64,000 nt of DNA. It comes from an uncultured Verrucomicrobiae bacterium (GTDB lineage Bacteria; Verrucomicrobiota; Verrucomicrobiia; Limisphaerales; Palsa-1400). The notes beneath the pieces are model-generated. The model searched no databases. It was not told the origin of the DNA and worked only from the letters and a program-made list of their open reading frames with translations. This document shows positions 1 to 64,000 of this stretch, one piece after another; positions within the stretch are counted from its first letter, which is position 1; each line of letters opens with the position of its first letter. Made by a program: the position numbers and the translations under genes. The stretch is from assembly GCA_963707025.1 (NCBI GenBank), contig CAVPOM010000017.1, forward strand, positions 164,082 to 228,081. Reading direction: 5' to 3'.

Positions 1-441
1 GATGAACTTAAAAACTACCTCGTGCCGCCCAAGGGGCCAACCATCACCGGCTTGGCCGCGCAGATGGTTCTCGCCCGCTTTTTCATCCTGCAATATTGCT
101 GCGGCGCCGTCGGCCTGGCGCATCTGGCGCTGGAATGGCTCTACTGCGGCAAGCCGCCCCGGCGACGGGACCTGTCCCTTCTGGCGCTCCTGATCGGGCT
201 GTCCCTGGCCGGCGGCTTATGGATGCAGCCCAAACTCAAGGATTTGCAGCACCAGATGTATTACGGCGCCACCCAGCAGGCGCAAGACCAGGCCAGGCTC
301 GCCTTTAAGGCTTGGCATGGGGCCGCCGAATGTGGCAATCTGGTGACGATTGGCGGGCTGCTGATTTATCTCTGGCGTGTCAGCCGCCCGGCCGGTCAGG
401 CCCGCTTTGGAAACCTGAACCTGGACAAAATGCGCAGTTGA
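1..441 (+). CDS. DUF4149/TMEM205-like membrane protein, 5' end outside the window
   Basis: Frame is open from base 1. Hydrophobic helices plus a 'WMQPKLKDL...FKAWHG' pattern typical of DUF4149. Confidence 0.6.
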   Translation, partial: DELKNYLVPPKGPTITGLAAQMVLARFFILQYCCGAVGLAHLALEWLYCGKPPRRRDLSLLALLIGLSLAGGLWMQPKLKDLQHQMYYGATQQAQDQARLAFKAWHGAAECGNLVTIGGLLIYLWRVSRPAGQARFGNLNLDKMRS

Positions 442-589
442 CATATTGCCGTTGAAATTGAATAAATACAGTGTAACGTGAAGATGTGGTCAATTAACGG
501 CAATGAGCACCGTTAACTGACATGTGAGCGCGTCGCTTGCGGGCGCAGAAGAGACACAGACAGACAGTGACAATGAAACATAAACAGAT

Positions 590-886
590 ATGATTTCAAA
601 CGAACGCCCATCTCCTCAGGGATACCGGTCCTACAGCGCCGGTCCTCCCCGTCCCCCGGTCAACGAGGACACCTTAAAAACGGAAAAGATCCAGATCGAG
701 CGCAAGACCTTCATCTTTACGCTGAAGGAAAATCCGCGCGGCCGGTTCCTGCGCATCACCGAAAACGTCAATGGCCGCCGCAACAACGTCATCATCCCCT
801 CCACAGGCTTGGACGAGTTCAGCAAAGTCCTGAATGAGATGGTGAGAGCCGCGGCGGAAATTCCCGTCAAGGATCAGCAGCCGTAG
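590..886 (+). CDS. PUR-domain (PurA/BpuR, DUF3276-like) ssDNA/RNA-binding protein
   Basis: 'KIQIERKTFIFTLKENPRGRFLRITE...RNNVIIPSTGLDEF' matches a PUR repeat. Confidence 0.8.
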   Translation: MISNERPSPQGYRSYSAGPPRPPVNEDTLKTEKIQIERKTFIFTLKENPRGRFLRITENVNGRRNNVIIPSTGLDEFSKVLNEMVRAAAEIPVKDQQP

Positions 887-947
887 TCCGGGCCGCCCGC
901 CGGGGCAAGCCAGCCCGCCGCGGGGCGGGGGCCGCCAGCGGGATTTG

Positions 948-1403
948 TCAAGTAGAAATATGGGGCGGGGAAGCCGGCTTCCCCTTGCTTTTCCCCCTTG
1001 CTTTGCCCCGCGCCGCGGTCCTGGCCCGGGCCTTCCCCTTCGCCGCGCGCTTTTTCGCCCGCCTGGGCTCCAGCTTGCCCGCGTCGCCCCACAGCCCTTC
1101 CAGGTCGTACTTTTCCCGCACATCCGTCCGCATGACATGCACAATCACGTCGAAGTAATCCATCACCTGCCACGGCGCATTGGCCGCCCCGTCCACGGCG
1201 CGCGGCGACAGGCCGTGCTCCTCCCGCAGCCGGTCTGTGATCTCGTTGACGATGGCCCGCAAGTGCGGTTCGGCCGCCCCCGAGGTGATGACGAAAAAAT
1301 CCGTGATGGAAGAAAGATTCCGAACGTCAAGGACGACCGTGTTTTCGGCCTTCTTATTTTCGGCCAGCTCGCGGCACAGCAGCGCCAGTTTCTTGGATTC
1401 CAT
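948..1403 (-). CDS. rsfS: ribosome silencing factor (Iojap) with basic C-terminal tail
   Basis: KKAENTVVLDV, DFFVITSG, WQVMDYFDVIVHVM...YDLEGLWGDA motifs. Confidence 0.92.
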   Translation of the reverse strand: MESKKLALLCRELAENKKAENTVVLDVRNLSSITDFFVITSGAAEPHLRAIVNEITDRLREEHGLSPRAVDGAANAPWQVMDYFDVIVHVMRTDVREKYDLEGLWGDAGKLEPRRAKKRAAKGKARARTAARGKARGKSKGKPASPPHIST

Positions 1404-1432
1404 TTTTCGTCCTTACCCTAACCCCGCCGCGC

Positions 1433-2006
1433 TCAAAGATAAAGCCGATTGTTGGCAATGGCCTCCGCCACCGCGGCCGGCATCAGCCAGGCGACCGGCA
1501 GCCCCGCCTTGACCCGCGCCCGGATCTCGGAGGAGGACACCGCCAGGGCAAACCCGCGCAAGGTCCGTCCGCGAAACGGCGGGGGAACCCCCGCCGGCCC
1601 TTCCCCCGGACGGGGCGCGACCACAAATTGCGCCAGGCGCGCCAGTTCCCCGGCTTGGCGCCAGCGCGGCAACTGCGCCGTCTGGTCCGCGCCGATCAGA
1701 TAAAAAAGCTCCGCGCCGGGGAATTTTTCCGCGTAATGCCGGAGCGTGTCCACGGTGTAGGAGATGCCGCCGCGCCGGATTTCCAGATCGTCAACTTCGG
1801 TCCCCGTTTCCCCGGCCAGCGCCAGCCGCAAGCAGCGCAGGCGTTCCGGCGCGGGCGCGGGGGCCGCTCCCGGTTTGAAGGGCGATTGCGCCGCCGGAAT
1901 AAAACAGAACCTTGTCCAGCCCGAGTTCCTCCCGCGCCGCCCGTGCCACCAGCAGATGCCCCAGATGCACCGGGTCAAACGACCCGCCTAACAAACCAAT
2001 TCTCAT
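1433..2006 (-). CDS. nadD: nicotinate-nucleotide adenylyltransferase; one +1 frameshift in a T-run near 1902 (probable sequencing error)
   Basis: [17 protein letters not shown] in one frame continues as [10 protein letters not shown]...SYTVDTL...LIGAD...VSSSEIR in another; next to rsfS as usual. Confidence 0.88.
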
Positions 2007-2014
2007 ACACGGGT

Positions 2015-3781
2015 TTACAGCCGGGCCACGAGCAGTTCGCGCTGGTAGGCCAGTTCCTTGGGAAGGTCGGAGTGGAGCTTGAAGGAAAGATCGTCGCTGG
2101 CCAGTGATTCCCGACGCCATTCTTCCACATTGATCTCCTGCGCTTTGGCCAGTTTGGCCGCATCGAAATGGTCCATGCCGCGCAGGTCAAAGTCGCGCGG
2201 GCCGGGGACCCACCCCAGCGCGGCCTCGCGGGCGTCGGCCCGGCCGTGGCAACGGTCCACAATCCATTTGAGCACGCGCATGTTCTCCCCAAATCCGGGC
2301 CAGAGGAACTTCCCGTTTTCATCGCGTCGAAACCAGTTGACGTGAAAAATGCGGGGCGGCGCCAAAAGCTGTTTGCGCATCTTCAGCCAGTGGCGGAAAT
2401 AATGGCCCATGTGGTAGCCGCAAAAGGGCAGCATGGCCATGGGATCGCGGCGCACCTGGCCGACCGCCCCGGTGGCGGCGGCGGTGGTTTCGGAACTCAA
2501 GGTGGCGCCAATGAAGACGCCGTGAATCCAGTTGAAGGCCTGATAGACCAGCGGCATGGTGGTGGTGCGGCGGCAGCCGAAGATAATCGCGCTGATGGGC
2601 ACGCCGTTGGGATCATCGGCCTCGGCGGCAAAGGCGGGATTGTTGGTCATGGGCGCGGCAAAACGGCTGTTGGGGTTGGCCGCCGGGGTTTTGCATTCCG
2701 GCGTCCACGGCTGTCCCTTCCAATCGGTTAATCGCGGCGGCGGCACCTTGGTCTTGCCTTCCCACCAGACATCCAAGTCGGGCGTCAAAGCCACGTTGGT
2801 GTAAATCGTGTCGTGGGAAATGGTGGCCATGGCGTTGGGGTTGGTCTGCGCATTGGTGCCGGGGGCGACGCCGAAATAGCCGTTTTCGGGATTGATGGCG
2901 TAGAGGCGGCCGTCCGGGCCGGGTTTCATCCAGGCGATGTCGTCGCCGATGGTTTGAATTTTCCACCCGGCCATATGCGGCGGGGGGACGAGCATGGCGA
3001 AGTTGGTCTTGCCGCAGGCGCTGGGAAAGGCGCCCGCCACGTAGGTTTTTTCCCCGTCGGGCGACTGGGCGCTGAGGATGAGCATGTGCTCGGCCAGCCA
3101 GCCCTCCTTTTGGGCCAGGAACGAGCCGATGCGCAAGGCGAGACATTTCTTGCCCAGCAAGACGTTGCCGCCGTAATTGGAGGCGGTGGAGATGATGGCG
3201 TTGTCGCGCGGAAAATGGGCGATGTAGCGGTGCTTGGGATCCAGGTCCAGCATGCAATGCAGGCCGCGGTTGAAATCTTCCCCCGCCCCCAAATGTTCAT
3301 AAGCCACCTGCCCCATGCGCGTGACGATGCGCATGCTCAACACCACATAAATGGAGTCCGTCAACTCGATGCCGACCTTGCTCAGCGGCGAGCCGGGCGG
3401 TCCCATCAGGTAGGGAACCACGTAGAGCGTGCGGCCGCGCATGGCGCCGCCGCAGAGGGTTTTGAGTTGGCGGTACATCTCCGCCGGCGCCATCCAATTA
3501 TTGGTCGGTCCCGCCTCGTCGGCCGTTTCCGTGCAGATAAAGGTGCGGTCCTCGCTGCGCGAAACGTCGGACGGATCGGACCGGTGGTAATGGCAGCCGG
3601 GCAGCTTTTGCGGGTTGAGCTGGATTAATACCCCTTGCGCCACGGCTTCCTCAGTCAACGCTTTTTTCTCACTGGCCGAGCCGTTGCACCAGAAAATGTG
3701 GTCCGGCTGGCAAAGTTTGGCCGTTTCCTCCACCCATCGCAGGACGCAGGGATTGGCGGTGTTTGGTTTTGATGATTTCAT
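2015..3781 (-). CDS. pckG: phosphoenolpyruvate carboxykinase (GTP)
   Basis: [51 protein letters not shown] motifs. Confidence 0.95.
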
Positions 3782-3803
3782 GAAATGGGAAGGGAAGCGG
3801 GTT

Positions 3804-4514
3804 CTACGCGGTGGAGTTGGTGGGCGGGAACCCGCCTTGGCGGGGCCGCGGCGCGGCCGGCGCGGCGGGCCGGGCCGGGCCGGGCCGGGCGGCGGCCTGC
3901 AAGGCGCGCTGCACCAGCGCCTGCTCCTTTGGGCCCAGCGGCAGGGCCAGCGCGCGGGCTTGTGCGGCGGGCGTCATCTTCTGCCAGGTCTTTTGCACGG
4001 CGTTGATCATCTTGTCCTCCTCCATCCTGCCTGCCAGCGCGGCAAATTGGAACTCCAAAAAAACCAGGCAGAGCGCGTCCTCCAAAACGCGGCTTTCCGG
4101 ATCGCGCGGAAAATTCTTTTTCAGGTTCAGGTCCCGCACTTTTTGGATGAGGTCTTCCCCGCAGCCGGCCTGGCGCAGGATTTTGGCGGCGGTTTGGGCG
4201 TGGAATTCTTTTAATTCATTGCGCCAGCGCAGGTAGCCGGGGCGCGTCATGGGTTGGGATTGCCGGGGAATCATCCAGCGGCAAATATGCTGGCAGCGGG
4301 CGGCCAGGCGCAGCGTTTCCGAGGCGCCCGGGGCCAGTTTGAGCACCCACTCGCTCAGCCGCTCCGCGTAGAGCAATTCGCGCGGGCGCGCCAGGCCTTG
4401 GACCACTTCCACGTTGGGATCGCGCGCGTTTTCCGCGTCGAATTTCTCCAGGGCCAGCGCGAAGGAGGCATTGCCGGAATCCATGGCGCGGTCGGATTTT
4501 GGGTTACCCGTCAC
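3804..4514 (-). CDS. DUF4202 family protein
   Basis: 'DAENARDPN...LAARCQHICRW.IPR...GYLRWR...LEDALCLVFL' pattern. Confidence 0.75.
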   Translation of the reverse strand: MTGNPKSDRAMDSGNASFALALEKFDAENARDPNVEVVQGLARPRELLYAERLSEWVLKLAPGASETLRLAARCQHICRWMIPRQSQPMTRPGYLRWRNELKEFHAQTAAKILRQAGCGEDLIQKVRDLNLKKNFPRDPESRVLEDALCLVFLEFQFAALAGRMEEDKMINAVQKTWQKMTPAAQARALALPLGPKEQALVQRALQAAARPGPARPAAPAAPRPRQGGFPPTNSTA

Positions 4515-5898
4515 GGGGGCCTTCCCCCGCTTTGGCGGCGGGTTGCAGCACGACTTGCAAGCCCTCGCGGGCGGCGTCCACTTGCAATTTTTCGTGCAGG
4601 GCGGCCACGAAGGCGCGGCCCCATCCGGTCATGCGGGTGATTTTTTCGTCGTTGTGGGAGGGATCGTGATGGAACAGGAAAAGGCGCTTGACCTCGGCCT
4701 GCGCGGCCAGCGCGACGGCGTCGTCCACGCACCCGTGGCCCCAGCCGACGCGGCTCTGGTATTCGGTCAGATCGTATTGGGAGTCCAGGATCAGCACTTC
4801 GGCCCCCCGGATAAAGTCGGCCAGCCGCCCGTCCATGCGCTGGGCGTAGTGGAGGAATTCGGCCGAGCCGGCGATTTCCGGCTGGCTGGTATGGAATTTG
4901 TAGCGCTGGAAAGGCTCGTTGTCGGGCAGGTAGGCGATGGCCCCGCTGCTGGTGTTGAGGCGGTAACCGGCGCAGACGCCGGGATGGTTCAGAAACATGG
5001 CTTTGACCTCGACGCGCCCGATGAAAAAGGCCGAGTCCTTCATTTCCTCGATGGTGATGTGCCCGGGCAGTTGCTGAAAGCCGACCGGGAAGTAGGGGCT
5101 TTCCATCTGGCTGGAAAGGGCGGTGTGCAGGCCGGCCTGGGTGCCTTCGTAGCCCAGGATGCGCACCCGGTTGGCGGGATTGTAGGCGGCGTCAAAAAAG
5201 GGCAGTCCCTGAATGTGGTCCCAATGGGTGTGGCTGATGAGCAGGGTCATGGACAGGGGCACCCCCTTGAATTCGGCCGCCAGGCTCAGGCCCAGCCCGC
5301 GGATGCCGGTGCCGGCGTCCAGAATAATCAATTGACCGTCGGCGCGCACTTCCACGCAGGAGGTGTTGCCGCCATAATGGACGGTGGACGGCCCAGGGGT
5401 GGGCAGGGAGCCGCGCACGCCCCAGAAACGGACGGTCGCCGGCCCGGGGGGGATGGCTCCGGGGCCGGGAAGGGCGGACGGGCCGGGGCCTTTTTCGGCG
5501 CGCGGCGGGGGGGAGGCCAGGGTGGTGTTGCCGCCGCCGCGGAAGACTTCCAGGAGGCGGTCCAGGTCCTGCTCTAAAATAGGTTTGACGAGATATTCGT
5601 CGGCCCCGGCCTCGACCGCGCCCTGGCGGTCCACGCGGTAACCGCCGCTGGTGGTCAGGACGAAGCGGGCGCGGGAATGCGGCCCCGGCTGGGCGCGCAG
5701 AAAACGGCAGAGTTGGAAACCGTTGCAGCGGGGGGCCAGTTGATCGCACAGGATCAGGTCGGGTTTGTGGGTCAGGGCCAGGTCGCGCCCGGTTTCGCCA
5801 TCGCCGGCTTCGATCACCGCCAGCCCGGCCTGACGCAGCCAGCGGGCGAGCGATTCACGAACCACCCGATCCTCATCTATTAGCAAGGCGGTCTTCAT
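4504..5898 (-). CDS. response-regulator receiver + MBL-fold metallo-hydrolase (paralog 1)
   Basis: REC domain (IDED, DLILCD, ADEYLVKP) followed by FWGVRGSLPTP, DAGTG, HTHWDH, WGH, FHHDP. Confidence 0.85.
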   Translation of the reverse strand: MKTALLIDEDRVVRESLARWLRQAGLAVIEAGDGETGRDLALTHKPDLILCDQLAPRCNGFQLCRFLRAQPGPHSRARFVLTTSGGYRVDRQGAVEAGADEYLVKPILEQDLDRLLEVFRGGGNTTLASPPPRAEKGPGPSALPGPGAIPPGPATVRFWGVRGSLPTPGPSTVHYGGNTSCVEVRADGQLIILDAGTGIRGLGLSLAAEFKGVPLSMTLLISHTHWDHIQGLPFFDAAYNPANRVRILGYEGTQAGLHTALSSQMESPYFPVGFQQLPGHITIEEMKDSAFFIGRVEVKAMFLNHPGVCAGYRLNTSSGAIAYLPDNEPFQRYKFHTSQPEIAGSAEFLHYAQRMDGRLADFIRGAEVLILDSQYDLTEYQSRVGWGHGCVDDAVALAAQAEVKRLFLFHHDPSHNDEKITRMTGWGRAFVAALHEKLQVDAAREGLQVVLQPAAKAGEGPRDG

Positions 5899-5982
5899 GA
5901 GCGGGGCGCGGGCGCTTCCCAGCCTGCGGCTTTGACGGGGATGGGTTGCGCGCGCCAAGGTTGGACGCTTTGGGCGGATTTA

Positions 5983-7305
5983 TCAAAGGTTTTCGCGGAC
6001 GGGATGGAGGACTAATTCAAAGCCTTCGCGGGCCGCTTCCACCAGGAGGGGGGAATGGCCCCGGGCGGCCATTTGCCGCGCGCGCGCCACCATGCGGGAA
6101 ATCTCCTCGTCGTGGTGGTCCGGATCATGATGAAACAGGAACAGGCGCTTGACGTTGGCCGCGACGGCAAAGGCCACGCTGTCTTCCGCGCAACTGTGGC
6201 CCCAGCCGATGTGTTGCTGGTATTCCCCGGCGTTGTATTGCGAGTCCAGGATGAGCACTTCGGAGTCGCGGATGAATTCGAGGACCTTGAGATCAGGGTC
6301 GCTGGCGCGCTGGCCTTGTCCGGCATCCGGCTCGGCCGCGCGGGCCTCCAGGCTGCCCCGCAGCCGCTGGCAAAGTTCCACGTCGGGCAGGTAGGAGATG
6401 GCGCCCCCCGGAGTGCTGAGCCGGTAGCCGGTGCAGACGCCGGGATGATTGAGGAACTGGGCGCGCACGGGCACGGCGCCCACTTTGAAGTCAAGCCCCT
6501 TGAGTTCCTGGATGCAAACGTGGCCGGGCATTTGTTGCATGCTGATGGGGAAGTAGGGGCTTTCCATCTGGCTGGACAGCGTGCTTTGCAATCCCTGGCG
6601 CGCGCCCTCAAAACCAGCAATGGTGATCTGGTTCCTGGGATCGTAGGCCGGCCTGAAAAAGGGGAATCCCTGGATGTGGTCCCAATGGGTGTGGGTGATG
6701 AGCACGCTCAACTGGATGGGCTGGTCTTTAAACTCGGCCGCCAGCGCCCGGCCCAGCGGCCGGATGCCGCTGCCAGAGTCAAGTATAATTATGTCGCCCC
6801 CCGCCCGCACTTCCACGCACGCCGTGTTCCCTCCGTAATAGGCCGTCTCCGCCCCGGGCGTGGGAATGGAGCCGCGCACGCCCCAGAACTTGAGCCGGGT
6901 GCCGCCCGGCGCCGGCCGGGGCCGCGCGCCGGCGGCGGGCGGCCCGCCCAAACGCCGGGCCAGGATGGCGGAAAACTTTTCAAAATCCAGGGGGCGCGCC
7001 AGGTATTCGTCCGCGCCGGCTTCCAGCGAATGAAAGCGTTCGGGCGCCCGGCCGTTGCCGGTGGCGATAATAACGCACGGATGGGCCGGGTCCTGGCGCT
7101 GGTGGAGATCGCGGCAGAATTGGAAGCCGTCGCCGCGGGGTTTGAGCAGATCACACACGACCAGTTGCGGAGGATGTTGCAGGGAAAGTTCCAGGCCCGT
7201 CGCGCGGTCCCCGGCTTCCAGAACGGTCCAGTCCCGTTCCTTCAACCAAGCCGCCACGGCACGACGAAACTCGCCATCCTCGTCTATGACCAGGCCGGTA
7301 TTCAT
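5983..7305 (-). CDS. response-regulator receiver + MBL-fold metallo-hydrolase (paralog 2)
   Basis: Same architecture and motifs as the downstream gene (VVCD, FWGVRGSIPTP, HTHWDH, FHHDP). Confidence 0.85.
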   Translation of the reverse strand: MNTGLVIDEDGEFRRAVAAWLKERDWTVLEAGDRATGLELSLQHPPQLVVCDLLKPRGDGFQFCRDLHQRQDPAHPCVIIATGNGRAPERFHSLEAGADEYLARPLDFEKFSAILARRLGGPPAAGARPRPAPGGTRLKFWGVRGSIPTPGAETAYYGGNTACVEVRAGGDIIILDSGSGIRPLGRALAAEFKDQPIQLSVLITHTHWDHIQGFPFFRPAYDPRNQITIAGFEGARQGLQSTLSSQMESPYFPISMQQMPGHVCIQELKGLDFKVGAVPVRAQFLNHPGVCTGYRLSTPGGAISYLPDVELCQRLRGSLEARAAEPDAGQGQRASDPDLKVLEFIRDSEVLILDSQYNAGEYQQHIGWGHSCAEDSVAFAVAANVKRLFLFHHDPDHHDEEISRMVARARQMAARGHSPLLVEAAREGFELVLHPVRENL

Positions 7306-7602
7306 GATTGCCTCATCAGACACTATCCCCGTTTTCTTAAAGAAAACAAGCGCCCGATTCATCCGGTAGGACCTGCTTGTTCAAATAACGGGAAGGAATA
7401 GGGAGAGTTGACAGTTCTCATCGCCATGGCAACCCCGCCCGCTGCGACAAAAAGCGACGCTGGTTGATTTGGATGTGTTTTGGAGGCAGGCACTTGGAGA
7501 GAATCTCCACCCCCGCCATCCTCCCGCCTGGACGCGCTTTCTCTCTCCCCCAGCAGTTTCTGCAATTCTCAGGAGGTTGGAAGATAAGAAAGGCTTAAAA
7601 GT

Positions 7603-7640
7603 CACGAACCCCGGGCACGCGCAGGCGTGCCGGGTTCGTG
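7603..7640 (-). terminator. probable intrinsic terminator after the Hsp20 pair
   Basis: Hairpin CACGAACC...GGTTCGTG with short T-runs on both sides. Confidence 0.45.
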
Positions 7641-7672
7641 CTTTTTGCTCCCCACTGGCTTGGCGCCGCGTT

Positions 7673-8068
7673 TTACGCGACGGCAATCTTGCGCGGTTTG
7701 GCCGCCTCCGCTTTGGGCAGCGTCAGGGTCAGGATGCCTTGCTCCATCCGGGCGCTGATCTTCTCCGCCTCAATGACAGGGTCCAGTTCGAAGACGCGGC
7801 GGAAATCAGCGGCGCTGGATTCACGGTAGGACAACCCGGTCTCCGGCAGGGCTGGCGCCGCACGCCGGCCTTGCACGGTCAAAACGGTCCCTTCCACAAG
7901 GACGCTTACGCCGTCTTTGTTGACGCCGGGCAATTCCGCCTCCAGGACGTAACCTTCCTGGGTCTCGTAGATGTTGACCACCGGACGGATGTACTCGCGT
8001 TCGGCTGCGACGGCGGCCGGCTGGGCCGGGGCCGCCTGCTCCGTATTATTGCTGACAATTGTGTTCAT
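7673..8068 (-). CDS. Hsp20/alpha-crystallin small heat shock protein
   Basis: P.VNIYE, LEAELPGV, FRRVFEL, GILTLTLPK, PRKI.V motifs. Confidence 0.9.
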   Translation of the reverse strand: MNTIVSNNTEQAAPAQPAAVAAEREYIRPVVNIYETQEGYVLEAELPGVNKDGVSVLVEGTVLTVQGRRAAPALPETGLSYRESSAADFRRVFELDPVIEAEKISARMEQGILTLTLPKAEAAKPRKIAVA

Positions 8069-8145
8069 AAGTAAATGTTTCCTTTTTGTTGATTGGGCCG
8101 GGACGGGATTTTCCGCCGCCACCGGCGCGATTCATTGAACCGGGA

Positions 8146-8631
8146 TTAATTGAATTCGATTTTGATTTGTTTCGGCTTGGCCTCTTCCGCCTTCGCCAGT
8201 TGAATGGTCAGGACGCCATCGCTATAGGCGGCCTTGATCGTCTTGGTGTCCACCTGGCAAGGCAGGCTGATGCTGCGCTGGAAGCGGCCGAACCATCTCT
8301 CGGAACGGGACACGCCGCCTTGCTTCTCATCGCGGCCGCCCTTGCGTTCGCCGGACAGGGTGAGGACGCCATCTTGCAGCGAGATGTCAATGTCCTCCTT
8401 TTTCATGCCGGGAAGCTCGGCCTTGACCGTGACAGCCTCTTTGTTGTCATGGATATCCACCGCCGGGAGCCATCCGCCGGAGAACTGTGTTTCAAGCCTG
8501 GCGTCCAAAGGCGAGTCGAAGACGCTGTCCAACGATTGGAGCAGTTGGCTCAAGTCGTTTGGCAGAGTGTAACCCCGGCCCCACGGAGCCAGGCCATATC
8601 CTTCAGGTCGTTGCCATCTGGTAAGTGTCAT
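8146..8631 (-). CDS. Hsp20/alpha-crystallin small heat shock protein
   Basis: PAVDI, AELPGM, ERWFGRFQRSISLP, DGVLTI, KPKQIKI; AAAGGA Shine-Dalgarno upstream. Confidence 0.92.
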   Translation of the reverse strand: MTLTRWQRPEGYGLAPWGRGYTLPNDLSQLLQSLDSVFDSPLDARLETQFSGGWLPAVDIHDNKEAVTVKAELPGMKKEDIDISLQDGVLTLSGERKGGRDEKQGGVSRSERWFGRFQRSISLPCQVDTKTIKAAYSDGVLTIQLAKAEEAKPKQIKIEFN

Positions 8632-8703
8632 AAAAATCAATCCTTTCTGTTTCTATCGCTTTCAGTTTCAAACTTAATCATGTTTTCCACTGAGTCCTTA
8701 TAT

Positions 8704-8719
8704 AGCCAATCCCGTGCCA
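8704..8719 (-). promoter_or_regulatory. sigma-54 (-24/-12) promoter for the Hsp20 pair
   Basis: Minus strand reads TGGCACGGGATTGGCT (GG-N10-GC), about 70 nt upstream of the start codon. Confidence 0.65.
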
Positions 8720-8866
8720 AAGAATCGTTTGCCGTGTTGTTATTGTTTAATATGTTAATTATGAGTCACTTGTGAATTATTATCGAATCCTTTCGAAATC
8801 ATAAAGAGTGTCATTATGTCTCTTATACGACATGGAAGTCGCAATTCAAGTGGGCCACTGTGACAC

Positions 8867-9004
8867 TATGGCGGTTTAAGAAATTGTGTAGCTCTAAATG
8901 AGGGTGGTAGGGCGCGCACTCCGTGCGCGCCGCGGCGGGTCCCGATAATTCGGGACCGGGACCCTGCCTTGTAATGCGGCTACAGTATTTGTGAAACCGC
9001 TCTA
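8867..9004. mobile_element. MITE-like element copy 1 containing a GTAG-type REP hairpin
   Basis: Imperfect terminal inverted repeats (GCGGTTTAAGAAAT.../...ATTTGTGAAACCGC) and internal GTAGGGCGCGCACTCCGTGCGCGCC; closely similar copy at 19809-19945. Confidence 0.65.
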
Positions 9005-9015
9005 ACCAGTATCTT

Positions 9016-9457
9016 TCACTTCACCGTCACTGGGAAGCTGGCTTCGGCTTGGATTGGGGGGCCGACGATGATGAGTTTGGCCTGCCAATCCCCGGCGATC
9101 TGCGGTTGCACGGTCACGCGATACTGGCCGGGCGTGGAAGTGCGCAGGGCTTTGAAAATGCTGTGCGTGATGGAGCCAGGACCGGCCAAGCCCAGTTCAA
9201 ATCGGACAGCGCCGACATCCACCAACCTCCCGCCGCCGTCACGGAACTCAATGAAGACGTCATTGCCCGCCGGTCCCAAATGCCCTTCCGAAGTGAACAG
9301 ATTGGCCGTCAGATTGGTAATCGGCGTGGTGGCAAAAGGCTGGCCGGAACATGACATGGACGGGCGGCGGTTTGGAGCGGTTCCACACCAAACAGAGAAC
9401 CACGCCCAGGACAATGACCACCGGCAAAAGATAGAATGCCTTCAGAAAAGTTTTCAC
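9016..9457 (-). CDS. membrane-anchored YtkA/FixH-like Ig-fold protein; frameshift near 9350
   Basis: N-terminal TM (LLPVVIVLGVVLCLVW) in one frame; 'GNDVFIEFRD...PGQYRV...AGDWQAKL' in the next. Confidence 0.5.
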
Positions 9458-9704
9458 TTCACGACTCAGCTTTGGAGTGTGCCGGCAAGTCGGCACCACT
9501 TTCGCCAAGCGGGACCAAGCTTCCCGCACGCCGGACAATGCCACCTTCGGCCCCGGCCCGCAACCCCATCGTCAACCTCTGGTCCCTTCATCACTATCCC
9601 GGCGGCATAAAATCATCCTGGCATCCCGTACACTTGACTGGAGAACGGTCCTGGCCGGCGCGAATAGCCTTGACAACTTCCGCCAATCCCGCCACCATAC
9701 GCCC

Positions 9705-11287
9705 ATGAGCCAAGGCGTTGACAAGCGGTTTTCGGCGGGCAAATCGAAACTCATCCTGGGTGTGCTCGTCTGCGGTCTGATCGGCGCGGCGTTGGCCTTC
9801 CGCATCCCCGGCGCGGGCGGGGCTGGCGTCAGCACTACCTTCAAGCTGCGCGAGGTTTCCGCTTTTGGCGTGGACAAGGACCACTTCCTCCGGGGACAAC
9901 TCTGCCGCTGCCAGGACAAGCCATTCGCGGAGGTGAAGAATTATCCCGACTTCGCCTCCAAGGCGCCCATCTTCGGGTCGGTTCGGTTTGGCGCGAAAGC
10001 GGACCAGACCAACTCCGGCTGGCTGTATTATTTTGCCGTGGATGAAAGCCGCGGCACCGGCAAAGGCTATGACCGCCTTTATTTTGACAGCAACCAGGAC
10101 TTGGACTTGCGCAATGATCCGGTGGCCAAACTCCAGCAGCATTCGCCCGATCATGCTAATGCCGTGAACTTCGGCGGCACCAAGGCGAACGTGGCCTTCG
10201 ATTTTCTGAAGGTCAACCTGGCCGGCAGCGACGGCGCCTCCAACCTGGTGGAACTCATGCCGCGCCTCCTCGTCACGGCGAGCGACACGCAAACCTACTG
10301 CTACCTGTTTTTCGTGCGCACCCGCCTTTTTGAAGGCGACATCCGCATAGGCGGCGAAAAGTTTCACGCCCAGCTCGGCAATGATTATGCCATAACACCC
10401 GGCTTCGATTCCCCCTCGACCGCCCTGGTTCTGAGCCAGGGGCGCAATACCATTGATTGGTGGGGCGGGGACCGGCAATCGGCTATTCACAAGGTGGACG
10501 GCCACTTCTACCGCCTTTCCGCCACCCCGGCCGGCGAGTTGACCGTGCATCCTTATGAGGGAGAGTTGGGAACCTTTGAAGTGGGAGCAGGCGCCCGAAA
10601 ACTGACCAATTTCAGCCTGTCCGGTTCTTTGCGCGCCAAGGATTGGGCCGTGCCGGTGGGCGGCGACATCCAAGACGGCCGGCCTGTCGAGGCCAAGCGT
10701 TGCCAGATTCCGGTGGGCGATTACCTGCCGGAGTATCTCTCCCTGCAATTCGGCCGGCTGCAAATAAATGTTTCGCAAAACTACCATTCGGAAGGCAAAC
10801 GGCAGAGCCGGGAAGGCCGGGCGGACGTTTTCGGAATGGCCGTCCGCAAGGACCAGCCGTTCGTGCTGGATTTCTCCAACAAACCCGACGTGATGTTCGC
10901 TTCCCCCGCCCCGGGTCAGCGGATCAAAGCGGGCGACACCCTCATGGTCATGGCCGTGCTGGTGGACCCGAAACTGGACATCATGATCCGCGGACTGGAC
11001 GACACTTCGCGCAAGCAGACCAAGGATGCCGAGGGCAAGCCCCTGGGCTATGAACGGACCCTGCCGCTGGATCCCACCGTGATCATCACCGGGCCGGCGG
11101 CGAGAAAGTGGCTGAGGGCGTCATGCCCTTTGGGTGAGACGGCACCTGCGGGTATTCATGGCGAGTGCCAAAAGATCTCAAACTGGACGGCCGGGCGGAA
11201 ACTTTCAACATCCAGGTGTTTTACGACACGCTGGAACTTTACGGCAAGGTCAGCGCCAGCCGCCCCGTCACGGTCTATCGCGAATGA
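9705..11287 (+). CDS. putative exported selenoprotein A (FG-U-DGTC); Sec codon 11135-11137; one-base deletion near 11090
   Basis: N-terminal TM/signal and DSNQDLD loop. Restoring one C gives ...EKVAEGVMPFG-TGA-DGTCGYSWRVP... with 49 more codons to TGA 11285; SECIS-like hairpin follows. Confidence 0.75.
11151..11169 (+). promoter_or_regulatory. candidate bacterial SECIS of gene A
   Basis: GGUAUUC-AUGGC-GAGUGCC hairpin; loop begins +21 after UGA. Confidence 0.75.
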
Positions 11288-11361
11288 ACGGGGCGCCGGG
11301 CCGCGGATCAACCAAACTTGTCGTCCGCTGGCACAAAAATTCAATGAAAGAAAGAATCCTT

Positions 11362-12153
11362 ATGATCCCAAAGTTCCATAAAGCAAACCGCGGCTTTGCC
11401 GTGGCGGCCTTCTTGCTGGCGGGCCTCGGACTGGTGACGCTGACGGACGCGCAAACCGGCGCCAATCCCGACACCACGGCCCCCGCGCAGGCAGATGGTC
11501 CGCCGCGCATTCTCGCCACCTCGCCCAAGAGCGGCGTCAACAATGTGGATCCGGCTCTGAAGGAGATCACCATCACCTTTGACCGCGACATGGAAGGCGG
11601 CATGTCCTGGACCGGAGGCGGGCCGGCCTTTCCCAAATCGCCGGAGGGGGCGAAGGCCCGTTGGCGCGACAAGCGCACCTGCGTTTTGCCCGTGACGCTC
11701 CAAACCGGCCATGACTACCGCGTCGGCATCAATTCACCCAGCTTTCAGAATTTTCGGAGCGCCGCCAGCGTGCCGGCCGCGCCCACCGCCATTGTCTTCA
11801 GGACCAGCGGCCCGAAGGTCGAAAGCAAAGCGCCTGAGATTGTCAGCCTCAACCCGGCCAATGGCGCGAGCGATGTCAGCCCGGCGCTGACCGAGTTGCG
11901 GGTCACCTTCAACATGGCCATGGGGAATGGATGTTCCTGGACGGGCGGCGGTCCCAGGTATCCCGTTATTCCTGCCGGGAAGAAAGCTTCTTGGAGCAAG
12001 GACCACAAAACTTGTGTATTGCCGGTGGAGCTGAAACCAGGCTCGTCGTATCAATTGGGCCTCAATAGCCTGTCGTACAAAGGCTTTCAGAGCGAAGACG
12101 GCGTTCCGTTGAAACCGGTGACCTACACCTTCAAAACGAGCGATGCGCCGTGA
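11362..12153 (+). CDS. secreted protein with two tandem Ig-like (Big_5-type) domains
   Basis: Signal peptide and two repeats of 'P.I....P..G...V.PAL.E...TF...M..G.SWTGGGP..P...W..D..TCVLPV.L..G..Y..G.NS'. Confidence 0.7.
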   Translation: MIPKFHKANRGFAVAAFLLAGLGLVTLTDAQTGANPDTTAPAQADGPPRILATSPKSGVNNVDPALKEITITFDRDMEGGMSWTGGGPAFPKSPEGAKARWRDKRTCVLPVTLQTGHDYRVGINSPSFQNFRSAASVPAAPTAIVFRTSGPKVESKAPEIVSLNPANGASDVSPALTELRVTFNMAMGNGCSWTGGGPRYPVIPAGKKASWSKDHKTCVLPVELKPGSSYQLGLNSLSYKGFQSEDGVPLKPVTYTFKTSDAP

Positions 12154-12190
12154 CTGTTCCGTAACGCGCTGATGCTTCCCGGGCTGCTGA

Positions 12191-13957
12191 ATGGTTGCCA
12201 TCAATGTTATGAAACCTGATCGGGCCGCCAGAACCTCCCTGATCATTCCTCGATGTTTCCAAGCAGCCGCTGCCGGAAACACCGGGGTTCTGCTGGCGTC
12301 TTTGATTTTGTTTCTCTCCGCTTGCCCGCCAGCCAAGGCCCGCGAAAGTCCACCTGCCGCCGGGGCCGCGGTTGGCGCCGCAGTTGACTTGTTGCAACGC
12401 TATCCGACCAAGTTGGCGGCGGGCGATACCAACCCGAATCAAGCCCGGTCATGGGAATTCACGGACGGCGACATCTTTCGGGTGACACAGTTTCGTCTGG
12501 CGGCGGGCAAGGAATTGCGGGTGGAGACAGGGCCCGCTGACCTGGGCATCGGCCACTGCGCGGATGGCGCCGTCTGGGCGGTGCTCATCCCGCGAGCCGG
12601 CGGAACACTGACCAGTCAAGAGAGCAACCAGGAAGCCATCGCCCATGTGTGGCTTCGGTTTCACCCGAAGGAGATCAGACACCTGTTCCCGCCGGAGACG
12701 GTGTTCGCCGGCGGAGCTGTCAACTTGTCAGCCCAGATGCGCCTCATTGCCAATGCCAAGATGACTTCAAGCTGGCAGGCCGGAGGCAGGGCCATGATTC
12801 CGGAGCCAAAGGACATGACCGTGGATGTGGATGCCAAGAATGGCTGGCGTCGGTTCTTCGCGGTGGATCAGCAGTCCCAAACGGCAGAATACGTTGACGC
12901 CTTCGCCAACCGGTCCGTCAAGCTCCCGCCGCCTCTGACGCAAGGCGCAGCCCAGGCGGCTTTTGATCAACTCTGGGAGGCATTCGATCGCGACTACGCC
13001 ATGTTCGTGCTCCGCCCGGAAGTGGATTGGGCAAAGTTGCGCGAGCAGTATCGTCCGCCGGCGCTCGCCAGCAAATCCGCCTATGAGTTGGCCGGCGTCT
13101 GCGCGGACATGCTGGCCAAGCTCCGCGACCTGCACATCTGGCTGACGGTCGCCGGCGCGCCAGTCCCGGTGTTTAACCGGCCCCGGTCAGCCAATGCCAA
13201 TCCGCGAGCCTGCCAGGCCCTTCTCGGCGGTTTCAAACAGGAAGGACGGGTGGCTTGGGCCGTCACGACCAACCACATCGGCTTCATCGCCATCTTCGGC
13301 TGGGACGATCCGAAGATTCCGGCGCAGTGCGGCGAAGCCCTGGAACAAATGCGCGCTACCCGCGGGCTGATTGTGGATGTGCGCCTGAACGGCGGTGGTG
13401 GCGAACCATTGGCCGCACGATTCGCGGGCCGTTTTCTGGAGAAGGAGTTCGTCTATGCCTTTAGCCAGTTTCGGAACGGCCCAAGCCACACGAACCTGAC
13501 GGACAAGTCCCAACGCGCCATCGCGCCGCGCGGGCCGTGGCGCTACGACCGTCCCGTCCTGTTGCTCATCGGCCAGAAGTGCATGAGCAGCGATGAATCC
13601 TTCGTCGGCATGATGACGGGCGACCCGCAGGTCACGACCATGGGCGATCACACTTGCGGCTCCAGCGGCAACCCCGAAATCGTCCGCCTGCCACTGGACA
13701 TGACGGTGAGCGTGCCGCAGTGGATTGATTACCTGCCGGACGGCACGCCGCTGGATGAGCGCGGGTTCCAACCGCAGATTCCGTTTCAGCCGGCGCCCGG
13801 CGCGTTTGAAGGCGGTCGGGACGACCTGCTCGCCGCCGCGCTGGCGCGTCTGAGTCAGGCGCCTTTGCCCGGCAAACAGATTGAAGGACCCGTGTTTGAA
13901 CCCGCGACTTCCGACCTGCCGGATCATAGCCAGGGCGTGGAGGAAGAAGCCAAGTGA
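12191..13957 (+). CDS. secreted S41 family peptidase
   Basis: FDQLWEAFDRDY (tricorn C1-like), LIVDVRLNGGG, CMSSDESF (catalytic Ser), GDHTCGSSGNP. Confidence 0.8.
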   Translation: MVAINVMKPDRAARTSLIIPRCFQAAAAGNTGVLLASLILFLSACPPAKARESPPAAGAAVGAAVDLLQRYPTKLAAGDTNPNQARSWEFTDGDIFRVTQFRLAAGKELRVETGPADLGIGHCADGAVWAVLIPRAGGTLTSQESNQEAIAHVWLRFHPKEIRHLFPPETVFAGGAVNLSAQMRLIANAKMTSSWQAGGRAMIPEPKDMTVDVDAKNGWRRFFAVDQQSQTAEYVDAFANRSVKLPPPLTQGAAQAAFDQLWEAFDRDYAMFVLRPEVDWAKLREQYRPPALASKSAYELAGVCADMLAKLRDLHIWLTVAGAPVPVFNRPRSANANPRACQALLGGFKQEGRVAWAVTTNHIGFIAIFGWDDPKIPAQCGEALEQMRATRGLIVDVRLNGGGGEPLAARFAGRFLEKEFVYAFSQFRNGPSHTNLTDKSQRAIAPRGPWRYDRPVLLLIGQKCMSSDESFVGMMTGDPQVTTMGDHTCGSSGNPEIVRLPLDMTVSVPQWIDYLPDGTPLDERGFQPQIPFQPAPGAFEGGRDDLLAAALARLSQAPLPGKQIEGPVFEPATSDLPDHSQGVEEEAK

Positions 13958-14004
13958 ACGTGCGGTGCGGCAAAAAAGCCCCCCAAGTCACCGCCAGCAG
14001 CGCG

Positions 14005-14892
14005 TTAAATTGATGACTTGTTCGTATCGCTCGGCGGCGTGTTTTGCGGCAGGGCGAAGCACGGCTCCAGGGCGCCGCAGGTGGCGCATTCCAGGCAGCG
14101 GATGCAGCCGGAGACGTTGACGGCCTGGTCCACTTTCACGCCCATCGAGCAGCGGCTGCGGCAGAGGTTGCATTCGACGCACTGCTGAGGATTGAACCGG
14201 AGATGAAACAGGCTGAATCGGTTGAAGAGCGCGAGCAGTCCGCCGAGCGGACAAAACATCCGGCACCACGGCCGGTGAATGAAAAGCGCGACGGCAAGGA
14301 ATGAAAGCAAAAGCCCGGTCTTAAAACCGCTCATGATCCACCCGTGGCCGGCCAGCAGGCTTTGCACCGAGTAAGGCACGCCCGCTTCCAGCGCGCCCGC
14401 CGGACAAAGCCGGCAGATGGACACCACCTGCTTCTCAAACGGAATGCCTTTGTAACCCAAAATCAGCGGCAAAAGAATCACCAGCCCGCCCAGAACCACG
14501 TAACGGATGCTGCCGGTCCAGGACGGCAGGTTGATTTTCCGAGTTGTGATTTTGCCAAGCAAGTCCTGGAGAAAACCGAACGGACAAGCCCAGCCGCAGA
14601 CGATGGAACCGCCCACCGCGCCAACCAGCAGCAGCACGCCGATCAACAAATACGGCGCTTCCCCAACCACCGGCAGCAGCGCCGCGTAGTTCGCCATCAC
14701 CCCTATCGGGCAGGCGAAAGCCGACAGCGGGCACGAGTAGCAGTGGAACACGCAGCCGGGAATGCCATGCAGCCATTGGCCCGCCGGCGCCAGCCACACC
14801 CCCAGAAAACCGGTTTGCACCCAGGGACGGACGCGGGCAAGCATCCGCCCTCGAGCGGCGGCCTGGGGCAATGCTGGTGGCTGATGGCTCAT
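14005..14892 (-). CDS. membrane-bound 4Fe-4S binding protein (NapH/MauN/YccM-like)
   Basis: TM helices with CYSCP..ACPIG, CGWACPFG, CRLCPAG, CRMFCPLG and ferredoxin motifs CVECNLCRSRC, CIRCLEC. Confidence 0.85.
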   Translation of the reverse strand: MSHQPPALPQAAARGRMLARVRPWVQTGFLGVWLAPAGQWLHGIPGCVFHCYSCPLSAFACPIGVMANYAALLPVVGEAPYLLIGVLLLVGAVGGSIVCGWACPFGFLQDLLGKITTRKINLPSWTGSIRYVVLGGLVILLPLILGYKGIPFEKQVVSICRLCPAGALEAGVPYSVQSLLAGHGWIMSGFKTGLLLSFLAVALFIHRPWCRMFCPLGGLLALFNRFSLFHLRFNPQQCVECNLCRSRCSMGVKVDQAVNVSGCIRCLECATCGALEPCFALPQNTPPSDTNKSSI

Positions 14893-14902
14893 GGATTAAG
14901 AG

Positions 14903-15430
14903 GGCTGAAGGCTGAAGGCTAAAGGCTGAAACATGGGGGTTGTGGGAAAAATCTTCATGAATTTAGCTTTTTGCGCAGCCTTTGGCCGTTTTATCAACGC
15001 TTGTGAAAATTGCGATGAGTTGGCGCGTTTCCTCGAGCAAGCCGGCCATCCGGGCTTGCGTGACACAACCGCCTTCCACCAGCAGTCCGAGCCAATACTC
15101 GGTTTCTTCGATTTCCTTGAGACAGTCTCCAACCTTGGAAATAAACTCGGCTTTCGACCGTCCGCGCGAAGCCTCGCGATAATTCGCCCCGACCGAAGTT
15201 CCCGAACGAAGCACCTGCTTGCCCAGCACTTGCGCAACCGTGCTGGACTTGGGCAACTTGGAATACAAATGAATGATCCGAAGCGCGAACGCCTTCGTTC
15301 TCGGTTTCAAATCTTGCGGCTCATCACTCATAATGCAAACGACAGATTTCACATTCAAATTCAAACTTATCTCAAAAACGCAGCCGATTTTAGCCTTCAA
15401 CCTTTAGCCTTCAGCCTTTAGCCTTTAGCC
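14903..15430. repeat. inverted heptamer arrays (GGCTRAA)x4 and (TTYARCC)x6 flanking the four-helix-bundle gene
   Basis: 14903-14930 and 15389-15430 are mutually reverse-complementary tandem arrays. Confidence 0.85.
14963..15331 (-). CDS. four helix bundle protein (23S rRNA IVP-like family)
   Basis: RTKAFALRII...QVLRSGTSVGANYREA.RGRSKAEFISK...E.EETEYWL. Confidence 0.9.
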   Translation of the reverse strand: MSDEPQDLKPRTKAFALRIIHLYSKLPKSSTVAQVLGKQVLRSGTSVGANYREASRGRSKAEFISKVGDCLKEIEETEYWLGLLVEGGCVTQARMAGLLEETRQLIAIFTSVDKTAKGCAKS

Positions 15431-15438
15431 TTTCTAAT

Positions 15439-15457
15439 CGGCCACGCCATGCGGCCG
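15439..15457 (-). promoter_or_regulatory. candidate SECIS of gene D, located in the 3' UTR
   Basis: CGGCCGC-AUGGC-GUGGCCG; loop begins +21 after UGA. Confidence 0.75.
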
Positions 15458-15461
15458 GGGT

Positions 15462-15836
15462 TTATTTCATTCAAGTGGGACAGGGTGTTTTTGCGCTCGT
15501 GTTTACGCGGATTTTCCACGCCGGCGGCCGGTAATTGGCCTGTTGTTTGGCCCAGCGGTCCAGCGCCTCGCCCGGATTGGCCACGTTATCCAATTTGGGC
15601 GGCGGTGGCGGCGCAACCTGGTCCGGGTATTGCAGGCCGCTGGAGGAGAAGGCCGTGACCAACTGCGTTTCCCACGCGGTGTTGCCGTCCACCGTGTCCA
15701 CCTTGGTCAGATGCCGCGCGCCGCAAAAAACCACCACCGCGCCGGTCAGCGCCACGACGAATCCGCCCCAGAAATCGTGGCCTTCCCGCGCGCGCAACGC
15801 GCGGTTGACCGGTGGCTGTGGGACTCGTTTGAACAT
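15462..15836 (-). CDS. putative membrane-anchored selenoprotein D with C-terminal CxxU (CPTU-MK-stop); Sec codon 15471-15473
   Basis: One TM (FWGGFVVALTGAVVVFCGA); ends TGT CCC ACT TGA ATG AAA TAA; starts 25 nt after tRNA-Sec; SECIS-like hairpin follows. Confidence 0.75.
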
Positions 15837-15860
15837 GCTAAAGGGGTGGAGGGGGCAAAT

Positions 15861-15957
15861 TGGCGGAGGTGGATGGGAATCGAACCCACCTGGGACTTTG
15901 TTGAGCCCCACACTGGTTTTGAAGACCAGGAGCGCCACCAGGCCGCCCCACACCTCC
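15861..15957 (-). tRNA. selC: tRNA-Sec (anticodon UCA)
   Basis: GGAGGTG...CTGGTCTTCAAAACCAG, long variable arm, GGTTCGATTCC, ...CACCTCCGCCA; 97 nt with encoded CCA. Confidence 0.95.
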
Positions 15958-16271
15958 GCACCGGGTCGCTGCGCCGCCGGCCGATGGCAGGCGTGATTTA
16001 TTTCCGGTGGGCTTCCTCATACACCTATTGTGACAGGTTTGGCCGATACTTCAATGCGAATAAATTACATCGGCCAATCAACGTCTGTCATCCTGCCGCC
16101 CAAGCCCGCCACAATCAGGCCAAACACCAAAAGTATGTATCCGACAGTCGCCATCCCTTCGTAAATTAAACCATGCCGATCAACATGCTGCTCGTGAAAC
16201 TCAACCCGGCCGCTAGCGCGATCACTTCGCCAGTTTTTTGATCTCCGCCTCCAGTTCGTCGAGGGCAAAAT

Positions 16272-17540
16272 CTAAGTTCTTGGTTTGAGCATCAGCGGAC
16301 TGGTCTCCACCTGGAACGGGCTGACAATTTTGACGCTGCCAGTCAACGGACGCTGCGTATTTTTGGGCTCCCGCCATGAGAGCGAACAAACGCCGCCTCA
16401 TCCAAACTCGAAAGTGCTGGAAAAAACCAGGGTTCCAGTGGTGCTGGCCAGCACCAGTTTTGGCCCCTGCGGGCGCTGCCCGCCGCGCAGCATTTCTATG
16501 GATTCCTCCTGCCGGCCCACAAATTGGAGACTAAAGTTGATCTGGCGGTCGGCCCCCTCCGCCGCCTTGAGCACGGCTTGCACCGGCTCGCCGATTTTGA
16601 GCAAGGCGGTCTTGTCGGCGGCGACCTGGAAGCCGGCGGTTTTTGGAAAACCAGAGCCGGACAGCGTCCAGGCCGCCCCTTTTTCATCCTTGCGGTTGAT
16701 CGTCCAGCGGACGACCCGGTAATGGCCGGCCGGCAAGGTGACTTCGCCGTTGACCGGTTTGCGCACGAAATGGCCGTTCTCACCGAAAACGACCAGTTCG
16801 GAAATGTTTTCCGGCACGCGCACCTGGCCGAGCGTGACGTCCTCCGCCTTTTGCACCTTGACAAACGCGCCGTCGCGGGCCACTTCGATCCGGTAAAGCT
16901 TGCCGTTGACTTCCAGCATCCGGCCCAAGAAATGTTCGCTGGTCTGGTCGCCCTCGATCTGGACTCGGTCGCTGTCATAGGCATCGGCGCCGACGTCGTT
17001 GAACGTGCCATTGACGTTGCCGTCAATCAGTTGGAGGCGCTTTTTCACGCCGTCGAAGTTCACCATCCCTTCATACCAGCCGGCGGAGGAGGCCAGCAAT
17101 TCCGCGGGGCCGGTTGCGGATTCATAAAGCCGGAACTCCAGATGATAGGTGATCGGCCCGTCCCCGCCCTTGAAAACCAGGCGGGCCGGCGGAAATTCGG
17201 CGTTGGGATTGGCCCGCGCTTGGAGAGGCGTTTTGTCGTCCAGCCGGCCATTGCCGTTGCTGTCAATGAAGAGCCGGTCATACGGCCCGCCCTTGCGCGA
17301 GCGGTCCAGGCAAACCCAGCGCCCGCCGCTGGGATCCATCGGCGTCACCCAGCGCGCGAAATAGGGCGCGGCGTTCAGCTTGGGCAGGGCGACGCCGGGC
17401 GGCGGATTGGTGGTCAGGTCCAATTGGTGGTAGGCCTGGCCCTGCGCCCCGGTGTGGTATTGCAGCCTTTGCTCCGTTTGCGCCCAGGCGCTGCCGGCCA
17501 GAACCATTCCGGCCAGAATCAATTGTTTGGAAAATTTCAT
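16272..17540 (-). CDS. putative exported selenoprotein B (FG-U-GGVC); Sec codon 16398-16400
   Basis: Signal peptide; DSNGNGRLDD and DGNVNG loops; ...STFEFG-TGA-GGVCSLSWREP... with 41 more codons to TAG. Confidence 0.8.
16367..16383 (-). promoter_or_regulatory. candidate SECIS of gene B
   Basis: GCUCUC-AUGGC-GGGAGC; loop begins +21 after UGA. Confidence 0.75.
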
Positions 17541-17571
17541 AAGGTCGCGGTTGATTTTTTCTTCCTCAAAT

Positions 17572-19680
17572 TCAAGTTTTCAGACTGGCCTCCAGCAATG
17601 GCGCCCTCACCGGCGGCAACTCCGGCTTCACGTGCAGCAGCGATTTGAGCCGTTCGCGGTAAAATGGACTGGCCGACGACAGGATCAAGAACGGCAGCAG
17701 CACCGCGAAATGGAAGGCCGCCACCAGGAGAACGGGAGCAAACAATACGCTCCAGTCAATCCGCCCGCTTGAGCCTATCATCTCTATTAAAAAGAAAGGC
17801 AAGCCGATCAGCACCCAGAGAACGGCCGGCAGGACGAGCAGCCAGATATAAAGTCCGAGCGGACGGTAACGACCGCGGCAAATCAGGCCGGCAAGACTCA
17901 GCGCCACCGAACTGACCAGAACGCACAGGGCCAGCGCCACGGCGACTGGAAACGCTTCGTCCGTGGAACTCCAGTCTTGCCGCGCGACAAAGGCCAGCCC
18001 GCTGAAACCCGTCAAGACGGACAGGATGCACAGAAAAGTGACGAACCGATGTTGCCGCCGCAGATAATTTGACAGAAGCCAGACTGCGGCCAGACCAACC
18101 GCCAGCGCGGCGATGACATCCAGGAAAAAATTCGTTCCCGGTGGCAGGATGTCCGGCGGCGCCAGGGTCAGCGCGATCAGGCATCCGAGCGGCAGCCAGA
18201 TCAACCACGCGGCGCCACAACGATTGGGTTTGAAGGCGAGCAACCCCAGGATGGCCAGCCACGGCAGCAACAGCGGCGCAAAACCGGGCAGCACCCAGTC
18301 GTAGGCGACCTGCGGCCCTTCCTTCGCGCCCAGCGCACCGAGGTCCGACGAAGCCACAATGGCCAGTTTGCCGCCGGCGGTGAGAGGCACTCGCCACGAG
18401 TGCGAACAGGTCCCGCCTCAGCCAAACTCAAAATCGCCCGTCGCAATTTTCTTTTCCCCGCAGTAAATCGCGAAGGCCGGCGGCTTGGAGCGGTCTTGCG
18501 CCGCCATTTGGTAAGATTCGCGGCCCGCGCCCACCAGGAGATAATCCAGCCGCAAATCCTGCCCGTGGCGGCTGGCGCTGACGGTATTGGTCAACGGCCC
18601 GCCCACGTTCAACACCAGCGGGGTCTTGCCGTCCACCGCCATTTGCCCGAGGCTCTGCGTCTGGTTGGCACTGCGGAAGGCCGCGGCCCCGTTTTTTTCG
18701 AGCTGGATCTCAAGCTGGTTGTAGCTGCCGGTCGGAATTTTGACCAGGCCTGCCGGCTGATCGAGCATCACCAGATACGGCCCGCCGCTCAGAACCAGGC
18801 GGCCGATCAATTGGCCGGTGATTTTCACTTCGCCCAGCGCGACGGATTGCTCGGTGAATTGGAGCGTCGGCCTGGCTTCGCCGTTTTCCGAACCTGCGGT
18901 CCACTCCAGTTGATAGGCGTGGCCATCCACGAAAACTTTCCGCGAAGGGGGAACAGGAACACTGGCGAGCAAACCGTCGCCCGCGTTGAACGCCTGGGCT
19001 CGCTTTTCCCAGGGGCGCAGCAGCAACCGGCTGTTCTGCAACAAGCCCGACGGGCCCCAGATATTTTGCACGATGCCCACCTGCCAGTCCCGCCCTTGCA
19101 AGGTCATTTTGCCTTGCCAGAACGAGCGCACCGCCGCGGAACAGACAAGTTGCGAAGGCGGACCATAGTCATAGAAGTTGAGGTCCGCCAGCACCCGCCA
19201 CCTGCCGGCAGGGGTGTTGAAAAGCAGGTGGACGTTCGTGAAGCCCTGATAATTTGCCGGCCCCGTCGCGCCGGCCAAAAACACGCCGGAGGGATCGTCG
19301 GTCAAATCCTGGTTGCGATTGAGGTCCAGGTAAAGTTTGCGCGCGTCGCGCTGCCAGAGAAAGGCAATGGCATTGCCCGCATCGCCCGCGAAATTCAAAG
19401 CGCCGCGAGCGATTTTGCCCGAAAGCGCCGCCGGCTCCTTTTTGAAAGGCATGGATTGCGTCCCCAGGCCAACGCCCCAGTTGTTGACGCTATAGGCTGT
19501 TTCCTGATATTCCAGCGAAGCCACCGTCGCGTTTGAGGAGGGGGAACCGGCCGGCGCGCCCTCCGCCGCGAGAAGAACAGCTCCCGGCCAAAATACCGCC
19601 ATCAGCGTCCACGTCAGCCGGGCCACCCGGACGTTTCCAAGGCACCGCCAAGATAAACCATCAGTCCTTTGCTTTGCCAT
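17572..19680 (-). CDS. putative selenoprotein C (FG-U-GGTC): exported domain fused through Sec to a multi-pass membrane domain; Sec codon 18418-18420
   Basis: ORFs 18418-19698 and 17572-18390 are in one frame separated only by the TGA: ...GDFEFG-TGA-GGTCSHSWRVPLTAGG... Confidence 0.82.
18387..18403 (-). promoter_or_regulatory. candidate SECIS of gene C
   Basis: GCACUC-GUGGC-GAGUGC perfect stem; loop begins +21 after UGA. Confidence 0.78.
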
Positions 19681-19808
19681 TAGACATTTCATTAGCACAT
19701 CTAAACACCTGTTTCAACAGAAATCTGTAAATATAAAAATCTGTAATGGTCCAAAGTGTTCGCCGATCCAGAATCGAAGGTGTAAAAGTTTTGGTTCGGC
19801 CTTGCTTC

Positions 19809-19945
19809 CAGGGCGGTTTAAGAAATTGTGCAGCCCTAAACGAGGGTGGTAGGGCGCGCACTCCGTGCGCGCCGCGGCGGGTCCCGATAATTCGGGACCC
19901 GCCCTTGCCGTGCAATGCGGCTGCAGTATTTGTGAAACGGCTCCA
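19809..19945. mobile_element. MITE-like element copy 2
   Basis: Direct-orientation copy of 8867-9004 with the same TIR-like ends and REP hairpin. Confidence 0.65.
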
Positions 19946-19998
19946 GCCGGAAGCGGATGCGGTCAATGGGTGCCCCTCCAGCCATACGGTTCATCAAC

Positions 19999-22002
19999 TC
20001 ATTGCCGCTCGGCGATGGACTGGAGAATTCCCCCCACGACTTCGCCCTTGGGCTTGGCGCCCTGGTTGCCTTTGCCGTGGACGCGCACGCTCACCTGGCC
20101 GGCCTCCAGGTCGCGCTGGCCGATCACCAGCATGGTGTGGACTTTGGCCTCCTCGGCCCGCTGGATCTTGCCGTTGATTTTGTCGGTGCCGAAATCGCCC
20201 TCCGCCCGGACTTGCTTGGCGCGCAGTTCGGCGATGATGGACTTGGCATAGGTGACGAGCTTTTCGTCGTCGCCGATGGTCAGGACGCGGACCTGCTCGG
20301 GGGCGAGCCACAAGGGGAAATTGCCGGCGTAATGCTCGATGAGGAATCCGATGAAACGCTCGTGCGTGCCCAGCGGGGCGCGATGGATGCAGAGCGGCGT
20401 CTTGTCGGTGTTGTCCTTGTCGCGGTAGGTGAGGCCGAATCTGGCGGGGACGGCGAAATCCACCTGGTTGGTGGCGAGGGTGAATTCGCGGCCAATGACG
20501 CTCCAGACCTGCACGTCAATTTTCGGCCCGTAAAAGGCGGCTTCGTTGGGCACCTCGACGTACGGGATGCCGCTGTTTTTAAGCACGTCGCGCACCATGT
20601 TCTCGGTCTGAATCCAGAGGGCCGGTTCGTTGACGAATTTCTGGCCGAGCTTGGCCGGGTCGTGCGTGCTGAAGCGCATGACGTGTTTCTCGATGCCGAA
20701 AATCTTGAAATACTTGAGATACAATTCGTTGACGGCGTTGAACTCCTGCGCGAATTGTTCCGGGGTGCAGTAAATGTGGGCGTCGTTCATGTTCAACATG
20801 CGCACGCGCATCAGGCCGAACAACTCGCCCGATTGTTCGTAGCGATAGTTCGTGCCATATTCCGCCAGGCGCAACGGCAGATCCCGGTAACTCCGCGGCT
20901 CCGCCGCAAAAATGCGGTGGTGGTGCGGGCAGTTCATGGCTTTGAGGTAATAGACTTCGCCTGTTGCCAACTGTGCTTCCAATCTGAGCCGTTCTGTATT
21001 CTCCTTGTTAATGGCGCGACCACGGTCACTAAGAAAGGCTTCGGATTGTTCACGATTTTCAATTTGCGTCATGTCCTCCCAGAATTTGTTTTCGTTCACA
21101 CGAATCGCCTGAATCCGAGATTGGACATTCGCTTCGTTTTCAATTGGAAGTCTTATCGCAGGAAACATCGAATCTTTGTAAAGAATCGGCAGATGTCCGC
21201 TCGTGAGATACATTTTTTCTTTCGCAATGTGCGGCGTTTTCACGCGCACGTAGCCGGCGGCGAATTCGGTTTCCTTGGCGAGCTTTTCCAACTCCTCCAA
21301 AATGGCGGTGCCTTTGGGAAGCCAGAGCGGGAGGCCGGGGCCGACGTATTCGGCGTCCATGGCGAAGAGGCCCATTTCCTGGCCAATCCTGCGGTGGTCG
21401 CGGCGCTTGGCTTCCTCCACCATCGCGAAATAGGCCTCCATCTCGGTCTTGTTTTTGAAGGCGGTGCCGTAGATGCGCTGGAGCTGCGGATTTTTTTCGT
21501 CGCCTTTGTAGTAGGCGCTGGCGACGGTGGTGAGCTTGAACGCGCCGATGTTGCCGGTGCGCATGACATGCGGCCCGGCGCACAGGTCCAGAAAATCGCC
21601 GTTTTTGAAATAGGTGATCTGTTCGCCTTCGGGAATGTCCGCCAGGTTGCCGATTTTGAATTTGCTCGGCTGGCCGGGGCGCTCGGCCAGGGCCCCGAGC
21701 CGTCCGCTTTCCGCGTCGCGCAGGGCCTGTTCGCGGGTGACGGTCATCTTCTCGAAAGTGTGGTTGGCCTTGATTTCCTGTTTCATCCCAGCCTCGATTT
21801 TCGGGAAATCCTCCGGCGTGATGCGGTGCGGCAGTTCGACATCATAATAGAAACCGTTTTCGACGGGCGGGCCGGCGGCGAATTGGGCTTCGGGCCAGAG
21901 GCGGAGGATGGCGGTGGCCATGACATGGGCGCAGGAATGGCGGAGGCGTTCCAAGTCGGTCATCTGCTGGCGGTCGTCGGGCGATTTGTGTTCGTTATCC
22001 AT
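19999..22002 (-). CDS. thrS: threonine--tRNA ligase (no N1/TGS domain; internal low-GC insert)
   Basis: LRHSCAHVMA, DLCAGPH, RDHRRIG, YYLKAMNCPHH, YRYEQSGELFGL.RVR, AAFYGPKID, IHRAPLGTHERF. Confidence 0.96.
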   Translation of the reverse strand: MDNEHKSPDDRQQMTDLERLRHSCAHVMATAILRLWPEAQFAAGPPVENGFYYDVELPHRITPEDFPKIEAGMKQEIKANHTFEKMTVTREQALRDAESGRLGALAERPGQPSKFKIGNLADIPEGEQITYFKNGDFLDLCAGPHVMRTGNIGAFKLTTVASAYYKGDEKNPQLQRIYGTAFKNKTEMEAYFAMVEEAKRRDHRRIGQEMGLFAMDAEYVGPGLPLWLPKGTAILEELEKLAKETEFAAGYVRVKTPHIAKEKMYLTSGHLPILYKDSMFPAIRLPIENEANVQSRIQAIRVNENKFWEDMTQIENREQSEAFLSDRGRAINKENTERLRLEAQLATGEVYYLKAMNCPHHHRIFAAEPRSYRDLPLRLAEYGTNYRYEQSGELFGLMRVRMLNMNDAHIYCTPEQFAQEFNAVNELYLKYFKIFGIEKHVMRFSTHDPAKLGQKFVNEPALWIQTENMVRDVLKNSGIPYVEVPNEAAFYGPKIDVQVWSVIGREFTLATNQVDFAVPARFGLTYRDKDNTDKTPLCIHRAPLGTHERFIGFLIEHYAGNFPLWLAPEQVRVLTIGDDEKLVTYAKSIIAELRAKQVRAEGDFGTDKINGKIQRAEEAKVHTMLVIGQRDLEAGQVSVRVHGKGNQGAKPKGEVVGGILQSIAERQ

Positions 22003-22053
22003 AAATAAATTCTAGCGGCGAATTTCTGCTACGGTCGCAAGATAGACCCAAGC

Positions 22054-22163
22054 GGAGTGCGCCCGTCCTCGGGCGCAGAAAGCTCGGCCTATGCTAACGC
22101 GACAAAGTTTTCCACGGCTCATTTGCACTTTCACGTTGCTGCGCCCGGGGACGGGCGCACTCC
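22054..22163. repeat. inverted REP doublet (REPIN-like)
   Basis: GGAGTGCGCCCGTCCTCGGGCGCAG (22054-22078) and its reverse complement with one mismatch (22139-22163). Confidence 0.75.
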
Positions 22164-22202
22164 AATTCGCGAAATTCGCGGATTGAACCCTTTTCTGATA
22201 AC

Positions 22203-22772
22203 TCAATGCGCTCCCAAATTCAAGTCCTTGGTCTGCCCGTTCCATTCCACGGTCACTTTGTTTTGAGTGATGGCGAGGATGCGGACATCGCCGATTTGTT
22301 CGTTTTGAGCGCGGATTTGTCCATTGATGGCCGCTCTCGGATTGTTGGGGTTGTAGAAAATGCCCTGCAGTTTCAACTCGGGAAACGGCAGACCCTCCTT
22401 CGCTGAAGCTACGGCGGGCAGCGGCGCAGGCGCTGGAACCGGAACGCGTTCAACTTGGGCGGCCGCGGGCACAGGCGCCGGAGCCGGGACGGCAGCGGGT
22501 TCAACCTTGGGCAGCGGTCGCATCACCACTACCGGCGGGAGCTCCTTCACTGAAGCGACGAAGGGTTGGGGATTGGCGCGATGCGGAAAGGAACGCCAAA
22601 CCAACCAGCCTGCCAAGGCCAACAAAATAAATATGCAAACGCCCCCCAGCGCCGGGACAAGGGAACGGCGGGATTCAGGGGCCGGCTGCATGGCGGCGTG
22701 CGGGCCGGGCTTGCGCGGGCGGTTTTTTTCCGATTGGCTGGCGCGCTTGAGTGCGTCGTTGATCAGGCTCAT
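22203..22772 (-). CDS. GspB/ExeB-like protein
   Basis: MSLINDALKRA N-terminus, one TM, Pro-rich linker, LKLQGIFY...AAING C-domain; overlaps the exeA-like gene. Confidence 0.7.
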   Translation of the reverse strand: MSLINDALKRASQSEKNRPRKPGPHAAMQPAPESRRSLVPALGGVCIFILLALAGWLVWRSFPHRANPQPFVASVKELPPVVVMRPLPKVEPAAVPAPAPVPAAAQVERVPVPAPAPLPAVASAKEGLPFPELKLQGIFYNPNNPRAAINGQIRAQNEQIGDVRILAITQNKVTVEWNGQTKDLNLGAH

Positions 22773-23584
22773 ACCTTGATGCGCCCTTCCAATTCGCGGA
22801 CAGCCGTGCCGACCATGCGGAAATCAATTTTGTCGCGCTGCTGGACGAAGCCGGCCAGCAGGCATTTGTCGCAGACGGTGTTGATGAGGCGGGGGATGCA
22901 GGCGCTGTAGCGGTAAATGCGCCAGACGGCCGGGCCGGTGAACCGGGGCGCGCCGTTGGCCCCGGAAACTTGCAGGCGGTGCTGGATGTAGCGGCTGATC
23001 TCGCCGTGGCGCAGGGGATGGAGATGGTAGCGGACGCTGATGCGCTGGCGCAACTGGCGCAGGCCGTGCTCGTTGAGGCGGTCGCGCAATTCGGGCTGGC
23101 CCATCAGGACGATTTGCAGGAGCTTGCGCTCGTCGGTTTCAAGGTTGGAAAGGAGGCGGACCTGTTCGAGCAGTTCGCGGGTGAGGGCCTGGGCTTCGTC
23201 AATAATAAGGACGGTGTCCTTGCCGCGCTCAACCTGCTGGAGGAGGAAGCGGTTGATCGCAGCCAGGGTTTCCAGGCGGTCCATGCCCTGGACCGCCAAA
23301 CCCAGTTCCATGGCGATGGCCTTGATGAGCTGGTCGGCGTCGAGCACGGGATTCAGAATGAGGGCGGTGGAGAACTGCGGGCCGAGTTGCTCGAGCAGGG
23401 CGCGGCACAGGGTGGTTTTGCCCGAGCCGACTTCGCCGGTCAACTGGACAAAGCCCTTGCGCTCGCGGATGCCGTACAGCAAATGGTTGAAGGCTTCGCG
23501 ATGCTTGCCGCTGAAAAAGAGGAACCGCGGATTCGGCGTAATGGTAAACGGCGGCTCCTTCAGACCGTAATAGTCCAGGTACAC
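22769..23584 (-). CDS. ExeA/GspA family AAA ATPase
   Basis: MYLDYYGLKEPPFTITPNPRF, GEVGSGKT, IIDEAQ, LMGQPEL, QLRQRI. Confidence 0.9.
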   Translation of the reverse strand: MYLDYYGLKEPPFTITPNPRFLFFSGKHREAFNHLLYGIRERKGFVQLTGEVGSGKTTLCRALLEQLGPQFSTALILNPVLDADQLIKAIAMELGLAVQGMDRLETLAAINRFLLQQVERGKDTVLIIDEAQALTRELLEQVRLLSNLETDERKLLQIVLMGQPELRDRLNEHGLRQLRQRISVRYHLHPLRHGEISRYIQHRLQVSGANGAPRFTGPAVWRIYRYSACIPRLINTVCDKCLLAGFVQQRDKIDFRMVGTAVRELEGRIKV

Positions 23585-23650
23585 GGCCTTTACCTAGCCT
23601 AAATCGGGCGGCAAGTGAAGAAAAATGCGAGCAGGGCGGGGGGGGGCTCC

Positions 23651-23736
23651 TCTTAATCTTAATCGTAATCTTAATCTTAATCTCCCCTCGTTTGGGCGAA
23701 AAGATTGAGATTAAGATTAAGATTACGATTAAGATT
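23651..23736. repeat. inverted hexamer arrays (TAATCT)n/(AGATTA)n, copy 1
   Basis: Visible directly; lies between divergent genes. Confidence 0.85.
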
Positions 23737-23787
23737 TGGAGGAACACCACTCTGGACGTTCCTTCCGCCCTCCGTTACCCTGTGCCC

Positions 23788-24610
23788 GTGAATTTGGAAG
23801 ACCATCTGGGCGACATCCTGAGCAAGGGCTGCGCCGCCTCCGGTGTGGACGCATCCGCCGCCGCGCGAGCGGCCGGTTTGACTCTGCCCGAGTGGAATGC
23901 TTTGGCACAAACCGGCCTGGCGCCCAAGCCCCTCAATTTTGCCGCGCTCGGCCGCGCCCTCGGCCTGGATGCCGGCAAGCTGCAAGGCATCGCCCAAGGC
24001 TGGAAACCGGCCCCGGCCGATCTGTCCTTGTGGCGCGAGTTGCGCCAGATCACCACCACCGCCGGCGGCACCACCGTCAACTGCTATCTCGCCTGGGACG
24101 AAGTTCTCGCGCGAAGCCGCGCTGTTTGACACCGGTTGGGAGGCCGCTCCCGTCCTGCAATTGCTGCAGGACAACCATCTGGATTTGCGCCATCTTTTCC
24201 TCACCCATCTGCACGAAGACCACGTTGCCGCGATGGGGGAGATCCGGGAAAAGTTTCCCAAACTCCATCTCCACACCAATTCCCAAACCGCGCCGGTCCA
24301 GCAGCGCAACCGCCCCAACGATTTTCTCCACCTCGGCAGCCTGCGCATCACCCATCGCGACACCCCCGGCCACGCCGTGGAAGGTGTCACCTATATTATT
24401 GGCAACTGGCCCGACGACGCGCCCCATGCCGCCGCGGTGGGCGACACCATTTTTGCCGGTTCCATGGGCCGGGGCTACCAATCCTGGGACCTGGCCCGGC
24501 AAAAAGTGCGCGAGCAAATTTTGTCCCTGCCCGGCGCGACCCTGATCTGCCCCGGCCACGGCCCCCTGACCACCGTTGCCCAGGAAAAGGCCAACAACCC
24601 GTTCTTCTGA
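23788..24610 (+). CDS. MBL-fold metallo-hydrolase (glyoxalase II-like) with N-terminal extension; frameshift near 24105
   Basis: NLEDHLGDILSK... VNCYLAWD | EAALFDTG, THLHEDH, TPGH, VGDTIFAGS, CPGHGP.TT...EKANNPF. Confidence 0.8.
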
Positions 24611-25334
24611 TCCACCCGGAAGGGACCCAAGCCGTTCCTTCAGGCGCGCAAACCATTCCCACCGAAGAAACGGAGAGCAAGGCAGGCGAGTTCTGCGCCC
24701 GGAAACCCGCCTCGCCACCTTGGGCAGGGCGAAGAATCGGGCTGCTCAACGCGCTGGCGCGAAGCGGAAAGGGGGACGAAGAATTCGTGAGGGAGCGGCA
24801 GTTCACGCAAGGCGTGGAGACGGCTGCCAGGGGCAAAAGCGCCGGCCATGTGAACAAACTGTCAGCAACTTCCAGCAACTCAAGCTCGCAAAAAAACGAC
24901 CAGGCCGGAAAATCGGGACCAAAGGCGAACTATCATGTTTATGGCCCTATCTGTCCATCAGACGGCCCACCCGACCGCCGCAGCCAGCCCGCAGCAGAGC
25001 AGCGAAGCGACGGGCGAACCAGCACGTCACACAAGGTCCGACGCGCGGCCAAGAGGCGCGCTTGGACAAGCCTTGCAAAACCCCGGAGGGGCAACGGGAA
25101 AAAAGCAACCCGTTCATCTTCTTTGTGCGGATTGTTCACCTTCCATTGATCAATTAGCATTTGCCCTCATCCCAAACACGGATTGTCCAACCCCTGCCAC
25201 CCAACGCGGCGGCGTTACAAACGAGTCACCATAAGCATTGACAATTGAAGCCAGAACCGCTATTAGTGGCGGTATCGTTTCGCCCACCTACCATTTGTTG
25301 GGTGAATTTGGTTTGCCATTACTCAGACGACGAT

Positions 25335-27901
25335 ATGATACACGAGGCCGGCCAGCTCAAAATGATCGGGATTGATCCTGTCGAGGAAACACGCTTCCTG
25401 GTGTGCAAACGCGACGGGTCCCGCGAGGATTTCAATGAGGCGCGCATTTTCATGGCCATCGAATGCGCCTTCAAAGCAGTCCATGGTGTTGGCCCCGATG
25501 AGCCGCTGCCGGAGGAGTTGCTGGCGGCCGTAGCGAAAACGGCGGAGGCTGTGGCGGAACGGGTGCTGAGCGGGGCCATCAAAGGCCAACCGCTGGAGGT
25601 GGAACGCATCCAGGATGTGGCGGAGGAACAATTGATGCGGGACGGACATTGGAAAGTAGCGCGAAGTTATATTCTTTATCGCGAGGAGCGGCGGCGAGCG
25701 CGGGTGGAACGGGAAAAATCCGCCCCGCCAGTCCCGCCCCCCGCAAAGCCCCCGATTTGCGCACCGGAGCCGACGCCGCCGGCCACGGCACCCTCCCGCT
25801 TGCTGACTTGGGCGGCGGCGGCCTGCCGCGGATTGGAGGAGTGGTGCTCGATAGAAGATTTGGCAGAGGAGGCTTCGCGGCGGGCGCGGAGGGGCGTCGA
25901 GGATCTGGAAAAAGCGATGGAACTGGCGGCGGACTCGCGCCTGGGGGCGGACCCAGCCTATGACACGGTGGCGGCCCGCGTGCGGTTAAGCAGGATTTAC
26001 CGGCAGGCCCTGCCCCAATTGAAGGAGGGCGGGGAGGTGGAGCCGGTCTGCCGCCGGAGTTTCAGCGATTACATCCAGGAAGCGATTCGTAAAGGGCTGC
26101 TGGCGCCGGAGATGGCTGGTTTTGATCTGGAATCCCTGGCCAAGGGATTGCAACTGAAACGCGACGGGCAATTCAGCGCAACGGGCCTGGAGGTGTTGTC
26201 CGCCGACTATCTGTTGCGGGACAAAGGCCGGTGCCTGGAAACTCCCCAGTACTTTTGGATGCGCCTGGCCATGGGGCTGGCGTTGCGGGAAGGAGCGCAG
26301 GCGGGGGAACGCGCGCTGGAGTTTTATGAGGCGCTCTCCTCGTTTGCTTTTGTGCCTTCCGCGCCGCTGCTCTTCAACGCGGGCACGCCGCAACCTCACT
26401 TGGCAGCCTGTTTTACGGCCACGGCATGGAATGATCTGGAACACATCACCGCGCATCCGGGCGGCCGGATGAGCGAACGAATCCGCACCGGCCTCACCTG
26501 CTCCTGGCTGGAGCCGTGGCATATCGGCATGCCCGATTTTCTGGCGCATCCGCGGCCCGGCGAGGAGCCGTGGAACCAGGATCTGAACAAGGGCGGCTGG
26601 ATTCCCGACCTGTTCATGCGGCGCGTCCGGGAAGGAGGCGGCTGGACGCTGTTCGACCCGCTGGAGGTGCCCGATTTGCACCGGCTTTTTGGCGCCGCCT
26701 TCGAGGCGCGTTTCCTCCGATATGAAGCCAAGGCGGCCCGCGGCGAAATGAAGGAATTTCGGCAAGTCCCCGCGCTGGAACTGTGGGGCCAAATGCTGGC
26801 CTGTCTGGCCGGGACCGGGCAGCCATGGGTGGCCTTCAAGGACACCGCCAATGTCCGCTCGCTCCAGGATTCCGTCGGAGCGGTGCGCAGCGCCCAACTG
26901 GACGCCGGCACCCTGCTCCACACCCCGGCCGCCTGCAGCCTGGGCGCGATCAACCTGGCGGCGCATGTGGGTGAACTGGGCCTGGACGCGGCGCGGCTGG
27001 GCCGGACGGTTGGGACGGCGATGCGTATGCTTGACAATGCCCTGGACCTCAGCGCCTGGCCCACGCCCGCCCTCCGGGCGGCCAGCCAGGAACAGCGCGC
27101 CGCCGGGCTGGGGATCACCGGTTTTCAGGAGGCGCTTTATCAATTGCGCCTGGGCTACGGCAGCGCCGCCGGGGCGGAATTTGCCGACCGCAGCATGGAA
27201 TTGATTTCGCATGGGGCGATCCTGGCCTCCACGGCGCTGGCGCAGGAGCGCGGCCCGTTCCCGGCTTATGCCGGGTCAAGATGGAGCACCGGCCTGCTGC
27301 CCGCCGATGCGCTGGAGTTGCTGGAAAAGCAGCGCGGGGCCGGCTGACGCTGGACCGGTCGGGCTGCCTGGATTGGACCTTGGTGCGCGAGAGCATCAAA
27401 CGTCACGGCATGCGCAACGGCGCCGTCACCGCCATCGGGCCGGCGCTGGAAGGCTCCTGGATTGCCGGGGTGACGCCCTCCATCGAGCCGGCGGGGAGGG
27501 CCGTGTTCGGCGAGGGGGCGGGCGGCAGCCGCGGGGCGTGGAACCTGCATCTGGTGGAGGATTTGCGGCGGCTGCATTTGTGGGACGCTGCCATGCGGGA
27601 GGAGTTGCGCCAGAACGAGCACTCCATCCAGCAGATCAAACGGATTCCAGATTCCTTGCGGGAAATTTACCGGACGGCTTTTGAAATCGAGCCGCACTGG
27701 CTGATTGAATGCGCCGCGCGCCGCCAAAAATGGATTGACCAGGGCCAGACCCTGAACCTCTATGCGCCGGATGCGCGCTGGGAAGCCATCTCGGAAATTT
27801 ACATGCTGGCTTGGGAGATGGGATTGAAAACGACCAACCGGCTCCGCGTCCCCAGCCGGCTCCGCGCCAGAAACCGCCGGGAAAAAGCGCGCCGGCGATA
27901 A
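25335..27901 (+). CDS. ATP-cone + ribonucleotide reductase alpha-like protein, apparently catalytically degenerate; frameshift near 27340
   Basis: VCKRDGS ATP cone, ETPQYFWMRLAMG, P.LFNAGT, WIPDLFMRRV, TGQPW..FKD, AARRQKWIDQGQ.LNLY; NLCxE and YY motifs missing. Confidence 0.75.
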
Positions 27902-27983
27902 CCGTCACGGTATCCGCAACAGCGCCGCCGCCGACAGAGGCCTGGCACTGAAGGGTTCAGGGATGGCGGGCGCGCCGCCCGCC

Positions 27984-28403
<420 letters not shown>

Positions 28404-28589
28404 CGGACTCTTTATGCCATGGCCGGCGGCCCCGGCGCAACCGCGGTGTTGGCGCGGCGGGGCCGCCAGGCTGCGGCTGCAGCTTGATTGCGCTGGCAGG
28501 GTGTGTTAGGTTCCACGATGCAGTTTGAGAGGAAAGGATGCAGCGGGTTTTTGCGCCTTTGTGTCCGGGGTTGATGTTGTCTGCGCTCC

Positions 28590-31500
28590 ATGAATCGTTC
28601 CGCAATTTCAGGTTGCCTCCGGCGGTGGCCCCGGCTGGCCCGCCGTGCGCCGGGATGGCTCGCCTTCTTTTGGGCGTGTGCCGCGCCGGCGGCGGCCCAG
28701 ACGGTCTTTTTGGATTTTAACACGGCGGGACAATACACCGGCAATTTTAATCCGTGGAACGACAACGGCGGCGTCAATGGCGGCAATTATTCCTTCCAGG
28801 AAAACACCACCGACGGCGTGGGCGGCGGCGGCGTCGCGGTGTTTCAAAGTGTTGACACCACGGCAACTTACAAGAGCGGCAGTTGGAATCTTTCCACCAA
28901 TGGAGCGACGGTCCTGGTGTCGGTGCTCATCTATGCCGACGGCCAAAGCAGCGGGGACAAAGTGCAGCTCGGCTTGATCAACTCCACCACTAACGGCCTC
29001 AACAGCAATGCGGGAGCCGCCTTCGAAACGTTCCGCTTCATTCCGGCCAGCGCGACCGGTTGGACACTCTATGAACAGCATAGAACTAATAACGTGACCA
29101 CGACCAGCGGCTCCCTCGGATCGGTCACCGTGGCCGCGGGGCGATGGTATAAATTCGTCGTCGGTGTGACCAATACTTCGGGCGCGTCGGGCAACCTGGC
29201 CGCCGGCTGCGCCCTTTTTGATTACGGAACCAACGGCCTGACGCCCGGCGCCAATGTCATCACTTTCTCCACCGCGGTCAGCCATGCCGCGAAGAACCTT
29301 GCGACCAACACGGCGGTCTGGCCGGCGCTGCGCGCCTTCGAGGACGCCGGCATCAGCGCCTGGGACAATTTCCTGGTGTTTCAGTCCAACAGCCTGCCCG
29401 TCATTACCCTGCCCTTGGCCGCCTCGTTTGTGTTTTCCGGCAGCGCCGCCACCTTCAACGCCCTGGCCGACGGTCCCGGCACGATTGCCTACGCCTGGTA
29501 CACCAATAACATTCTGGCTGCGGGCGCGTCCGGCCCGTCCTTTACGACCCTCCCGGTCGGCGCTGGATTCACCAACATCACCGTGGTTGCCAGCAATGGC
29601 AATGGCTCCGTCACCAACTCGGCTGCCGTCACCGTCGAGCCTCCGCCTGCCGCGATCAGCTTCAACGACAATGGCGCCAATTGGACCGTCAACCAATCGG
29701 GCCTTGCCTCCGCCAACATCACCGGAAACGTCTTCCACGGCACCGACGGCAACGGCGGCGAGGCGGTCACCGCCTGGTATAACAGTTTGGTTTATATCAA
29801 CGGTTTTGTCGCCGCTTTCACCTATCAGGATGTCGGCGGCTCTCCTGGCGCCAACGCGGATGGCGTTTCTTTCGACCTGCAAGAAAGCGGCCCCACCTAT
29901 CTGGGCACCGGTGGCGGCAGCCTTGCCATCAGCGGCCTCACCCCCAGCGCTGATTGGGAAATTAACCTGTACTCTCCCAATGGGATCGGCATTATCTACA
30001 ACACCGATGGCACCACCTTTGGTTATCAAAGCACGGGTGCGGTCAACGTCTCCAGCGGAGATCCCATCAACTTCACCCTCCAGTACACGCCCGGGGGAGC
30101 GGTGCAGGAAACGCTGGTGGATACCGTCACGGCACAGAGCTACACCACCAACTACAACATTGGGGATATTACGGCGCTGCTCGGCAGCAGCTTTGCCTAC
30201 GTCGGGTTCAGCTCTGCCGACGGCGGTGTCGGATCCACGCAGATCATCAGCAACTTTGCCTTCGTGAGCGGATCCAATAACTTTACGCTGGCGGTGGTGA
30301 CAAATCTGCCCGCCACGGGAATTCAGCCCACAGCGGCAACGCTCGCCGGACAGGTGCTTTCGACCGGCGGCTTCGCGCCGACCATCACCCTGTTCTACGG
30401 TCCCGCCGATGGCGGCACCAACGCCGCGAGTTGGGCCAACAGTTTTGCCTTGGGTGTGGAGTCCGGGACTTTCAGCCAGACCATCACCGGGTTGTCGCCC
30501 GACACGACCTGGTATTACACCGCCAGGGCGGTCAATTTTGCCGGCACTTCCTGGGCTTCGCCCTCCCTCAGCTTTAGCACGACCACCGCCTCGCCGCCGC
30601 AAGTGGCCAATGCCCCGGCCACGGCCCTTGGCGCCACCTTTGCGACCCTCAACGGGCAGGTCCTTTCGACCGGCGGTGTGCCGCCCGCCATTACTATTTT
30701 CTACGGGACCAATGACGGCGGCGCCAACGCCGCCGCGTGGCCGAATAATGTCTCGCTCGGTTTGCAGAGCGGCCTGTTCGCGCAAACCATCGGGTCGCTT
30801 TCGTCCAACACAACTTATTACTTCACGGCCAGGGCGGTGAATAGCGCGGCCACGGCCTGGGCAACGCCGTCACTGAATTTCACCACGCTCGCGTCCAACC
30901 CGGTTTCCATGCTCACGGCCGTCCTGACCTATCACAACGACAACACCCGCATGGGAGTCAACTCCAACGAAACGATCCTGACGCTGGCCAACGTCAACAC
31001 CAACAGTTTTGGAAGGCTGTTCTCCTGCGCTTTGGACGGTTTCGTGTACGCGCAGCCGCTCCTCGTGGCCAATGTCAACATCCCCGGCAAGGGAACGCAC
31101 AACGTGGTGTATGTCGCCACCGAACATAACAGCGTCTATGCCTTGGATGCGGATAACAACTCGGGCGCAAACGCCGTGCCGCTTTGGCAGACCAATTTTC
31201 TCGGGCCGGGCGTCACGACCGTGCCCAGCGGCGATGTCAGCACGGGCGACATCGTCCCTGAAATCGGCATTACCAGCACGCCGGTGATTGATCCGGTCAC
31301 CGGCACCATTTACCTTGAAGTCAAGACCAAGGAAGGAAGCGCCTATGTGCATCGTCTGCACGCGCTGGACATCACCACCGGATTTGAGCGAACCGGCTTC
31401 AACAGCCCGGTCGTCATCTCCTGCACAAATTATCTTGGAAACGGCGGCGGCGATAATGACGGCGGGAACCCTCCTCATGTGAGCTGGAACCCGCTGCGCG

Positions 31501-34500
31501 AGCACAGCCGGCCTGCGCTCACCCTGCTCAATGGCGTGGTCTATATGTCGTTTGCCTCGCATGGCGACAACGGGCCTTATCACGGCTGGTTCTTTGGCTA
31601 TAACGCCACCAATGTCGCGCTGCCGCCCAGCGTCTTTAACAGCACCCCCAACGGCGGCCTGGGCGGCTTCTGGGACGGCGGCGGCGGCCCCTCCGTGGAT
31701 GGGCAAGGCAACCTGTACTTCCAGACCGGCAACGGCGACTTTAACGGCACGGCCACTCTATCCACGGCGGCTAATTATTCCATGAGCTTGCTGAAGCTGG
31801 CCACCACCAACGGAATTACGCTGGTGGATTATTTCGCGCCGTCCAACGCCGTGGCCTTGAGCGGCGGGGACCAGGACCTCGGCTCGAGCGCGCCGATTAT
31901 TTTGCCGGATTCGGCCGGGAGCGTGGCGCATCCTCATTTGGTGGTGGGCGGGGGCAAGACCTCGCCGATCTACCTTGTGGACCGGGACAACATGGGACGC
32001 TTCAACGGCACGACCGGCAAAAACCTCATTGTGCAGCAATTCAATGGCAGTTCGGGTGGAGACCGGGACACGACGCCCGCCTTCTTCAACAACACCCTTT
32101 ATGTGTATGACGCGAACGGCAGAATCGGCGCCTTTACGATCGCCAACGGAATGTTCAACACGACCCCCGTGGAAACTCCCGATACTTTTGATAACAAGGG
32201 CGGCGCCACCGTTTGCATTTCGGCCAACGGCGCCGCCAATGCCATCGTGTGGGCGCTCTACAATTCAGGCGCCGACTCCCCCACCACTCCCTGCATTTTG
32301 CGGGCCTACAATGCGACGAATATCACCCAGGAACTTTATACCAGCGACCAACTGGCGGCGCGGGATTCCGCGGGCGACGCCGTGAAGTTTACCGCACCCA
32401 CGATTGCCAACGGCAAGGTCTATGTCGGGGCGCAGTACTCCCTGACGGTCTATGGGCTGGCGGAGGTATTTGTCAACACGCCCGTCATCAGTCCCAACGG
32501 CGGGGTGTACACTAATGCGGTGACGGTGAGCCTGTCGGACACGACGGCGGGAGCGGCGATTTACTACACGCTGGACGGCACGACGCCGACAACCAACTCG
32601 ACTCTCTACACCGGCCCCTTTGTGGTGACCAACTCCCTGGCGGTGACGGCCGGGGCCTTCCTGGCCGGGGCGGTGGCCAGCGCGCCTGCCAGCGCCAGCT
32701 TCATCAACAGTGCGTCCGTCGGCAGCGGCACGGGATTGCTCGGACAGTATTGGACCGAGACCAGCAGCGCCGCCTTCACCAATTTGAGCTTCAACACCCC
32801 GCCAACCCTGACCCGCATTGACACGAACATAAATTTCAACTGGGGCGCCAGCTCGCCGGATCCGAGCATCAGTGCCACCAATTTTACGGCCCGCTGGACC
32901 GGGTCGGTCGTGCCGCAGTTCAACGAAACCTATACATTCTACACGACGACCGATGACGGCACGCGGCTCTGGGTCAACGGCCAGTTGCTGGTCAATGAAT
33001 GGGTGGACCAGGGCGCCACGGAATGGAGCGGCGCCATTGCCCTCAAGGCGCAGCAGCGCTACAACCTCAGAATGGACTACTACCAAAACGGCGGAAACGC
33101 TTCCGCCACCCTGGCTTGGAGCAGCCCCTCGACGACCCGGGCGATCATTCCCGAGAGCCAGCTTTACCCGGTGGCCAACCCGCCGCCCGCCGTCGCCTTG
33201 GCGGGACCGACCAACGGTTCCACCTACACCGCCAGCGCCAGCGTCACCCTCAGCGCCAATGCCGCCGCACAATACAACAGCCTGAGTCAGGTTGCTTTTT
33301 ACACTAATGGAATAATCGTTGCCAGCGTGAGCAACCCGCCTTACAGCGCCACCATCACCGGCCTGGCCGCGGGCAGTTACACCATCACCGCCGCCGCCAC
33401 CGATGGCTCCGGCCTCACCAACACTTCGGCCCCGGCCACCATCACGGTCAATTCCGGCAGCGGCCAGCCTTACGGGTTGACCAATGTTGTCTCCGCCCCG
33501 GCCTTTTACAACATGCCGCCGGTTTTCACCGGCCCGTTGCCGGCGCAATTATCGTTGACGGGCGTCTTCGCCAGCACGCCGGCCATGGCCCCGGCCGCCA
33601 GCCTGATTGCCTACGCGCCCAACGTGCCGTTGTGGTCCGACGGCGCGCAGAAGGTGCGCTACTTTTCCGTCCCCAACACCGGCGCGCCTTTGACGCCCGC
33701 CGAACAAATTGCTTTCGCCCCGACCTACACCTGGTCTTTCCCGGCGGGCACGGTTTTCGTGAAGACCTTCGAATTGCTCACCAACCAGAGCGATCCCGCC
33801 TCCCTCCGCCGCCTGGAAACCCGCCTGTTGGTGCGCGACACCAACGGCGCGGTCTATGGCGTCACTTACAAATGGCGTGCGGACGACAGCGACGCCGACT
33901 TGCTCGCGACCAATTTGACCGAAGCCATTCCCGTTCTCACCCCCGGCGGCTTGACGACCAACCTGTGGTATTATCCCAGTCCGAGTGATTGTTTGCAGTG
34001 CCACACGCCGCCAGCCAATTATGTTCTCGGCGTCAACGCGCGCCAGATGAACGGCAACCTGATTTATGCCAATGGCGTGACGGACAACCAGCTCCGCGCG
34101 CTCAACCGCATGGGATTGTTCTATCCCGCCATTGACGAATCCCAGATCGCCGGCATCGAGCAACTCTCCTCCCTGACCAATGCCGCCGCCGCTTACGTCC
34201 AGCGGACCCGCTCCTATTTGGATGCCAATTGCGCCCAGTGCCACCAACCCGGCGGGAGCGGCCCCACCTTCGACGGGCGTTATGACACGCCCCTGGCCAG
34301 TCAGAACATCCTCAACGGCATTCTGGCCAAGGGCAATCTGGGCGATCCAGCCACGCGGGTGGTGGTGTCCAACGACGTTTGGCGCTCCCTGCTCTGGGTG
34401 CGGATGAACACCAATCTTCCCACCCTGGCCATGCCGCCCCTGGCAAGAAATATTATTGACACAAACGCCGTCCAGGTCATCGGCGATTGGATCAACAGCC

Positions 34501-34976
34501 TGGGCGGCACGCCCGCCCTGGCCCCGCCCTCCATCAACCCGGCCGGCGGCGCGTTCGTCAACTTCGCCAGCGTCACCATGCAGACCAACAACGGCGGCGC
34601 GGCCGTTTATTACACGCTGGACGGCACGCTCCCCACCGCTGCTTCCATTCTCTTCGCCGCGCCCTTTCTTGTCACCTCGAATGTCATCATCACCGCCAGC
34701 GCTTTTGCCAGCGGCTACATCAACAGCTTCCCGTCCACGGCCCGGTTTGCCATTCAGCCGCTGCTCTTCACCTCGCCAGGGCGCTTTGTCAGTAATCAGT
34801 TCATTCTGCCGGTTTTGGGCGTGTCGAACACCAGCTACGCCCTGCAGGCCTCGACTAATCTGATCAACTGGGTTCCCATCAGCACCAACGTGGCGCCGAC
34901 AAACTCCTTTACCCTGGCCGACACCAACGCTGCCAGTTTCCCCTACCGGTTTTATCGCGTTATTCAATTCCCGTGA
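28590..34976 (+). CDS. 2128-aa secreted multidomain protein: lectin-like, Ig/FN3 repeats, PQQ-type beta-propeller-like, PA14, di-heme cytochrome c, C-terminal FYRV domain
   Basis: Signal peptide; GANADG..F/AYVGFS lectin; VLTYHNDNTR propeller-type start; IYYTLDGT x2; FTARWTG..DDGTRLWVNG (PA14); CLQCH and CAQCH; ASTNLINW...FYRV. Confidence 0.85.
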   Translation: MNRSAISGCLRRWPRLARRAPGWLAFFWACAAPAAAQTVFLDFNTAGQYTGNFNPWNDNGGVNGGNYSFQENTTDGVGGGGVAVFQSVDTTATYKSGSWNLSTNGATVLVSVLIYADGQSSGDKVQLGLINSTTNGLNSNAGAAFETFRFIPASATGWTLYEQHRTNNVTTTSGSLGSVTVAAGRWYKFVVGVTNTSGASGNLAAGCALFDYGTNGLTPGANVITFSTAVSHAAKNLATNTAVWPALRAFEDAGISAWDNFLVFQSNSLPVITLPLAASFVFSGSAATFNALADGPGTIAYAWYTNNILAAGASGPSFTTLPVGAGFTNITVVASNGNGSVTNSAAVTVEPPPAAISFNDNGANWTVNQSGLASANITGNVFHGTDGNGGEAVTAWYNSLVYINGFVAAFTYQDVGGSPGANADGVSFDLQESGPTYLGTGGGSLAISGLTPSADWEINLYSPNGIGIIYNTDGTTFGYQSTGAVNVSSGDPINFTLQYTPGGAVQETLVDTVTAQSYTTNYNIGDITALLGSSFAYVGFSSADGGVGSTQIISNFAFVSGSNNFTLAVVTNLPATGIQPTAATLAGQVLSTGGFAPTITLFYGPADGGTNAASWANSFALGVESGTFSQTITGLSPDTTWYYTARAVNFAGTSWASPSLSFSTTTASPPQVANAPATALGATFATLNGQVLSTGGVPPAITIFYGTNDGGANAAAWPNNVSLGLQSGLFAQTIGSLSSNTTYYFTARAVNSAATAWATPSLNFTTLASNPVSMLTAVLTYHNDNTRMGVNSNETILTLANVNTNSFGRLFSCALDGFVYAQPLLVANVNIPGKGTHNVVYVATEHNSVYALDADNNSGANAVPLWQTNFLGPGVTTVPSGDVSTGDIVPEIGITSTPVIDPVTGTIYLEVKTKEGSAYVHRLHALDITTGFERTGFNSPVVISCTNYLGNGGGDNDGGNPPHVSWNPLREHSRPALTLLNGVVYMSFASHGDNGPYHGWFFGYNATNVALPPSVFNSTPNGGLGGFWDGGGGPSVDGQGNLYFQTGNGDFNGTATLSTAANYSMSLLKLATTNGITLVDYFAPSNAVALSGGDQDLGSSAPIILPDSAGSVAHPHLVVGGGKTSPIYLVDRDNMGRFNGTTGKNLIVQQFNGSSGGDRDTTPAFFNNTLYVYDANGRIGAFTIANGMFNTTPVETPDTFDNKGGATVCISANGAANAIVWALYNSGADSPTTPCILRAYNATNITQELYTSDQLAARDSAGDAVKFTAPTIANGKVYVGAQYSLTVYGLAEVFVNTPVISPNGGVYTNAVTVSLSDTTAGAAIYYTLDGTTPTTNSTLYTGPFVVTNSLAVTAGAFLAGAVASAPASASFINSASVGSGTGLLGQYWTETSSAAFTNLSFNTPPTLTRIDTNINFNWGASSPDPSISATNFTARWTGSVVPQFNETYTFYTTTDDGTRLWVNGQLLVNEWVDQGATEWSGAIALKAQQRYNLRMDYYQNGGNASATLAWSSPSTTRAIIPESQLYPVANPPPAVALAGPTNGSTYTASASVTLSANAAAQYNSLSQVAFYTNGIIVASVSNPPYSATITGLAAGSYTITAAATDGSGLTNTSAPATITVNSGSGQPYGLTNVVSAPAFYNMPPVFTGPLPAQLSLTGVFASTPAMAPAASLIAYAPNVPLWSDGAQKVRYFSVPNTGAPLTPAEQIAFAPTYTWSFPAGTVFVKTFELLTNQSDPASLRRLETRLLVRDTNGAVYGVTYKWRADDSDADLLATNLTEAIPVLTPGGLTTNLWYYPSPSDCLQCHTPPANYVLGVNARQMNGNLIYANGVTDNQLRALNRMGLFYPAIDESQIAGIEQLSSLTNAAAAYVQRTRSYLDANCAQCHQPGGSGPTFDGRYDTPLASQNILNGILAKGNLGDPATRVVVSNDVWRSLLWVRMNTNLPTLAMPPLARNIIDTNAVQVIGDWINSLGGTPALAPPSINPAGGAFVNFASVTMQTNNGGAAVYYTLDGTLPTAASILFAAPFLVTSNVIITASAFASGYINSFPSTARFAIQPLLFTSPGRFVSNQFILPVLGVSNTSYALQASTNLINWVPISTNVAPTNSFTLADTNAASFPYRFYRVIQFP

Positions 34977-35575
34977 ACAGGTTCCGCCGCGCCATGCCCA
35001 CCGGGCTTCCGATCCGCGCCTGGAAGGGGGGGAGGACCGGCGGGAATTTGGCCATGCTGTTCCTCCTGACCGCTTTGGCCGGCTGCGCCGGTCGCGCCAC
35101 CGTCAACCCCGCGCCCGCACCTGTGCCCTCCCGTCCTGCCGCCCTTGCGCCCGGCCCGGGCCAATCCGCGCCCGCCGCGGACCCGGTCGAAGCGATCAGA
35201 ACCCGGTGCATCCTGGGCCGGCGTCATGTCTGCGGCCGGGTGTTGCAGATAACTCCGTCAGGGTTGGTCGTGGACAGCGGTTATACCGGCCTGTTGCAAC
35301 CGCCGCTCAACCATTCCTGGCTCACGCGCGCCAACGTCGTGCCCGCCCGCCCCGCCGCTTTAGTGGAAGGGGCCGCGCCGGATGCCATCGCCGTCGGCCT
35401 GCTGTTGCTGACCGATATTCCCAAGCGGCCGGCCGTCCACCGGTACGATTACGTCGCCCTGAACGGTTATCCGGCGGGCCATTACGACTACGTGCCGGCG
35501 CCCGGAGTCACCAACACGATCCGCCGCTTTGCCGCGGGCCTCGAAACCGCCGTCCGCCTCAACCTCCAGCCCTGA
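34973..35575 (+). CDS. putative lipoprotein
   Basis: Lipobox LLTALAGC; overlaps the stop codon of the giant protein. Confidence 0.6.
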   Translation: MNRFRRAMPTGLPIRAWKGGRTGGNLAMLFLLTALAGCAGRATVNPAPAPVPSRPAALAPGPGQSAPAADPVEAIRTRCILGRRHVCGRVLQITPSGLVVDSGYTGLLQPPLNHSWLTRANVVPARPAALVEGAAPDAIAVGLLLLTDIPKRPAVHRYDYVALNGYPAGHYDYVPAPGVTNTIRRFAAGLETAVRLNLQP

Positions 35576-35631
35576 ACAAATGAGCCGTCCAGCGTCCTCA
35601 TTCCTGATCTGTGCCGCCTGCTTGGCCCGGT

Positions 35632-36048
35632 CTATGGGTGTTCGATCACCGCTGTTCCAGTCAATCCCTCGAAATCCGACTGATTCCGGGTCAGAACCGC
35701 GTCCGCGCCGGCTTTCACTGCCGCCAGGGCGTGGCCGTAATCATAGACGCGGGCACCAACCACTTTCGAACCTGCCTGCTCCAGGCCATCGAGCCATTCG
35801 CCGGCCGACACTTCTACAATTGTGACCTTTGATACAAAATCACGCAGCCACTTTATTGCATCCTTGGGAGACCAAACCGCCCGCGCTCCCGATCCTCGAA
35901 TCTCCACGCCACGCCCCGTCATTATCGCAAAGAACTCCGACAGATTATGGGCGCGAGCCAGATGAGTGTCCGCATCGAGGCGCTTCGCCACCGCATCGGA
36001 AACGGCGGCATTGATCATCGCCGAACTGTCCCAGTAGTATTTTTTCAT
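35632..36048 (-). CDS. PIN-domain (VapC-like) toxin
   Basis: YYWDSSAMI, E, YDYGHALAA, VLTRNQSDF acidic PIN motifs. Confidence 0.8.
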   Translation of the reverse strand: MKKYYWDSSAMINAAVSDAVAKRLDADTHLARAHNLSEFFAIMTGRGVEIRGSGARAVWSPKDAIKWLRDFVSKVTIVEVSAGEWLDGLEQAGSKVVGARVYDYGHALAAVKAGADAVLTRNQSDFEGLTGTAVIEHP

Positions 36049-36290
36049 GCCCGCGAATTCCGTTCTTCGCGGACCGCCTTGGCGATGGCCTCACCGGTGA
36101 TTTCACCGGAAACAACCAGCATGAGTCGGCCGTTGCGCCGAACCAGTTTGCCCAGCACGCGTTTGGGCTCCTCCGGCACCAATCGCTTCAAAATTATTCG
36201 CGTGCCCTCCACCTCTGGCTCAAAGCTCGTGCCCGGAGGAAACAATTCCAGGCTGGCGATGCGGCCCCTTGAATCTGCGGTTAATGTCAT
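36045..36290 (-). CDS. AbrB/MazE-like antitoxin
   Basis: MTLTADSRGRI...PGTSF...EGTRIILKRL; 4-nt overlap with the PIN gene. Confidence 0.7.
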   Translation of the reverse strand: MTLTADSRGRIASLELFPPGTSFEPEVEGTRIILKRLVPEEPKRVLGKLVRRNGRLMLVVSGEITGEAIAKAVREERNSRA

Positions 36291-36291
36291 A

Positions 36292-36306
36292 ATGGGATTG
36301 TCCCAT
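36292..36306. promoter_or_regulatory. palindromic operator of the toxin-antitoxin operon
   Basis: ATGGGA-TTG-TCCCAT immediately upstream of the antitoxin start. Confidence 0.55.
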
Positions 36307-36361
36307 CACTTTGCATGAAAAGTCAAGTTCTGACGATGGGCCGCCTGACATCGGCATTCCT

Positions 36362-36898
36362 TCACGGACTGCCATCAACATCCAGTTGTGCCTGCAACTC
36401 GTGGGCCAGGAAATTCCGAAGGCTCTCCAACTGACGACGGGCGAGCCATTGGCACCAGCGGAGCAGACCCACTCCGAGAAACATCATGGCTATCGGGCCA
36501 AGGACTGCGTACCGAGGCGGCGGCTGCCCACCCCACGCGGACTGCGGCAGCAAAAGCAACAGGCCGCACATGGCCACCAACCCGCCGAACCAGACAAAAA
36601 GGTATCCTCGGATAATCGGATGAAACCGAAAACGCCCTCGGATGCAAGTGCCGCTGGCCCCTCCGTCGAGGCGTCCATAAAAGTATGGGGCTAGCGCCAA
36701 CGAGTTGCCAACGTTGAGCGGGCCCCAAGCAAAGAGCCTGAAGCGATCCCCGCGAATCTTCGCGGCGATCGTCCCTTCGGCCCACGGCACCCACCATCCT
36801 TCGGCCAACGGCACCCAGCCTCCCCGGCTTGTGTGCTTTTGCAGACGGCGGAGACATTCCTCCTTCGTCAGGTCGGTTCTATAGATCGTCGCGCTCAT
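36362..36898 (-). CDS. hypothetical membrane protein (2 TM)
   Basis: ATG overlaps the ygfZ stop; two hydrophobic segments. Confidence 0.55.
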   Translation of the reverse strand: MSATIYRTDLTKEECLRRLQKHTSRGGWVPLAEGWWVPWAEGTIAAKIRGDRFRLFAWGPLNVGNSLALAPYFYGRLDGGASGTCIRGRFRFHPIIRGYLFVWFGGLVAMCGLLLLLPQSAWGGQPPPRYAVLGPIAMMFLGVGLLRWCQWLARRQLESLRNFLAHELQAQLDVDGSP

Positions 36899-37995
36899 TT
36901 ACGTTGGCCCGGCGCAAAAAACGGCAAATCCACGATGCGCGCCGGGACTTTTTTCCCGCCGGTCTCCAGCATCAATTCGGTTCCGATCTGGTTGGCCTCG
37001 CGCCGGACGTAGCCCAGGGCGATGTTGCCTCGCAACATCGGCGAGACCGTCGCGCTGGTGATATAGCCGGCCTCCTTTGCGCCCAGGAAAAGTTTGTCGC
37101 CCCGTTTCGGCAGCGCCGCCAGATCATCCGGCAGCCGCAATCCCCGCAAAACCTTGGCCACCTGGCCGTAAGTGCGGATGCGCGCCATCACCTCCTGCCC
37201 GATATAACAGCCCTTGCTGTAACTCACCGCCCGGTCGTCCAGCCCCGCTTCGGGCGGCAGATTGGTGCCATCCATGTCCGCGCCAAAACGCGGCCGGCCC
37301 GCCTCGATCCGCGCCGTCTCCAGCGCCGCCCATCCGCATAAGCCCACGCCCGCCGCCCGCGCCGCAGTTAATAATCTTTCCGCCGCCGCCGGCAATGCGT
37401 CCGCCGGAACAAACAAATCAAATCCGGCCGTTCCGATCCTCGGCTGGTTGGCCACATAAATCTCCCCCAGCGCGGCGTCCTCCATCCTCGCCACCCCAAA
37501 GGCTTTTTGCGGAGCGCGCAGCGAGAGGCTTTCCAGGACCGCCGCCGCGCGCGGCCCTTGCGCGCTCAACAACCCGTAATGCGGCGCGGCATCCGCCACC
37601 TGGGCATCCTCGGCAATGATATGCTTCTCCAGCCGCGCCTGCACCGCCGCGCTCAACCCCGGCTCAAAATCGAGCAGCAATTCATTTTCCAGGCAATAAA
37701 TGTTCAGATCGCTCTGCATTTTCCCCTTGGCCGTGACCAGCGCCGCGTAACAACCTTCCCCGGTTTTCAACTCCTTCACATTATTCGTCACCTGGCCGTT
37801 GAGAAAAGCCAGCCGGTCCGCCCCCAGCACGCAGAGCCGCCCGCGCAAACTCAAATCCAGAATCCCCGCCGATTCCCGCAACGCCCGGTATTCCGCCGCC
37901 GCGTCCCCATAATCCTGCACCCCTTCCAGCCCGTTTAAATCGAGAAAGCGCCCGCCCGCCTTTCGATGAAACTCATGCAACACCAAAGCGTCCAT
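36895..37995 (-). CDS. ygfZ: folate-binding protein, YgfZ/GcvT family
   Basis: [28 protein letters not shown] signature. Confidence 0.85.
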
Positions 37996-38048
37996 GCGGG
38001 CACTCTACCTTCCTCACCGCCGGCCCCGCAATCCGCAACTGCCCCCTC

Positions 38049-38153
38049 TCTTAATCCTAATCTTAATCGTAATCGTAATCTTAATCTTAATCTCCTTCGT
38101 TCGGATGCAAATAAGCAGAAAGATTAAGATTACGATTAAGATTAAGATTAAGA
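38049..38153. repeat. inverted hexamer arrays, copy 2
   Basis: (TAATCT/TAATCG)n and (AGATTA/CGATTA)n between divergent ygfZ and glmS. Confidence 0.85.
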
Positions 38154-38260
38154 ACCGGAGAGGAGACCGCCTCCCCAAAAAGCGACCTGCGCCTCGGGCG
38201 CAATCCAAGGCCGCTTTGTATTCGACAGCCGCACTCTCTTGTGGCAATGCTCAACACAAT

Positions 38261-40134
38261 ATGTGCGGCATTATCGGATACGTCGGCAAGAAAGCAGCGT
38301 CGCCCATCCTGCTCGAAGGCTTGCGGCGGCTGGAATATCGCGGCTACGACAGCGCGGGCGTGGCCGTGCTCTCGCGACGGCCGACCTGCTCCTGCGCAAG
38401 AAAAGGGCAGGATTGACGAGGGCTTGGCGCGCCTGGTCTGAAGACCGAACCGGTCGCGGGCAACCTCGGCATCGGCCACACGCGCTGGGCCACCCACGGC
38501 CCGCCGTCCGATGAGAATTCCCATCCGCACCTGGACCAATCCGGCAAAATCGCCGTCGTCCACAACGGCGTCATTGAAAATTACGACGCGCTCAAGCAGA
38601 GGCTGCTCAAGGCCGGCCACAAATTCCGCTCCGCCACCGACACCGAGGTGCTGGCGCATTTGATCGGCGATTATTACGAACACGCCAGCCGCCGACGGCC
38701 AACGGCCAGCCGGGTTCGCTGACCCAGGCCGTTTGCGACGCCTTGCGCGAAGTCATCGGCACTTACGGCATCGCCGTCATGTGCAGCCGAGCATCCCGGC
38801 CAGCATCGTCGGCGCCCGGCGCGGTTCGCCGCTCATCATCGGCATCGGCAAGGGCGAAAATTTTCTGGCCAGCGACGCCAACGCCATTGTCGCCCACACC
38901 CGAAAGGTCGTTTATCTCAACGACTACGACGTGGCCACCGTCACGCCGCGAGCGTTTCGACGTTTTGAACCTGGGCGCCGACACCGCCAATGTCCAGATC
39001 AGCAACCTGGAATTCAGCCAGGAAGACGCCGAGCGCGGCAAGTACGCGCATTTCATGCTCAAGGAAATTTTCGAGCAGCCGCGCACGGTGGAAAACGCCT
39101 TGCGCGGACGCGTGGACAATGAAGGCGCCACCGCCAAGTTCGGCGGCTTGAACATGACGGCGGCGGAATTGCGCTCCATTGAACGCATCGTCATCGCCGC
39201 CAGCGGCACGAGCTGGCACGCGGCGCTGGTCGGCGAATACCTGATCGAGGAACTGGCGCAAATCCCGGTGGAAGTCGAGTTCGCGCACGAATTTTGTTAC
39301 CGCAACGCGCCGCTGCGAACGCGACACCGTGCTGCTGGTCATCTCGCAATCCGGCGAAACCGCCGACACGCTGGCCGCGTTGCGCGAAGCCAAACGCCGC
39401 GGCCATCGCGCCCTGGCCATCGTCAACGTCGTCGGCAGCACCATCGCGCGCGAATCCGACGGCGGCATTTACATGCACGCCGGGCCGGAAATCGGCGTCG
39501 CCTCCACCAAGGCCTTCGTCTCCACGCTCACCATCCTGACCTTGCTGGCCGTGCATCTGGGCCGGATGCGGCATGCTTTCCGCCAGCGCGCGCCATGGAA
39601 ATTCTGCACGCGCTGGAAGCCGCGCCCAAACAGATCGAAGCCATTCTCGCGCAAAACGACGCGATCAAGAAACTCGCGAAGAAATACGTCAAGGCCGAGG
39701 ATTTCTTTTTCCTGAGCCGCGGTTACACTTTCCCGATTGCGCTGGAAGGCGCGCTCAAGCTGAAGGAAATTTCCTACATCCACGCCGAGGGTTATTCGGC
39801 GGCGGAAATGAAGCACGGCCCGATTGCGCTTGATTGATCCCAAAACGCCGACGGTTTTCCTCGTGCCGCAGGATTCGATGTACGACAAGACGATGGCGAA
39901 CCTGGCGATGATTCGCGCCCGCAAAGGCCCCATCATCGCGCTGGCCACCGAAGGCGACAAACAAATCCAAGAAAGTGGCCGACGACGTGATTCTACCTGC
40001 CCAAAGCGCTGGAGCCGATTTATCCGATCCTGGCGGCCGTGCCGCTGCAACTGTTCGCCTACCACATCGCCGTCGCGCGCGGCTGCGACGTGGACAAGCC
40101 GCGCAACCTGGCCAAAAGCGTCACCGTCCAGTGA
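38261..40134 (+). CDS. glmS: glutamine--fructose-6-phosphate aminotransferase, broken by many frameshifts (probably assembly errors)
   Basis: [76 protein letters not shown] spread over different frames. Confidence 0.9.
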
Positions 40135-40245
40135 GGTGAAGCTTTCCTTCGGGTGTTTGGTTTGGTCCCCGGCTTCATCCTGAACGGCAAGTCAGACGCA
40201 TCTTCAGCATCATCCCGAATCCGCAAACCGCGCCCCGCGCGCGGT

Positions 40246-40261
40246 TTAACGAAGTTTTAAC
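40246..40261 (+). promoter_or_regulatory. candidate OmpR/KdpE-type direct repeat
   Basis: TTAAC-N6-TTAAC; same motif at 41954-41969. Confidence 0.5.
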
Positions 40262-40317
40262 GCCCGATCCGCCCCTTTTTATTATCGGAAACATCTTCCC
40301 GGAGCCAACCTATCCCC

Positions 40318-41373
40318 ATGAAATTGGGTCTGACTCCCGATGCCTTGGCCGAATTGGAGCGAAGCGCAATTGGCCAGCAACCGCCGCGCCATGGCGAAAT
40401 CCGCCCCGGCCATGTTTTGGACGGGCGTTTCACCATCACCCGCATCATCAGCCACGGCGGCATGTCCACCATTTTTGAGGCGGAGGATTTGCACCGCGAC
40501 CGCCGGCCCGTCGCGCTCAAGGTTCCGCTGGAGAAACTGGGCATGGATCCCAAGACCATGACCCGCTTCGAGCGCGAAGAGGAGATTGCCCGACGGGTGG
40601 ACCATCCGTTCGTCATGCAGTTTTTTCCCGGTCCGGCCAAGCAAAGCCGGCCGTACCTGGTGATGGAATTGCTCGAAGGCGAAACCCTTTATCAGGCGAT
40701 GAAGCGGCAGCCCTTTTTTCCCGAGGCGGAAGCCCTCAAATTGGCCAGCCGCGTCTGCGAGGCGTTGCATTATCTGCACGGGCAGGGGATTTGCCATCGT
40801 GACCTGAAGCCGGAGAACATCATGCTCTGCCACGACGGCTCGATCCGGCTGATGGACTTTGGCATCTCGCGCTCGGCCCATTCGCCCCGGCTGACCTTCG
40901 TTGGTTTTGCGCCCGGCACCCCGCATTACATGGCGCCCGAACGGGTCCAATGCAAACGCGGCGACGCGCGCACCGACATTTACGGCCTGGGCGCCATCCT
41001 CTACGAGATGCTCACCGGCGTCATCGCCTTCGAGCACGAGGACCCCAGGGTCATTATGAACGCGCGCGTCACCGGCGATCCCGAAGCCCCGCGCCGGATC
41101 AACCCCGCCATCTCGCCCCAGGCGGAGGAAATCGTGCTGCGCGCCATGGAGCGCGATCCCGCCCGGCGTTACCAGACCGCCGCGGCCCTCCAGGCCGACC
41201 TGGACGGCCCGGGTCAAGTAGAAATAACTGGACGCTGCGAGCGCCTGGAGCCGGCCACCCCGGCCAAGCGCTTCTGGCGCAAGGTCCGGCTGATCCTGCC
41301 GTGGATTGTCATCCCGCTGGCCCTGCAAGTCCTGGCTTTCCTGCTGCTCTGGCATCACTTGAGCAAAAAATAA
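40318..41373 (+). CDS. Hanks-type Ser/Thr protein kinase with C-terminal TM
   Basis: VALK, HRDLKPEN, DFG, TPHYMAPE, DIYGLG motifs. Confidence 0.92.
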   Translation: MKLGLTPDALAELERSAIGQQPPRHGEIRPGHVLDGRFTITRIISHGGMSTIFEAEDLHRDRRPVALKVPLEKLGMDPKTMTRFEREEEIARRVDHPFVMQFFPGPAKQSRPYLVMELLEGETLYQAMKRQPFFPEAEALKLASRVCEALHYLHGQGICHRDLKPENIMLCHDGSIRLMDFGISRSAHSPRLTFVGFAPGTPHYMAPERVQCKRGDARTDIYGLGAILYEMLTGVIAFEHEDPRVIMNARVTGDPEAPRRINPAISPQAEEIVLRAMERDPARRYQTAAALQADLDGPGQVEITGRCERLEPATPAKRFWRKVRLILPWIVIPLALQVLAFLLLWHHLSKK

Positions 41374-41518
41374 CGACAGGCGCCTGCCTGGCGCGCTGGA
41401 CAACGCTTTTGGTCCGGTCCACGCTCCTTTAATGAGAACGAACGGGCGGCACCGCGCGCTGTCCATTGGCTGCCAGGCCGCTTCACCCGAATGAGCGCAG
41501 AAGAGATGTCACAAGCGT

Positions 41519-41908
41519 ATGACCGAAGCCGAAGTGATCAGAATAATGCGCGAGCACCTGGAAGGACAATTCCCGAAAACCTGTCCCAATTGCCACCGCC
41601 GTTTTGCCACGCTCCGGGAATACCTGCTGACCACCCGGCATCTTGGCCCGGCCATGCCCTACGACGCGGATATGGGCCATTGGAGCCCCTTGCATCCAGT
41701 GGGCACCGTGACCTTTGCCAACTGCCCGTGTGGCAACACCCTGGCCCTCAGTTCCACGGGCATGCCCCTGGCCCGCCTCTGGCTGCTCCTGCGCTGGGCC
41801 AGACGCGAGACGCAAAGGCGGGGACAGACCCCGCAGGAGTTGCTCAATTACCTGCGCGACGAAATCTGCCGGCAGGTCTTGGCCGCACCCAGTCAAGAAG
41901 ATATTTGA
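41519..41908 (+). CDS. small Cys-motif (CxxC...CxC) protein, probable metal binder
   Basis: FPKTCPNC...FANCPCGNTLAL. Confidence 0.6.
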   Translation: MTEAEVIRIMREHLEGQFPKTCPNCHRRFATLREYLLTTRHLGPAMPYDADMGHWSPLHPVGTVTFANCPCGNTLALSSTGMPLARLWLLLRWARRETQRRGQTPQELLNYLRDEICRQVLAAPSQEDI

Positions 41909-41953
41909 CAAGCGGATGTTTGCGCCCTTGGCAAACAGCAGCCCCCTTTGTCA

Positions 41954-41969
41954 TTAACAGGTTTTTAAC
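41954..41969 (+). promoter_or_regulatory. candidate KdpE-binding direct repeat upstream of kdpA
   Basis: TTAAC-N6-TTAAC, 11-bp periodicity, about 60 nt before kdpA. Confidence 0.55.
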
Positions 41970-42026
41970 GCAAAGCGCGGCCTTTTTGATTCACCCTTCC
42001 GCCTGCGCCGCTTTACCTTGGCCGCG

Positions 42027-43925
42027 ATGAAAACGAATGAAGTTATTCAAGTCGCGCTGTTCTTCGGACTACTGATCGGCCTGACTCCGCTCCTGGGCCG
42101 CTTCATGGCGCGGGTCTTTCAAGGCCAGAAGACCTTCCTCCATCCGCTGCTGCGGCCGGTGGAAAGAATGGTCTATTGGGCGGGCGGGGTGGAGGAGCGG
42201 GGCGAAATGTCCTGGAAAACATATTTCCTGGCGGTGCTGGTCTTCAACGTGGTCGGCCTGCTCTCGCTGATGGGGCTGGAGATGACCCAGAAGTGGCTGC
42301 CGCTCAATCCGCAACATTTCGACAACGTTCCCTGGGCGCTGGCGCTGAACACGGCCGTCAGTTTCATCACCAACACCAACTGGCAGGCCTACTCCGGCGA
42401 AAACACCATGAGTTGCCTGACGCAGATGGCCGGGCTGGCCGTTCACAATTTCCTCAGCGCCGCCACGGGCATCGCCGTCCTCCTGGCCGTCACGCGCGGA
42501 TTGAAACGCGCCTCCGCCGCAACCCTGGGCAATTTCTGGGTGGACCTCACGCGCGCCACCCTCTATGTGCTCCTGCCGCTGTCGGTGGTTCTCGCCACGG
42601 CGTTGAGCGCCCAGGGTGTCGTGCAGAATTTCAAGCCGTACGCCACCGCCAACCTGTTGGAGTCTTACACGGCCCAAGCCGGGACCAACGATGCCAAGGG
42701 ACAGCCGATCATGACCAATATCGCCGTCACCGTGTCGGCGCCGGTGCTGGACGCCCAGGGCAAGACGGTCCTGTCCAACGGCGCGCCCGTCATGGCGGAT
42801 GTGCCGCAGAAAGACGCCAAAGGCAATGTGGTGATGACAAATGTTCCGGTGATGGTTGAGACGCAGGTAACCACCCAACCGATCCCGACCGGCCCGGCGG
42901 CCTCGCAGATCGCCATCAAACAGCTCGGCACCAATGGCGGCGGATTCTTCGGCCAGAACAGCGCCCATCCCTTTGAGAACCCGACCCCGCTGACCAACCT
43001 TTTGGAGATGCTGGGCCTGATCATTATTCCGGCGGGGCTGGTCTATTCCTTTGGCGTGATGATTGGCGACCGCCGCCACGCCTGGTGTTTGTTCGGCGTG
43101 ATGCTGGCCTTGCTGGTGGGAGAATTCGCGCTGGCCTGGCACTCTGAGTCACAGCCCAACCCCGTCATAGCCGGCGCGCAATCGTTGATGGAAGGAAAGG
43201 AACAACGGTTCGGCATCATGAACAGCGTGCTTTGGGCGGTGGCGACCACCGGCACCTCGTGCGGGGCGGTCAACTCCATGCACGACAGCCTCACTCCGCT
43301 GGCCGGCCTGGCGCCGCTGTGGAATCTGATGCTCGGCTGCATCGTCTTCGGCGGCGTGGGCGCCGGGTTATATGGCATCCTCATGCATGTCTTGATCGCG
43401 GTCTTTATCGCCGGGCTGATGATCGGGCGCACGCCGGAATATCTGGGCAAGAAAATTCAGGCTTGGGACGCCACCTGGGCGATCATCGCCATCCTGGCGC
43501 CGAGCATTCTTATTCTGGCCGGTTCGGCCCTCGCGTGCAGCGTGCCGGCCGGCCTGGCCGGCTTGAACAATCTGGGTCCGCATGGTTTGAGCGAAATCCT
43601 TTACGGCTACGCCTCCGCGTCGGCCAACAATGGCAGCGCCTTCGCGGGGTTGAACGCCAACAGCAACTTCTACAATCTGACGCTGGGGGCGGCGATGTTT
43701 CTCGGCCGGTTTGTGGTGGCGCTGGCGGTGCTGGCCATCGCCGGCAACCTGGCCGCCAAAAAGACGGTGCCCGCCTCGCCCGGAACCCTGCCGACCAACA
43801 ACCTCACTTTCGCCTGCGTCTTGTTCGGGGTGATCGTCATTATCGCCGCCCTGACCTTCTTTCCCTGCTTGTGCCTGGGCCCGATTGCCGAGCACGGCCT
43901 GATGCAGGCGGCGCGCACTTTCTAA
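42027..43925 (+). CDS. kdpA: K+-transporting ATPase subunit A
   Basis: [47 protein letters not shown]. Confidence 0.96.
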
Positions 43926-43944
43926 AATCCGACCCGCAAGAATT

Positions 43945-46029
43945 ATGAGCACAAAAGCCGGAGTCAAATATTCCTCCCTGGTCAAACAGGCGGTCCTGGA
44001 TTCGTTCAAGAAGCTCAACCCGCGCGACGAATTCAAGAACCTGGTCATGTTCGTCGTTTATGTCGGCTCCATCTGGACGACCGTGTACCTTTTCTTTCCA
44101 GGAAATTTAAACAGGTTCAACCTCCAGATCTGCCTCTGGCTCTGGTTCACCTGCCTGTTCGCCAATTTTGCCGAGGCCATGGCCGAGGGCCGCGGCAAGG
44201 CCCACGCCGACGAGCTGCGCAAGATGCGCACGAAAACTATGGCCCGCAAACTGGACAACGGCAAGGAAGTCTCCGTGCCCGGCAACGATTTGAAAATCGG
44301 CGAACGCTTCGTCTGTGAAACCGGCGACTTCATTCCCGCCGACGGCGAAATCGTCGAGGGCATCGCCACGGTGGATGAATCCGCCATCACCGGCGAGTCC
44401 GCCCCCGTCGTGCGCGAAAGCGGCGGCGACCGCAGCGCCGTCACCGGCGGCACCCGCGTCATCAGCGACCGCATCGTGGTGCGCGTCACGGCCGAGGCCG
44501 GCCATTCATTTCTGGACAGAATGATCGGCATGATCGAAGGGGCGCGCCGGCAAAAGACGCCCAATGAAATCGCTCTGAACATCGTGCTGATCAGCCTGAC
44601 GGCCTTGTTCATCCTGGTGGTTTACACGCTCCCGCCCTTTGCCCATTACAACGAAGCCCAGGCCGGGCAGAAGGACGCCGTCCTGACTTCTGCGCCGGTG
44701 CTGCTCGCGCTCATCGTCTGCCTGATTCCCACCACCATCGGCGGCCTGCTCAGCGCCATCGGCATCGCCGGCATTGACCGCCTGATGCGCCGCAACGTCC
44801 TGGCCACCAGCGGGCGGGCGGTGGAGGCGGCGGGCGACGTGGACGTTCTTCTTCTTGATAAGACCGGCACCATCACCCTGGGCAACCGCATGGCCACCGA
44901 GTTCATTCCCGCCCCGGGCGTGAAAATTGAGGAATTGGCCGATGCCTCGCAAATGGCTTCGCTGGCCGACGAAACCCCGGAAGGCCGCTCCATCGCCGTG
45001 CTGGCCAAGGAAAAATACGGCTTGCGCGGGCGCGATGTCGCGACGCCCCACGCCCAATTTGTTCCCTTCACCGCCCAAACCCGCATGAGCGGCGTGGATC
45101 TGGGCGACGGCAACGGCGGGGTCAAACACCGCATCCGCAAAGGCGCGGCCGAATCGGTTTTCCAATTCGTCGAGCAACAGGGCGGCGTGCGGGACAAGGC
45201 CGTTTCTGCCACCGTGGAGGAAGTCGCCGGTTCGGGCGCCACCCCTTTGGTGGTGGCCGATAACGCGCGCATTCTCGGCGTCATCCGCCTCAAGGATATT
45301 GTCAAGGGCGGCATCAAGGAACGCTTCGCCCAGCTTCGCAAAATGGGCGTTCGCACCATCATGATCACCGGCGACAACAATCTCACGGCCGCCGCCATCG
45401 CCGCCGAGGCGGGGGTGGACGATTTCATCGCCCAGGCCAAGCCGGAGGACAAGCTGGCCCGCATCCGCAAGGAGCAGGAGGGGGGCAAATTGATCGCCAT
45501 GATCGGCGACGGCACCAACGACGCCCCGGCCCTGGCCCAGGCTGACGTGGGCGTGGCCATGAACACCGGCACCCAGGCCGCGCGCGAGGCCGGCAACATG
45601 GTGGACCTGGACAGCAGCCCCACCAAGCTGATCGAAGTGGTGGAAATCGGCAAGCAACTGCTCATGACCCGGGGCGCGTTGACCACCTTCAGCATCGCCA
45701 ACGACGTCTCCAAATACTTCGCCATCCTCCCCGCCATGTTCGGCGTCCTTTACGCCGCCAAGGCCGGCGAACACGGCCCGCTGGACAAGCTCAATATCAT
45801 GTATCTGCATTCGCCGCAAAGCGCCATCCTCAGCGCCGTCATCTTCAACACCCTCATCATCGTCGCCTTGATTCCGCTGGCCTTGCGCGGCGTCAAGTAC
45901 AAGCCGCTCGGCGCCGCCGTCATCCTGCGCAATAACATGCTCATTTACGGCGTCGGCGGCATCATCGTGCCCTTCATCTTCATCAAACTGCTGGACCTCA
46001 TTTTGGTCGCCGCCCATCTGGTCAATTAA
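43945..46029 (+). CDS. kdpB: K+-transporting ATPase subunit B
   Basis: [32 protein letters not shown]. Confidence 0.97.
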
Positions 46030-46052
46030 TACCGAACCATCCCCGCTAATTT

Positions 46053-46667
46053 ATGAAACTCCTCATCCAATCCATTCGCCAGACGGTCCTTTGGACGATT
46101 CTCTGCGGCCTGGCCTATCCCGCCGCCATGACACTTATTGCCCAACTGGCTTTCCCGGAGCAAGCCAACGGCAGCCTCGTCCGGCGCGAGGGCAAAATCA
46201 TCGGCTCCTCCCTCCTCGCCCAGCAATTCACCGGCTCCAACTACTTCTGGCCACGGCCCTCCGCCTGCTCTTACGGCACGGGCGCCGCCGGATTGGTCCC
46301 CTCCGGCGCCAGCAACCTGGGGCCGACCAGCGGGCAGTTGCAAACCAACGTCCAGAACAACACCGCCGCCTTCCTCAGCGCCAACAACCTGCCCACCAAC
46401 ACTCCGGTGCCGGCCGACATGGTGTTTGCCTCCGCCAGCGGACTGGATCCTCACATCAGCCCGGAAGCGGCGCACTTGCAAATCGCCCGCGTCGCCGCCG
46501 CCCGCGGCCTCAGCCTGGACAAGGTCTCTGTCCTGGTGGACAAATTCAAGGAGGGTTCCCAATGGGGCTTTCTCGGCGAGCCGCGCGTCAACGTCCTTCT
46601 CCTCAATTTGGCCCTGGATGAGATGGACCCTAAGAAGCCCGCGCCGGCTGTCCCCGCCAAGACCTAG
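46053..46667 (+). CDS. kdpC: K+-transporting ATPase subunit C
   Basis: QANGS, YFWPRPSA, SGASNLGP, SASGLDPHIS, EPRVNVL.LNLALD. Confidence 0.95.
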   Translation: MKLLIQSIRQTVLWTILCGLAYPAAMTLIAQLAFPEQANGSLVRREGKIIGSSLLAQQFTGSNYFWPRPSACSYGTGAAGLVPSGASNLGPTSGQLQTNVQNNTAAFLSANNLPTNTPVPADMVFASASGLDPHISPEAAHLQIARVAAARGLSLDKVSVLVDKFKEGSQWGFLGEPRVNVLLLNLALDEMDPKKPAPAVPAKT

Positions 46668-46725
46668 GGATGGAGCTGTCCACGGGCGGATCGTAAGCCG
46701 ATGCCTGAGCTTCCGCCCTCCCCTT

Positions 46726-48312
46726 TCATTTCCTGGCATTCCAGACGGCCATCGTGTCGGCGGAGCCTTGGCTGCGCACCCCGTTGTCGGTCAGAATTTC
46801 CTCCGTCGCCGCCGCCATTTCCGCGCGGGGAAAAACCAGCGCTTCGCCGCTGCGATTGTCAAATTCAATGGAGATCATCTCGTCGTGGCAGTCGCGCAGG
46901 ACTTCGACCAGATGATCGAGGTTCTTGATGGCAATGCCGTTGACCGACTTGACCACTTCGGAGAGCGGGTTGGAATAGCCCTGGGCCAGTTTATGCGGAA
47001 AAAGAGGGGAGGAAACCACGACGAGACGTTCGCCCGGAAAGGCCTGCAGGTCCATGGCGCGCTTGAGCAGCGGGCTGCCGGAACTGATCAGGAAGCTGGT
47101 CCAAATTCCGCCTTCGCCGTGGGTCAGGCCCTGAAGGAACTCCCGCGTGGCCGTTGAAAACACCAACGGACCATAGACGAAGTAGGAGGGGTAAGCTCCG
47201 TCCAGCCCGCCCAGCACCACCGGGAGTTTGGACTGCACCGGCAGGTCCAGTTGCATTTCCCGGCCGGACCGGATGAGGGTGAGAGGGACTTTCCCGTTCC
47301 GGGCGGTTTTTTGCACCAGGTAAGTGAAGCGCAGGCGCAGGCTGCCGGATTTGATCATGCCTTCATCATCCACCGCCGTGTCGCCGATCCGGGTGATGAC
47401 GTCCCATTCCTTGAGCGGATAGGCCGGGTCCGGATTGCCCGGGCGGTGGACCACGATGCCATTGACGGATTTGTCCAGCTTAAGAAAGGCGCGCAAAGCG
47501 GGGTTTTCCAACGTCTGGCATTCTTCGAACATGGCCGGCTTGCCCTCGTGCTGGCCCGCCGCCACCGCTTGGAGGAACAATTCGATTTCCTCGCACGGAA
47601 TGATGTAGCCGATGTTCTCCGCGTTCTGCAGATGGCTGAAGGCCAGCCCGATCATCTTGTCGCCCACCGCCGCCGGCCCGCCGCTGTTGCCGGGATTGAT
47701 CGCCGCGTCAATCTGGATGCGCAAGCCGGAAACCGGGAAATTGTAGGGGGCAAACTCAATCCGGGAGACAATCCCTTTGGTGATGGAAAGGCTGGAGCCG
47801 CCGGTCGGGTAGCCGTACACCATCACCGCCTCCTTGATCTCCGGCAGCTTTTTCGCCCGCTCCAGCGGGGCGTGGGAGTCGAAAAAGGTCTCGTCATCCA
47901 GCTTCAGCACCGCCAGATCAATGCCGGGATCTATCGCCACCACGGTGGCCCCAATCTTGTCGCCGGCCTGGTTGGCCTGGATTTGCACCTGGCTGGCGTA
48001 ATGGACGACATGGGCGTTGGAAAGAATTCGCTTCCCCTCGATCACCACGCCCGAACCGGAAATCTCACTGGGCGAGTCCTTGGTCCACGGATGGAAATAA
48101 TCCGGATAACGCACCGTCGAGAACACTTTCACCACCGAGTTTTCCACCGCGTCATTCCGGGCGGCGGCCGGCGCCGCCGGGACGGCATTCGTCTCCGCCT
48201 TGTCATTTTGGGGCACGGCCCCGGCTGCTGCCAGCGGGAGGACGGAAACGCGCAACGCGGCGGCGGCGAGCAGACCAAAGAAGAGGGGGGAACAACGCGA
48301 TAAATCACACAT
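46726..48312 (-). CDS. HtrA/Deg-type serine protease with PDZ domains
   Basis: SNAHVV, DLAVL, AAINPGNSGG catalytic triad motifs; signal-like N-terminus. Confidence 0.88.
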   Translation of the reverse strand: MCDLSRCSPLFFGLLAAAALRVSVLPLAAAGAVPQNDKAETNAVPAAPAAARNDAVENSVVKVFSTVRYPDYFHPWTKDSPSEISGSGVVIEGKRILSNAHVVHYASQVQIQANQAGDKIGATVVAIDPGIDLAVLKLDDETFFDSHAPLERAKKLPEIKEAVMVYGYPTGGSSLSITKGIVSRIEFAPYNFPVSGLRIQIDAAINPGNSGGPAAVGDKMIGLAFSHLQNAENIGYIIPCEEIELFLQAVAAGQHEGKPAMFEECQTLENPALRAFLKLDKSVNGIVVHRPGNPDPAYPLKEWDVITRIGDTAVDDEGMIKSGSLRLRFTYLVQKTARNGKVPLTLIRSGREMQLDLPVQSKLPVVLGGLDGAYPSYFVYGPLVFSTATREFLQGLTHGEGGIWTSFLISSGSPLLKRAMDLQAFPGERLVVVSSPLFPHKLAQGYSNPLSEVVKSVNGIAIKNLDHLVEVLRDCHDEMISIEFDNRSGEALVFPRAEMAAATEEILTDNGVRSQGSADTMAVWNARK

Positions 48313-48415
48313 AAGCCCATGCTGAAGGCAAGCCTGCCCGGGCGCAACGAAAAATGCCGGGCCTTCCGCAAACGCGGGGCGCCTCTCAGCTATTTGGGCA
48401 GCCCCTCCTGGTTCT

Positions 48416-48473
48416 GATCTTAATCCTAATCCCACTGTCAAGATTAAAATTAAGATTGGGATTAAGATTAAGA
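48416..48473. repeat. inverted hexamer arrays, copy 3 (degenerate)
   Basis: TAATCC/AGATTA units between kdpE and the protease gene. Confidence 0.7.
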
Positions 48474-48483
48474 AAGGCGCAGC

Positions 48484-49194
48484 CTACCGGGCCGGCTCCC
48501 TCAGGCGGTAACCGATGCCGGCTTCGGTGATGAACAACTCCGGCTTGGCGGGATCGGCTTCCAGTTTCTCGCGGAGATGGGCCATATAGACGCGCAGGTA
48601 GAGATTGTGTTCGGCGGCCTTCGGTCCCCACACCTCGGTCAGCAACTGCCGGTGCGTCAGGACGCGCCCGGCGTTGCGAACGAACAGCGCCAGCAAGGAG
48701 TATTCCGTGGCGGTCAGCTTCACCGGCTGCCCGGCCACCGTCACCAAACGCCGCGCCAAATCCACCTCCAGCGGGCCGGAGCGGAAGACGGGCGCGTCCG
48801 CCCCGGCGTGGGCATGGCGCTGGGCCGCGCGCAGCCGCGCCAGCAGTTCATTGGCGGCAAAGGGTTTGGTCACGTAATCATCCGCCCCGGCGTCCAGCGC
48901 GGCCACCTTGTCCTCCTCGCGGTCGCGCACGGACAAGACGACGACCGGAACGCGGCTCCATTCCCGCAGGCGCTTGAGCACGGTCTCCCCGTCCATATCG
49001 GGCAGGCCGAGATCCAGCAGGATGATTTCCGGGCGGCATTGCGCGGCCTCGATCAATCCCTCCTCCCCGGTTTTGGCTTCATAAACCTGGTAGCCCTGGG
49101 CTTCCAGCATGATGCGCAGCAGACGGCGGATTTGCAGTTCATCATCAATGATGAGCGCCACCACGGATTTACCTTTATTGGCGGACGCGCTCAC
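48484..49194 (-). CDS. kdpE: OmpR-family response regulator KdpE
   Basis: IDDELQIRRLL, LLDLGLPDMDG, ALDAGADDYVTKPF, HRQLL.EVWG, YLRVYMAHLREKLE.DP..P. Confidence 0.85.
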   Translation of the reverse strand: MSASANKGKSVVALIIDDELQIRRLLRIMLEAQGYQVYEAKTGEEGLIEAAQCRPEIILLDLGLPDMDGETVLKRLREWSRVPVVVLSVRDREEDKVAALDAGADDYVTKPFAANELLARLRAAQRHAHAGADAPVFRSGPLEVDLARRLVTVAGQPVKLTATEYSLLALFVRNAGRVLTHRQLLTEVWGPKAAEHNLYLRVYMAHLREKLEADPAKPELFITEAGIGYRLREPAR

Positions 49195-49501
49195 CCCAAG
49201 ATAATGAAGGCGGTTTTTGACTTTCCCGCCAGTCCCGGTGCTGCCGTTTGTCTCCGGTTCAATCGCATGGGTGCCGTTCTATTGAGATTTGGACTGCAAA
49301 TCATTTATCACAGCAGCAGCCCTGTTGTCCATGAAGGTTGCGCGTTTTAATGGATTTATGATGGAATCCGCCAGCTTTCTGATTTCCCACTAATTGAATG
49401 GCGCTTAGATAAGGAATTCGGGTTCTTCGCTGCTTTCGGTGGATTTCTTCCGTCAGGACAACCGCTGGAAGTAGCGCAGGGTTCGCTCCCGAGCATTGCT
49501 C

Positions 49502-49588
49502 CGTTACAGCCGTTACATCGTTACACCTGTTGCACCACAAGCACTTACGCATTTTAGAGCCGTTACACCCCCGTTACATGCCGTTACA
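49502..49588. repeat. six CGTTACA direct repeats in a low-GC spacer
   Basis: Copies start at 49502, 49511, 49519, 49561, 49572, 49582. Confidence 0.8.
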
Positions 49589-49745
49589 TCTTCGGAGGTG
49601 TTAAAATACCCATGCTTTGCACAATATTATCGGTAACCCCTTCCAGCGCTGCCGTTTCCATGATGACGGCCATGCGGCGCTCGTGCTGCACGGCCGCCAG
49701 TTCAGCCCTCGCCGCACCTCCATGCCGTCGGCCACCATCCCTAAA

Positions 49746-50888
49746 CTACCTGTTAGGTACTGGCTTGACCCAGCCGGCCTGCCTGGCGCTGCGGTAGGCC
49801 GCTTCCATGACGCTGACCCGCGCGGCGGCTTCCCCTGGCGCGACCAGGTTCGGGGAGGGCTTGCCAGCCACCGCATCAACGAATTGATCCATCGGCTCGG
49901 GCAGAGGCGCGGGAAGTTTCGTCCACGGCTCCTTGCCGTCAGCCCCTTCGACCTTCTTGCAGGTGAAAAATAACTTGCCCCGGTCAATGTAGGCCTGGCC
50001 TTCCGTGCCGCTGATCATCAATGAAACCGGGTCGGCCAGGTCCACCCAGCCGGCGGCCAGTGTCCCCGTGATGCCGTTTTTGAATTTCAACAAGGCCTCG
50101 CCGGATTCGTCGCAGTCGCCGTAATTGCCCGTCACCACTTTAATGTCCGCCGCGACCGCGTCCACGCCGCCGAACATCCACATCAAAATGTCCAGGGAAT
50201 GAGTGCCCAGGTCGCCAAAGGCGCCGACGCCCGCGATTTTCGGATCGGCCATCCAGCGCCAGTCCGTGTCAAACCAGCGAGCCAGGGAGCCATTGTGGCA
50301 AGTGGAGCCGCGCACGCGCGTGATCTTGCCAAAAGCGCCCTGCTCCACCTGTTGCTTCAAAAACAGGATGGATGAGCCGGTGCGCATGGCATAGCCCGTG
50401 GTAAAAATAACGTGCGCCTTCTCCAGCGCCGCCGCCATGGCGTAGCTTTCCTGCGACCCGATGCCCATCGGTTTCTCGGCAAACACATGCTTGCCGGCGG
50501 CGGCGGCGGCCAAAACCAATTCAGGGTGGCGGTTGGTTTCCGAACAAATGACCACTGCTTTGACTTCGGGGTCGGCCCAAATCGTCTTGTCGTCATCCAC
50601 CACTTGGCCGCCCAGCGTGGCCGCTGCCTTGGTGGCGCGCGCGCGGTCATGGTCCCAGACATATTTTACGTTCACCTCCTTGCGCTGCTTCAAAAGGCGG
50701 ATGTAGTTGGGCGTGTGAATGTGGGCCGCGCCCGCCAGGGCGAACACCAGTTTGGGCGGATTCTCCTGCCCCAAGGCCGCCAGAGGCCCGCCCACCAGGG
50801 TGGCGGACGCGGCCGCCTGCCCTAGTGTCTTGATAAATTGCCGCCGGGCAAGCGGTGCGGAGATTTCTTCAGTCCGATTCAGGCTCAT
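49746..50888 (-). CDS. Tat-exported Gfo/Idh/MocA oxidoreductase
   Basis: RRQFIK twin-Arg signal, GKHVFAEKP, GAFGDLGTHSLD. Confidence 0.88.
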   Translation of the reverse strand: MSLNRTEEISAPLARRQFIKTLGQAAASATLVGGPLAALGQENPPKLVFALAGAAHIHTPNYIRLLKQRKEVNVKYVWDHDRARATKAAATLGGQVVDDDKTIWADPEVKAVVICSETNRHPELVLAAAAAGKHVFAEKPMGIGSQESYAMAAALEKAHVIFTTGYAMRTGSSILFLKQQVEQGAFGKITRVRGSTCHNGSLARWFDTDWRWMADPKIAGVGAFGDLGTHSLDILMWMFGGVDAVAADIKVVTGNYGDCDESGEALLKFKNGITGTLAAGWVDLADPVSLMISGTEGQAYIDRGKLFFTCKKVEGADGKEPWTKLPAPLPEPMDQFVDAVAGKPSPNLVAPGEAAARVSVMEAAYRSARQAGWVKPVPNR

Positions 50889-50905
50889 CGGCTGGGCGTG
50901 GCGTT

Positions 50906-51860
50906 TCAGGCCAAAAGGTTCTTGAGCAGGATCAGCGCGCTGCGGCGGACTTGCTCGGATTGGTTTTCCAAAACCCGGTACTGTTCAACCCATCCGGGAT
51001 TGGCCTGGCTGCGTTCGCACCAAAGGGATTTGAGGACGCGCTCGGTGCGTTCGACCTGTTGCAAGGCCGAAGCCAGGGACTCGCGGCCTTCCGGCAGGTC
51101 GGAGATGTCGCCGACGAAAAACCGGCTGATGCGCTGGCGGAAGGTCACCGCCTGCAACAACATCACCACCGTCTGTTCGTGGGCATACCAGCGGCGCCGC
51201 AGGGCCTCGCCCAGGAAACCGTGCCGCACGGCGAAAAACTCCGAGCGCGGGCGCTGGGTGTATTGGCGGATCTGCTGCGCCTCGGCTGGAAACCAGTTGT
51301 AGAGCAGGGCGAAGGTTCCGTAGGTGTCAATCAGTTGCTTGGAGTTGTCGTGGCTGGTCTCGATCTCCCCGATGCACAAGTCCTGCTTCTGTTCCAGGCA
51401 GATTTCCGGCAAGAGGTGCAGCCGGCAAAGGATTTCCAGGCCGACCGGAGTGCCATAATTGAAGTCGCCGGGGATCAGCCAGTACCACATCCTCCTCCCC
51501 GCCTTCCTCAAAGGCCTGGCCCAGCCCCGAGTACCACATCTGACAGGTGTCCACGCACCACGCGTCCAGGATTCTGGAGTGGCGGGCCACGGCGTTTTGC
51601 CGGAAATCCAGGTAGCGTTGGTTGGCTTCGTTGGCGAAATGGGTCTTGCGGTCCAGCACGGTGATGGGCTGGGTGTATTTTTTGGTTTCCGCGCCCAAAC
51701 GGGCCACCAACTGGTAAAGCGGTTCCAGGTCGGCGTAATCGTCCGGTTGCTGGAAGGGATAAATAACCACGGGATGAATTCGGCCGCCCGGCGCGGCCGC
51801 GGATTTGGTCTTGGGGGACGCGGGTTGTTCTGCCGGTTTGGCGGCCGCCGTGGTGTTCAT
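50906..51860 (-). CDS. hypothetical protein; frameshift near 51500
   Basis: ORFs 51327-51860 and 50906-51511 join at EEGGEED|V.YWLIPGDF; coding-like codon usage. Confidence 0.55.
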
Positions 51861-51898
51861 GGCTCGATTATAAACGAAGGCGGCCGTGTTTCAAGGCG

Positions 51899-53077
51899 TT
51901 ATCTTTGGTAAACCGGCAGCAGTTGGTAGGGCGGGGTCAGCGAGAGCACCGCCAGCGCCGTTGTCAATTCATCGCCAAACTCGGCCAGATCCGGTTCCGA
52001 CCGCCAGGAACCGTTCGGCGATTGGGCTTTCACAATAAGTTCCGCCATCGGCGGATACATTTGCTGCCAGTAGCGCCCGCCCAGTTGGGCCGCCGCCTGG
52101 CTCCAGTAAAAGGTGCTATAGATGAATTTGTCGTGGCCTCCCAGGATCTCCCCATACCCGCGGTAGGGATGGGCCAGCAGCCAGTCGCCCGCCGCCTGCG
52201 CCATCTTGGTTTGATGTTGTCCCGCCATGGCCAGCGAAACAATGCCGGCGCCCGTCAAGCCGCGGCCCATCCCATTCTCACCCGCCCCGGCGGCGGCGTA
52301 GGTGAAGCCTCCCGCCTTTTCATTCCAGCAGCGGCGGACGAAGGCCATGGCCTCGTCCACATATTGCTGCGGCACGTCGAACTCCGAGTTCCGGGCCGAG
52401 CGCAGAAACATAAGCTGCCACGCCGTCACCGAAAGATCCGAGTCCGGGGAACCGTTCACCCGCAGATAGCGCCAGCCCCCCCGATCTTCCGCCGCTTTGG
52501 AACGGGTCTGGAGAACGCGGGTGAATTGCAGGGCCTTCTCGATCGCTTGTCTGACCGCCTCGGCCCGCGGGCCGGCCGCCTGCCCGTATACCTCGGCCAG
52601 CATCAGGCCGGAGATGCCATGATTATAGGACGCGGTGTGGGAGGCCCGGCGCATCTGATACACCGGGGCGGGGGCCGCGTAGGAGAACAAGCCGTCCGGC
52701 CTCTGGCAGGCGATGACAAAATCAATGGCCCGATTGAGTTGCCGGCCATAAGGTCCAACCCCCGGCTGATGCCCCCGGGACAAAAAGGCCATCACCGCCA
52801 GGCTCGTCACCGCCGGCTGCCCCTGGGGCAAGGTGGGAAATGAGCCGTCCGCCGCCTGCCGCGATGCCAGCCAAGCCAAAGCCCGGTCCACGCCATTCTC
52901 CACCTGACGCCATTGGGCGGCGGGCAACACCGCCGCCAAGGGCGGGGTCGTGCCCGCCGCAACCGGGATCTCGTGCGCGCCGCCGTCTCCCGCCCGCGCC
53001 GCCGCGGCGGAAAACATGAGCAAAGCCAGAAGAACGGGCGCCCGGCCGCGGCCCTGGTTTTGTTGACAATGGTCCAT
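51899..53077 (-). CDS. secreted prenyltransferase/squalene-cyclase repeat protein
   Basis: ALAWLASRQAADGSF, GGWRY, SDLSVTAWQ, QSPNGSW repeats. Confidence 0.8.
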   Translation of the reverse strand: MDHCQQNQGRGRAPVLLALLMFSAAAARAGDGGAHEIPVAAGTTPPLAAVLPAAQWRQVENGVDRALAWLASRQAADGSFPTLPQGQPAVTSLAVMAFLSRGHQPGVGPYGRQLNRAIDFVIACQRPDGLFSYAAPAPVYQMRRASHTASYNHGISGLMLAEVYGQAAGPRAEAVRQAIEKALQFTRVLQTRSKAAEDRGGWRYLRVNGSPDSDLSVTAWQLMFLRSARNSEFDVPQQYVDEAMAFVRRCWNEKAGGFTYAAAGAGENGMGRGLTGAGIVSLAMAGQHQTKMAQAAGDWLLAHPYRGYGEILGGHDKFIYSTFYWSQAAAQLGGRYWQQMYPPMAELIVKAQSPNGSWRSEPDLAEFGDELTTALAVLSLTPPYQLLPVYQR

Positions 53078-53714
53078 CTCAGCGCTGATCCACGGGCCAC
53101 AGTTGATAGGCCAGGTTGAAGCGCGAAGCCAGCTTGAAAGGAGCAATCCCCAGGGACTGGAGTGAGACAAAATTCTTCAAAATCCCCAAAGAAACCCTTT
53201 CCCCCCATCCGGCAGGCGCGCCAGCGATGTCATCCGCCCGGCCGGCCATCCGTGCGGCGTTTCGCCACGACATTCGCTCCGCCCGGCTGGGGAAGGCTGC
53301 CTCCTCCATCCGCGCTTGGGCCGCGCTCCACTCCGTAATGGAAGCCCGTTTCATCTTCGTATGCAATGGGAACATGCCTTTTGAGCATGGCGTCTCGAAC
53401 CCTGCGCAGATGGGCAAACAGCGGCCGTGTCAAGCAACGCTGCAAAACTTGTCTCAAACCCCACATCCCTCGTTTGATCCCCCATGGCTGTAAGGAGCGT
53501 AAAACGTGCATGGCGCTGCTGGTCCGATTTCTCTCTGCTGTTTTGCGATACTGCTTTCAGCCGGGAGCCTGCACGAGTAAAATGTATTCTTTCTTGTTCA
53601 CGCCTTATGCGCCGGTTATTCACATGGCACCTGTTGACAAAAAAAGCCGGGGCCGGCAACTGACGGTGAGTAAGGCAAGAAAGTTGATCCTCCATGGGCG
53701 GGACGCGCCGACCG

Positions 53715-54086
53715 CTAAGGGGGTGAAACAAACTGACCCGTTTGGACGGGGGGCGCATCCAACCGTGGCGCAAGCCAGCGCAGGACGCGCCCCGTCAAGC
53801 CCGGCACACCCCCGCAACAAACGCCGGCGTGTCCGTGCGGCAAGCGCCCGATGTCGGGCCGCCCCCGCGCCTGCCAGAGGGCCTCGACCTCATTCTTCGG
53901 CACGAACGCATCATGGATTCCTTCGGTCAACAATATATTCTCCTTGGGGATGGCGCGCTGGCCCAAGGTCAAATTCAGCGCCGTCAGATTCAACATCTCG
54001 CGCACCACAAGCATCCTCTGCAACCTCGCCCGAAGACTGCGCCAAACGGCCCTTTGCTCCATCCAGGGATGCATGCGCACGGGCAA
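53715..54086 (-). pseudogene. C-terminal fragment of an alpha/beta hydrolase
   Basis: ILLTEGIHDAFVP...LWQA.GRP...LPHGH (Asp/His part); no N-terminal nucleophile region. Confidence 0.45.
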
Positions 54087-54215
54087 TTACCAGCAGGGGG
54101 CCGCGCGAAATGCCAAACTTTTTGGCGCGCAGCGCAGCCGCACGGCGAGTTTCTCGGCAGGTGCTGAATCAGAAACGGAGTGCGCTTTGGGCCAAGTTGT
54201 GGCAAGGATGGGGGT

Positions 54216-55367
54216 ATGATGAATCTGCCTCCCATCAACCGCCGCGACTTTGTGCGCCTGACTGCGCTTGCCACTGGCAGCCTGGCCGCCATTTCTTTGC
54301 CCGCCGCCGCCGCTGTGCCCGCGGTGCCTGGCCGCCGCCTGGAACGGCTGGCCGCCGGCGCCAATGTCTGCCGCTGGTTCCGCTCGCCCCGCAATGAATC
54401 CGCCGAACATTTCAGCGGCTACATCCCGGAGGCCGAGGCGGCGTTGATGGCCCGCCTGGGGCTCAAGCACGTCCGCCTGTGCGTCGCGCCCCGGGTCATC
54501 ATGAACCCGGGCACCGGCGACGTGCGGGAGGACCGCGCCAAATACTTGGAAGCGGCCATCGAGCGGTTTCACCGCGCCGGCCTGCTGGTCATGGTGGACA
54601 TTCATAACGAGGACCGCGCCGTAGAACTTGACCCTGCCTGGCCGGACGCCTTTGTCCGGTTCTGGGGATTGCTGGCCGGGCGGCTCTCCCGGTTCGACCC
54701 GGAACTCACCATGCTGGAAATCATCAACGAGCCGGTGTTCGACCGGCGCGAGGAGGAGTGGAATACCCTCAATGCCCGCCTGGCCGCCGTCATCCGGCAA
54801 AATGCGCCGCCGCACACCATCGTCTCTACCGGTGCCAACTGGGGCGGCATTGACGGGCTGACCAAGCTCAAGCTGCTCCCGGATAGCAACGTGATTTACT
54901 CCTTCCACTGCTACGATCCATTCCCCTTCACGCACCAGGGAGCCACGTGGACTGCCGACAGCGTCAAGCCTCTGCGCGGCGTGCCCTACCCCTCCAGTCC
55001 CGAGGCGGTGGCGCCGCTTCTGCCTGCCTTGGAGGCGTCGCCCGCGTCCAGGAGAATGGTGGAGAATTACGGTAACGAGCGCTGGAACAAGGAAAAGCTG
55101 GCCGCCCGCTTCCGTCAGGGCATCGAGTGGGGCGCCAAAAACCAGGTGACGCTCTATTGCGGCGAGTTCGGCGTTTATCCCCCATACTGCAAGCCGGAGC
55201 ACCGGGCCAACTGGTTCCGCGACTTCGGCGAGGTGCTCGCCGCCAGCCACATCGGCTGGGCCGTATGGGGCTGGGACGAGGGCTTCGGCCTCAACCGCAG
55301 AATGGTGAATGGCAAGACGGTGGTGGACGCGGTGGTCGCCCAGGCCCTGGGGTTGAAGGAGAACTGA
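54216..55367 (+). CDS. Tat-exported GH5 glycoside hydrolase
   Basis: RRDFV signal, HVRL, VDIH, EIINEP, FHCYDP..FTHQGA, YCGEFG. Confidence 0.9.
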   Translation: MMNLPPINRRDFVRLTALATGSLAAISLPAAAAVPAVPGRRLERLAAGANVCRWFRSPRNESAEHFSGYIPEAEAALMARLGLKHVRLCVAPRVIMNPGTGDVREDRAKYLEAAIERFHRAGLLVMVDIHNEDRAVELDPAWPDAFVRFWGLLAGRLSRFDPELTMLEIINEPVFDRREEEWNTLNARLAAVIRQNAPPHTIVSTGANWGGIDGLTKLKLLPDSNVIYSFHCYDPFPFTHQGATWTADSVKPLRGVPYPSSPEAVAPLLPALEASPASRRMVENYGNERWNKEKLAARFRQGIEWGAKNQVTLYCGEFGVYPPYCKPEHRANWFRDFGEVLAASHIGWAVWGWDEGFGLNRRMVNGKTVVDAVVAQALGLKEN

Positions 55368-55422
55368 TCGCTGAAAACATTCCTGGTCGCGGGAAAGGTC
55401 AAGACGCCCGCATGCTACCTAT

Positions 55423-57123
55423 ATGAACCAAAACAGTGTGTCTGCCGTCACGGACTGCAAATTCTTGAAACGCGGCCTTGTGGCCGTTGTCGTCGGCGTG
55501 GTGTTGCAACTGGCCGCCGCACCGTCCCCGGCCGCCGCCGCCCAAGGCGCCGGTCCGCTGGACAACCTGGACAAGCCGATGGAGGGCCGCTCCATGCGCG
55601 CCACCTCCACCATGCGGGAGGGCGAAGACCGGCGCATGGGCCATGAAAAGCTCTTCCCCAAGGCGCCGCCGCGCGGCGATTCCAACGAACTGAGCAACAT
55701 GGATAACTTCCGGGTCGCCCCCGGCCACACCCATGTGCTGCTGGATGAAGCGGGACCCGGAGTCATCAACCACATCTGGATGACTTTTCTCGGCCCGGAA
55801 AAGCAGGATTGGGCCAGAAACGGTTCGGCCACCCATCAGGAGATGCTCCTGCGCATCTATTGGGACGGCCGCGCACGGCCGGGCGTGGAGGCGCCGGTGG
55901 GGGATTTCTTCGCCAGTTGCTTCGGGCAGCGGCACGAGGTCATCAGCCTGCCGGTGGTTGTTTCGGATGGCTCGGCTTACAATTGCTTCTGGCCGATGCC
56001 TTTTCGGAAATCGGCGCGAATCGAGATCGTCAACCAAAGCCAGAAGCCGTTGAGTTTGCTCTACTACAACATTGATTGGGTGAAGAAAAAGAGCCTGCCC
56101 AAGGACACGCCCTACTTTTACGCGCAATACCGCCAGGAGTACCCGGTCGGGCACGGCCAGGATTATTTGATACTGGACACAAAGGGCAAGGGCCACTATG
56201 TCGGCACCGTCCTGGCCGTGCGCACGCGCAGTCCGGCCTGGTTCGGCGAGGGGGACGAGAAGATTTATATTGACGGGGAGAAGACGGCTTCGATCTGGGG
56301 CACGGGCACGGAGGATTACTTTCTGATGGCGTGGGGGCTGCGGCCTTGCAACACGCCTTACTATGGCTGCCCGTATTGCGATCAATGGGGCATTGTGGGC
56401 GGGCACGCCGAGGCCTATCGCTGGCATATCAACGATCCGATCCTCTTCAACACGGGCATCCGGGTGACGATGGAACATTGGGGCTGGATGTCACCGGATG
56501 AAAATCCGGAATATAAAAACACGAGCTGGAACGAGCGGGAGGACGACTATGCCAGCGTGGCGTTTTGGTACCAAACCGGCGAGCCGACCTTCGACTGCCG
56601 CGCGCCCGACGCCAGCCAGCGGCGGCTGCCCAGCCTGGAACGTCTTATCGTGGCGGCGACCAATTTCGCGGACGCCCGCTTCCATGGCGAGGGCCATGCC
56701 CGGCCGCAACAACTGGACTTTTACGAGGACCCGCAACTGCTTTACCAACCGGCCGCCGCCCGGGGAGCGTGGCTGGAAATGCGTTTTACAGTGACCAACA
56801 AAGAGCCGGTGCGTCTGCTGCTCAACCTGACCAAGGCGCCGGACTTTGGCCTCTATCAGGCCTCGCTCAACGGGGTGAAGCTGGGTGATCCCCTGGATTT
56901 TTACAGCGCCAGGATTGTCAACGAGGAATCCCATTTGCTGGACTTCTGGCCCGATCCGGGCACATACACCTTGCGTCTGGAATGCACCGGCAAGAACGGA
57001 GTTTCCAGCGGCTATTTCTGCGGCATCGAGTCCCTCCGTTTGCGCGGACGCCGTCCGCGGGTCACCGAAATGGCCCACGACAAAGACAAGGATTGGCGAA
57101 AGGATCCAAAGCTCTACGACTGA
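55423..57123 (+). CDS. secreted DUF2961 (GH172-like) protein
   Basis: GPGVINHIWMT, YWDG..P.VEAPVGDFF, WFGEGDEKIYIDG, GTGTEDYF. Confidence 0.85.
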   Translation: MNQNSVSAVTDCKFLKRGLVAVVVGVVLQLAAAPSPAAAAQGAGPLDNLDKPMEGRSMRATSTMREGEDRRMGHEKLFPKAPPRGDSNELSNMDNFRVAPGHTHVLLDEAGPGVINHIWMTFLGPEKQDWARNGSATHQEMLLRIYWDGRARPGVEAPVGDFFASCFGQRHEVISLPVVVSDGSAYNCFWPMPFRKSARIEIVNQSQKPLSLLYYNIDWVKKKSLPKDTPYFYAQYRQEYPVGHGQDYLILDTKGKGHYVGTVLAVRTRSPAWFGEGDEKIYIDGEKTASIWGTGTEDYFLMAWGLRPCNTPYYGCPYCDQWGIVGGHAEAYRWHINDPILFNTGIRVTMEHWGWMSPDENPEYKNTSWNEREDDYASVAFWYQTGEPTFDCRAPDASQRRLPSLERLIVAATNFADARFHGEGHARPQQLDFYEDPQLLYQPAAARGAWLEMRFTVTNKEPVRLLLNLTKAPDFGLYQASLNGVKLGDPLDFYSARIVNEESHLLDFWPDPGTYTLRLECTGKNGVSSGYFCGIESLRLRGRRPRVTEMAHDKDKDWRKDPKLYD

Positions 57124-57566
57124 AGTTGCGTCCGCGGTTCCAATGTTAGTGCGCCCGCAATCCGTTATCTTTTGAAATCAAATCATGAGAAAGCCACTTC
57201 ATGAGGCGGGGCCAAGCCGGTCAAATCCCTGGACGGCTGGGAGGGGGCGAACCAGCTCAAATGGTTGGCGACGGCGGCGGTCTCTGGGGCGGCTGAGTGT
57301 CCAAGGATTCGGAGGCTGATTCGTTTCGGATGAGTTTTGCTTCGTCGTAAACGGTGCTTCGGCAGAAAAAGGATTGCAATTGAAAGCGAAAAGAGCATAT
57401 TAAGACAAGCCACCATGGCCGCAGGCTTTCAGCGGACTTTCCCGGTCTGCGAGGCATTTCGCGAGTCGTCGTGGACTTATGAAGGCGCGGGTGCGATGCC
57501 CGCGCCGAATTGTTTGCCAGAACAATTATGATTGCCTCTTCCGAGGCAAACGGGCAGATAAAGGGC

Positions 57567-57848
57567 ATGGCTAAAACACCTAAAAAGGCAAAACGAACAC
57601 CCAGCGCAGCGTTCATGAAACCGGTCACGCCAGACGAGAAGCTGGCCCTGGTCGTGGGTGAGAAACCCCTACCCCGGACCGAGTTGACGAAAAAGCTCTG
57701 GGCCTACATCAAAAAGAACGGGTTGCAGGATAAAAAGGTGCGGACCCAAATCAACGCCGACGAGAACTTGAAGGCTGTGTTCAACGGCAAAAAGCAGGTC
57801 AGCATGTTTGAGATGACCAAGCTGGTCTCCGGGCACTTGAAGAAATAG
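57567..57848 (+). CDS. stand-alone SWIB/MDM2 domain protein
   Basis: AFMKPV.P...LA.VVG..PLPRTE.TKKLWAYIKKNGLQD...INAD..L..VF...VSMFEM. Confidence 0.92.
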   Translation: MAKTPKKAKRTPSAAFMKPVTPDEKLALVVGEKPLPRTELTKKLWAYIKKNGLQDKKVRTQINADENLKAVFNGKKQVSMFEMTKLVSGHLKK

Positions 57849-57979
57849 GGGCTGGGGTAAGAGCCTGCCGGCTCCGTCGGTCTGCCAGGCGGCCGCCCCG
57901 GGCCGATCTTTTTCCGCAACGTCAAGATTTGGCCCAGCCCGGCCAAATAAAACGGCGTGATCCGAGGCCATTTTGTTTT

Positions 57980-58699
57980 ATGCGCGCGTCGTTTCGCTCA
58001 ACAGAGTTCGATCCCACAGCACCCCCGTCTCGTCAAACGCCGGTGATCCGCTGTCTGCCCCTGGCGGCCTTTGACGACCGCGACTTGGTGGCGGTGCGCG
58101 CGGCCTTTGCGGCGGCGGCGCCCTGCCCGCTGGGCCAGGCGTGGCGCGCGGCGGTGGAACCCGGCTTTGCGCCGGGGCATGTCCGCACCGGCTGGCGGGA
58201 GGATTCGTTGCGGCTGTTCGCTGAATTAACCGACCACGACATTTTCAGCGACGCCACTGCGCTGAACCAGCGGATGTGGGAGCTGGGCGACACGCTGGAA
58301 ATTTTCCTGCGGCCAGCCGGCCAGGCGGAGTATGTCGAGTTTCACGTCACGCCGAACAACCAGCGGTTGCAATTGCGGTTCCCGAACACGGAGGCGTTGC
58401 GGCGCGCCCAGACGGCCAATGTGTTCGATGAGTTTCTCCTGCGGGGGGACGTTTTTCATTCCGTGACGTGGGTGCAGCCGGCGAACCGGCAGTGGTTCGT
58501 CTATGCCGCCATTCCGGCCGGCGCGGTCTGCGGCCAGGCCAGGCTAACCGCAGGGAGCCGGTGGTGTTTTTCTTTTAGCCGCTACGACTGCACGCGTGGC
58601 GGTGGCGGCCCGGTGATTTCCTCCAGCTCCCCTCATTCCGTGGCGGATTTCCATCGCCAGCAGGAATGGGGCCTGCTGCATTTCACGGATTCCGTATAA
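57980..58699 (+). CDS. CBM9/DOMON-like carbohydrate-binding protein
   Basis: WELGDTLEIFL...YVEFHVTPNN...FSFSRYD...DFH pattern. Confidence 0.6.
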   Translation: MRASFRSTEFDPTAPPSRQTPVIRCLPLAAFDDRDLVAVRAAFAAAAPCPLGQAWRAAVEPGFAPGHVRTGWREDSLRLFAELTDHDIFSDATALNQRMWELGDTLEIFLRPAGQAEYVEFHVTPNNQRLQLRFPNTEALRRAQTANVFDEFLLRGDVFHSVTWVQPANRQWFVYAAIPAGAVCGQARLTAGSRWCFSFSRYDCTRGGGGPVISSSSPHSVADFHRQQEWGLLHFTDSV

Positions 58700-58769
58700 T
58701 CCGGAAACCACAAGCCAACAAGGCCGGCGCCAACTGCGCTCCTTCCGGCCGGCGCAAGGCGGCGGTTTT

Positions 58770-59320
58770 TCATTGGGGAAGCAGTTCTTGCAACATTTGT
58801 TTGTCCAGTTGGCCGTTTTCCAGCTTCACGGCCTCCAGAAATTCCTGCATCGCCTCCCGCGTCTCCGCGGTGGCCGGTTTCTGGCGCAGGATCGGGTGGT
58901 TAATCCAAGCCATCACCTTTTGCCAGCCGGCGGGAACTTTCACTGTAACCAGGCCGGGATGAGACGTTGGCGCCCTTTTCCAGGACCAAAAAGCCCAGCC
59001 GCAGATTTCAGGGTGTTCGTCGAACATTTTAACCGTGGTGCCGATCATCTGGTAATTGTTCTCGCCGAACTCGCCCACCCAAAGGGGCACATTTTGCTTC
59101 CGGGCGAGTCGCTGGTAATCGGTCAACCGTTGGCTGCGGTCGTCTCTGAACCAGGTGTAAATGTGAAAACTGTAGGCCAAGTTCGCATCAGGGGGTTTAC
59201 CGAACATCGAGAAATCGGTGGCCAGACTGCCCCCTTCGATGAATAACAAGTGCTGCTTGTCTTCGGCCCTGATCGTCTGGACCAGTTGCCGGGTCAAATC
59301 CGGCAACTGGCTCCATTTCC
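58770..59320 (-). pseudogene. 3' half of a GH5-like hydrolase truncated at the integrated element
   Basis: IRAEDKQHLLFIEG, YSFHIY, PLWVGEFGEN, GWAFWSWK present; similarity stops just before the expected NEP motif. Confidence 0.7.
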
Positions 59321-59479
59321 AATGTGTTGTAACACAATGGGTTGGAGAGGAGAGAGCGGCGGTGGACACCATTTTGGACACCAACTTGGCTATGATGTCA
59401 GAATCATGCCAGAATGCTGTCAGGGTTACGCCAGTACGCGCTAACGCGAACGCTCGCACTTCATTTACGATCATACGTT

Positions 59480-60502
59480 ATGAAGCGCTATCGTCTAATC
59501 TATCGGGGAATCCGGGATGCCTATTACTGTTTCGACACCCTGACCAAAAAGCGGGAGAGCCTGGGAATCAATGACGCCGGCGAAGCCCAGCGCCTCGTTG
59601 AGGCCCGGAACGAAGCCGTCCGCCATGTCGAAATGAACCTGCAAATCGCCCAGGTCTATTTGCAGCACAGCGACCCAACCCTGGCAACCCGCACTTGGCA
59701 AAACGTCATGGACGCAATGGGTCCGCTCAAAACCGGCCCGACACAGGCCCGCTGGACATCGGCCATGCGAGACAAGGCATTTGATCTCATCCGCAACCGG
59801 AAACTCATCGAAACAGCCTCAGAGCATTTCATGCAGGTCCTGACGACAGGCACGATCTCCACCAACATGTTTTTGCGCCGGCTGCACAACTACGCGAGCG
59901 GGATGCACTGGCTTCCCTGGCCGGTGCTGCCGAAACGCCTCTGGCCTACCGTGAAGCACAAGGAACGCCGGGCGATTACATTTGAGGAACACCTGAAAAT
60001 CATTGACCGCGAACACAACCCGGAAATCCGGGCGTATTATCAATTTTTGTGGCACTTGGGCGGCTCGCAAACGGACATCGCGGAGTTGACCGCCGGGGAC
60101 ATTGACTGGAAAGACCATACCATTTCCTACCAACGCCGCAAAACCAGCGTGCCGGTGATTATCACCTTTGGCGCGGAGGCTGCGAGCTTGTTGGAGTCGC
60201 TTCCGAAGTTTGGCCCCTTGTTCCCACGCATGGCACGAATCAAAGAAAACCATCGCGCCAAGATGTTCATTAAGCGGCTCAAGACGGTAGGGATTACCGG
60301 CATTTCCATGCACAGCTACCGTTACGCATGGGCAGAGCGGGCCAAGACCGTGGGAATGCCCGAACGGTTCGCGCAGCAGGCGCTTGGGCACAGTTCCAAA
60401 GCGTTTGCGCGGGCGTATTCCAAAAAGGCCAAAGTCATCGTTCCCTCATTGGAAGACTACGAAAGGAAAATCGTGCCGATGCAGCTGGCGGTGAATCAAT
60501 AA
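59480..60502 (+). CDS. tyrosine recombinase/integrase
   Basis: HSYR (HxxR) and LGH...AY motifs; box I reads LWHLGGSQTDIAEL. Confidence 0.85.
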   Translation: MKRYRLIYRGIRDAYYCFDTLTKKRESLGINDAGEAQRLVEARNEAVRHVEMNLQIAQVYLQHSDPTLATRTWQNVMDAMGPLKTGPTQARWTSAMRDKAFDLIRNRKLIETASEHFMQVLTTGTISTNMFLRRLHNYASGMHWLPWPVLPKRLWPTVKHKERRAITFEEHLKIIDREHNPEIRAYYQFLWHLGGSQTDIAELTAGDIDWKDHTISYQRRKTSVPVIITFGAEAASLLESLPKFGPLFPRMARIKENHRAKMFIKRLKTVGITGISMHSYRYAWAERAKTVGMPERFAQQALGHSSKAFARAYSKKAKVIVPSLEDYERKIVPMQLAVNQ

Positions 60503-60534
60503 TCGGTCCCTGCCAAGGGCAATTCTTGGCAGGA

Positions 60535-60876
60535 CTACACCGCCTCGGACAGAGCGAGGAGCGGGGAGTGCCCATGTTCCGAAGTGTTCCGGGAGTGGCT
60601 TTTCTGGCGCACGTTTCTTTTGTGCCAGTGCTGGCTGATGGTGTTCGTCATCTTTGCCAGCCATGCCCGGTCTTTGGTCAATTCCGCAACCTCTGCCGTG
60701 GAAAAGAACTTGACGGCGTTTTGTGGCGGGTTTCCGAGGGGTTTCAGCAGACGAGTTGAAGTCAGGATCGGCATGTCATGGAACTGGCAACCGAGCACCC
60801 AGGCCGCTTGTTCGACAGTCAGCCGGGCCGGGAGCTGCCCAACCAACGACAGAAATTGATGTTGCTCGTCTTTCAT
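60535..60876 (-). CDS. small HTH/excisionase-like protein
   Basis: LPARLTVEQAAWVLGC...LLKPLG; convergent with the integrase. Confidence 0.55.
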   Translation of the reverse strand: MKDEQHQFLSLVGQLPARLTVEQAAWVLGCQFHDMPILTSTRLLKPLGNPPQNAVKFFSTAEVAELTKDRAWLAKMTNTISQHWHKRNVRQKSHSRNTSEHGHSPLLALSEAV

Positions 60877-61026
60877 TTGAGTTTGTAATCCTTGATTGCC
60901 GGATGCCGGTTTTAATACTGCCGGGGGGAACCGCCCACAATCACGCCACGGAACGGAGAGCGGCTGGTGGCGTTGCCATTGCGCCAGGCTTCGTGAACGC
61001 CGGATAAGGCGCCGCGCTCGTTTCCC

Positions 61027-61561
61027 GTGCCATATCCCATGAAATTGGTGACGGCCAGAGACCATCTGTTTGCTCGTTGGGAAAGCGCCGACGGCAAGGA
61101 ACGGTTTAACATCGAAGCCACAGGGCAAGGGCTGACGACACCAGAGGACAATTACTACAAGAAGTGGCCGTTCCCGATCACTGAGCAAGACATCAAGGAG
61201 AATTCGTACTTCAAATCGCTCACGGCAGCCGAAGATTTATCGCTTTTTCTCGAAACACGCGGACATTGTTAAGAGCGCCGCTCGTCTTCGCGAAGCCCGG
61301 GAAGCATATCACGAAGCACAGACATTGACTCCGCAATGGCCTGAACACCAATTTTTTTTGGCACTACTCCAACCCAGGGTTATCCCATCCTACGCGATGC
61401 CCTCCGTCCATCCCGCGCAATCCCCGCAAGACCCGGTGGCATTTGTTAACACCATGAATAAGTACAACCGGGGCATGATGGAAACCCGACAGCATGCCGG
61501 ACAGCCACCCCCAACAGATACATCGAAGCTCACTCCCAATGTCACCATTCAACCCCCATAA
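61027..61561 (+). pseudogene. fragment of a transglutaminase-like/TPR protein
   Basis: LVTARDHLFARW...FNIEAT...; no 5' part and a frameshift near 61270. Confidence 0.45.
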
Positions 61562-61564
61562 AAT

Positions 61565-61760
61565 ATGAACTTGAAAAATAAAATTCTTCCTTTTGTGCTC
61601 CTTTCTATTGGTTTGTTGACATCAAACCAAGCAATCGCCTTTTACAATCCGCAAACTGGTCGTTGGTTATCAGGGACCCAAAGCGAGAGGATGCCGGACT
61701 CAATCTGTATAACATTTGCAGGAATGATCTCATAAACATCTACGATGTCAAAGGACTTTC
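61565..61760 (+). pseudogene. signal peptide + RHS-core C-terminal motif (orphan polymorphic toxin), frameshifted
   Basis: MNLKNKILPFVLL...AFYNPQTGRWLS|RDP.REDAGLNLYNICRNDLINIYDVKGL. Confidence 0.65.
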
Positions 61761-62221
61761 GTACGAAAATGCGGGTTTAGTGGGCCGCCTATTAGTGCTA
61801 CTGCCTGAAAAAGGCCAAGGTTGAGCCGGACAGTGATTATGAAAAGACCAGCGACGGTGGCGGTACGAGCTCAGGTCTGCTTGTAGTTACTCGAGGTCAG
61901 TGACGAGACCGTTTAAGTGCGACTGTCCTAAACTAAAGTGTGCATCAACATTCACAACCAACACTGTCCCTGAGTATATATAAAGACGGAGGACTCAGAA
62001 ACCGGCGCCTATCTGTGGCTCGCTGGCCCCCCAGGGCCGTGGCCGCCTATACCAACTACTCTAGGAGAAACTCTTCTTGAGGTGATATTGGACATGTCAT
62101 TTGCCCCAATCCAATAAACTTGGATGAGGCAGCTAAGATGAATGCCTTAATCAAAAAGTATCTTCCGAGTCCCACAGATATCGGAACAACATTGCTCAAA
62201 GACATGCCCACGCGGTGGTGT

Positions 62222-62623
62222 TGGCCTGTCGTGCTCGGCGGCAGTGTCCACAATGACAAAACCGGGCAAAAGATTCTCGAGATTCAACCGCATATGGGTT
62301 TTGGCGGCGGCCTTGCGCGGGCGGTGGTTGGCCCAGTCCAGGCAGTTGGCCACCAGTCCCATGGTCGTGCTATCAATCACATGGATGCGTTGCGCGTCCA
62401 GCAAACTGACCGTGTGACTCCACGGACTGAAGGTGCGCGACTTATCACCCCGGTCTCCCGCGCTATTTTGGAGACTCATGCGCAGGAATGAGATTGCAAA
62501 TCTGGCGCAAAACGTTAAACCGGGACCGTGTCGGTTTGATTTTTTTGTTTTTCATGCCTGCCTTGTGGCAGGTTCAAATGGTCAAGCCAACACTTTTTTC
62601 CAATTTCCTGTGGGATGGCTGTG
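62222..62623 (-). mobile_element. IS4-family transposase remnant with internal deletion
   Basis: VLRQICNLIP...RTFSPWSH.VSLL joined directly to IDSTT..LVANCLDWA.HR.RKAAAK.H; probable end CACAGCCATCCCACAG. Confidence 0.6.
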
Positions 62624-63000
62624 AAAATCAATGGCTTGCAAGTTATCCCCGCTCTGCGGGTTGTTTCTTTGTTTCCTCTTGCGTCATCTTCTTTCTGTTC
62701 AATTCCTAGCAAATTTAGCAAATCTTTTAGCACATCTTTAACGCCCCGCCCGGCTTGCCAAACATCAGCATGAGGGCAAGGCCAAGGACGCAAAGGAATT
62801 TTGGCAAATCATGCTCACAACCGCCAACGGCAAAATTCTCAAGATGCGCGCCGCTTAAGTCTCTTGCACCCGTAATCGCCTCTGCTAACATGACCTTTCG
62901 ATTAAACTGATTTGACTTCAATTTTGCACGCTGACGTTCCCTGAGCACAAATCTAATGTTCAACAGTTTCATCATTGAGTCCAACTTAAACTCCTCAAGG

Positions 63001-63525
63001 TCATAAGTTTCGCCGCGCCAGGGTCCACGCGGAGAGCAACGCATTGGCGTCACTTGCGCTCGCTCCGAACTCACGGCCCAATTCGTTGAATCTCCCGGGT
63101 GATTTCCACCTGAATAAATTGACCTTTCCAGATTTTTGAGCCGCCAGAGCTGTAGCGCCGATTCTTGCAACCAGGGTTGCGATCAACACCTGAAGTTCGA
63201 CAATAAACCCTTCAGGGCCACTTTTGTCCATCGCCCTGCCGCAGTTCACTGCTTGTGCCCATTCAAAGTCGTCCTTCGTGTATGGCGTCTTGTATTGTGA
63301 GATCGGTGGCATTGAAACGTCATTGCGGAGAAGCCAGTCCAGGTCAACGTGTGTTTCGTGTGAAATTTTGTCGGCGAGTTCCGGCGTAAGTCGGTAGTTC
63401 GGGTCCAGCTCTATCATCTGAATCGTTCGTCCTGACTTGTTGACCATCTTCCCAAACTTAGCTTGTGTTAAGCCTATTATCTTACGCAAGATCGCGAGCG
63501 TGTGTCTCTCTGGTGATCGTCTCAT
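63001..63525 (-). CDS. XRE-family HTH repressor-like protein
   Basis: LAILRKIIGLTQAKFGKMV..SGRTIQMIE...VDLDWLL. Confidence 0.7.
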   Translation of the reverse strand: MRRSPERHTLAILRKIIGLTQAKFGKMVNKSGRTIQMIELDPNYRLTPELADKISHETHVDLDWLLRNDVSMPPISQYKTPYTKDDFEWAQAVNCGRAMDKSGPEGFIVELQVLIATLVARIGATALAAQKSGKVNLFRWKSPGRFNELGREFGASASDANALLSAWTLARRNL

Positions 63526-63620
63526 ATTAAAATTCAAGTGTCTTCCATATTCTAAAGCCCACATCTATAGGCATTAAAAGCATTAAAAGTGAAAAAAATG
63601 GATTGCAGGGGAGTTTAGGA

Positions 63621-63835
63621 ATGTCTATAGGTATTACCTATACACAATAAAATTGATATTTCCAAGCTGGTTGATGGCAATGGCCTTCTGGAAGCTCTTT
63701 TTACAAATCTTGCCGGCCCACGGTGCGGTGGCTGCGAGAGCAACAAAGGCTGGCCGAATTCCACATACCCGATGCGGCAGGGTGGTCTTTTTTGATCCAG
63801 AGAAGGTTGGTACGGCGCTGTTTCCGAAGGACTAG
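63621..63835 (+). pseudogene. excisionase/Cro-like DNA-binding protein remnant
   Basis: KLVDGNGLLEALF | RPTVRWLREQQ | IPHTRCGRVVFFDPEKV spread over several frames; divergent from the repressor; palindrome TATAGGTA-T-TACCTATA at 63626-63642. Confidence 0.5.
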
Positions 63836-64000
63836 CCAGTGGGCAGGACATCTCGAATTAACGGCGAATGAAAACACGAATGCCAGTTTGTGCCACGCCA
63901 CTAGGAGACGGGTACATGAAATACCTCGCCCCCGTTGCAAACGGGGACGAGGCCGAAAAACACCACCCACCCACCACAGCGGAGGACTTCGATGACTAAT

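Follow-up and report, generated by a model that had tools for sequence, protein, structure and literature searches.

The window, 64,000 nucleotides of DNA from an uncultured Verrucomicrobiae bacterium, contains a tRNA-Sec gene (selC, 15861 to 15957, minus strand) with a UCA anticodon, identified by tRNA calling and by Rfam (RF01852, 72.9 bits), as the sequence-only reading had claimed. As that reading also held, it lies among four genes that each have a UGA near a Cys codon. Gene A (9705 to 11287, plus strand) encodes an exported or membrane-anchored protein of ∼527 amino acids with its UGA at 11135 to 11137 (MPFG-U-DGTC). The others are on the minus strand: gene B (16272 to 17540) encodes a secreted protein of 422 amino acids (U381-x3-C385, FEFG-U-GGVC, UGA at 16398 to 16400), gene C (17572 to 19698) a protein of ∼700 amino acids (U427-x3-C431, FEFG-U-GGTC, UGA at 18418 to 18420) with ∼7 hydrophobic segments past the UGA, and gene D (15462 to 15836) a single-pass membrane protein of 124 amino acids ending in C119-P-T-U122-M-K-stop (UGA at 15471 to 15473). 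A, B, and C are paralogous members of a single family, here termed Ig-Sec, whose U sits in a hairpin exposed on an Ig-like domain; D, with one membrane helix, represents a second, separate family. Genes B, C, and D and a gene for a NapH-like membrane Fe-S protein (Fer4_5; 14005 to 14892, minus strand) form the core. Export of the proteins, and with it the proposed extracytoplasmic setting, is supported, and redox or metal handling fits as a possible role of the system.

An exported S41 (tricorn-like) peptidase (12191 to 13957, plus strand) and a protein with two Big_5 domains (11362 to 12153, plus strand) are present, as is the Fe-S protein with which they had been grouped, but the first two are accessory, and their membership of the system is not supported. 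Both were rejected as core parts: the S41 gene was found in 2 of 60 neighborhood stretches screened (G527 and G165), and the Big_5 gene is a leftover 3′ piece of a BlaR1/M56-Big_5 sensor gene, the 5′ part and blaI being missing in comparison with G527. An insertion between short tandem/inverted repeats (14903 to 15440, minus strand), absent from G527, carries a four-helix-bundle (23S_rRNA_IVP) gene (open reading frame [ORF], 14963 to 15400). The last ∼16 codons of a CarboxypepD_reg-repeat gene of ∼1,100 amino acids, located 3′ of gene B in relatives, remain at 16222 to 16272 (minus strand), with 3.25 kb missing here. Two copies of a ∼135-bp palindromic repeat (8867 to 9010 and 19812 to 19948) were rejected as island borders at 8867 and 19945 because the repeat is dispersed: BLASTN gave 95 matches to it across this genome.

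The four UGA codons near selC are almost certainly decoded as selenocysteine rather than as stops. Downstream of each, with a 14-nt gap, lies the same hairpin that had been noted, with a 6-bp stem and an RUGGC loop (gene A, 11152 to 11168, plus strand, loop AUGGC; gene B, 16367 to 16383; gene C, 18387 to 18403; gene D, 15440 to 15456, all minus strand). The hairpin of gene D lies 3′ of its stop codon and is therefore free of protein constraint. The bacterial SECIS (bSECIS) model places a stem-loop 16 to 37 nt past the UGA and puts G within the loop's first two positions (PMC13188914, Fig. 2 legend), and these hairpins agree with it in distance and loop G. The genes resemble known bSECIS selenoproteins in having an in-frame UGA, a loop 20 nt after it with G within its first two positions, and selABCD in the genome. 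Across 47 sequences the stem is 100% paired, against 26 to 67% in slid control windows, and four of its six pairs have changed on both sides; 37 compensatory cells were counted compared with 11.5 in shuffles, a value that none of 500 shuffles reached. A strict UGA-plus-hairpin pattern matched 8 of 195,170 genomic UGA triplets (the four window genes, two more paralogues located on contig C11, and an unrelated sequence present in duplicate on C4), but having been built from the four window sites it is circular as a test of those four. UGA is also the commonest stop of this genome (926 of 1,626 long ORFs), and it is therefore not globally reassigned to Trp or Gly.

Three findings had been named in advance as speaking against recoding: a genome without Sec machinery, homologues ending in UAA or UAG at the same position, and lack of conservation past the UGA. 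None of these was encountered. The machinery is present: selA, selB, and selD, correctly said to be absent from the window, lie at 64.9 to 69.8 kb on contig C12 of the same genome (G000). At 104 nonredundant aligned Ig-Sec sites, UGA occurs 91 times and UAA or UAG never; the hairpin accompanies 84 of the 91 UGA sites, and beyond the UGA all 91 reading frames continue without a stop for no fewer than 38 codons, or until the locus ends. Homologues with Cys at the U position, sought as a further check, exist in the Ig-Sec family but are rare (L102, L103, P0137, P0166, P0170, and P0176), and two Cys-form genomes have neither the hairpin nor selA. Locus L040 was not counted as a reliable Cys form, since the same genes on its contig carry a frameshift and a stop; the contig scan that returned this single locus used a Cys-form pattern and was blind to UGA forms. 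In several homologues from databases the U position is occupied by Gly; these may be gene calls made under a UGA-to-Gly code. Genome-wide selenoprotein hunts recovered none and two of six known sites, a sensitivity too low for conclusions, and the 33 candidates from the latter hunt included none resembling a known family by eye.

The condition of this assembly could be taken to mean that the UGAs are true stops or are otherwise not recoded, or that the system has died in this strain: selA, selB, selD, a linked methyltransferase gene, and gene A are all frameshifted, the ∼5 kb of selABD having ∼5 such events where other sequence has 0.14 per kb, and blocks of 2.2 and 3.25 kb are absent relative to G527. 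A true stop at U would, however, cut the Ig-like domain ahead of its last three strands and part gene C from its membrane portion, and the absence of UAA and UAG from all 104 sites argues against it. Frameshifts also affect 18 of 99 unrelated ORFs of the assembly, while no such damage is seen in B, C, D, or the Fe-S gene. In gene A, a one-base frameshift near 11090 has to be crossed before the UGA comes into frame; it is probably an assembly error, and the frame is intact in G527 and G421. No RNA run was listed as holding the region. Sequencing run X1 contains small identical fragments of it, together with a contig of a more distant kind in which one base is added at 11089, a result that does not decide on the frameshift in this strain. 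We regard nonrecoded stops in the family as very improbable, and a system that is real in the family but decayed in this one strain as unlikely.

The suspicion that these genes belong to no described family is supported. A, B, C, and D have no match in NCBIfam or Pfam, and weak hits at E values up to 0.1 were off topic (C to CrcB, E = 0.057; D to Transgly_assoc, E = 0.085). No curated HMM matched eight distant read-through homologues, and a PDB sequence search returned nothing for the Ig-Sec or D families. The model for “Hypothetical protein DG” (GUxG motif, NF049953) was considered and set aside, as it matched nothing in this genome, although it matched no control genome either. Among the 119 prokaryotic selenoprotein families catalogued in the 2026 review PMC13188914 (Table 1), neither family is present, nor are an Ig-like Sec domain and UxxxC spacing listed. 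Ig-Sec and D are apparently two uncatalogued families of exported selenoproteins. Their absence from catalogues is accompanied by the predicted truncation by gene callers: all 120 top matches to B and all 120 to D end just before the UGA, gene C is annotated as two genes under translation table 11, and the Ig-Sec domain matches 3,862 clusters at 50% identity, most top matches being stored shortened. The authors of deep-Sep state as a limit that methods based on Cys/UGA pairs need Cys versions; these are rare, and such methods would therefore miss both families.

Structural comparison yielded no full-length match (Foldseek, best TM-score 0.18). For the Sec domain, many Ig-like domains were tied at Z scores of 8 to 9, an S-layer protein and macroglobulin domains among the best, and ties at a Z of ∼9 indicate only a common Ig-like fold and no function; the best Z score for the N-terminal domain, 5.9, is no proof of a new fold. 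U is better conserved than the Cys at position +4, which is present at 81 of 91 UGA sites and absent at 10, so that an Se-S cycle inside the motif is not universal. Many homologues without both U and Cys keep the domain, which consequently has a Sec-independent role. Genomes contain up to nine matches, each with one Sec. The Cys-bearing homologues P0166 and P0176 are fused to AhpC/TSA-redoxin domains and the non-Sec homologue P0152 to a protein kinase domain, and candidate calcium-binding D-x-N-x-N-G loops occur in Ig-Sec proteins.

A profile search located gene D in 17 of the order's 301 genomes, all within the 23 with the UGA form of Ig-Sec. Its C terminus is CPT-U-x-x-stop in 17/17 order-level loci and U-x-stop in two Planctomycetota loci, and no Cys-for-U form was seen in 23 loci. 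D shares the U-x-x-stop end with UXX-star proteins, whose name denotes that ending. Neither D nor five distant homologues matched the corresponding models (NF041114, NF041211, NF041212, and NF047649), however, and D, which crosses the membrane once and carries C-P-T-U, is neither Grx-like nor a methyltransferase. The Fe-S gene follows D in 16 of 17 loci. Its product resembles NapH and NosR (PF12801) in a Fer4_5 match above the Pfam cutoff, two CxxxCP motifs, two ferredoxin (4Fe-4S) motifs, and membrane helices, but it scores far below both model cutoffs (43 against 213 bits for NapH proper, TIGR02163), has six extra invariant Cys (47/51/54/61 and 160/163), lacks an FMN domain, and has a selenoprotein partner. 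No nap genes were among the neighbors scanned, and a literature search on NapH/CcoG/RdxA motifs found nothing. In structure prediction, D and the Fe-S protein gave an ipSAE of 0.68 (best of three controls, 0.00) with contact agreement of at least 81% and partner pLDDT of at least 71, a mark reached by 116 of 157 solved pairs and 2 of 215 mismatched pairs. The model and the gene context suggest that the two proteins probably form a membrane complex, with the CPTU end outside, that moves electrons to the outer face. NapH-like proteins are described (PMC8238504) as carrying electrons across the membrane to varied partners.

The sequence-only reading took the block for a system, and this holds for the Sec genes and the Fe-S protein, but the window contains only half of it. 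The other module, comprising a double-cubane reductase (NF040772), an activase, a SAM methyltransferase, and selABD, is on contig C12 here and contiguous with the cassette in relatives; the reductase of locus L135 scores 394.8 bits against a cutoff of 350, and the C12 copy is 64% identical to it. The linked methyltransferase, which adjoins the reductase and activase, is found in 19 of 23 UGA-form genomes against 1 of 278 others. The UGA form occurs in 23 of 301 genomes of the order, and selA is present in 21 of these 23, compared with 107/301 overall and 0/6 genomes whose homologue is without the site. Hitchhiking on one mobile block may account for this co-occurrence, and genomes that are related do not count as independent. 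Besides having Cys in 14 of 15 loci, SelD contains additional Cys-rich and AhpD-like domains. The double-cubane module is replaced by corrinoid/MtaA genes in two Planctomycetota loci and by an ABC transporter in one; two loci contain a porin-like gene, and one contains an ABC transporter. The SAO selenoprotein system (Haft and Gwadz) is likewise reported to be linked to double-cubane enzymes (bioRxiv 2022.07.06.499078). The two systems share several exported selenoproteins in one neighborhood, double-cubane reductases, and activase, but the present one has a NapH-like Fe-S protein and Ig-like carriers, lacks a MerB-like lyase and a conserved ABC transporter, and occurs in PVC bacteria, and models for SaoL, -B, -P, -T, -C, and -X had no match among 11 and 25 proteins scanned.

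We propose a chain of four steps. SelB, tRNA-Sec, and the downstream SECIS would, with little doubt, decode the four UGAs to give the exported Ig-Sec proteins A, B, and C and the small membrane selenoprotein D. D and the NapH-like protein would then probably relay electrons outward from the cytoplasm or quinol pool, as DsbD does but via iron-sulfur clusters. The C-x-x-U of D could re-reduce the single exposed Sec of Ig-Sec after its oxidation (to Se-S with the +4 Cys or to an adduct). A thiophilic substrate outside the cell might be captured or reduced by the reduced selenols; a soft metal(loid) or an organo-S/Se/As compound is the likeliest candidate, and the co-inherited cytoplasmic set of double-cubane reductase, ATP-driven activase, SAM methyltransferase, and SelD–AhpD-like fusion may process it further. 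DsbD comprises an Ig-like N-terminal domain with two Cys, a membrane domain, and a thioredoxin domain. The likeness is one of working principle, in that a membrane relay would serve a redox pair carried by a hairpin in the exported Ig-like domain; in Ig-Sec, in contrast, the pair sits in an internal hairpin with three more strands after it and the relay appears to be Fe-S based. DsbD was not matched in PDB or Pfam sequence searches, and its N-terminal domain was not among the 50 fold rows listed. The chain in its entirety, in which the Fe-S protein and D pass electrons to the outer side, so that exported selenols stay reduced and can act on a soft-metal(loid) or S/Se substrate, is tentative and has slightly less than an even chance of being right.

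Sec might instead be a lone, noncycling ligand, the exported paralogues binding or sensing a soft metal(loid) (Hg, Ag, Cu, or As) or an organometallic and the Fe-S protein and D reducing the bound metal. The stronger conservation of U than of the +4 Cys, its exposed hairpin, and the kinase fusion of P0152, as expected of a sensing domain, are consistent with this, as is the suggestion that Sec may act as a metal ligand in SaoB, SaoC, and UXX-star proteins (PMC13188914). We consider it rather unlikely, however, as the redoxin fusions and the C-x-x-U of D suggest thiol-disulfide chemistry, and 45 neighboring proteins scanned included no efflux pump or known resistance gene. A selenium-scavenging loop, in which exported selenols take selenite or organoselenium to be reduced, imported, and passed to SelD or methylated for disposal, is improbable, even though selA, selB, selC, and selD are closely linked to the cassette in two phyla and the extra SelD domains and the porin-like and ABC transporter genes would suit it: all 35 FdhA matches listed, from 39 genomes, are without Sec, which together with the Cys form of SelD means that such a supply may have few other selenoproteins to serve, and the argument is circular unless detoxification is the aim. 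Chlamydiae have disulfide-cross-linked envelopes, and the paralogues could similarly be envelope building blocks joined by diselenide or Se-S bridges that the Fe-S protein and D open. Up to nine single-Sec matches per genome, the all-beta multidomain build with S-layer and macroglobulin fold matches, the candidate D-x-N-x-N-G loops, and the CarboxypepD_reg-repeat neighbors would suit such a role. Yet the patchy spread is unlike that of an essential wall component, the tied fold matches are uninformative on function, and the cytoplasmic enzyme module would be left unexplained, making this reading improbable.

Returning to the outward selenol-reducing chain, it is possible, though we hold this with appreciable doubt, that the Ig-Sec domain is a very large unrecognized selenoprotein superfamily that, with the CxxU protein D and the Fe-S relay, forms a new kind of selenol-reducing system spanning the membrane, to which ATP-driven double-cubane reduction and methylation are coupled. 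Such a system would transform metal(loid)s or organo-S/Se compounds and be the main reason why these PVC bacteria keep selenocysteine, the Sec machinery traveling with it. Catalogued families are mostly thioredoxin-like or metabolic enzymes; what these two families contribute is Sec on an exported Ig-like domain and, in the membrane, a CxxU protein that partners an Fe-S relay. Their members, which accompany a membrane electron-transfer protein, are widespread in the Verrucomicrobia and Planctomycetes, two abundant phyla with few cultured members (23/301 and 63/301 sampled genomes with matches), and their database entries are cut short. The conserved gene set offers a testable way into the extracytoplasmic role of selenium and the natural substrates on which double-cubane enzymes act.

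The sequence-only reading had proposed four UGA-recoded genes close to tRNA-Sec, each with the same hairpin, and these proved to be real. The tRNA-Sec gene (selC, positions 15861 to 15957, minus strand) was recognized by ARAGORN and Rfam. When UGA is read as selenocysteine (U), gene A (9705 to 11287, plus strand) continues through the motif MPFG-U-DGTC, gene B (16272 to 17540, minus strand) through FEFG-U-GGVC with 41 additional residues, gene C (17572 to 19698, minus strand) through FEFG-U-GGTC with 281 additional residues containing ∼7 hydrophobic segments, and gene D (15462 to 15836, minus strand), encoding a small single-pass membrane protein, through CPT-U-MK-stop. In all four genes, a stem of 6 bp capped by an RUGGC loop lies 14 nt 3′ of the UGA, in agreement with the bacterial SECIS model of PMC13188914. 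The hairpin of D is located 3′ of the stop codon and therefore cannot be explained by protein-coding constraint. A strict UGA-plus-hairpin pattern, built from genes A to D themselves and hence circular for those four, matched 8 of 195,170 UGA triplets in the genome: genes A to D, two further paralogues on contig C11, and one unrelated duplicated sequence. These paralogues are at C11:93903 (plus strand) and C11:55304 (minus strand), the latter being the C-type gene found between C and B in G527, a relative of the same genus. The selA, selB, and selD genes, to be sought outside the window, form an operon on contig C12. UGA is the most frequent stop codon in the genome (926 of 1,626 long ORFs), and recoding is therefore site specific.

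Genes A, B, and C are paralogues (here the Ig-Sec family) with a common C-terminal region of ∼190 residues. The best 120 database matches to B, including the window's own protein, all stop at FEFG or FEYG, at the residue preceding the UGA. A profile made from 21 read-through domains matched 3,862 clusters at 50% identity (2,053 at E values up to 1e-10), and among its best 150 matches, 124 finish at that glycine and 26 read through. In a DNA-level alignment of 104 nonredundant sites from fetched loci, the site codon was UGA in 91, Cys in 4, another residue in 5, a gap in 4, and UAA or UAG, which would have indicated ordinary termination, in none. Conservation beyond the UGA was borne out, as all 91 UGA frames remain open for at least 38 codons or up to the locus end; the hairpin accompanies 84 of them, and 81 encode a Cys at +4. 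The stem is 100% paired across 47 aligned sites, with both-side changes in four of six pairs, although the structure was derived from these same, related sequences and is biased relative to slid controls. Residues encoded by the stem exchange pairwise (His/Val, Leu/Glu, and Tyr/Val or Ile), the pattern that base pairing would impose. Genuine Cys forms exist but are rare; those of G631 and G784 lack the hairpin, and no selA was found in these genomes. Two Cys-bearing homologues are fused to AhpC/TSA-redoxin domains, and domain versions without Sec (P0152, P0139, and P0187) are fused to protein kinase, staphylococcal-nuclease domain, and TPR repeats. One locus (L122, G563) has the variant motif GC-U-GGG, with Cys immediately 5′ of U. 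The B orthologues of L018 and L019 (G117 and G123) continue for ∼510 residues beyond the UGA; the additional beta-rich domains in this extension are all missing from standard annotation.

The AlphaFold model of B, with U as C, is all-beta (pLDDT 96.2, pTM 0.91), and its final ∼105 residues are predicted to form an Ig-like sandwich. The best fold matches of this domain, an S-layer protein (Z 9.1, rmsd 2.4, 85 aligned residues) and Escherichia coli alpha-2-macroglobulin (Z 9.0, rmsd 2.2, 75 aligned residues), are tied with many other matches. U lies in the loop joining strands 351 to 356 and 364 to 370; three strands follow it, so termination at the UGA would disrupt the domain. The N-terminal domain modelled alone (pLDDT 93.6) gave no clear fold match (best Z, 5.9), and its D-x-N-x-N-G loops may bind calcium.

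The best 120 database matches to D all finish in CPT. A profile detected D in 17 of the 301 genomes from the window's order; all 17 genes have CPT-UGA-x-x-stop and the hairpin, with selC directly upstream in 14 and an Fe-S protein gene directly downstream in 16. Divergent D genes with the same ending occur at two class-level and four Planctomycetota loci. The Fe-S protein (14005 to 14892, minus strand) scores above the Fer4_5 cutoff and far below those of NapH and NosR, hence NapH-like, and has six additional invariant Cys residues. A predicted complex supports binding of D, modelled minus its final three residues, to this protein: the score was 0.68, versus 0.00 for the best control, with contacts agreeing by at least 81% between runs and a partner pLDDT of at least 71. 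Among solved pairs, 116 of 157 reached that mark, as did 2 of 215 mismatched pairs, a calibration only roughly valid for the alignments used here. The D helix packs against residues 82 to 93 of the Fe-S protein and the D N terminus contacts the ferredoxin domain, which would place the CPTU end outside.

Among 301 genomes of the order, 29 contain Ig-Sec, 23 in the UGA form (carriers) and 6 without the site; all 17 genomes with D are carriers. A search with B alone as the query detected the family in 13 of 301 class-level genomes, and it was also found in 63 of 301 genomes from the phylum to which G559 belongs (a Pirellulales record and thus Planctomycetota); source names of close homologues indicate Verrucomicrobiota, Limisphaerales. 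Of the 23 carriers, 21 have selA, compared with none of the 6 site-less genomes and 107 of 301 overall; of the two carriers lacking it, one has tRNA-Sec and the other is 57% complete. Carriers supply 20 of the 22 top-scoring SelA matches, scores that hint at one SelA lineage travelling with the system.

The recurring gene order in relatives is C, B, a ∼1,100-residue CarboxypepD_reg-repeat gene, selC, D, and the Fe-S protein gene, with selABD adjoining the latter end in G388, G499, G553, and G385. Next to selA is a four-gene block encoding a double-cubane reductase, a SAM methyltransferase, a second dehydratase-like subunit, and an activase, whole or partial in the window's genome (G000; with selA, selB, and a SelD fusion at C12:56774-69841, L160), G527, G499, G388, G385, G368, G029, G039, and G059. 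Of the 20 genomes (among 301) in which the methyltransferase was found, 19 are carriers. SelD has two fused additions, a Cys-rich segment at its N terminus and an AhpD/CMD domain at its C terminus, and its active-site residue is Cys in 14 of 15 loci. None of 35 FdhA-like proteins among the matches listed (39 genomes) has an internal UGA, and the usual anchors of the Sec trait therefore seem absent, although further selenoproteins may exist, the search for them being of low sensitivity. Some Planctomycetota loci instead have corrinoid/MtaA genes, porin-like genes, or an ABC transporter. In L124 and L129 (G751 and G605), the Ig-Sec genes and selD are separated by genes for a corrinoid protein and two MtaA/CmuA-like methyltransferases, and L124 additionally has a DUF3034 porin-like gene and a redoxin gene adjoining selC.

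Compared to G527 (84 to 91% identity), three segments are missing from the window: 3.25 kb after B, reducing the repeat gene to its final codons; 2.2 kb between A and a Big_5 gene, comprising a prepilin-like gene, blaI, and the M56 half of a BlaR1 sensor; and the second C paralogue, present on C11. A four-helix-bundle insertion, a 23S_rRNA_IVP gene (14903 to 15440) with heptamer repeats on either side, has been gained; being absent from G527 and located elsewhere in G165, between selC and D, this gene looks mobile. A ∼135-bp palindromic, MITE- or REP-like dispersed repeat (8867 to 9010 and 19812 to 19948) has 95 BLASTN matches in the genome. A YtkA-like membrane-anchored protein (9016 to 9600, minus strand), probably a single frameshifted gene with a short Cys-containing ORF upstream, is not beside the cassette in G527. 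Left of the block, two small heat-shock-like genes (7673 to 8640) and two response-regulator/metallo-beta-lactamase-like genes (4504 to 7362, minus strand) were recognized by eye. A, selA, selB, selD, and the methyltransferase gene are frameshifted in the assembly. Since frameshifts in this assembly also affect 18 of 99 ORFs, some overlapping, taken from 17 arbitrary stretches of G527 (0.14 per kb), those above probably stem from assembly errors; those in selABD exceed the number predicted from this rate, which leaves decay of the system in this strain a less likely alternative. With ∼18% of tested ORFs frameshifted, including an EF-Tu-like gene on C6, the genome needs polishing before its annotation can be relied on.

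The system is real. Neither Ig-Sec nor D belongs to a curated family (HMM searches of NCBIfam and Pfam), and literature searches, which covered Table 1 of PMC13188914 and passages of this paper, PMC13326102, PMC12013277, PMC8238504, and bioRxiv 2022.07.06.499078, gave no description of either; Haft and Tolstoy 2025, Deng et al. 2026, and supplements could include both families as candidates. Genes A to D share their working mode with other SECIS-decoded bacterial selenoproteins, D ends in U-x-x-stop as UXX-star proteins do, and the double-cubane link resembles the SAO system. In its logic, the system resembles DsbD.

Recoding signals, export or membrane signals, and co-inheritance of the cassette are established at the level of sequence, and the Ig-like Sec domain and the D/Fe-S complex are modelled. 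That the UGAs are not recoded at all is very improbable. Sec might instead serve as a non-cycling metal ligand, a less likely reading; selenium scavenging by the cassette is improbable, and cross-linking of the envelope similarly so. We tentatively favor, at slightly less than an even chance for the whole chain from recoding onward, a system in which electrons would flow outward to D, the Ig-Sec selenols would be reduced in turn, and a thiophilic substrate would be passed to the cytoplasmic module.

Follow-up and report, generated by a model that had tools for sequence, protein, structure and literature searches.

In the SAO system of anaerobes, as described by Haft and Gwadz (10.1101/2022.07.06.499078), several selenoproteins are encoded per island and the link to double-cubane reductases is strong; exported proteins with a pair of selenocysteine (Sec, U) and Cys are truncated in databases, Cys-Cys substitutes of the pair occur, and a small exported protein, SaoC, carries a C-terminal Sec. 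The same traits recur in a family represented by genes A, B and C of the window (the whole stretch of DNA that was analysed, 64,000 nucleotides), with the small CPTU protein described below as the likeness of SaoC. The family is nevertheless distinct from SAO: it has no sequence match to any Sao HMM, it occurs in Verrucomicrobiota and Planctomycetota, where paralogues are numerous, as many as 9 in one genome, and it consists of an immunoglobulin (Ig)-like module with UxxxC, whereas SAO, in the same description, has CU in ABC binding proteins or in the MerB fold. Neither the SaoL lyase nor the SaoB binding protein was detected over the cut-off in five genomes, in searches run without a positive control.

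The thioredoxin-fold selenoproteins with UxxC or CxxU (DsbA-, TlpA- and Prx-like) likewise have a Cys near Sec, and some are exported; in contrast, the family is an all-beta Ig sandwich in which U and C are separated by three residues, rarely by four, and in the predicted model the pair lies on a hairpin turn and not at the start of a helix. The weak matches of the family to alpha-2-macroglobulin MG2, and a structural alignment to MG1, recall the macroglobulin and FN3/Ig domains, although the structural scores are tied with those of many Ig folds and the window proteins contain no other macroglobulin domain and no MG2 match over the Pfam cut-off. NapH-like proteins have been proposed as cross-membrane electron conduits in extracytosolic electron-transfer systems, in which, as here, a PF12801 polyferredoxin adjoins exported redox-type proteins; those systems rely on flavinylated FMN-binding domains, whereas here the adjacent gene encodes a CxxU selenoprotein candidate (PMC8238504). 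MccSep/ExtKL, an exported Sec protein once split at UGA, is described as a pentaheme cytochrome (10.1101/2025.11.18.688581), unlike A, B and C, which contain no CxxCH motif. Finally, the hypothetical protein DG (NF049953) has a similar GUxG-like local motif, but its model has no match at the family loci or in genome G000 and gave only weak unrelated hits in three of five genomes. None of the curated families and catalogued selenoproteins matches the A/B/C family.

The TGA codon of genes A, B and C

Gene A (positions 9705–11287, + strand) encodes a putative exported or anchored Sec-Ig protein of about 527 amino acids (aa), with the TGA at 11135–11137 and a SECIS-type hairpin (loop AUGGC) at 11152–11168. 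The reading frame is broken; the earlier note had asked for one base to be restored near 11090, and comparison with orthologues shows that one base is missing between 11089 and 11090. The two halves are colinear with the full-length protein P0277 (42–463 and 465–528), and the frameshift is probably an assembly error. Gene B (16272–17540, − strand) encodes a putative exported protein of 422 aa, with the Ig domain at residues 319–422, U381 (TGA at 16398–16400) and C385, and a hairpin at 16367–16383. In the 702-aa product of gene C (17572–19680, − strand; U421, C425; TGA at 18418–18420, hairpin at 18387–18403), a seven-helix membrane domain is fused after the Sec domain; neither Cys nor His is invariant in this membrane domain, which is thus not itself an obvious electron wire.

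The in-frame TGA lies within a shared G-U-G/D-G-x-C-xx-SWR consensus, and the three sites given in the earlier note were confirmed (MPFG-TGA-DGTCGYSWRVP in A, FEFG-TGA-GGVCSLSWREP in B and FEFG-TGA-GGTCSHSWRVP in C), as were a Ca-loop-like motif (LYFDSNQDLDL, LFIDSNGNGRL and LYLDLNRNQDL, respectively) and the (I/L)PxGxY motif (IPVGDY, LPAGHY and IPTGSY). The proteins are indeed divergent, with 28.8% identity between B and C over 163 aa (E 1.7e-10) and 25.6% between A and B over 242 aa (E 0.01). The N-terminal export signals that the note had assigned to all three are borne out by hydropathy segments in A (14–35) and C (25–39), but not in B, in which the short h-region falls below the 15-residue threshold; the N-terminus of B looks signal-peptide-like by eye, and of its 119 close homologues with a Met start, 115 contain a hydrophobic stretch among their first 60 aa. 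The genome contains five copies of the motif, each with TGA, whereas three base-shuffled genomes contain none.

Mixed stop-codon usage at the site had been set beforehand as a refuting test, and it was not seen: neither TAA nor TAG was found there in any of the sets that follow. TGA occupies the site in 327 of 337 domain matches (TAA or TAG in none), in all 126 pattern matches obtained without regard to this codon, in 78 of 79 loci found via the N-terminal part and in 107 of 111 class-sample matches, the remainder of the last two sets being sense codons. For a bacterial selenoprotein, ten such TGA examples without TAA or TAG at the equivalent position are asked for, and the family has far more. 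As had also been proposed, similarity persists past the TGA, with the protein alignment running through the codon and matching full-length non-Sec homologues; the true stops, 38–588 codons further on, are of mixed types. The suspected truncation of database entries is borne out by the best database homologues, 120 of 120 of which stop at FE[FY]G.

The hairpins of the family have 6–7 bp and a loop of 3–5 nt that begins 20–21 nt downstream of the TGA, with energies of −8.4 to −13.6 kcal/mol, and lie within all the limits of the bSECIS model (stem of 4–16 bp, loop of 3–9 nt, 16–37 nt from the UGA, at most −7.5 kcal/mol). Among 200 distinct 36-mers, pair 20–32 is kept in 195 (shuffle mean 110, maximum 131) and pair 19–33 in 198 (shuffle mean 155, maximum 165). 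The Ser codon of the motif is TCA or TCG in 189 of the 200, compared with 28% upstream, and the Arg codon is CGA or CGG in 187, compared with 39%; the conservation of 'SWR' is in part imposed by the SECIS. A G appears in the first two loop positions when pair 24–28 closes (104/200, loop UGG), whereas in the AUGGC loop (93/200) it is third. A strict hairpin scan returned 19 matches, six of which are the five paralogues and the CPTU gene. Judging by these sequence patterns, the TGA of the A/B/C family is almost certainly read as selenocysteine under the guidance of the hairpin. A genome-wide codon-model scan for further selenoproteins yielded 380 candidates, mostly in shadow frames, and was unusable; a promoter and terminator scan stayed at chance level.

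The Ig-like module and its partner cysteine

The predicted model of the B Ig domain is an all-beta Ig-like sandwich (pLDDT 94), which agrees with the beta-rich, non-thioredoxin context noted earlier; no Pfam or NCBIfam thioredoxin model matches the Sec-Ig proteins. The strands encoded after the TGA complete the predicted sandwich. In the model, Sec would sit on a beta-hairpin turn of a module of about 100 residues, with the Cys four residues on. By fold, the module groups with Ig domains of adhesins, receptors and macroglobulins (best Z 9.8). Within this group, MG1 of the E. coli alpha-2-macroglobulin reaches Z 8.7 (75 residues aligned, rmsd 2.4), which does not set it apart from many other Ig folds (Z 7.6–9.8). 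MG2 gives weak matches to 13 of 72 members, the best of them with E 3.5e-4. The structure-neighbour results were filled by the Ig domain and barely covered the N-terminal part of B and the membrane domain of C; Foldseek on two predicted models gave no clear match, and sequence searches of the PDB gave nothing significant.

The UxxxC spacing is found in 319 of 327 Sec copies and is thus not fixed. The partner Cys is invariant in alignment A3 and present in 322 of the 327, leaving five copies without the usual one. Several full-length homologues that lack both U and C persist, which indicates that the Ig fold does not need the pair. Vicinal Cys-Cys occupies the site in two divergent copies, in two genomes without selA and selD. 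No clean Cys-for-Sec homologue was found: the gene with the sole TGT copy, at locus L189, is interrupted by a premature TAA at codon 249, and the partner Cys is gone from its neighbour, so that L189 was downgraded as a Sec/Cys pair.

The family comprises 1372 clusters at 50% identity. Many short forms of the domain are without the N-terminal part of B, and fusions join Sec-Ig domains to CarboxypepD_reg repeats, LamG and F5/8 lectin-like domains; a profile search for longer proteins was crowded, with at least 16 matches. On sequence evidence, the Sec-Ig module is a portable unit placed at the end or in the middle of exported, lipidated or membrane-anchored proteins.

Neighbouring genes and selenium machinery

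Gene A is followed by a gene for a two-domain Big_5 Ig protein (11344–12153, + strand), matched in one of 79 related loci and hence probably not a core part, and by an S41 peptidase gene (12191–13957, + strand), matched in three of 79 and probably not core either. A NapH/MauN-like membrane polyferredoxin (14005–14892, − strand; PF12801 over the cut-off) and the CPTU gene (15462–15836, − strand) neighbour the family in 26 and 22 of the 79 loci, respectively, that is, in only about a third, as counted within 8-kb flanks and in fragmented assemblies. The 124-aa CPTU protein has one membrane helix and a C-terminal C-P-T-U-M-K (TGA at 15471–15473). Its SECIS-type hairpin (15440–15456, − strand) follows the stop codon and is non-coding; although the gene is unrelated to A, B and C, the hairpin has the loop and spacing of the family, with compensatory changes. 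The CPTU protein is accordingly put forward as a candidate for a second uncatalogued selenoprotein.

A gene for tRNA-Sec (anticodon TCA; 15865–15957, − strand) adjoins B, and selA, selB and selD lie on another contig, so that the genome contains the complete set, although each of the three genes is split into pieces across frames and no selB piece alone exceeds the cut-off. The tRNA-Sec gene, the SECIS-type hairpins and the TGA-recoded CPTU gene had all escaped the earlier note. Among 301 sampled genomes, 41 have selA, including all 11 that bear the domain. The second refuting test of the earlier note, TGA forms in genomes without Sec machinery, did not overturn the idea either: the machinery accompanies TGA forms in 11 of 11 and 38 of 40 genomes, and only in the incomplete genomes G042 and G410, in which TGA is present, was neither selA nor selD seen. 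In 27 of 48 genomes selA lies within 15 kb of the family, and 30 of 79 loci have tRNA-Sec no more than 8 kb away. Counts of selA and selB among the neighbours of the 79 loci were zero, which is uninformative given the 8-kb flanks and a selB query that missed even this genome. No Sec formate dehydrogenase was found in 49 carriers.

The double-cubane reductase (NF040772) co-occurs with the family: among selA genomes it is present in 8 of 11 with the domain compared with 2 of 30 without in the 301-genome sample, and in 26 of 38 compared with 1 of 37 in the class sample. The gene is directly adjacent to the family at loci L256 and L257, and was not seen in 12 of 38 and 3 of 11 carriers. The co-occurrence may reflect hitch-hiking on one transferred selenium island, and related genomes are not independent.

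Possible functions of the Sec-Ig proteins

The best explanation, which we hold tentatively, is that the family acts in the envelope as a Se/S redox or metal(loid) handle that feeds anaerobic reductive metabolism, in a way comparable to SAO yet distinct from it. Placed outside the cytoplasm, the chemically active Se/S pair would catch a soft electrophile and reduce it, whether a metal or metalloid compound or an S-S or Se-S bond. The pair would itself be re-reduced from inside by way of the NapH-like polyferredoxin and of CPTU, the protein anchored in the membrane. The pathway served would be anaerobic and reductive, ending at the ATP-driven double-cubane reductase of the same selenium island, so that the mode of working would resemble that of SAO with unrelated parts. 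Searches for an ABC importer and a MerB-like lyase, run without a positive control, found neither, and HgcA was not detected over the cut-off in five genomes, again without a positive control.

The commonest neighbour (51 of 79 loci), which ends in a thioredoxin fold without CxxC, counts against this explanation. It is unlikely that the Sec hairpin instead supplies a redox pair in trans to a co-encoded thioredoxin-fold domain, the two together reducing or isomerising envelope disulfides. In most loci, B is followed by a CarboxypepD_reg repeat protein of 750–1200 aa ending in a thioredoxin fold without CxxC; an AhpC-TSA match was obtained for this C-terminal domain in 29 of 42 members, and its CxxC position reads QRPS in 42 and QRSS in 5 of 53 (the pattern was not matched in 6). 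The fusions of Sec-Ig domains to the same repeats point in this direction as well. However, the partner gene is deleted beside B in the window, where a remnant of about its last 16 codons remains (16221–16271, − strand), the many short Sec-Ig forms lack the N-terminal part of B, and thioredoxin folds without CxxC can be plain binding domains.

A role in selenium handling or sensing, in which UGA read-through makes the full-length anchored protein dependent on available selenium or SelD receives selenium compounds caught by the domain, seems quite unlikely. The physical linkage with tRNA-Sec, selA and selD, the frequent placement of anchors and lectin-like domains after the UGA, and a SelD that is mostly of the Cys type (TGA in 4 of 47 genomes) with an AhpD-like tail and a Cys-rich head are consistent with it. 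Yet the near-invariant partner Cys and the Cys-Cys substitutes argue for chemistry at the site, Cys-Cys forms exist in genomes without selD, and halting at the UGA would, in the predicted model, leave half a sandwich.

Decidedly improbable is a structural role only, in which a Se-S bond would hold the hairpin together in Ig domains of adhesins or surface layers exposed to a reducing environment. The fold neighbours, the lectin-like fusions and the survival of copies that lost both residues fit such a role, whereas the loss of Sec is rare (6 full hits among 337), the links to the ferredoxin, CPTU and the double-cubane reductase would be left unexplained, and Sec is costly and in the catalogued families is described as mostly catalytic or metal-binding (PMC13188914). 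That the TGA is a true stop or that UGA is read as Trp is hardly credible: reassignment of UGA to Trp is described in some Verrucomicrobiota (PMC13462651) and G042 and G410 show neither selA nor selD, but the SECIS covariation, the dependence on selA, the absence of TGG in place of TGA among the matches listed and the mixed downstream stops all argue against it. For this genome, the Trp reading was rejected, as TGA ends 2012 of 3605 long coding-like frames and, in a rough model, coding-like continuation is rarer after TGA (6.2%) than after TAA or TAG (12.3%).

On the evidence of sequence, A, B and C belong to a family of exported bacterial proteins, large and so far uncatalogued, that most likely carry Sec on an antibody-like domain. 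New here are the CPTU selenoprotein candidate, the NapH-like ferredoxin neighbour, the double-cubane co-occurrence, the Cys-Cys forms and the lack of Sec formate dehydrogenase in the 49 carriers. The findings add two uncatalogued selenoprotein families, one of them large, in which Sec occupies a fold and spacing that the 119-family catalogue does not contain. They also expose a blind spot: searches built on Sec/Cys pairs miss families in which Cys homologues are almost lacking, and the C-terminal half, with its membrane anchors and lectin domains, is cut from hundreds of database entries. The Sec-Ig domain is small, well predicted, and easy to express and assay, and the family offers a second, independent genomic handle on the double-cubane reductases. 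More speculatively than the envelope handle itself, Verrucomicrobiota and Planctomycetota might share a hitherto unrecognised selenium-dependent envelope system in which the portable Ig module with its Sec hairpin, together with a NapH-like ferredoxin and a CxxU shuttle in the membrane, captures or reduces a substrate from outside for double-cubane reductases; this system, and not formate dehydrogenase, would then be the main reason that the Sec machinery is kept, and it is a candidate reason why soil and sediment bacteria without Sec formate dehydrogenase retain Sec.

Codon constancy and recoding signals

The three exported paralogues A, B and C belong to a large uncatalogued family in which the in-frame TGA of the G-U-G/D-G-x-C-xx-SWR motif almost certainly encodes selenocysteine (Sec). 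The earlier note had proposed a Sec site from this motif; the motif is real, and the Sec reading is upheld by codon constancy, SECIS hairpins and the associated machinery. With read-through of one TGA, gene B (16272-17540, minus strand) encodes 422 amino acids (aa) and gene C (17572-19680, minus strand) 702 aa, of which 281 residues, a membrane domain among them, follow the TGA. Gene A (9705-11287, plus strand) switches frame near 11090; compared with orthologous loci, a single base is missing at 11089/11090, the two halves are colinear with the full-length homologue P0277 in the alignment, and 150 codons are open upstream of the A-type sites of other loci in 8 of 8 cases, in line with the earlier suggestion that one base be restored there. 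Because selA, selB and selD of the same genome (G000, contig C12, 64900-69838) are also each in pieces over different frames, a sign that indel errors are frequent in the assembly, the frameshift in A is likely an assembly error. Two further paralogues, both with TGA, are encoded on contig C11. An identical short stretch (gtgcgcgccgcggcggg...gataattcggga) at either end of the gene cluster (8923-8950 and 19854-19881) is possibly a repeated element marking the cluster edges. The secreted multi-domain protein with repeats encoded at 28590-34976 (plus strand, 2128 aa) has no relation to the Sec-bearing Ig-like (Sec-Ig) proteins.

Database entries of the family are systematically truncated, as had been suspected: among the best 120 of 744 homologues of B, 120/120 stop at FE[FY]G, and the same kind of end motif is found in 115 of the best 150 representatives of 50%-identity clusters. 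When metagenomes were searched with a pattern that allowed any codon at the site but fixed the Cys and SWR after it, TGA occupied the site in 126/126 distinct matches among those listed, the true stops, located 38-588 codons further on, being mixed; loci reached via N-terminal peptides (best 80 of 158) had 78 TGA and one TGT among 79. Mixed stop-codon usage at the site, which would have counted against Sec, is thus not observed. Profile searches recovered one TGA in 20/21 matches in 301 genomes of the window's class and in 107/111 in the 201-genome sample of another class (the rest without a stop), and in 14/14 in a further genome sample. In the pooled, de-duplicated domain hits over the fetched loci (n=337), 319 have UxxxC (Sec, then Cys four residues on) and 3 UxxxxC; a further 5 have U but not that Cys, and 10 have no U (4 partial, 1 TGT, 2 CC, 3 without Cys). 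Full-length homologues without Sec carry Leu, Arg or Ser in its place and keep the Cys (P0211, P0276, P0277), or have lost both residues. Divergent copies with vicinal Cys-Cys (Q-C-C-G in the Sec loop) and no stop are the sole matches in genomes G536 (locus L245) and G484 (L247), where neither selA nor selD was detected. Genomes G521 and G377 have up to nine copies each; three G521 copies inspected have SGG instead of SWR and a shorter, retained hairpin.

In 200 distinct 36-mers compared with shuffles, pair 20-32 is retained in 195 (shuffles: mean 110, maximum 131) and pair 19-33 in 198 (mean 155, maximum 165), counts inflated by the relatedness of the sequences; changes in pair 20-32 also alter the encoded residues (Y/H with V, L with E). 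Three signals are independent of the protein: the Ser codon is TCA/TCG in 189/200 (28% upstream), the Arg codon is CGA/CGG in 187/200 (39% upstream), and G occupies base 18 in 196/200, under at least nine different amino acids. The hairpins fall within published limits for stem, loop, spacing and energy; the published loop-G rule holds for only about half of them.

Sec machinery and the selenium island

Among 301 evenly sampled genomes of the window's class, the domain is present in 11 and selA in 41, and all 11 are within the 41 (hypergeometric 8e-11, with kin not independent and the selA of G185 partial). This partial selA match (locus L255, G185:C35:22094-22537) has an internal TGA and adjoins the Sec-Ig gene; the island there is possibly decaying. 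In 201 genomes of the class to which G033, a Sedimentisphaerales record, belongs, selA accompanies 38/40 TGA carriers vs 75/201 genomes overall, and it is present in 44/50 genomes examined behind the N-terminal-peptide loci. Among eight TGA carriers without selA, selD was found in four (G035, G039, G046, G409) and a tRNA-Sec match over the cut-off in two (G011, G009), whereas neither selA nor selD was detected in the incomplete genomes G042 and G410. TGA forms are almost confined to genomes with Sec machinery (11/11 and 38/40 carriers).

In the window, the distance from B to the downstream tRNA-Sec is 315 bases. Within 8 kb of Sec-Ig in 79 genome loci, the neighbours include a CarboxypepD_reg protein (51), a C-type membrane domain (33), tRNA-Sec (30), a NapH-like ferredoxin (26), CPTU (22) and selD (12); selA is on the same contig within 15 kb in 27/48 genomes, a subset of each genome's matches being used. 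CPTU (15462-15836, minus strand; one membrane helix, end C-P-T-TGA-M-K-stop) is, from its sequence, a candidate second uncatalogued selenoprotein family, membrane-anchored and ending C-P-T-U-x-K, and without a match in Pfam or NCBIfam. At 27/27 sites in fetched loci, found with a pattern that itself required TGA, the TGA is followed by one or two residues, and 120/120 among the matches listed of 273 database homologues end at CPT; the hairpin, 20-23 nt from the TGA and 3' of the stop, has the same loop as that of Sec-Ig and shows compensatory changes. The gene between CPTU and the ferredoxin (14963-15400, minus strand), which we take to be four-helix-bundle, intervening-sequence-like, is flanked by short TTTAGCC/TTCAGCC repeats.

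The islands of loci L256 and L257 combine selA, the Sec-Ig gene, a double-cubane reductase (over the cut-off), selD, CPTU, the ferredoxin and more dehydratase-like subunits, with methyltransferases in addition in L257. Just upstream of selA in the window's genome (G000:C12:56681-61800) are a double-cubane reductase, a methyltransferase, two further dehydratase-like subunits and, judging by motif, what is presumably an activase-like gene. Among selA genomes, the reductase is present in 8/11 carriers of the domain vs 2/30 non-carriers in the window's class (p 7e-5) and in 26/38 vs 1/37 in the class of G033 (p 7e-10), where 27/28 reductase genomes have the domain; this co-occurrence could reflect hitch-hiking on one mobile island. 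In 49 carriers surveyed, at least one counted twice under two handles, 0/48 molybdopterin-enzyme matches have an internal stop. TGA occurs in 4/47 SelD among carriers and in 1/47 AhpC-TSA matches, in 5 genomes.

Island SelD (~540 aa, mostly Cys-type) has a C-terminal AhpD/CMD domain (G000:C12:68191-69838; L205:15279-16877; L257:9118-10821) and, at the N-terminus, a Cys-rich extension (C-x-C ... C-P-C ... C-P-C), the motifs of which, we assume, resemble those of ferredoxin:thioredoxin reductase. At L135:9270-12575 and many other loci, giant CarboxypepD_reg repeat proteins have a C-terminal thioredoxin fold in which QRPS, almost without exception, takes the place of CxxC; in the large gene after B in relatives, QRPS/QRSS replaces CxxC in 47/53. 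Only the last codons of this giant gene persist in the window (16221-16271, minus strand), between B and tRNA-Sec, a deletion of ~3.3 kb compared with L135; a partial homologue lies at G000:C17:145315-146997.

Fold, architectures and possible function

The AlphaFold2 model of B with Cys for Sec (pLDDT 94.1, pTM 0.88) is nearly all beta, and the predicted beta-rich, non-thioredoxin context is borne out. Post-TGA residues contribute four strands of the last domain (384-390, 399-404, 411-413, 416-418); U381 occupies an inter-strand turn, and the strand that follows begins at C385. Structural alignment pairs residues 319-422 with many folds of the Ig, FN3 and macroglobulin kinds, none of which stands out (highest Z 9.8, with 93 residues aligned at an rmsd of 2.5). 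The Sec module is portable among architectures: it is found in proteins of 160-240 aa behind a single anchor, in B- and A-type proteins of 420-530 aa, ahead of a seven-helix membrane domain (67 sequences, with a structure model), ahead of a C-terminal anchor or F5/8 and LamG domains, and behind CarboxypepD_reg repeats or a BlaR1-type peptidase. Sequence comparison revealed no invariant Cys or His in the membrane part of C, and structure searches with the model yielded no clear fold match for it.

The recoding signals, the fold, the export-type N-termini, the retained thiol partner and membership in the island are established. From these we infer, tentatively and at somewhat less than even odds, that the exposed Se/S pair would capture or reduce an outside electrophile, be recharged via the NapH-like ferredoxin (14005-14892, minus strand) and CPTU, and serve the double-cubane pathway. 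The ferredoxin step is modelled on NapH-like systems, as far as outlined in the accessible part of PMC8238504, and the overall logic on SAO, a known selenoprotein system of anaerobes, in the portion available of 10.1101/2022.07.06.499078. A split-redoxin protein relay is an unlikely alternative, selenium sensing or capture a somewhat less likely one, and a purely structural staple less likely still; that the TGA is not Sec is highly improbable. Elsewhere in G000, UGA serves as a normal stop codon.

Searches of Pfam and NCBIfam (June 2026) with A, B and C matched no family, 72 domain sequences gave only weak MG2, PKD and FlgD matches, and sequence relatives were not found in the PDB. In the part of PMC13188914 available to us, the 119-family table contains no UxxxC motif and no family name suggestive of an Ig fold, and the Sec-Ig loci do not match its GUxG family; nor was the family described in the accessible portions of the mostly open-access literature searched (including PMC12013277, PMC13326102 and the MccSep preprint). 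Named records with the family are, by their recorded labels, mostly from Verrucomicrobiota and Planctomycetota, with a few under other labels. The families, the fold context of the Sec and the island are new; selenoproteins as a principle and a logic of the SAO type were known before.

Follow-up and report, generated by a model that had tools for sequence, protein, structure and literature searches.

A putative SECIS hairpin behind four UGA codons in a cassette of candidate selenoprotein genes from an uncultured Verrucomicrobiae bacterium

How are four UGA codons in one gene cluster read, and does the hairpin that follows each of them direct their decoding? The locus lies within a 64,000-nt stretch of DNA (the window) from an uncultured Verrucomicrobiae bacterium. 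A preliminary description reported a shared hairpin after all four UGAs with the loop RUGGC at exactly +21, and this is present in the sequence as written: the 5-nt loop starts at +21 in A, B, C and D, leaving 20 nt between UGA and loop. Sequence and folding also bear out that the stems differ yet pair and that a C–G pair closes all four. The control TGA stops named there (11287, 12153, 13957 and 57123) lack the hairpin on rechecking. The best explanation, to which we give a probability of about 0.9 from sequence comparison, is that the hairpin is a bacterial SECIS serving a cassette of uncatalogued selenoproteins. This reading, already proposed in the preliminary description, gains support from a tRNA-Sec with selABD, covarying stems, synonymous codons that follow pairing and a conserved non-coding copy in D. 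The four sites are as follows.

11135..11169, forward strand: UGA A (11135–11137) and candidate SECIS A; stem 11151–11157/11163–11169, loop AUGGC 11158–11162.
15439..15473, reverse strand: UGA D (15473–15471) and candidate non-coding SECIS D; TAA 15464–15462, 7-bp stem 15457–15451/15445–15439, loop AUGGC.
16367..16400, reverse strand: UGA B (16400–16398) and candidate SECIS B; 6-bp stem 16383–16378/16372–16367, loop AUGGC; kept in relatives.
18387..18420, reverse strand: UGA C (18420–18418) and candidate SECIS C; 6-bp stem 18403–18398/18392–18387, loop GUGGC.

The D protein would end C-P-T-U-M-K-stop. As its TAA falls at +7..+9 from the UGA and precedes the stem, the D hairpin is non-coding, as the earlier claim of a true UAA stop ahead of it had it. 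Genes A, B and C being paralogs, the four sites represent two independent families rather than four, and the equal spacing of these three is partly homology. Hairpin A is identical in the ortholog from a related genome, G003, save for one C for T change.

The structures resemble the bacterial SECIS consensus of Zhang and Gladyshev (archetype, the E. coli formate dehydrogenase genes; restated in PMC13188914) in being a single hairpin just 3' of the UGA in a host with selA, selB, selC and selD. The limits given in PMC13188914 are an apical loop of 3–9 nt, an upper stem of 4–16 bp, a UGA-to-loop distance of 16–37 nt, an MFE of -7.5 kcal/mol or lower and a G within the first two loop positions. 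Here the loop is 5 nt (3 in C) on a stem of 6–7 bp with compensatory changes, and the distance is 20 nt in all four and 19–24 nt in D-type homologs. Folded over +9..+40, A, B, C and D reach -9.3, -8.4, -10.3 and -13.6 kcal/mol, each as the hairpin itself, but competing folds arise once the UGA and spacer are included: A then prefers a different structure (probability of the closing pair 0.01), and the hairpins of B and C form in a 50-nt segment only, not in one of 40 nt. The loop-G rule divides the sites. In C, a G–C pair can close a UGG triloop and the rule holds; A, B and D, with AUGGC and the first G at position 3, break it under standard pairing and fit only if A·C counts as a closing pair. 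The clients also differ, being uncatalogued families rather than the FDH and SelD of the consensus. The genes concerned are listed below.

9705..11287, forward strand: gene A; N-terminal hydrophobic segment, G-U-D-G-T-C, 49 residues after U.
14005..14892, reverse strand: NapH/MauN-like membrane 4Fe-4S protein; Fer4_5, below NCBIfam cut-offs, downstream of D.
15462..15836, reverse strand: gene D; 124 aa, one hydrophobic segment, C-terminal C-P-T-U-M-K; begins about 24 nt past selC.
15861..15957, reverse strand: selC, tRNA-Sec; anticodon UCA, G discriminator, encoded CCA; RF01852, 72.9 bits.
16272..17540, reverse strand: gene B; 422 aa, signal-peptide-like N-terminus, U381 in G-U-G-G-V-C, 41 residues after U.
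17572..19698, reverse strand: gene C; about 708 aa, U427 in G-U-G-G-T-C.

The frame of gene A is broken near 11090, where it has one base fewer than the intact G003 ortholog, and its UGA is out of frame with the upstream ORF; one DNA sequencing run gave no cover at the break. Read-through of gene C adds a 281-residue tail, largely hydrophobic and membrane-like. The family is very large (2368 clusters at 50% identity), and most of its database entries stop at the UGA: all 120 gene B homologs among the matches listed end at the Gly preceding it, as do 126 of the best 150 of the 2368 cluster representatives. UGA-less homologs align across this point, and the two observations together argue that the read-through is coding. 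The residue at the U site of these homologs is Gly, Ser, Leu, Thr or Cys; as Cys occurs in only 3 of 21, the usual Cys/Sec argument is weak.

Genes A, B, C and D have no match in Pfam at E 0.001, and NCBIfam yields nothing at E 0.1 but a weak CrcB match (E 0.057) in the hydrophobic tail of C. The U domain of C is modelled as an Ig-like beta-sandwich (pLDDT 89.8), for which a structure search gave generic Ig-like folds only, none at E 0.001. The U-x-x-x-C motif is absent from the selenoprotein Table 1 of PMC13188914, the NCBIfam models of SaoC and UXX-star do not match D, and a C-P-x-U pattern search was too unspecific to use. The Atlas gives unnamed clusters only for B and nothing above 0.81 for D. 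The model NF049953 (G-U-x-G) is unrelated, with no match at these loci. The order D-type gene, then Fer4_5 gene, recurs in relatives and at one distant locus.

Genome-wide, 65 C-RTGGC-G hairpins have a stem of at least 6 bp, and six of them lie with a TGA at the +21 spacing, where 0.91 are expected per offset; TAA occupies that position once (0.30 expected) and TAG never (0.19 expected). An equal frequency after TAA or TAG, which had been named as grounds for doubting the motif, is thus not seen. The six comprise the four window sites and two paralogs on another contig, C11, and every one of these TGAs is a read-through site with a Cys partner. Of the likely gene-end stops, 3 of 2733 TGA, 0 of 1071 TAG and 0 of 1599 TAA have the motif behind them, counts made with a coding filter that missed A, D and one C11 site. 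A covariance model of the hairpin, trained on these same sequences, finds no seventh site in the genome, the next match having E 0.028 (150 of 3333 candidates scored); its weak matches in other genomes were rejected, as they are not coding read-through sites. A coding-potential scan for further read-through TGAs returned 121 candidates, mostly ordinary gene junctions, with no classical selenoprotein recognised among them.

The hairpins of A, B and C lie within the reading frame, over a conserved peptide, and could conceivably be by-products of x-S-W-R-x-P, the D copy then being coincidence or an ordinary 3' end structure. The paralogy of A, B and C favours this, as do the Trp, kept in 18 of the 19 UGA-less homologs in which the motif could be placed (it could not in 2 of 21, and the search pattern favoured Trp), and its codon, which fixes UGG. 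The pattern of substitution makes it barely credible. Across 31 sequences, 185 of 186 stem cells are paired, with 48 double changes (slid controls 27–55%), and over 167 homologous sites pairing is 97.9% (slid controls 26–66%), although the sequences are related and the counts overstate independence. Synonymous positions follow pairing, which largely refutes the by-product reading: in a metagenome sample chosen without using the hairpin, the Ser of SWR is TCR in 91 of 91 cases (background 30%) and the Arg is CGA in 82 of 91 (background 10%). The flanking codons go together as well, TAC occurring with GTA 43 times and GTG 9, CAC with GTG 18 times and GTA 0. Amino acids change as base-pairing couples, the stem being kept under the flank pairs H/V, Y/V and L/E and under L-W-Q/K, A-W-R, T-W-R and R-W-P. 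The non-coding copy covaries too (G·U, A–U and G–C at one position), recurs at 21 D-type sites with stem and central G kept, and has no U-run after it. These distant copies limit the earlier rule: 'exactly +21' and 'RUGGC' hold at the four window sites, but among D-type copies the position runs from +20 to +25 and the loop words vary. At 157 sites, the first and last loop bases are AC 82, GC 63, AA 4, CG 3, AG 3 and CC 2, and the third base is G in 156. The hairpin of A, B and C appears to fix codons and several residues of x-S-W-R-x. The suggestion that SWR is in part a by-product of the RNA signal stands for Ser, Arg and the flanking residues, and only partly for Trp, which is kept without the UGA yet becomes Gly where the loop is GGU-type; Trp, placed in a beta-strand by the structure model, is also under protein constraint.

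The genome has selA, selB and selD, frameshifted in the assembly and intact in relatives. It may be asked whether the UGA is decoded as another residue, Cys via tRNA-ReC/SelC* or Trp or Gly by an altered code. UGA-to-Trp codes are known in Verrucomicrobiota and a SECIS-flagged UGA is read as Cys by tRNA-ReC, as far as the accessible texts of PMC13462651 and PMC13582414, respectively, go; homologs, moreover, differ at the U site (Gly, Ser, Leu, Thr or Cys). We consider such decoding highly improbable here. TGA is the commonest gene-end stop (2733 sites), and selC, a canonical tRNA-Sec, is the only UCA-anticodon tRNA of 77 called in this 88% complete genome, with neither a second UCA tRNA nor an extra non-canonical tRNA-Cys beside the three tRNA-Cys of 75 nt each (ARAGORN). 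A single base change turns TGA into a Gly, Ser, Leu or Cys codon, as loss of Sec would predict. Relatives have selA and selD linked to the cassette, which in several genomes carries selABD. The A/B/C family occurs in 11 of 61 genomes, all 11 with tRNA-Sec, and at 10 of 11 loci selC and D are neighbours. A less remote alternative, still unlikely, accepts the SECIS for the family and supposes that the system is decaying in this strain, its hairpins unused. Over about 5 kb, selA, selB and selD show 4 frame changes, compared with 3 among the other ~36 genes sampled, and there is one in the methyltransferase gene upstream besides the break in gene A; a transposase-like ORF (from reading its translation) lies between an activator gene and selA, and about 3.25 kb of the CarboxypepD-repeat gene of G003 is missing. 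Against decay, genes B, C and D are intact, as are tRNA-Sec and each of the six hairpins, and several frameshifts in an EF-Tu gene on contig C6 and one in a purL-like gene (names again from translations) indicate that the assembly has indel errors.

If the hairpin is a SECIS, a ribosome at the UGA would hold about 13 nt of spacer unfolded and leave the 6–7 bp stem. Its cap would be an N-G-G triloop closed by a flexible purine–pyrimidine pair (G–C or A·C), and SelB with Sec-tRNA from the neighbouring selC would bind it and deliver selenocysteine, as known SelB biology suggests, the D hairpin acting from behind the true stop. The cassette so served would comprise exported Ig-like proteins whose U-x-x-x-C sits on a beta-hairpin, the membrane-anchored C-x-x-U protein D and the NapH-like 4Fe-4S protein. 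Its job may, at less than even odds, be a redox relay that starts at the membrane 4Fe-4S protein and reaches the exported proteins by way of D.

The cassette proteins seem to be nearly the sole clients of this Sec machinery. In this genome there is no UGA in SelD, molybdopterin enzymes, MvhD or NiFe-hydrogenase, nor in the AhpC-TSA matches listed, which leaves the check on selD and formate dehydrogenase suggested in the preliminary description without a target; 17–18 cassette genomes searched for five classical selenoprotein families gave one UGA match. A broader proposal falls just short of an even chance: that uncultured Verrucomicrobiota and Planctomycetota keep a dedicated Sec system almost only for one exported-protein cassette of a very large, nearly Sec-only family, missed through its few Cys homologs and a commonest loop, AUGGC, that breaks the rule, and that the loop word (N-G-G or G-G-U) switches jointly in unrelated genes of one genome, non-coding copy included, rewriting Trp to Gly. 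If true, the joint switch is a natural experiment in which SelB–RNA co-adaptation overrides protein sequence. The accessible text on BSepDB (PMC13326102) gives a canonical SECIS for 87.4% of catalogued bacterial selenoprotein genes, about one in eight being without; the cassette offers a well-aligned example of one non-canonical class. With coding and non-coding versions side by side, RNA determinants become separable from protein constraint, and an mRNA signal is seen to dictate synonymous codons and paired amino-acid changes. The family would be recovered if the loop rule were relaxed to admit an R·Y-closed N-G-K triloop, and it points to a selenium-dependent system, as yet uncharacterised, among bacteria of soil, peat and sediment.

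Known systems offer partial parallels. The SAO and Tso operons (PMC13188914) likewise cluster several unrelated selenoprotein genes but hold other families; the cassette here adds selC, and its clients look exported or membrane-bound. D resembles SaoC (accessible text of bioRxiv 2022.07.06.499078) and 'UXX-star' (Table 1, PMC13188914) in a U few residues from the C-terminus and a non-coding hairpin of 7-bp stem and triloop, but the loop of SaoC is described there as GGU near +18 and that of D is N-G-G at +20 to +23. Classical Sec systems of the same order (G009, G034, G050, G055 and G059) also have a selA/B/D cluster and a UGA followed by a G-loop hairpin, whereas the SelB of G009, G034, G055 and G059 forms a clade separate from cassette SelB, and SelD, without UGA in the present genome, is there a selenoprotein with loop GUU at +34. 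The notion of a lineage-specific SECIS does not carry over to loop class, which does not follow SelB clades (in a tree without G036), and no SelB residue discriminating loop classes was seen by eye. Other loops in the classical systems of the order are GGUC at +32 and GGU at +18, in genes that we take from their motifs to be TlpA-like and deiodinase-like, respectively. In another genome, G024, a TlpA-like U-x-x-C gene lying at the end of a contig carries C-AUGG-U at +18..+23 on an irregular stem.

The hairpin that follows four UGAs in the window is very likely a real SECIS, the signal for selenocysteine (Sec) at UGA, of a variant loop type, and judged from sequence it marks two uncatalogued families of predicted selenoproteins. 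Genes A, B and C are paralogs with a U-x-x-x-C motif and carry the hairpin in the coding sequence; gene D is short and unrelated, has the motif C-P-T-U-M-K and carries the hairpin behind its TAA stop.

11135-11137, forward strand: UGA of gene A
15473-15471, reverse strand: UGA of gene D
15861-15957: tRNA-Sec, immediately upstream of D
16400-16398, reverse strand: UGA of gene B
18420-18418, reverse strand: UGA of gene C

All four hairpins have the form claimed for them in the preliminary description, with a spacer of 13-14 nt, a stem of 6-7 bp, a closing C-G pair and a 5-nt loop from +21, and the TGA stops it named as controls (11287, 12153, 13957, 57123) do lack this hairpin. TGA-N20-RTGGC occurs at nine sites in the window and folds into the hairpin at A, B, C and D only. 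Genome-wide, the 65 C-RTGGC-G hairpins with a stem of at least 6 have TGA at +21 in six cases (0.91 expected), TAA in one and TAG in none, the six being the window's own four and a pair of paralogs on contig C11; a stem threshold of 5 gives 10 TGA matches, four of them non-coding or out of frame. Equal frequency after TAA or TAG, named beforehand as counting against a SECIS, was not seen: the motif follows 3 of 2733 TGA, 0 of 1071 TAG and 0 of 1599 TAA gene-end stops, under a filter for likely gene ends that failed to catch three of the six TGA-hairpin sites. Downstream of gene A (11362-13957, forward strand) are genes for a Big_5 protein with two domains and for an S41 peptidase; both have ordinary TGA stops and no such hairpin.

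Comparative evidence shows selection on the hairpin at the RNA level. Of the 186 cells in 31 chosen sequences 185 are paired, with 48 double changes at three of the six pairs, against 27-55% in slid controls; at 167 family sites pairing is 97.9% versus 26-66%. A metagenome scan, whose pattern stops short of the stem, gave at least 123 distinct sites from at least 124 loci. Among the matches listed, the upstream frame is open in at least 110 of 123 and the stem is 5 or longer in at least 96 of those; at least 50 loops are GTGGC and at least 42 ATGGC. The 91 SWR sites among these listed matches encode Ser by TCA or TCG in every case (30% in upstream codons) and Arg by CGA in 82 (10% upstream). 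Codons at the listed SWR sites also change in couples, TAC going with GTA 43 times and with GTG nine times, and CAC with GTG 18 times and never with GTA; residue changes likewise occur as base-pairing couples (L/E, L-W-Q, L-W-K, A-W-R, T-W-R, R-W-P). Because the sequences are related, neither the pairing nor the codon counts are independent events.

The suggestion that the SWR peptide is partly a by-product of the RNA signal stands for Ser and Arg, whose codons follow the pairing and which vary in homologs, but only in part for Trp, which is kept in 18 of the 19 homologs in which the motif was located (by a pattern that favoured Trp). In a domain model of gene C, an Ig-like beta-sandwich (pLDDT 89.8), strands 75-81 and 90-95 are joined by a turn that contains U86, and the second of these strands holds Cys90 and Trp94. 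Homolog variation and model together therefore indicate that Ser, Arg and the flanking residues are mostly RNA-imposed and that Trp serves both RNA signal and protein. In 21 homologs that run through, the U site is Cys in three and otherwise Gly, Ser, Leu, Thr and more.

Within the window's family D retains its hairpin 3' of the stop, and the four bases directly following that codon are variable; the loop begins at +21 in nine genomes and at +20 in the other two of the 11. A wider set of 26 short-tail C-x-x-U candidates, five discarded as chance, left 21 D-type sites; homology of the distant sites to D was compared for one (23% identity). Their loops start at +20 (4), +21 (10), +22 (2), +23 (3) and +25 (2, one by eye), and read ATGGC, GTGGC, ACGGC, GCGGC, GTGTC, GCGTC, GAGGT, ATGGT, GGGTC or CGGTG, with G as the middle base in all 21. 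'RUGGC at exactly +21' thus describes the window's four sites but is too strict beyond them, and the core is therefore better given as a 6-7 bp stem with a loosely closed triloop and central G. Four loci (L146:5372, L153:431, L081:952, L281:7280) carry a further candidate selenoprotein type, in which a Gly-rich G-Y-L/F-G-E-V stretch comes after C-x-x-U and the loop at +21 is CGGUG; it seems to be a distantly related version of the A/B/C Ig-like domain.

A search of 300 phylum genomes found eight further A/B/C members, five of which have loops GGGTC, CGGGC or CGGCG and the peptide S-G-R, L-G-Q or S-G-G. Genomes G359 and G122 have a GGU loop in the non-coding D-type copy as well; in G209 and G036 the loops of both families are of the N-G-K type. 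The first two belong to one family, so their loop switch is one event; as a tree of 20 SelB proteins also showed no sorting by loop class, a SelB-driven switch is no more than suggested.

Going by what is established for SelB, a ribosome standing at the UGA would keep the spacer unfolded, so that the competing folds computed with UGA and spacer included would no longer form, and SelB would bind the loop and deliver Sec-tRNA. As a guess, electrons might pass from the NapH-like protein to the C-x-x-U of D and on to the U-x-x-x-C of exported proteins. It is also conceivable, though rather unlikely, that the SECIS reading is true for the family while the Sec system of this strain is decaying. Four of the seven frame changes found among 39 sampled genes fall in selA, selB or selD, gene A is frameshifted in this assembly, and at 16110-16273 (reverse strand) about 3.25 kb of an 1100-aa CarboxypepD-repeat gene is absent relative to G003, the last ~17 codons being left; this gene comes after gene B in G003 and G008. 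However, the EF-Tu gene (G000:C6:405000-406500) is also broken by several frameshifts, and patchy indel errors in the assembly are therefore real. In the gene A ortholog of G021 a TAG stands in frame ahead of the UGA.

Classical clients were sought in five families. Across 17-18 cassette genomes TGA was found in none of the molybdopterin (24 rows), MvhD (17 rows) or NiFe-hydrogenase matches and in one of 150 AhpC-TSA matches listed, of 163; SelD has no TGA in the five genomes compared for it, and no stop was found in the molybdopterin matches of the window's genome. The lone case, the only classical type found in cassette genomes, is a TlpA-like W-U-M-P-C candidate at a contig end (L292:175, G024:C93); its stem is irregular, with C-AUGG-U at +18..+23. 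Same-order genomes with a classical Sec system differ, having unrelated hairpins at +18, +32 and +34. SelD of this Sec system (G000:C12:68233-69849 in the window's genome; L057:6417-8024) has an active-site Cys and is extended by a Cys-rich stretch at its N-terminus and a CMD/AhpD domain at its C-terminus.

SECIS elements as a kind, and their position behind a stop, are already known: PMC13188914 states a bacterial consensus and says that further classes must exist, and bioRxiv 2022.07.06.499078 provides SaoC as precedent behind a true stop. The U-x-x-x-C family is absent from all of Table 1, the selenoprotein listing of PMC13188914, and literature searches, with most subscription papers outside their coverage, found among the entries they listed no earlier description of the motif or either protein family. 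Novelty lies in the variant loop, in the evidence at codon level and in Sec machinery that is nearly dedicated to these genes; the supplements and online family list of PMC13326102 could bear on this.

Named relatives are MAGs of Verrucomicrobiota subdivision 3. The genome has a single UCA-anticodon tRNA, of Sec type, and selA, selB and selD form one operon on contig C12. Among 61 genomes the A/B/C family occurs in 11, D in 11 (plus one weak unrelated match) and both in 10, and tRNA-Sec is present in 11 of 11 with A/B/C. selA shares a contig with D in G008, G016 and G024, and in a single distant locus from a metagenome the genes selD, selB, D-type, 4Fe-4S and A/B/C-type stand consecutively. 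Upstream of selABD in several relatives (L054:3104-8472; G000:C12:56681-61812) are genes for a double-cubane reductase, a methyltransferase, two dehydratase-like proteins and an activator ATPase. Between D and the 4Fe-4S gene, at 14963-15400 (reverse strand), lies a 23S rRNA IVP/four-helix-bundle gene with AAAGGCTGAAGGC-like repeats on either side; in several relatives D adjoins the 4Fe-4S gene.
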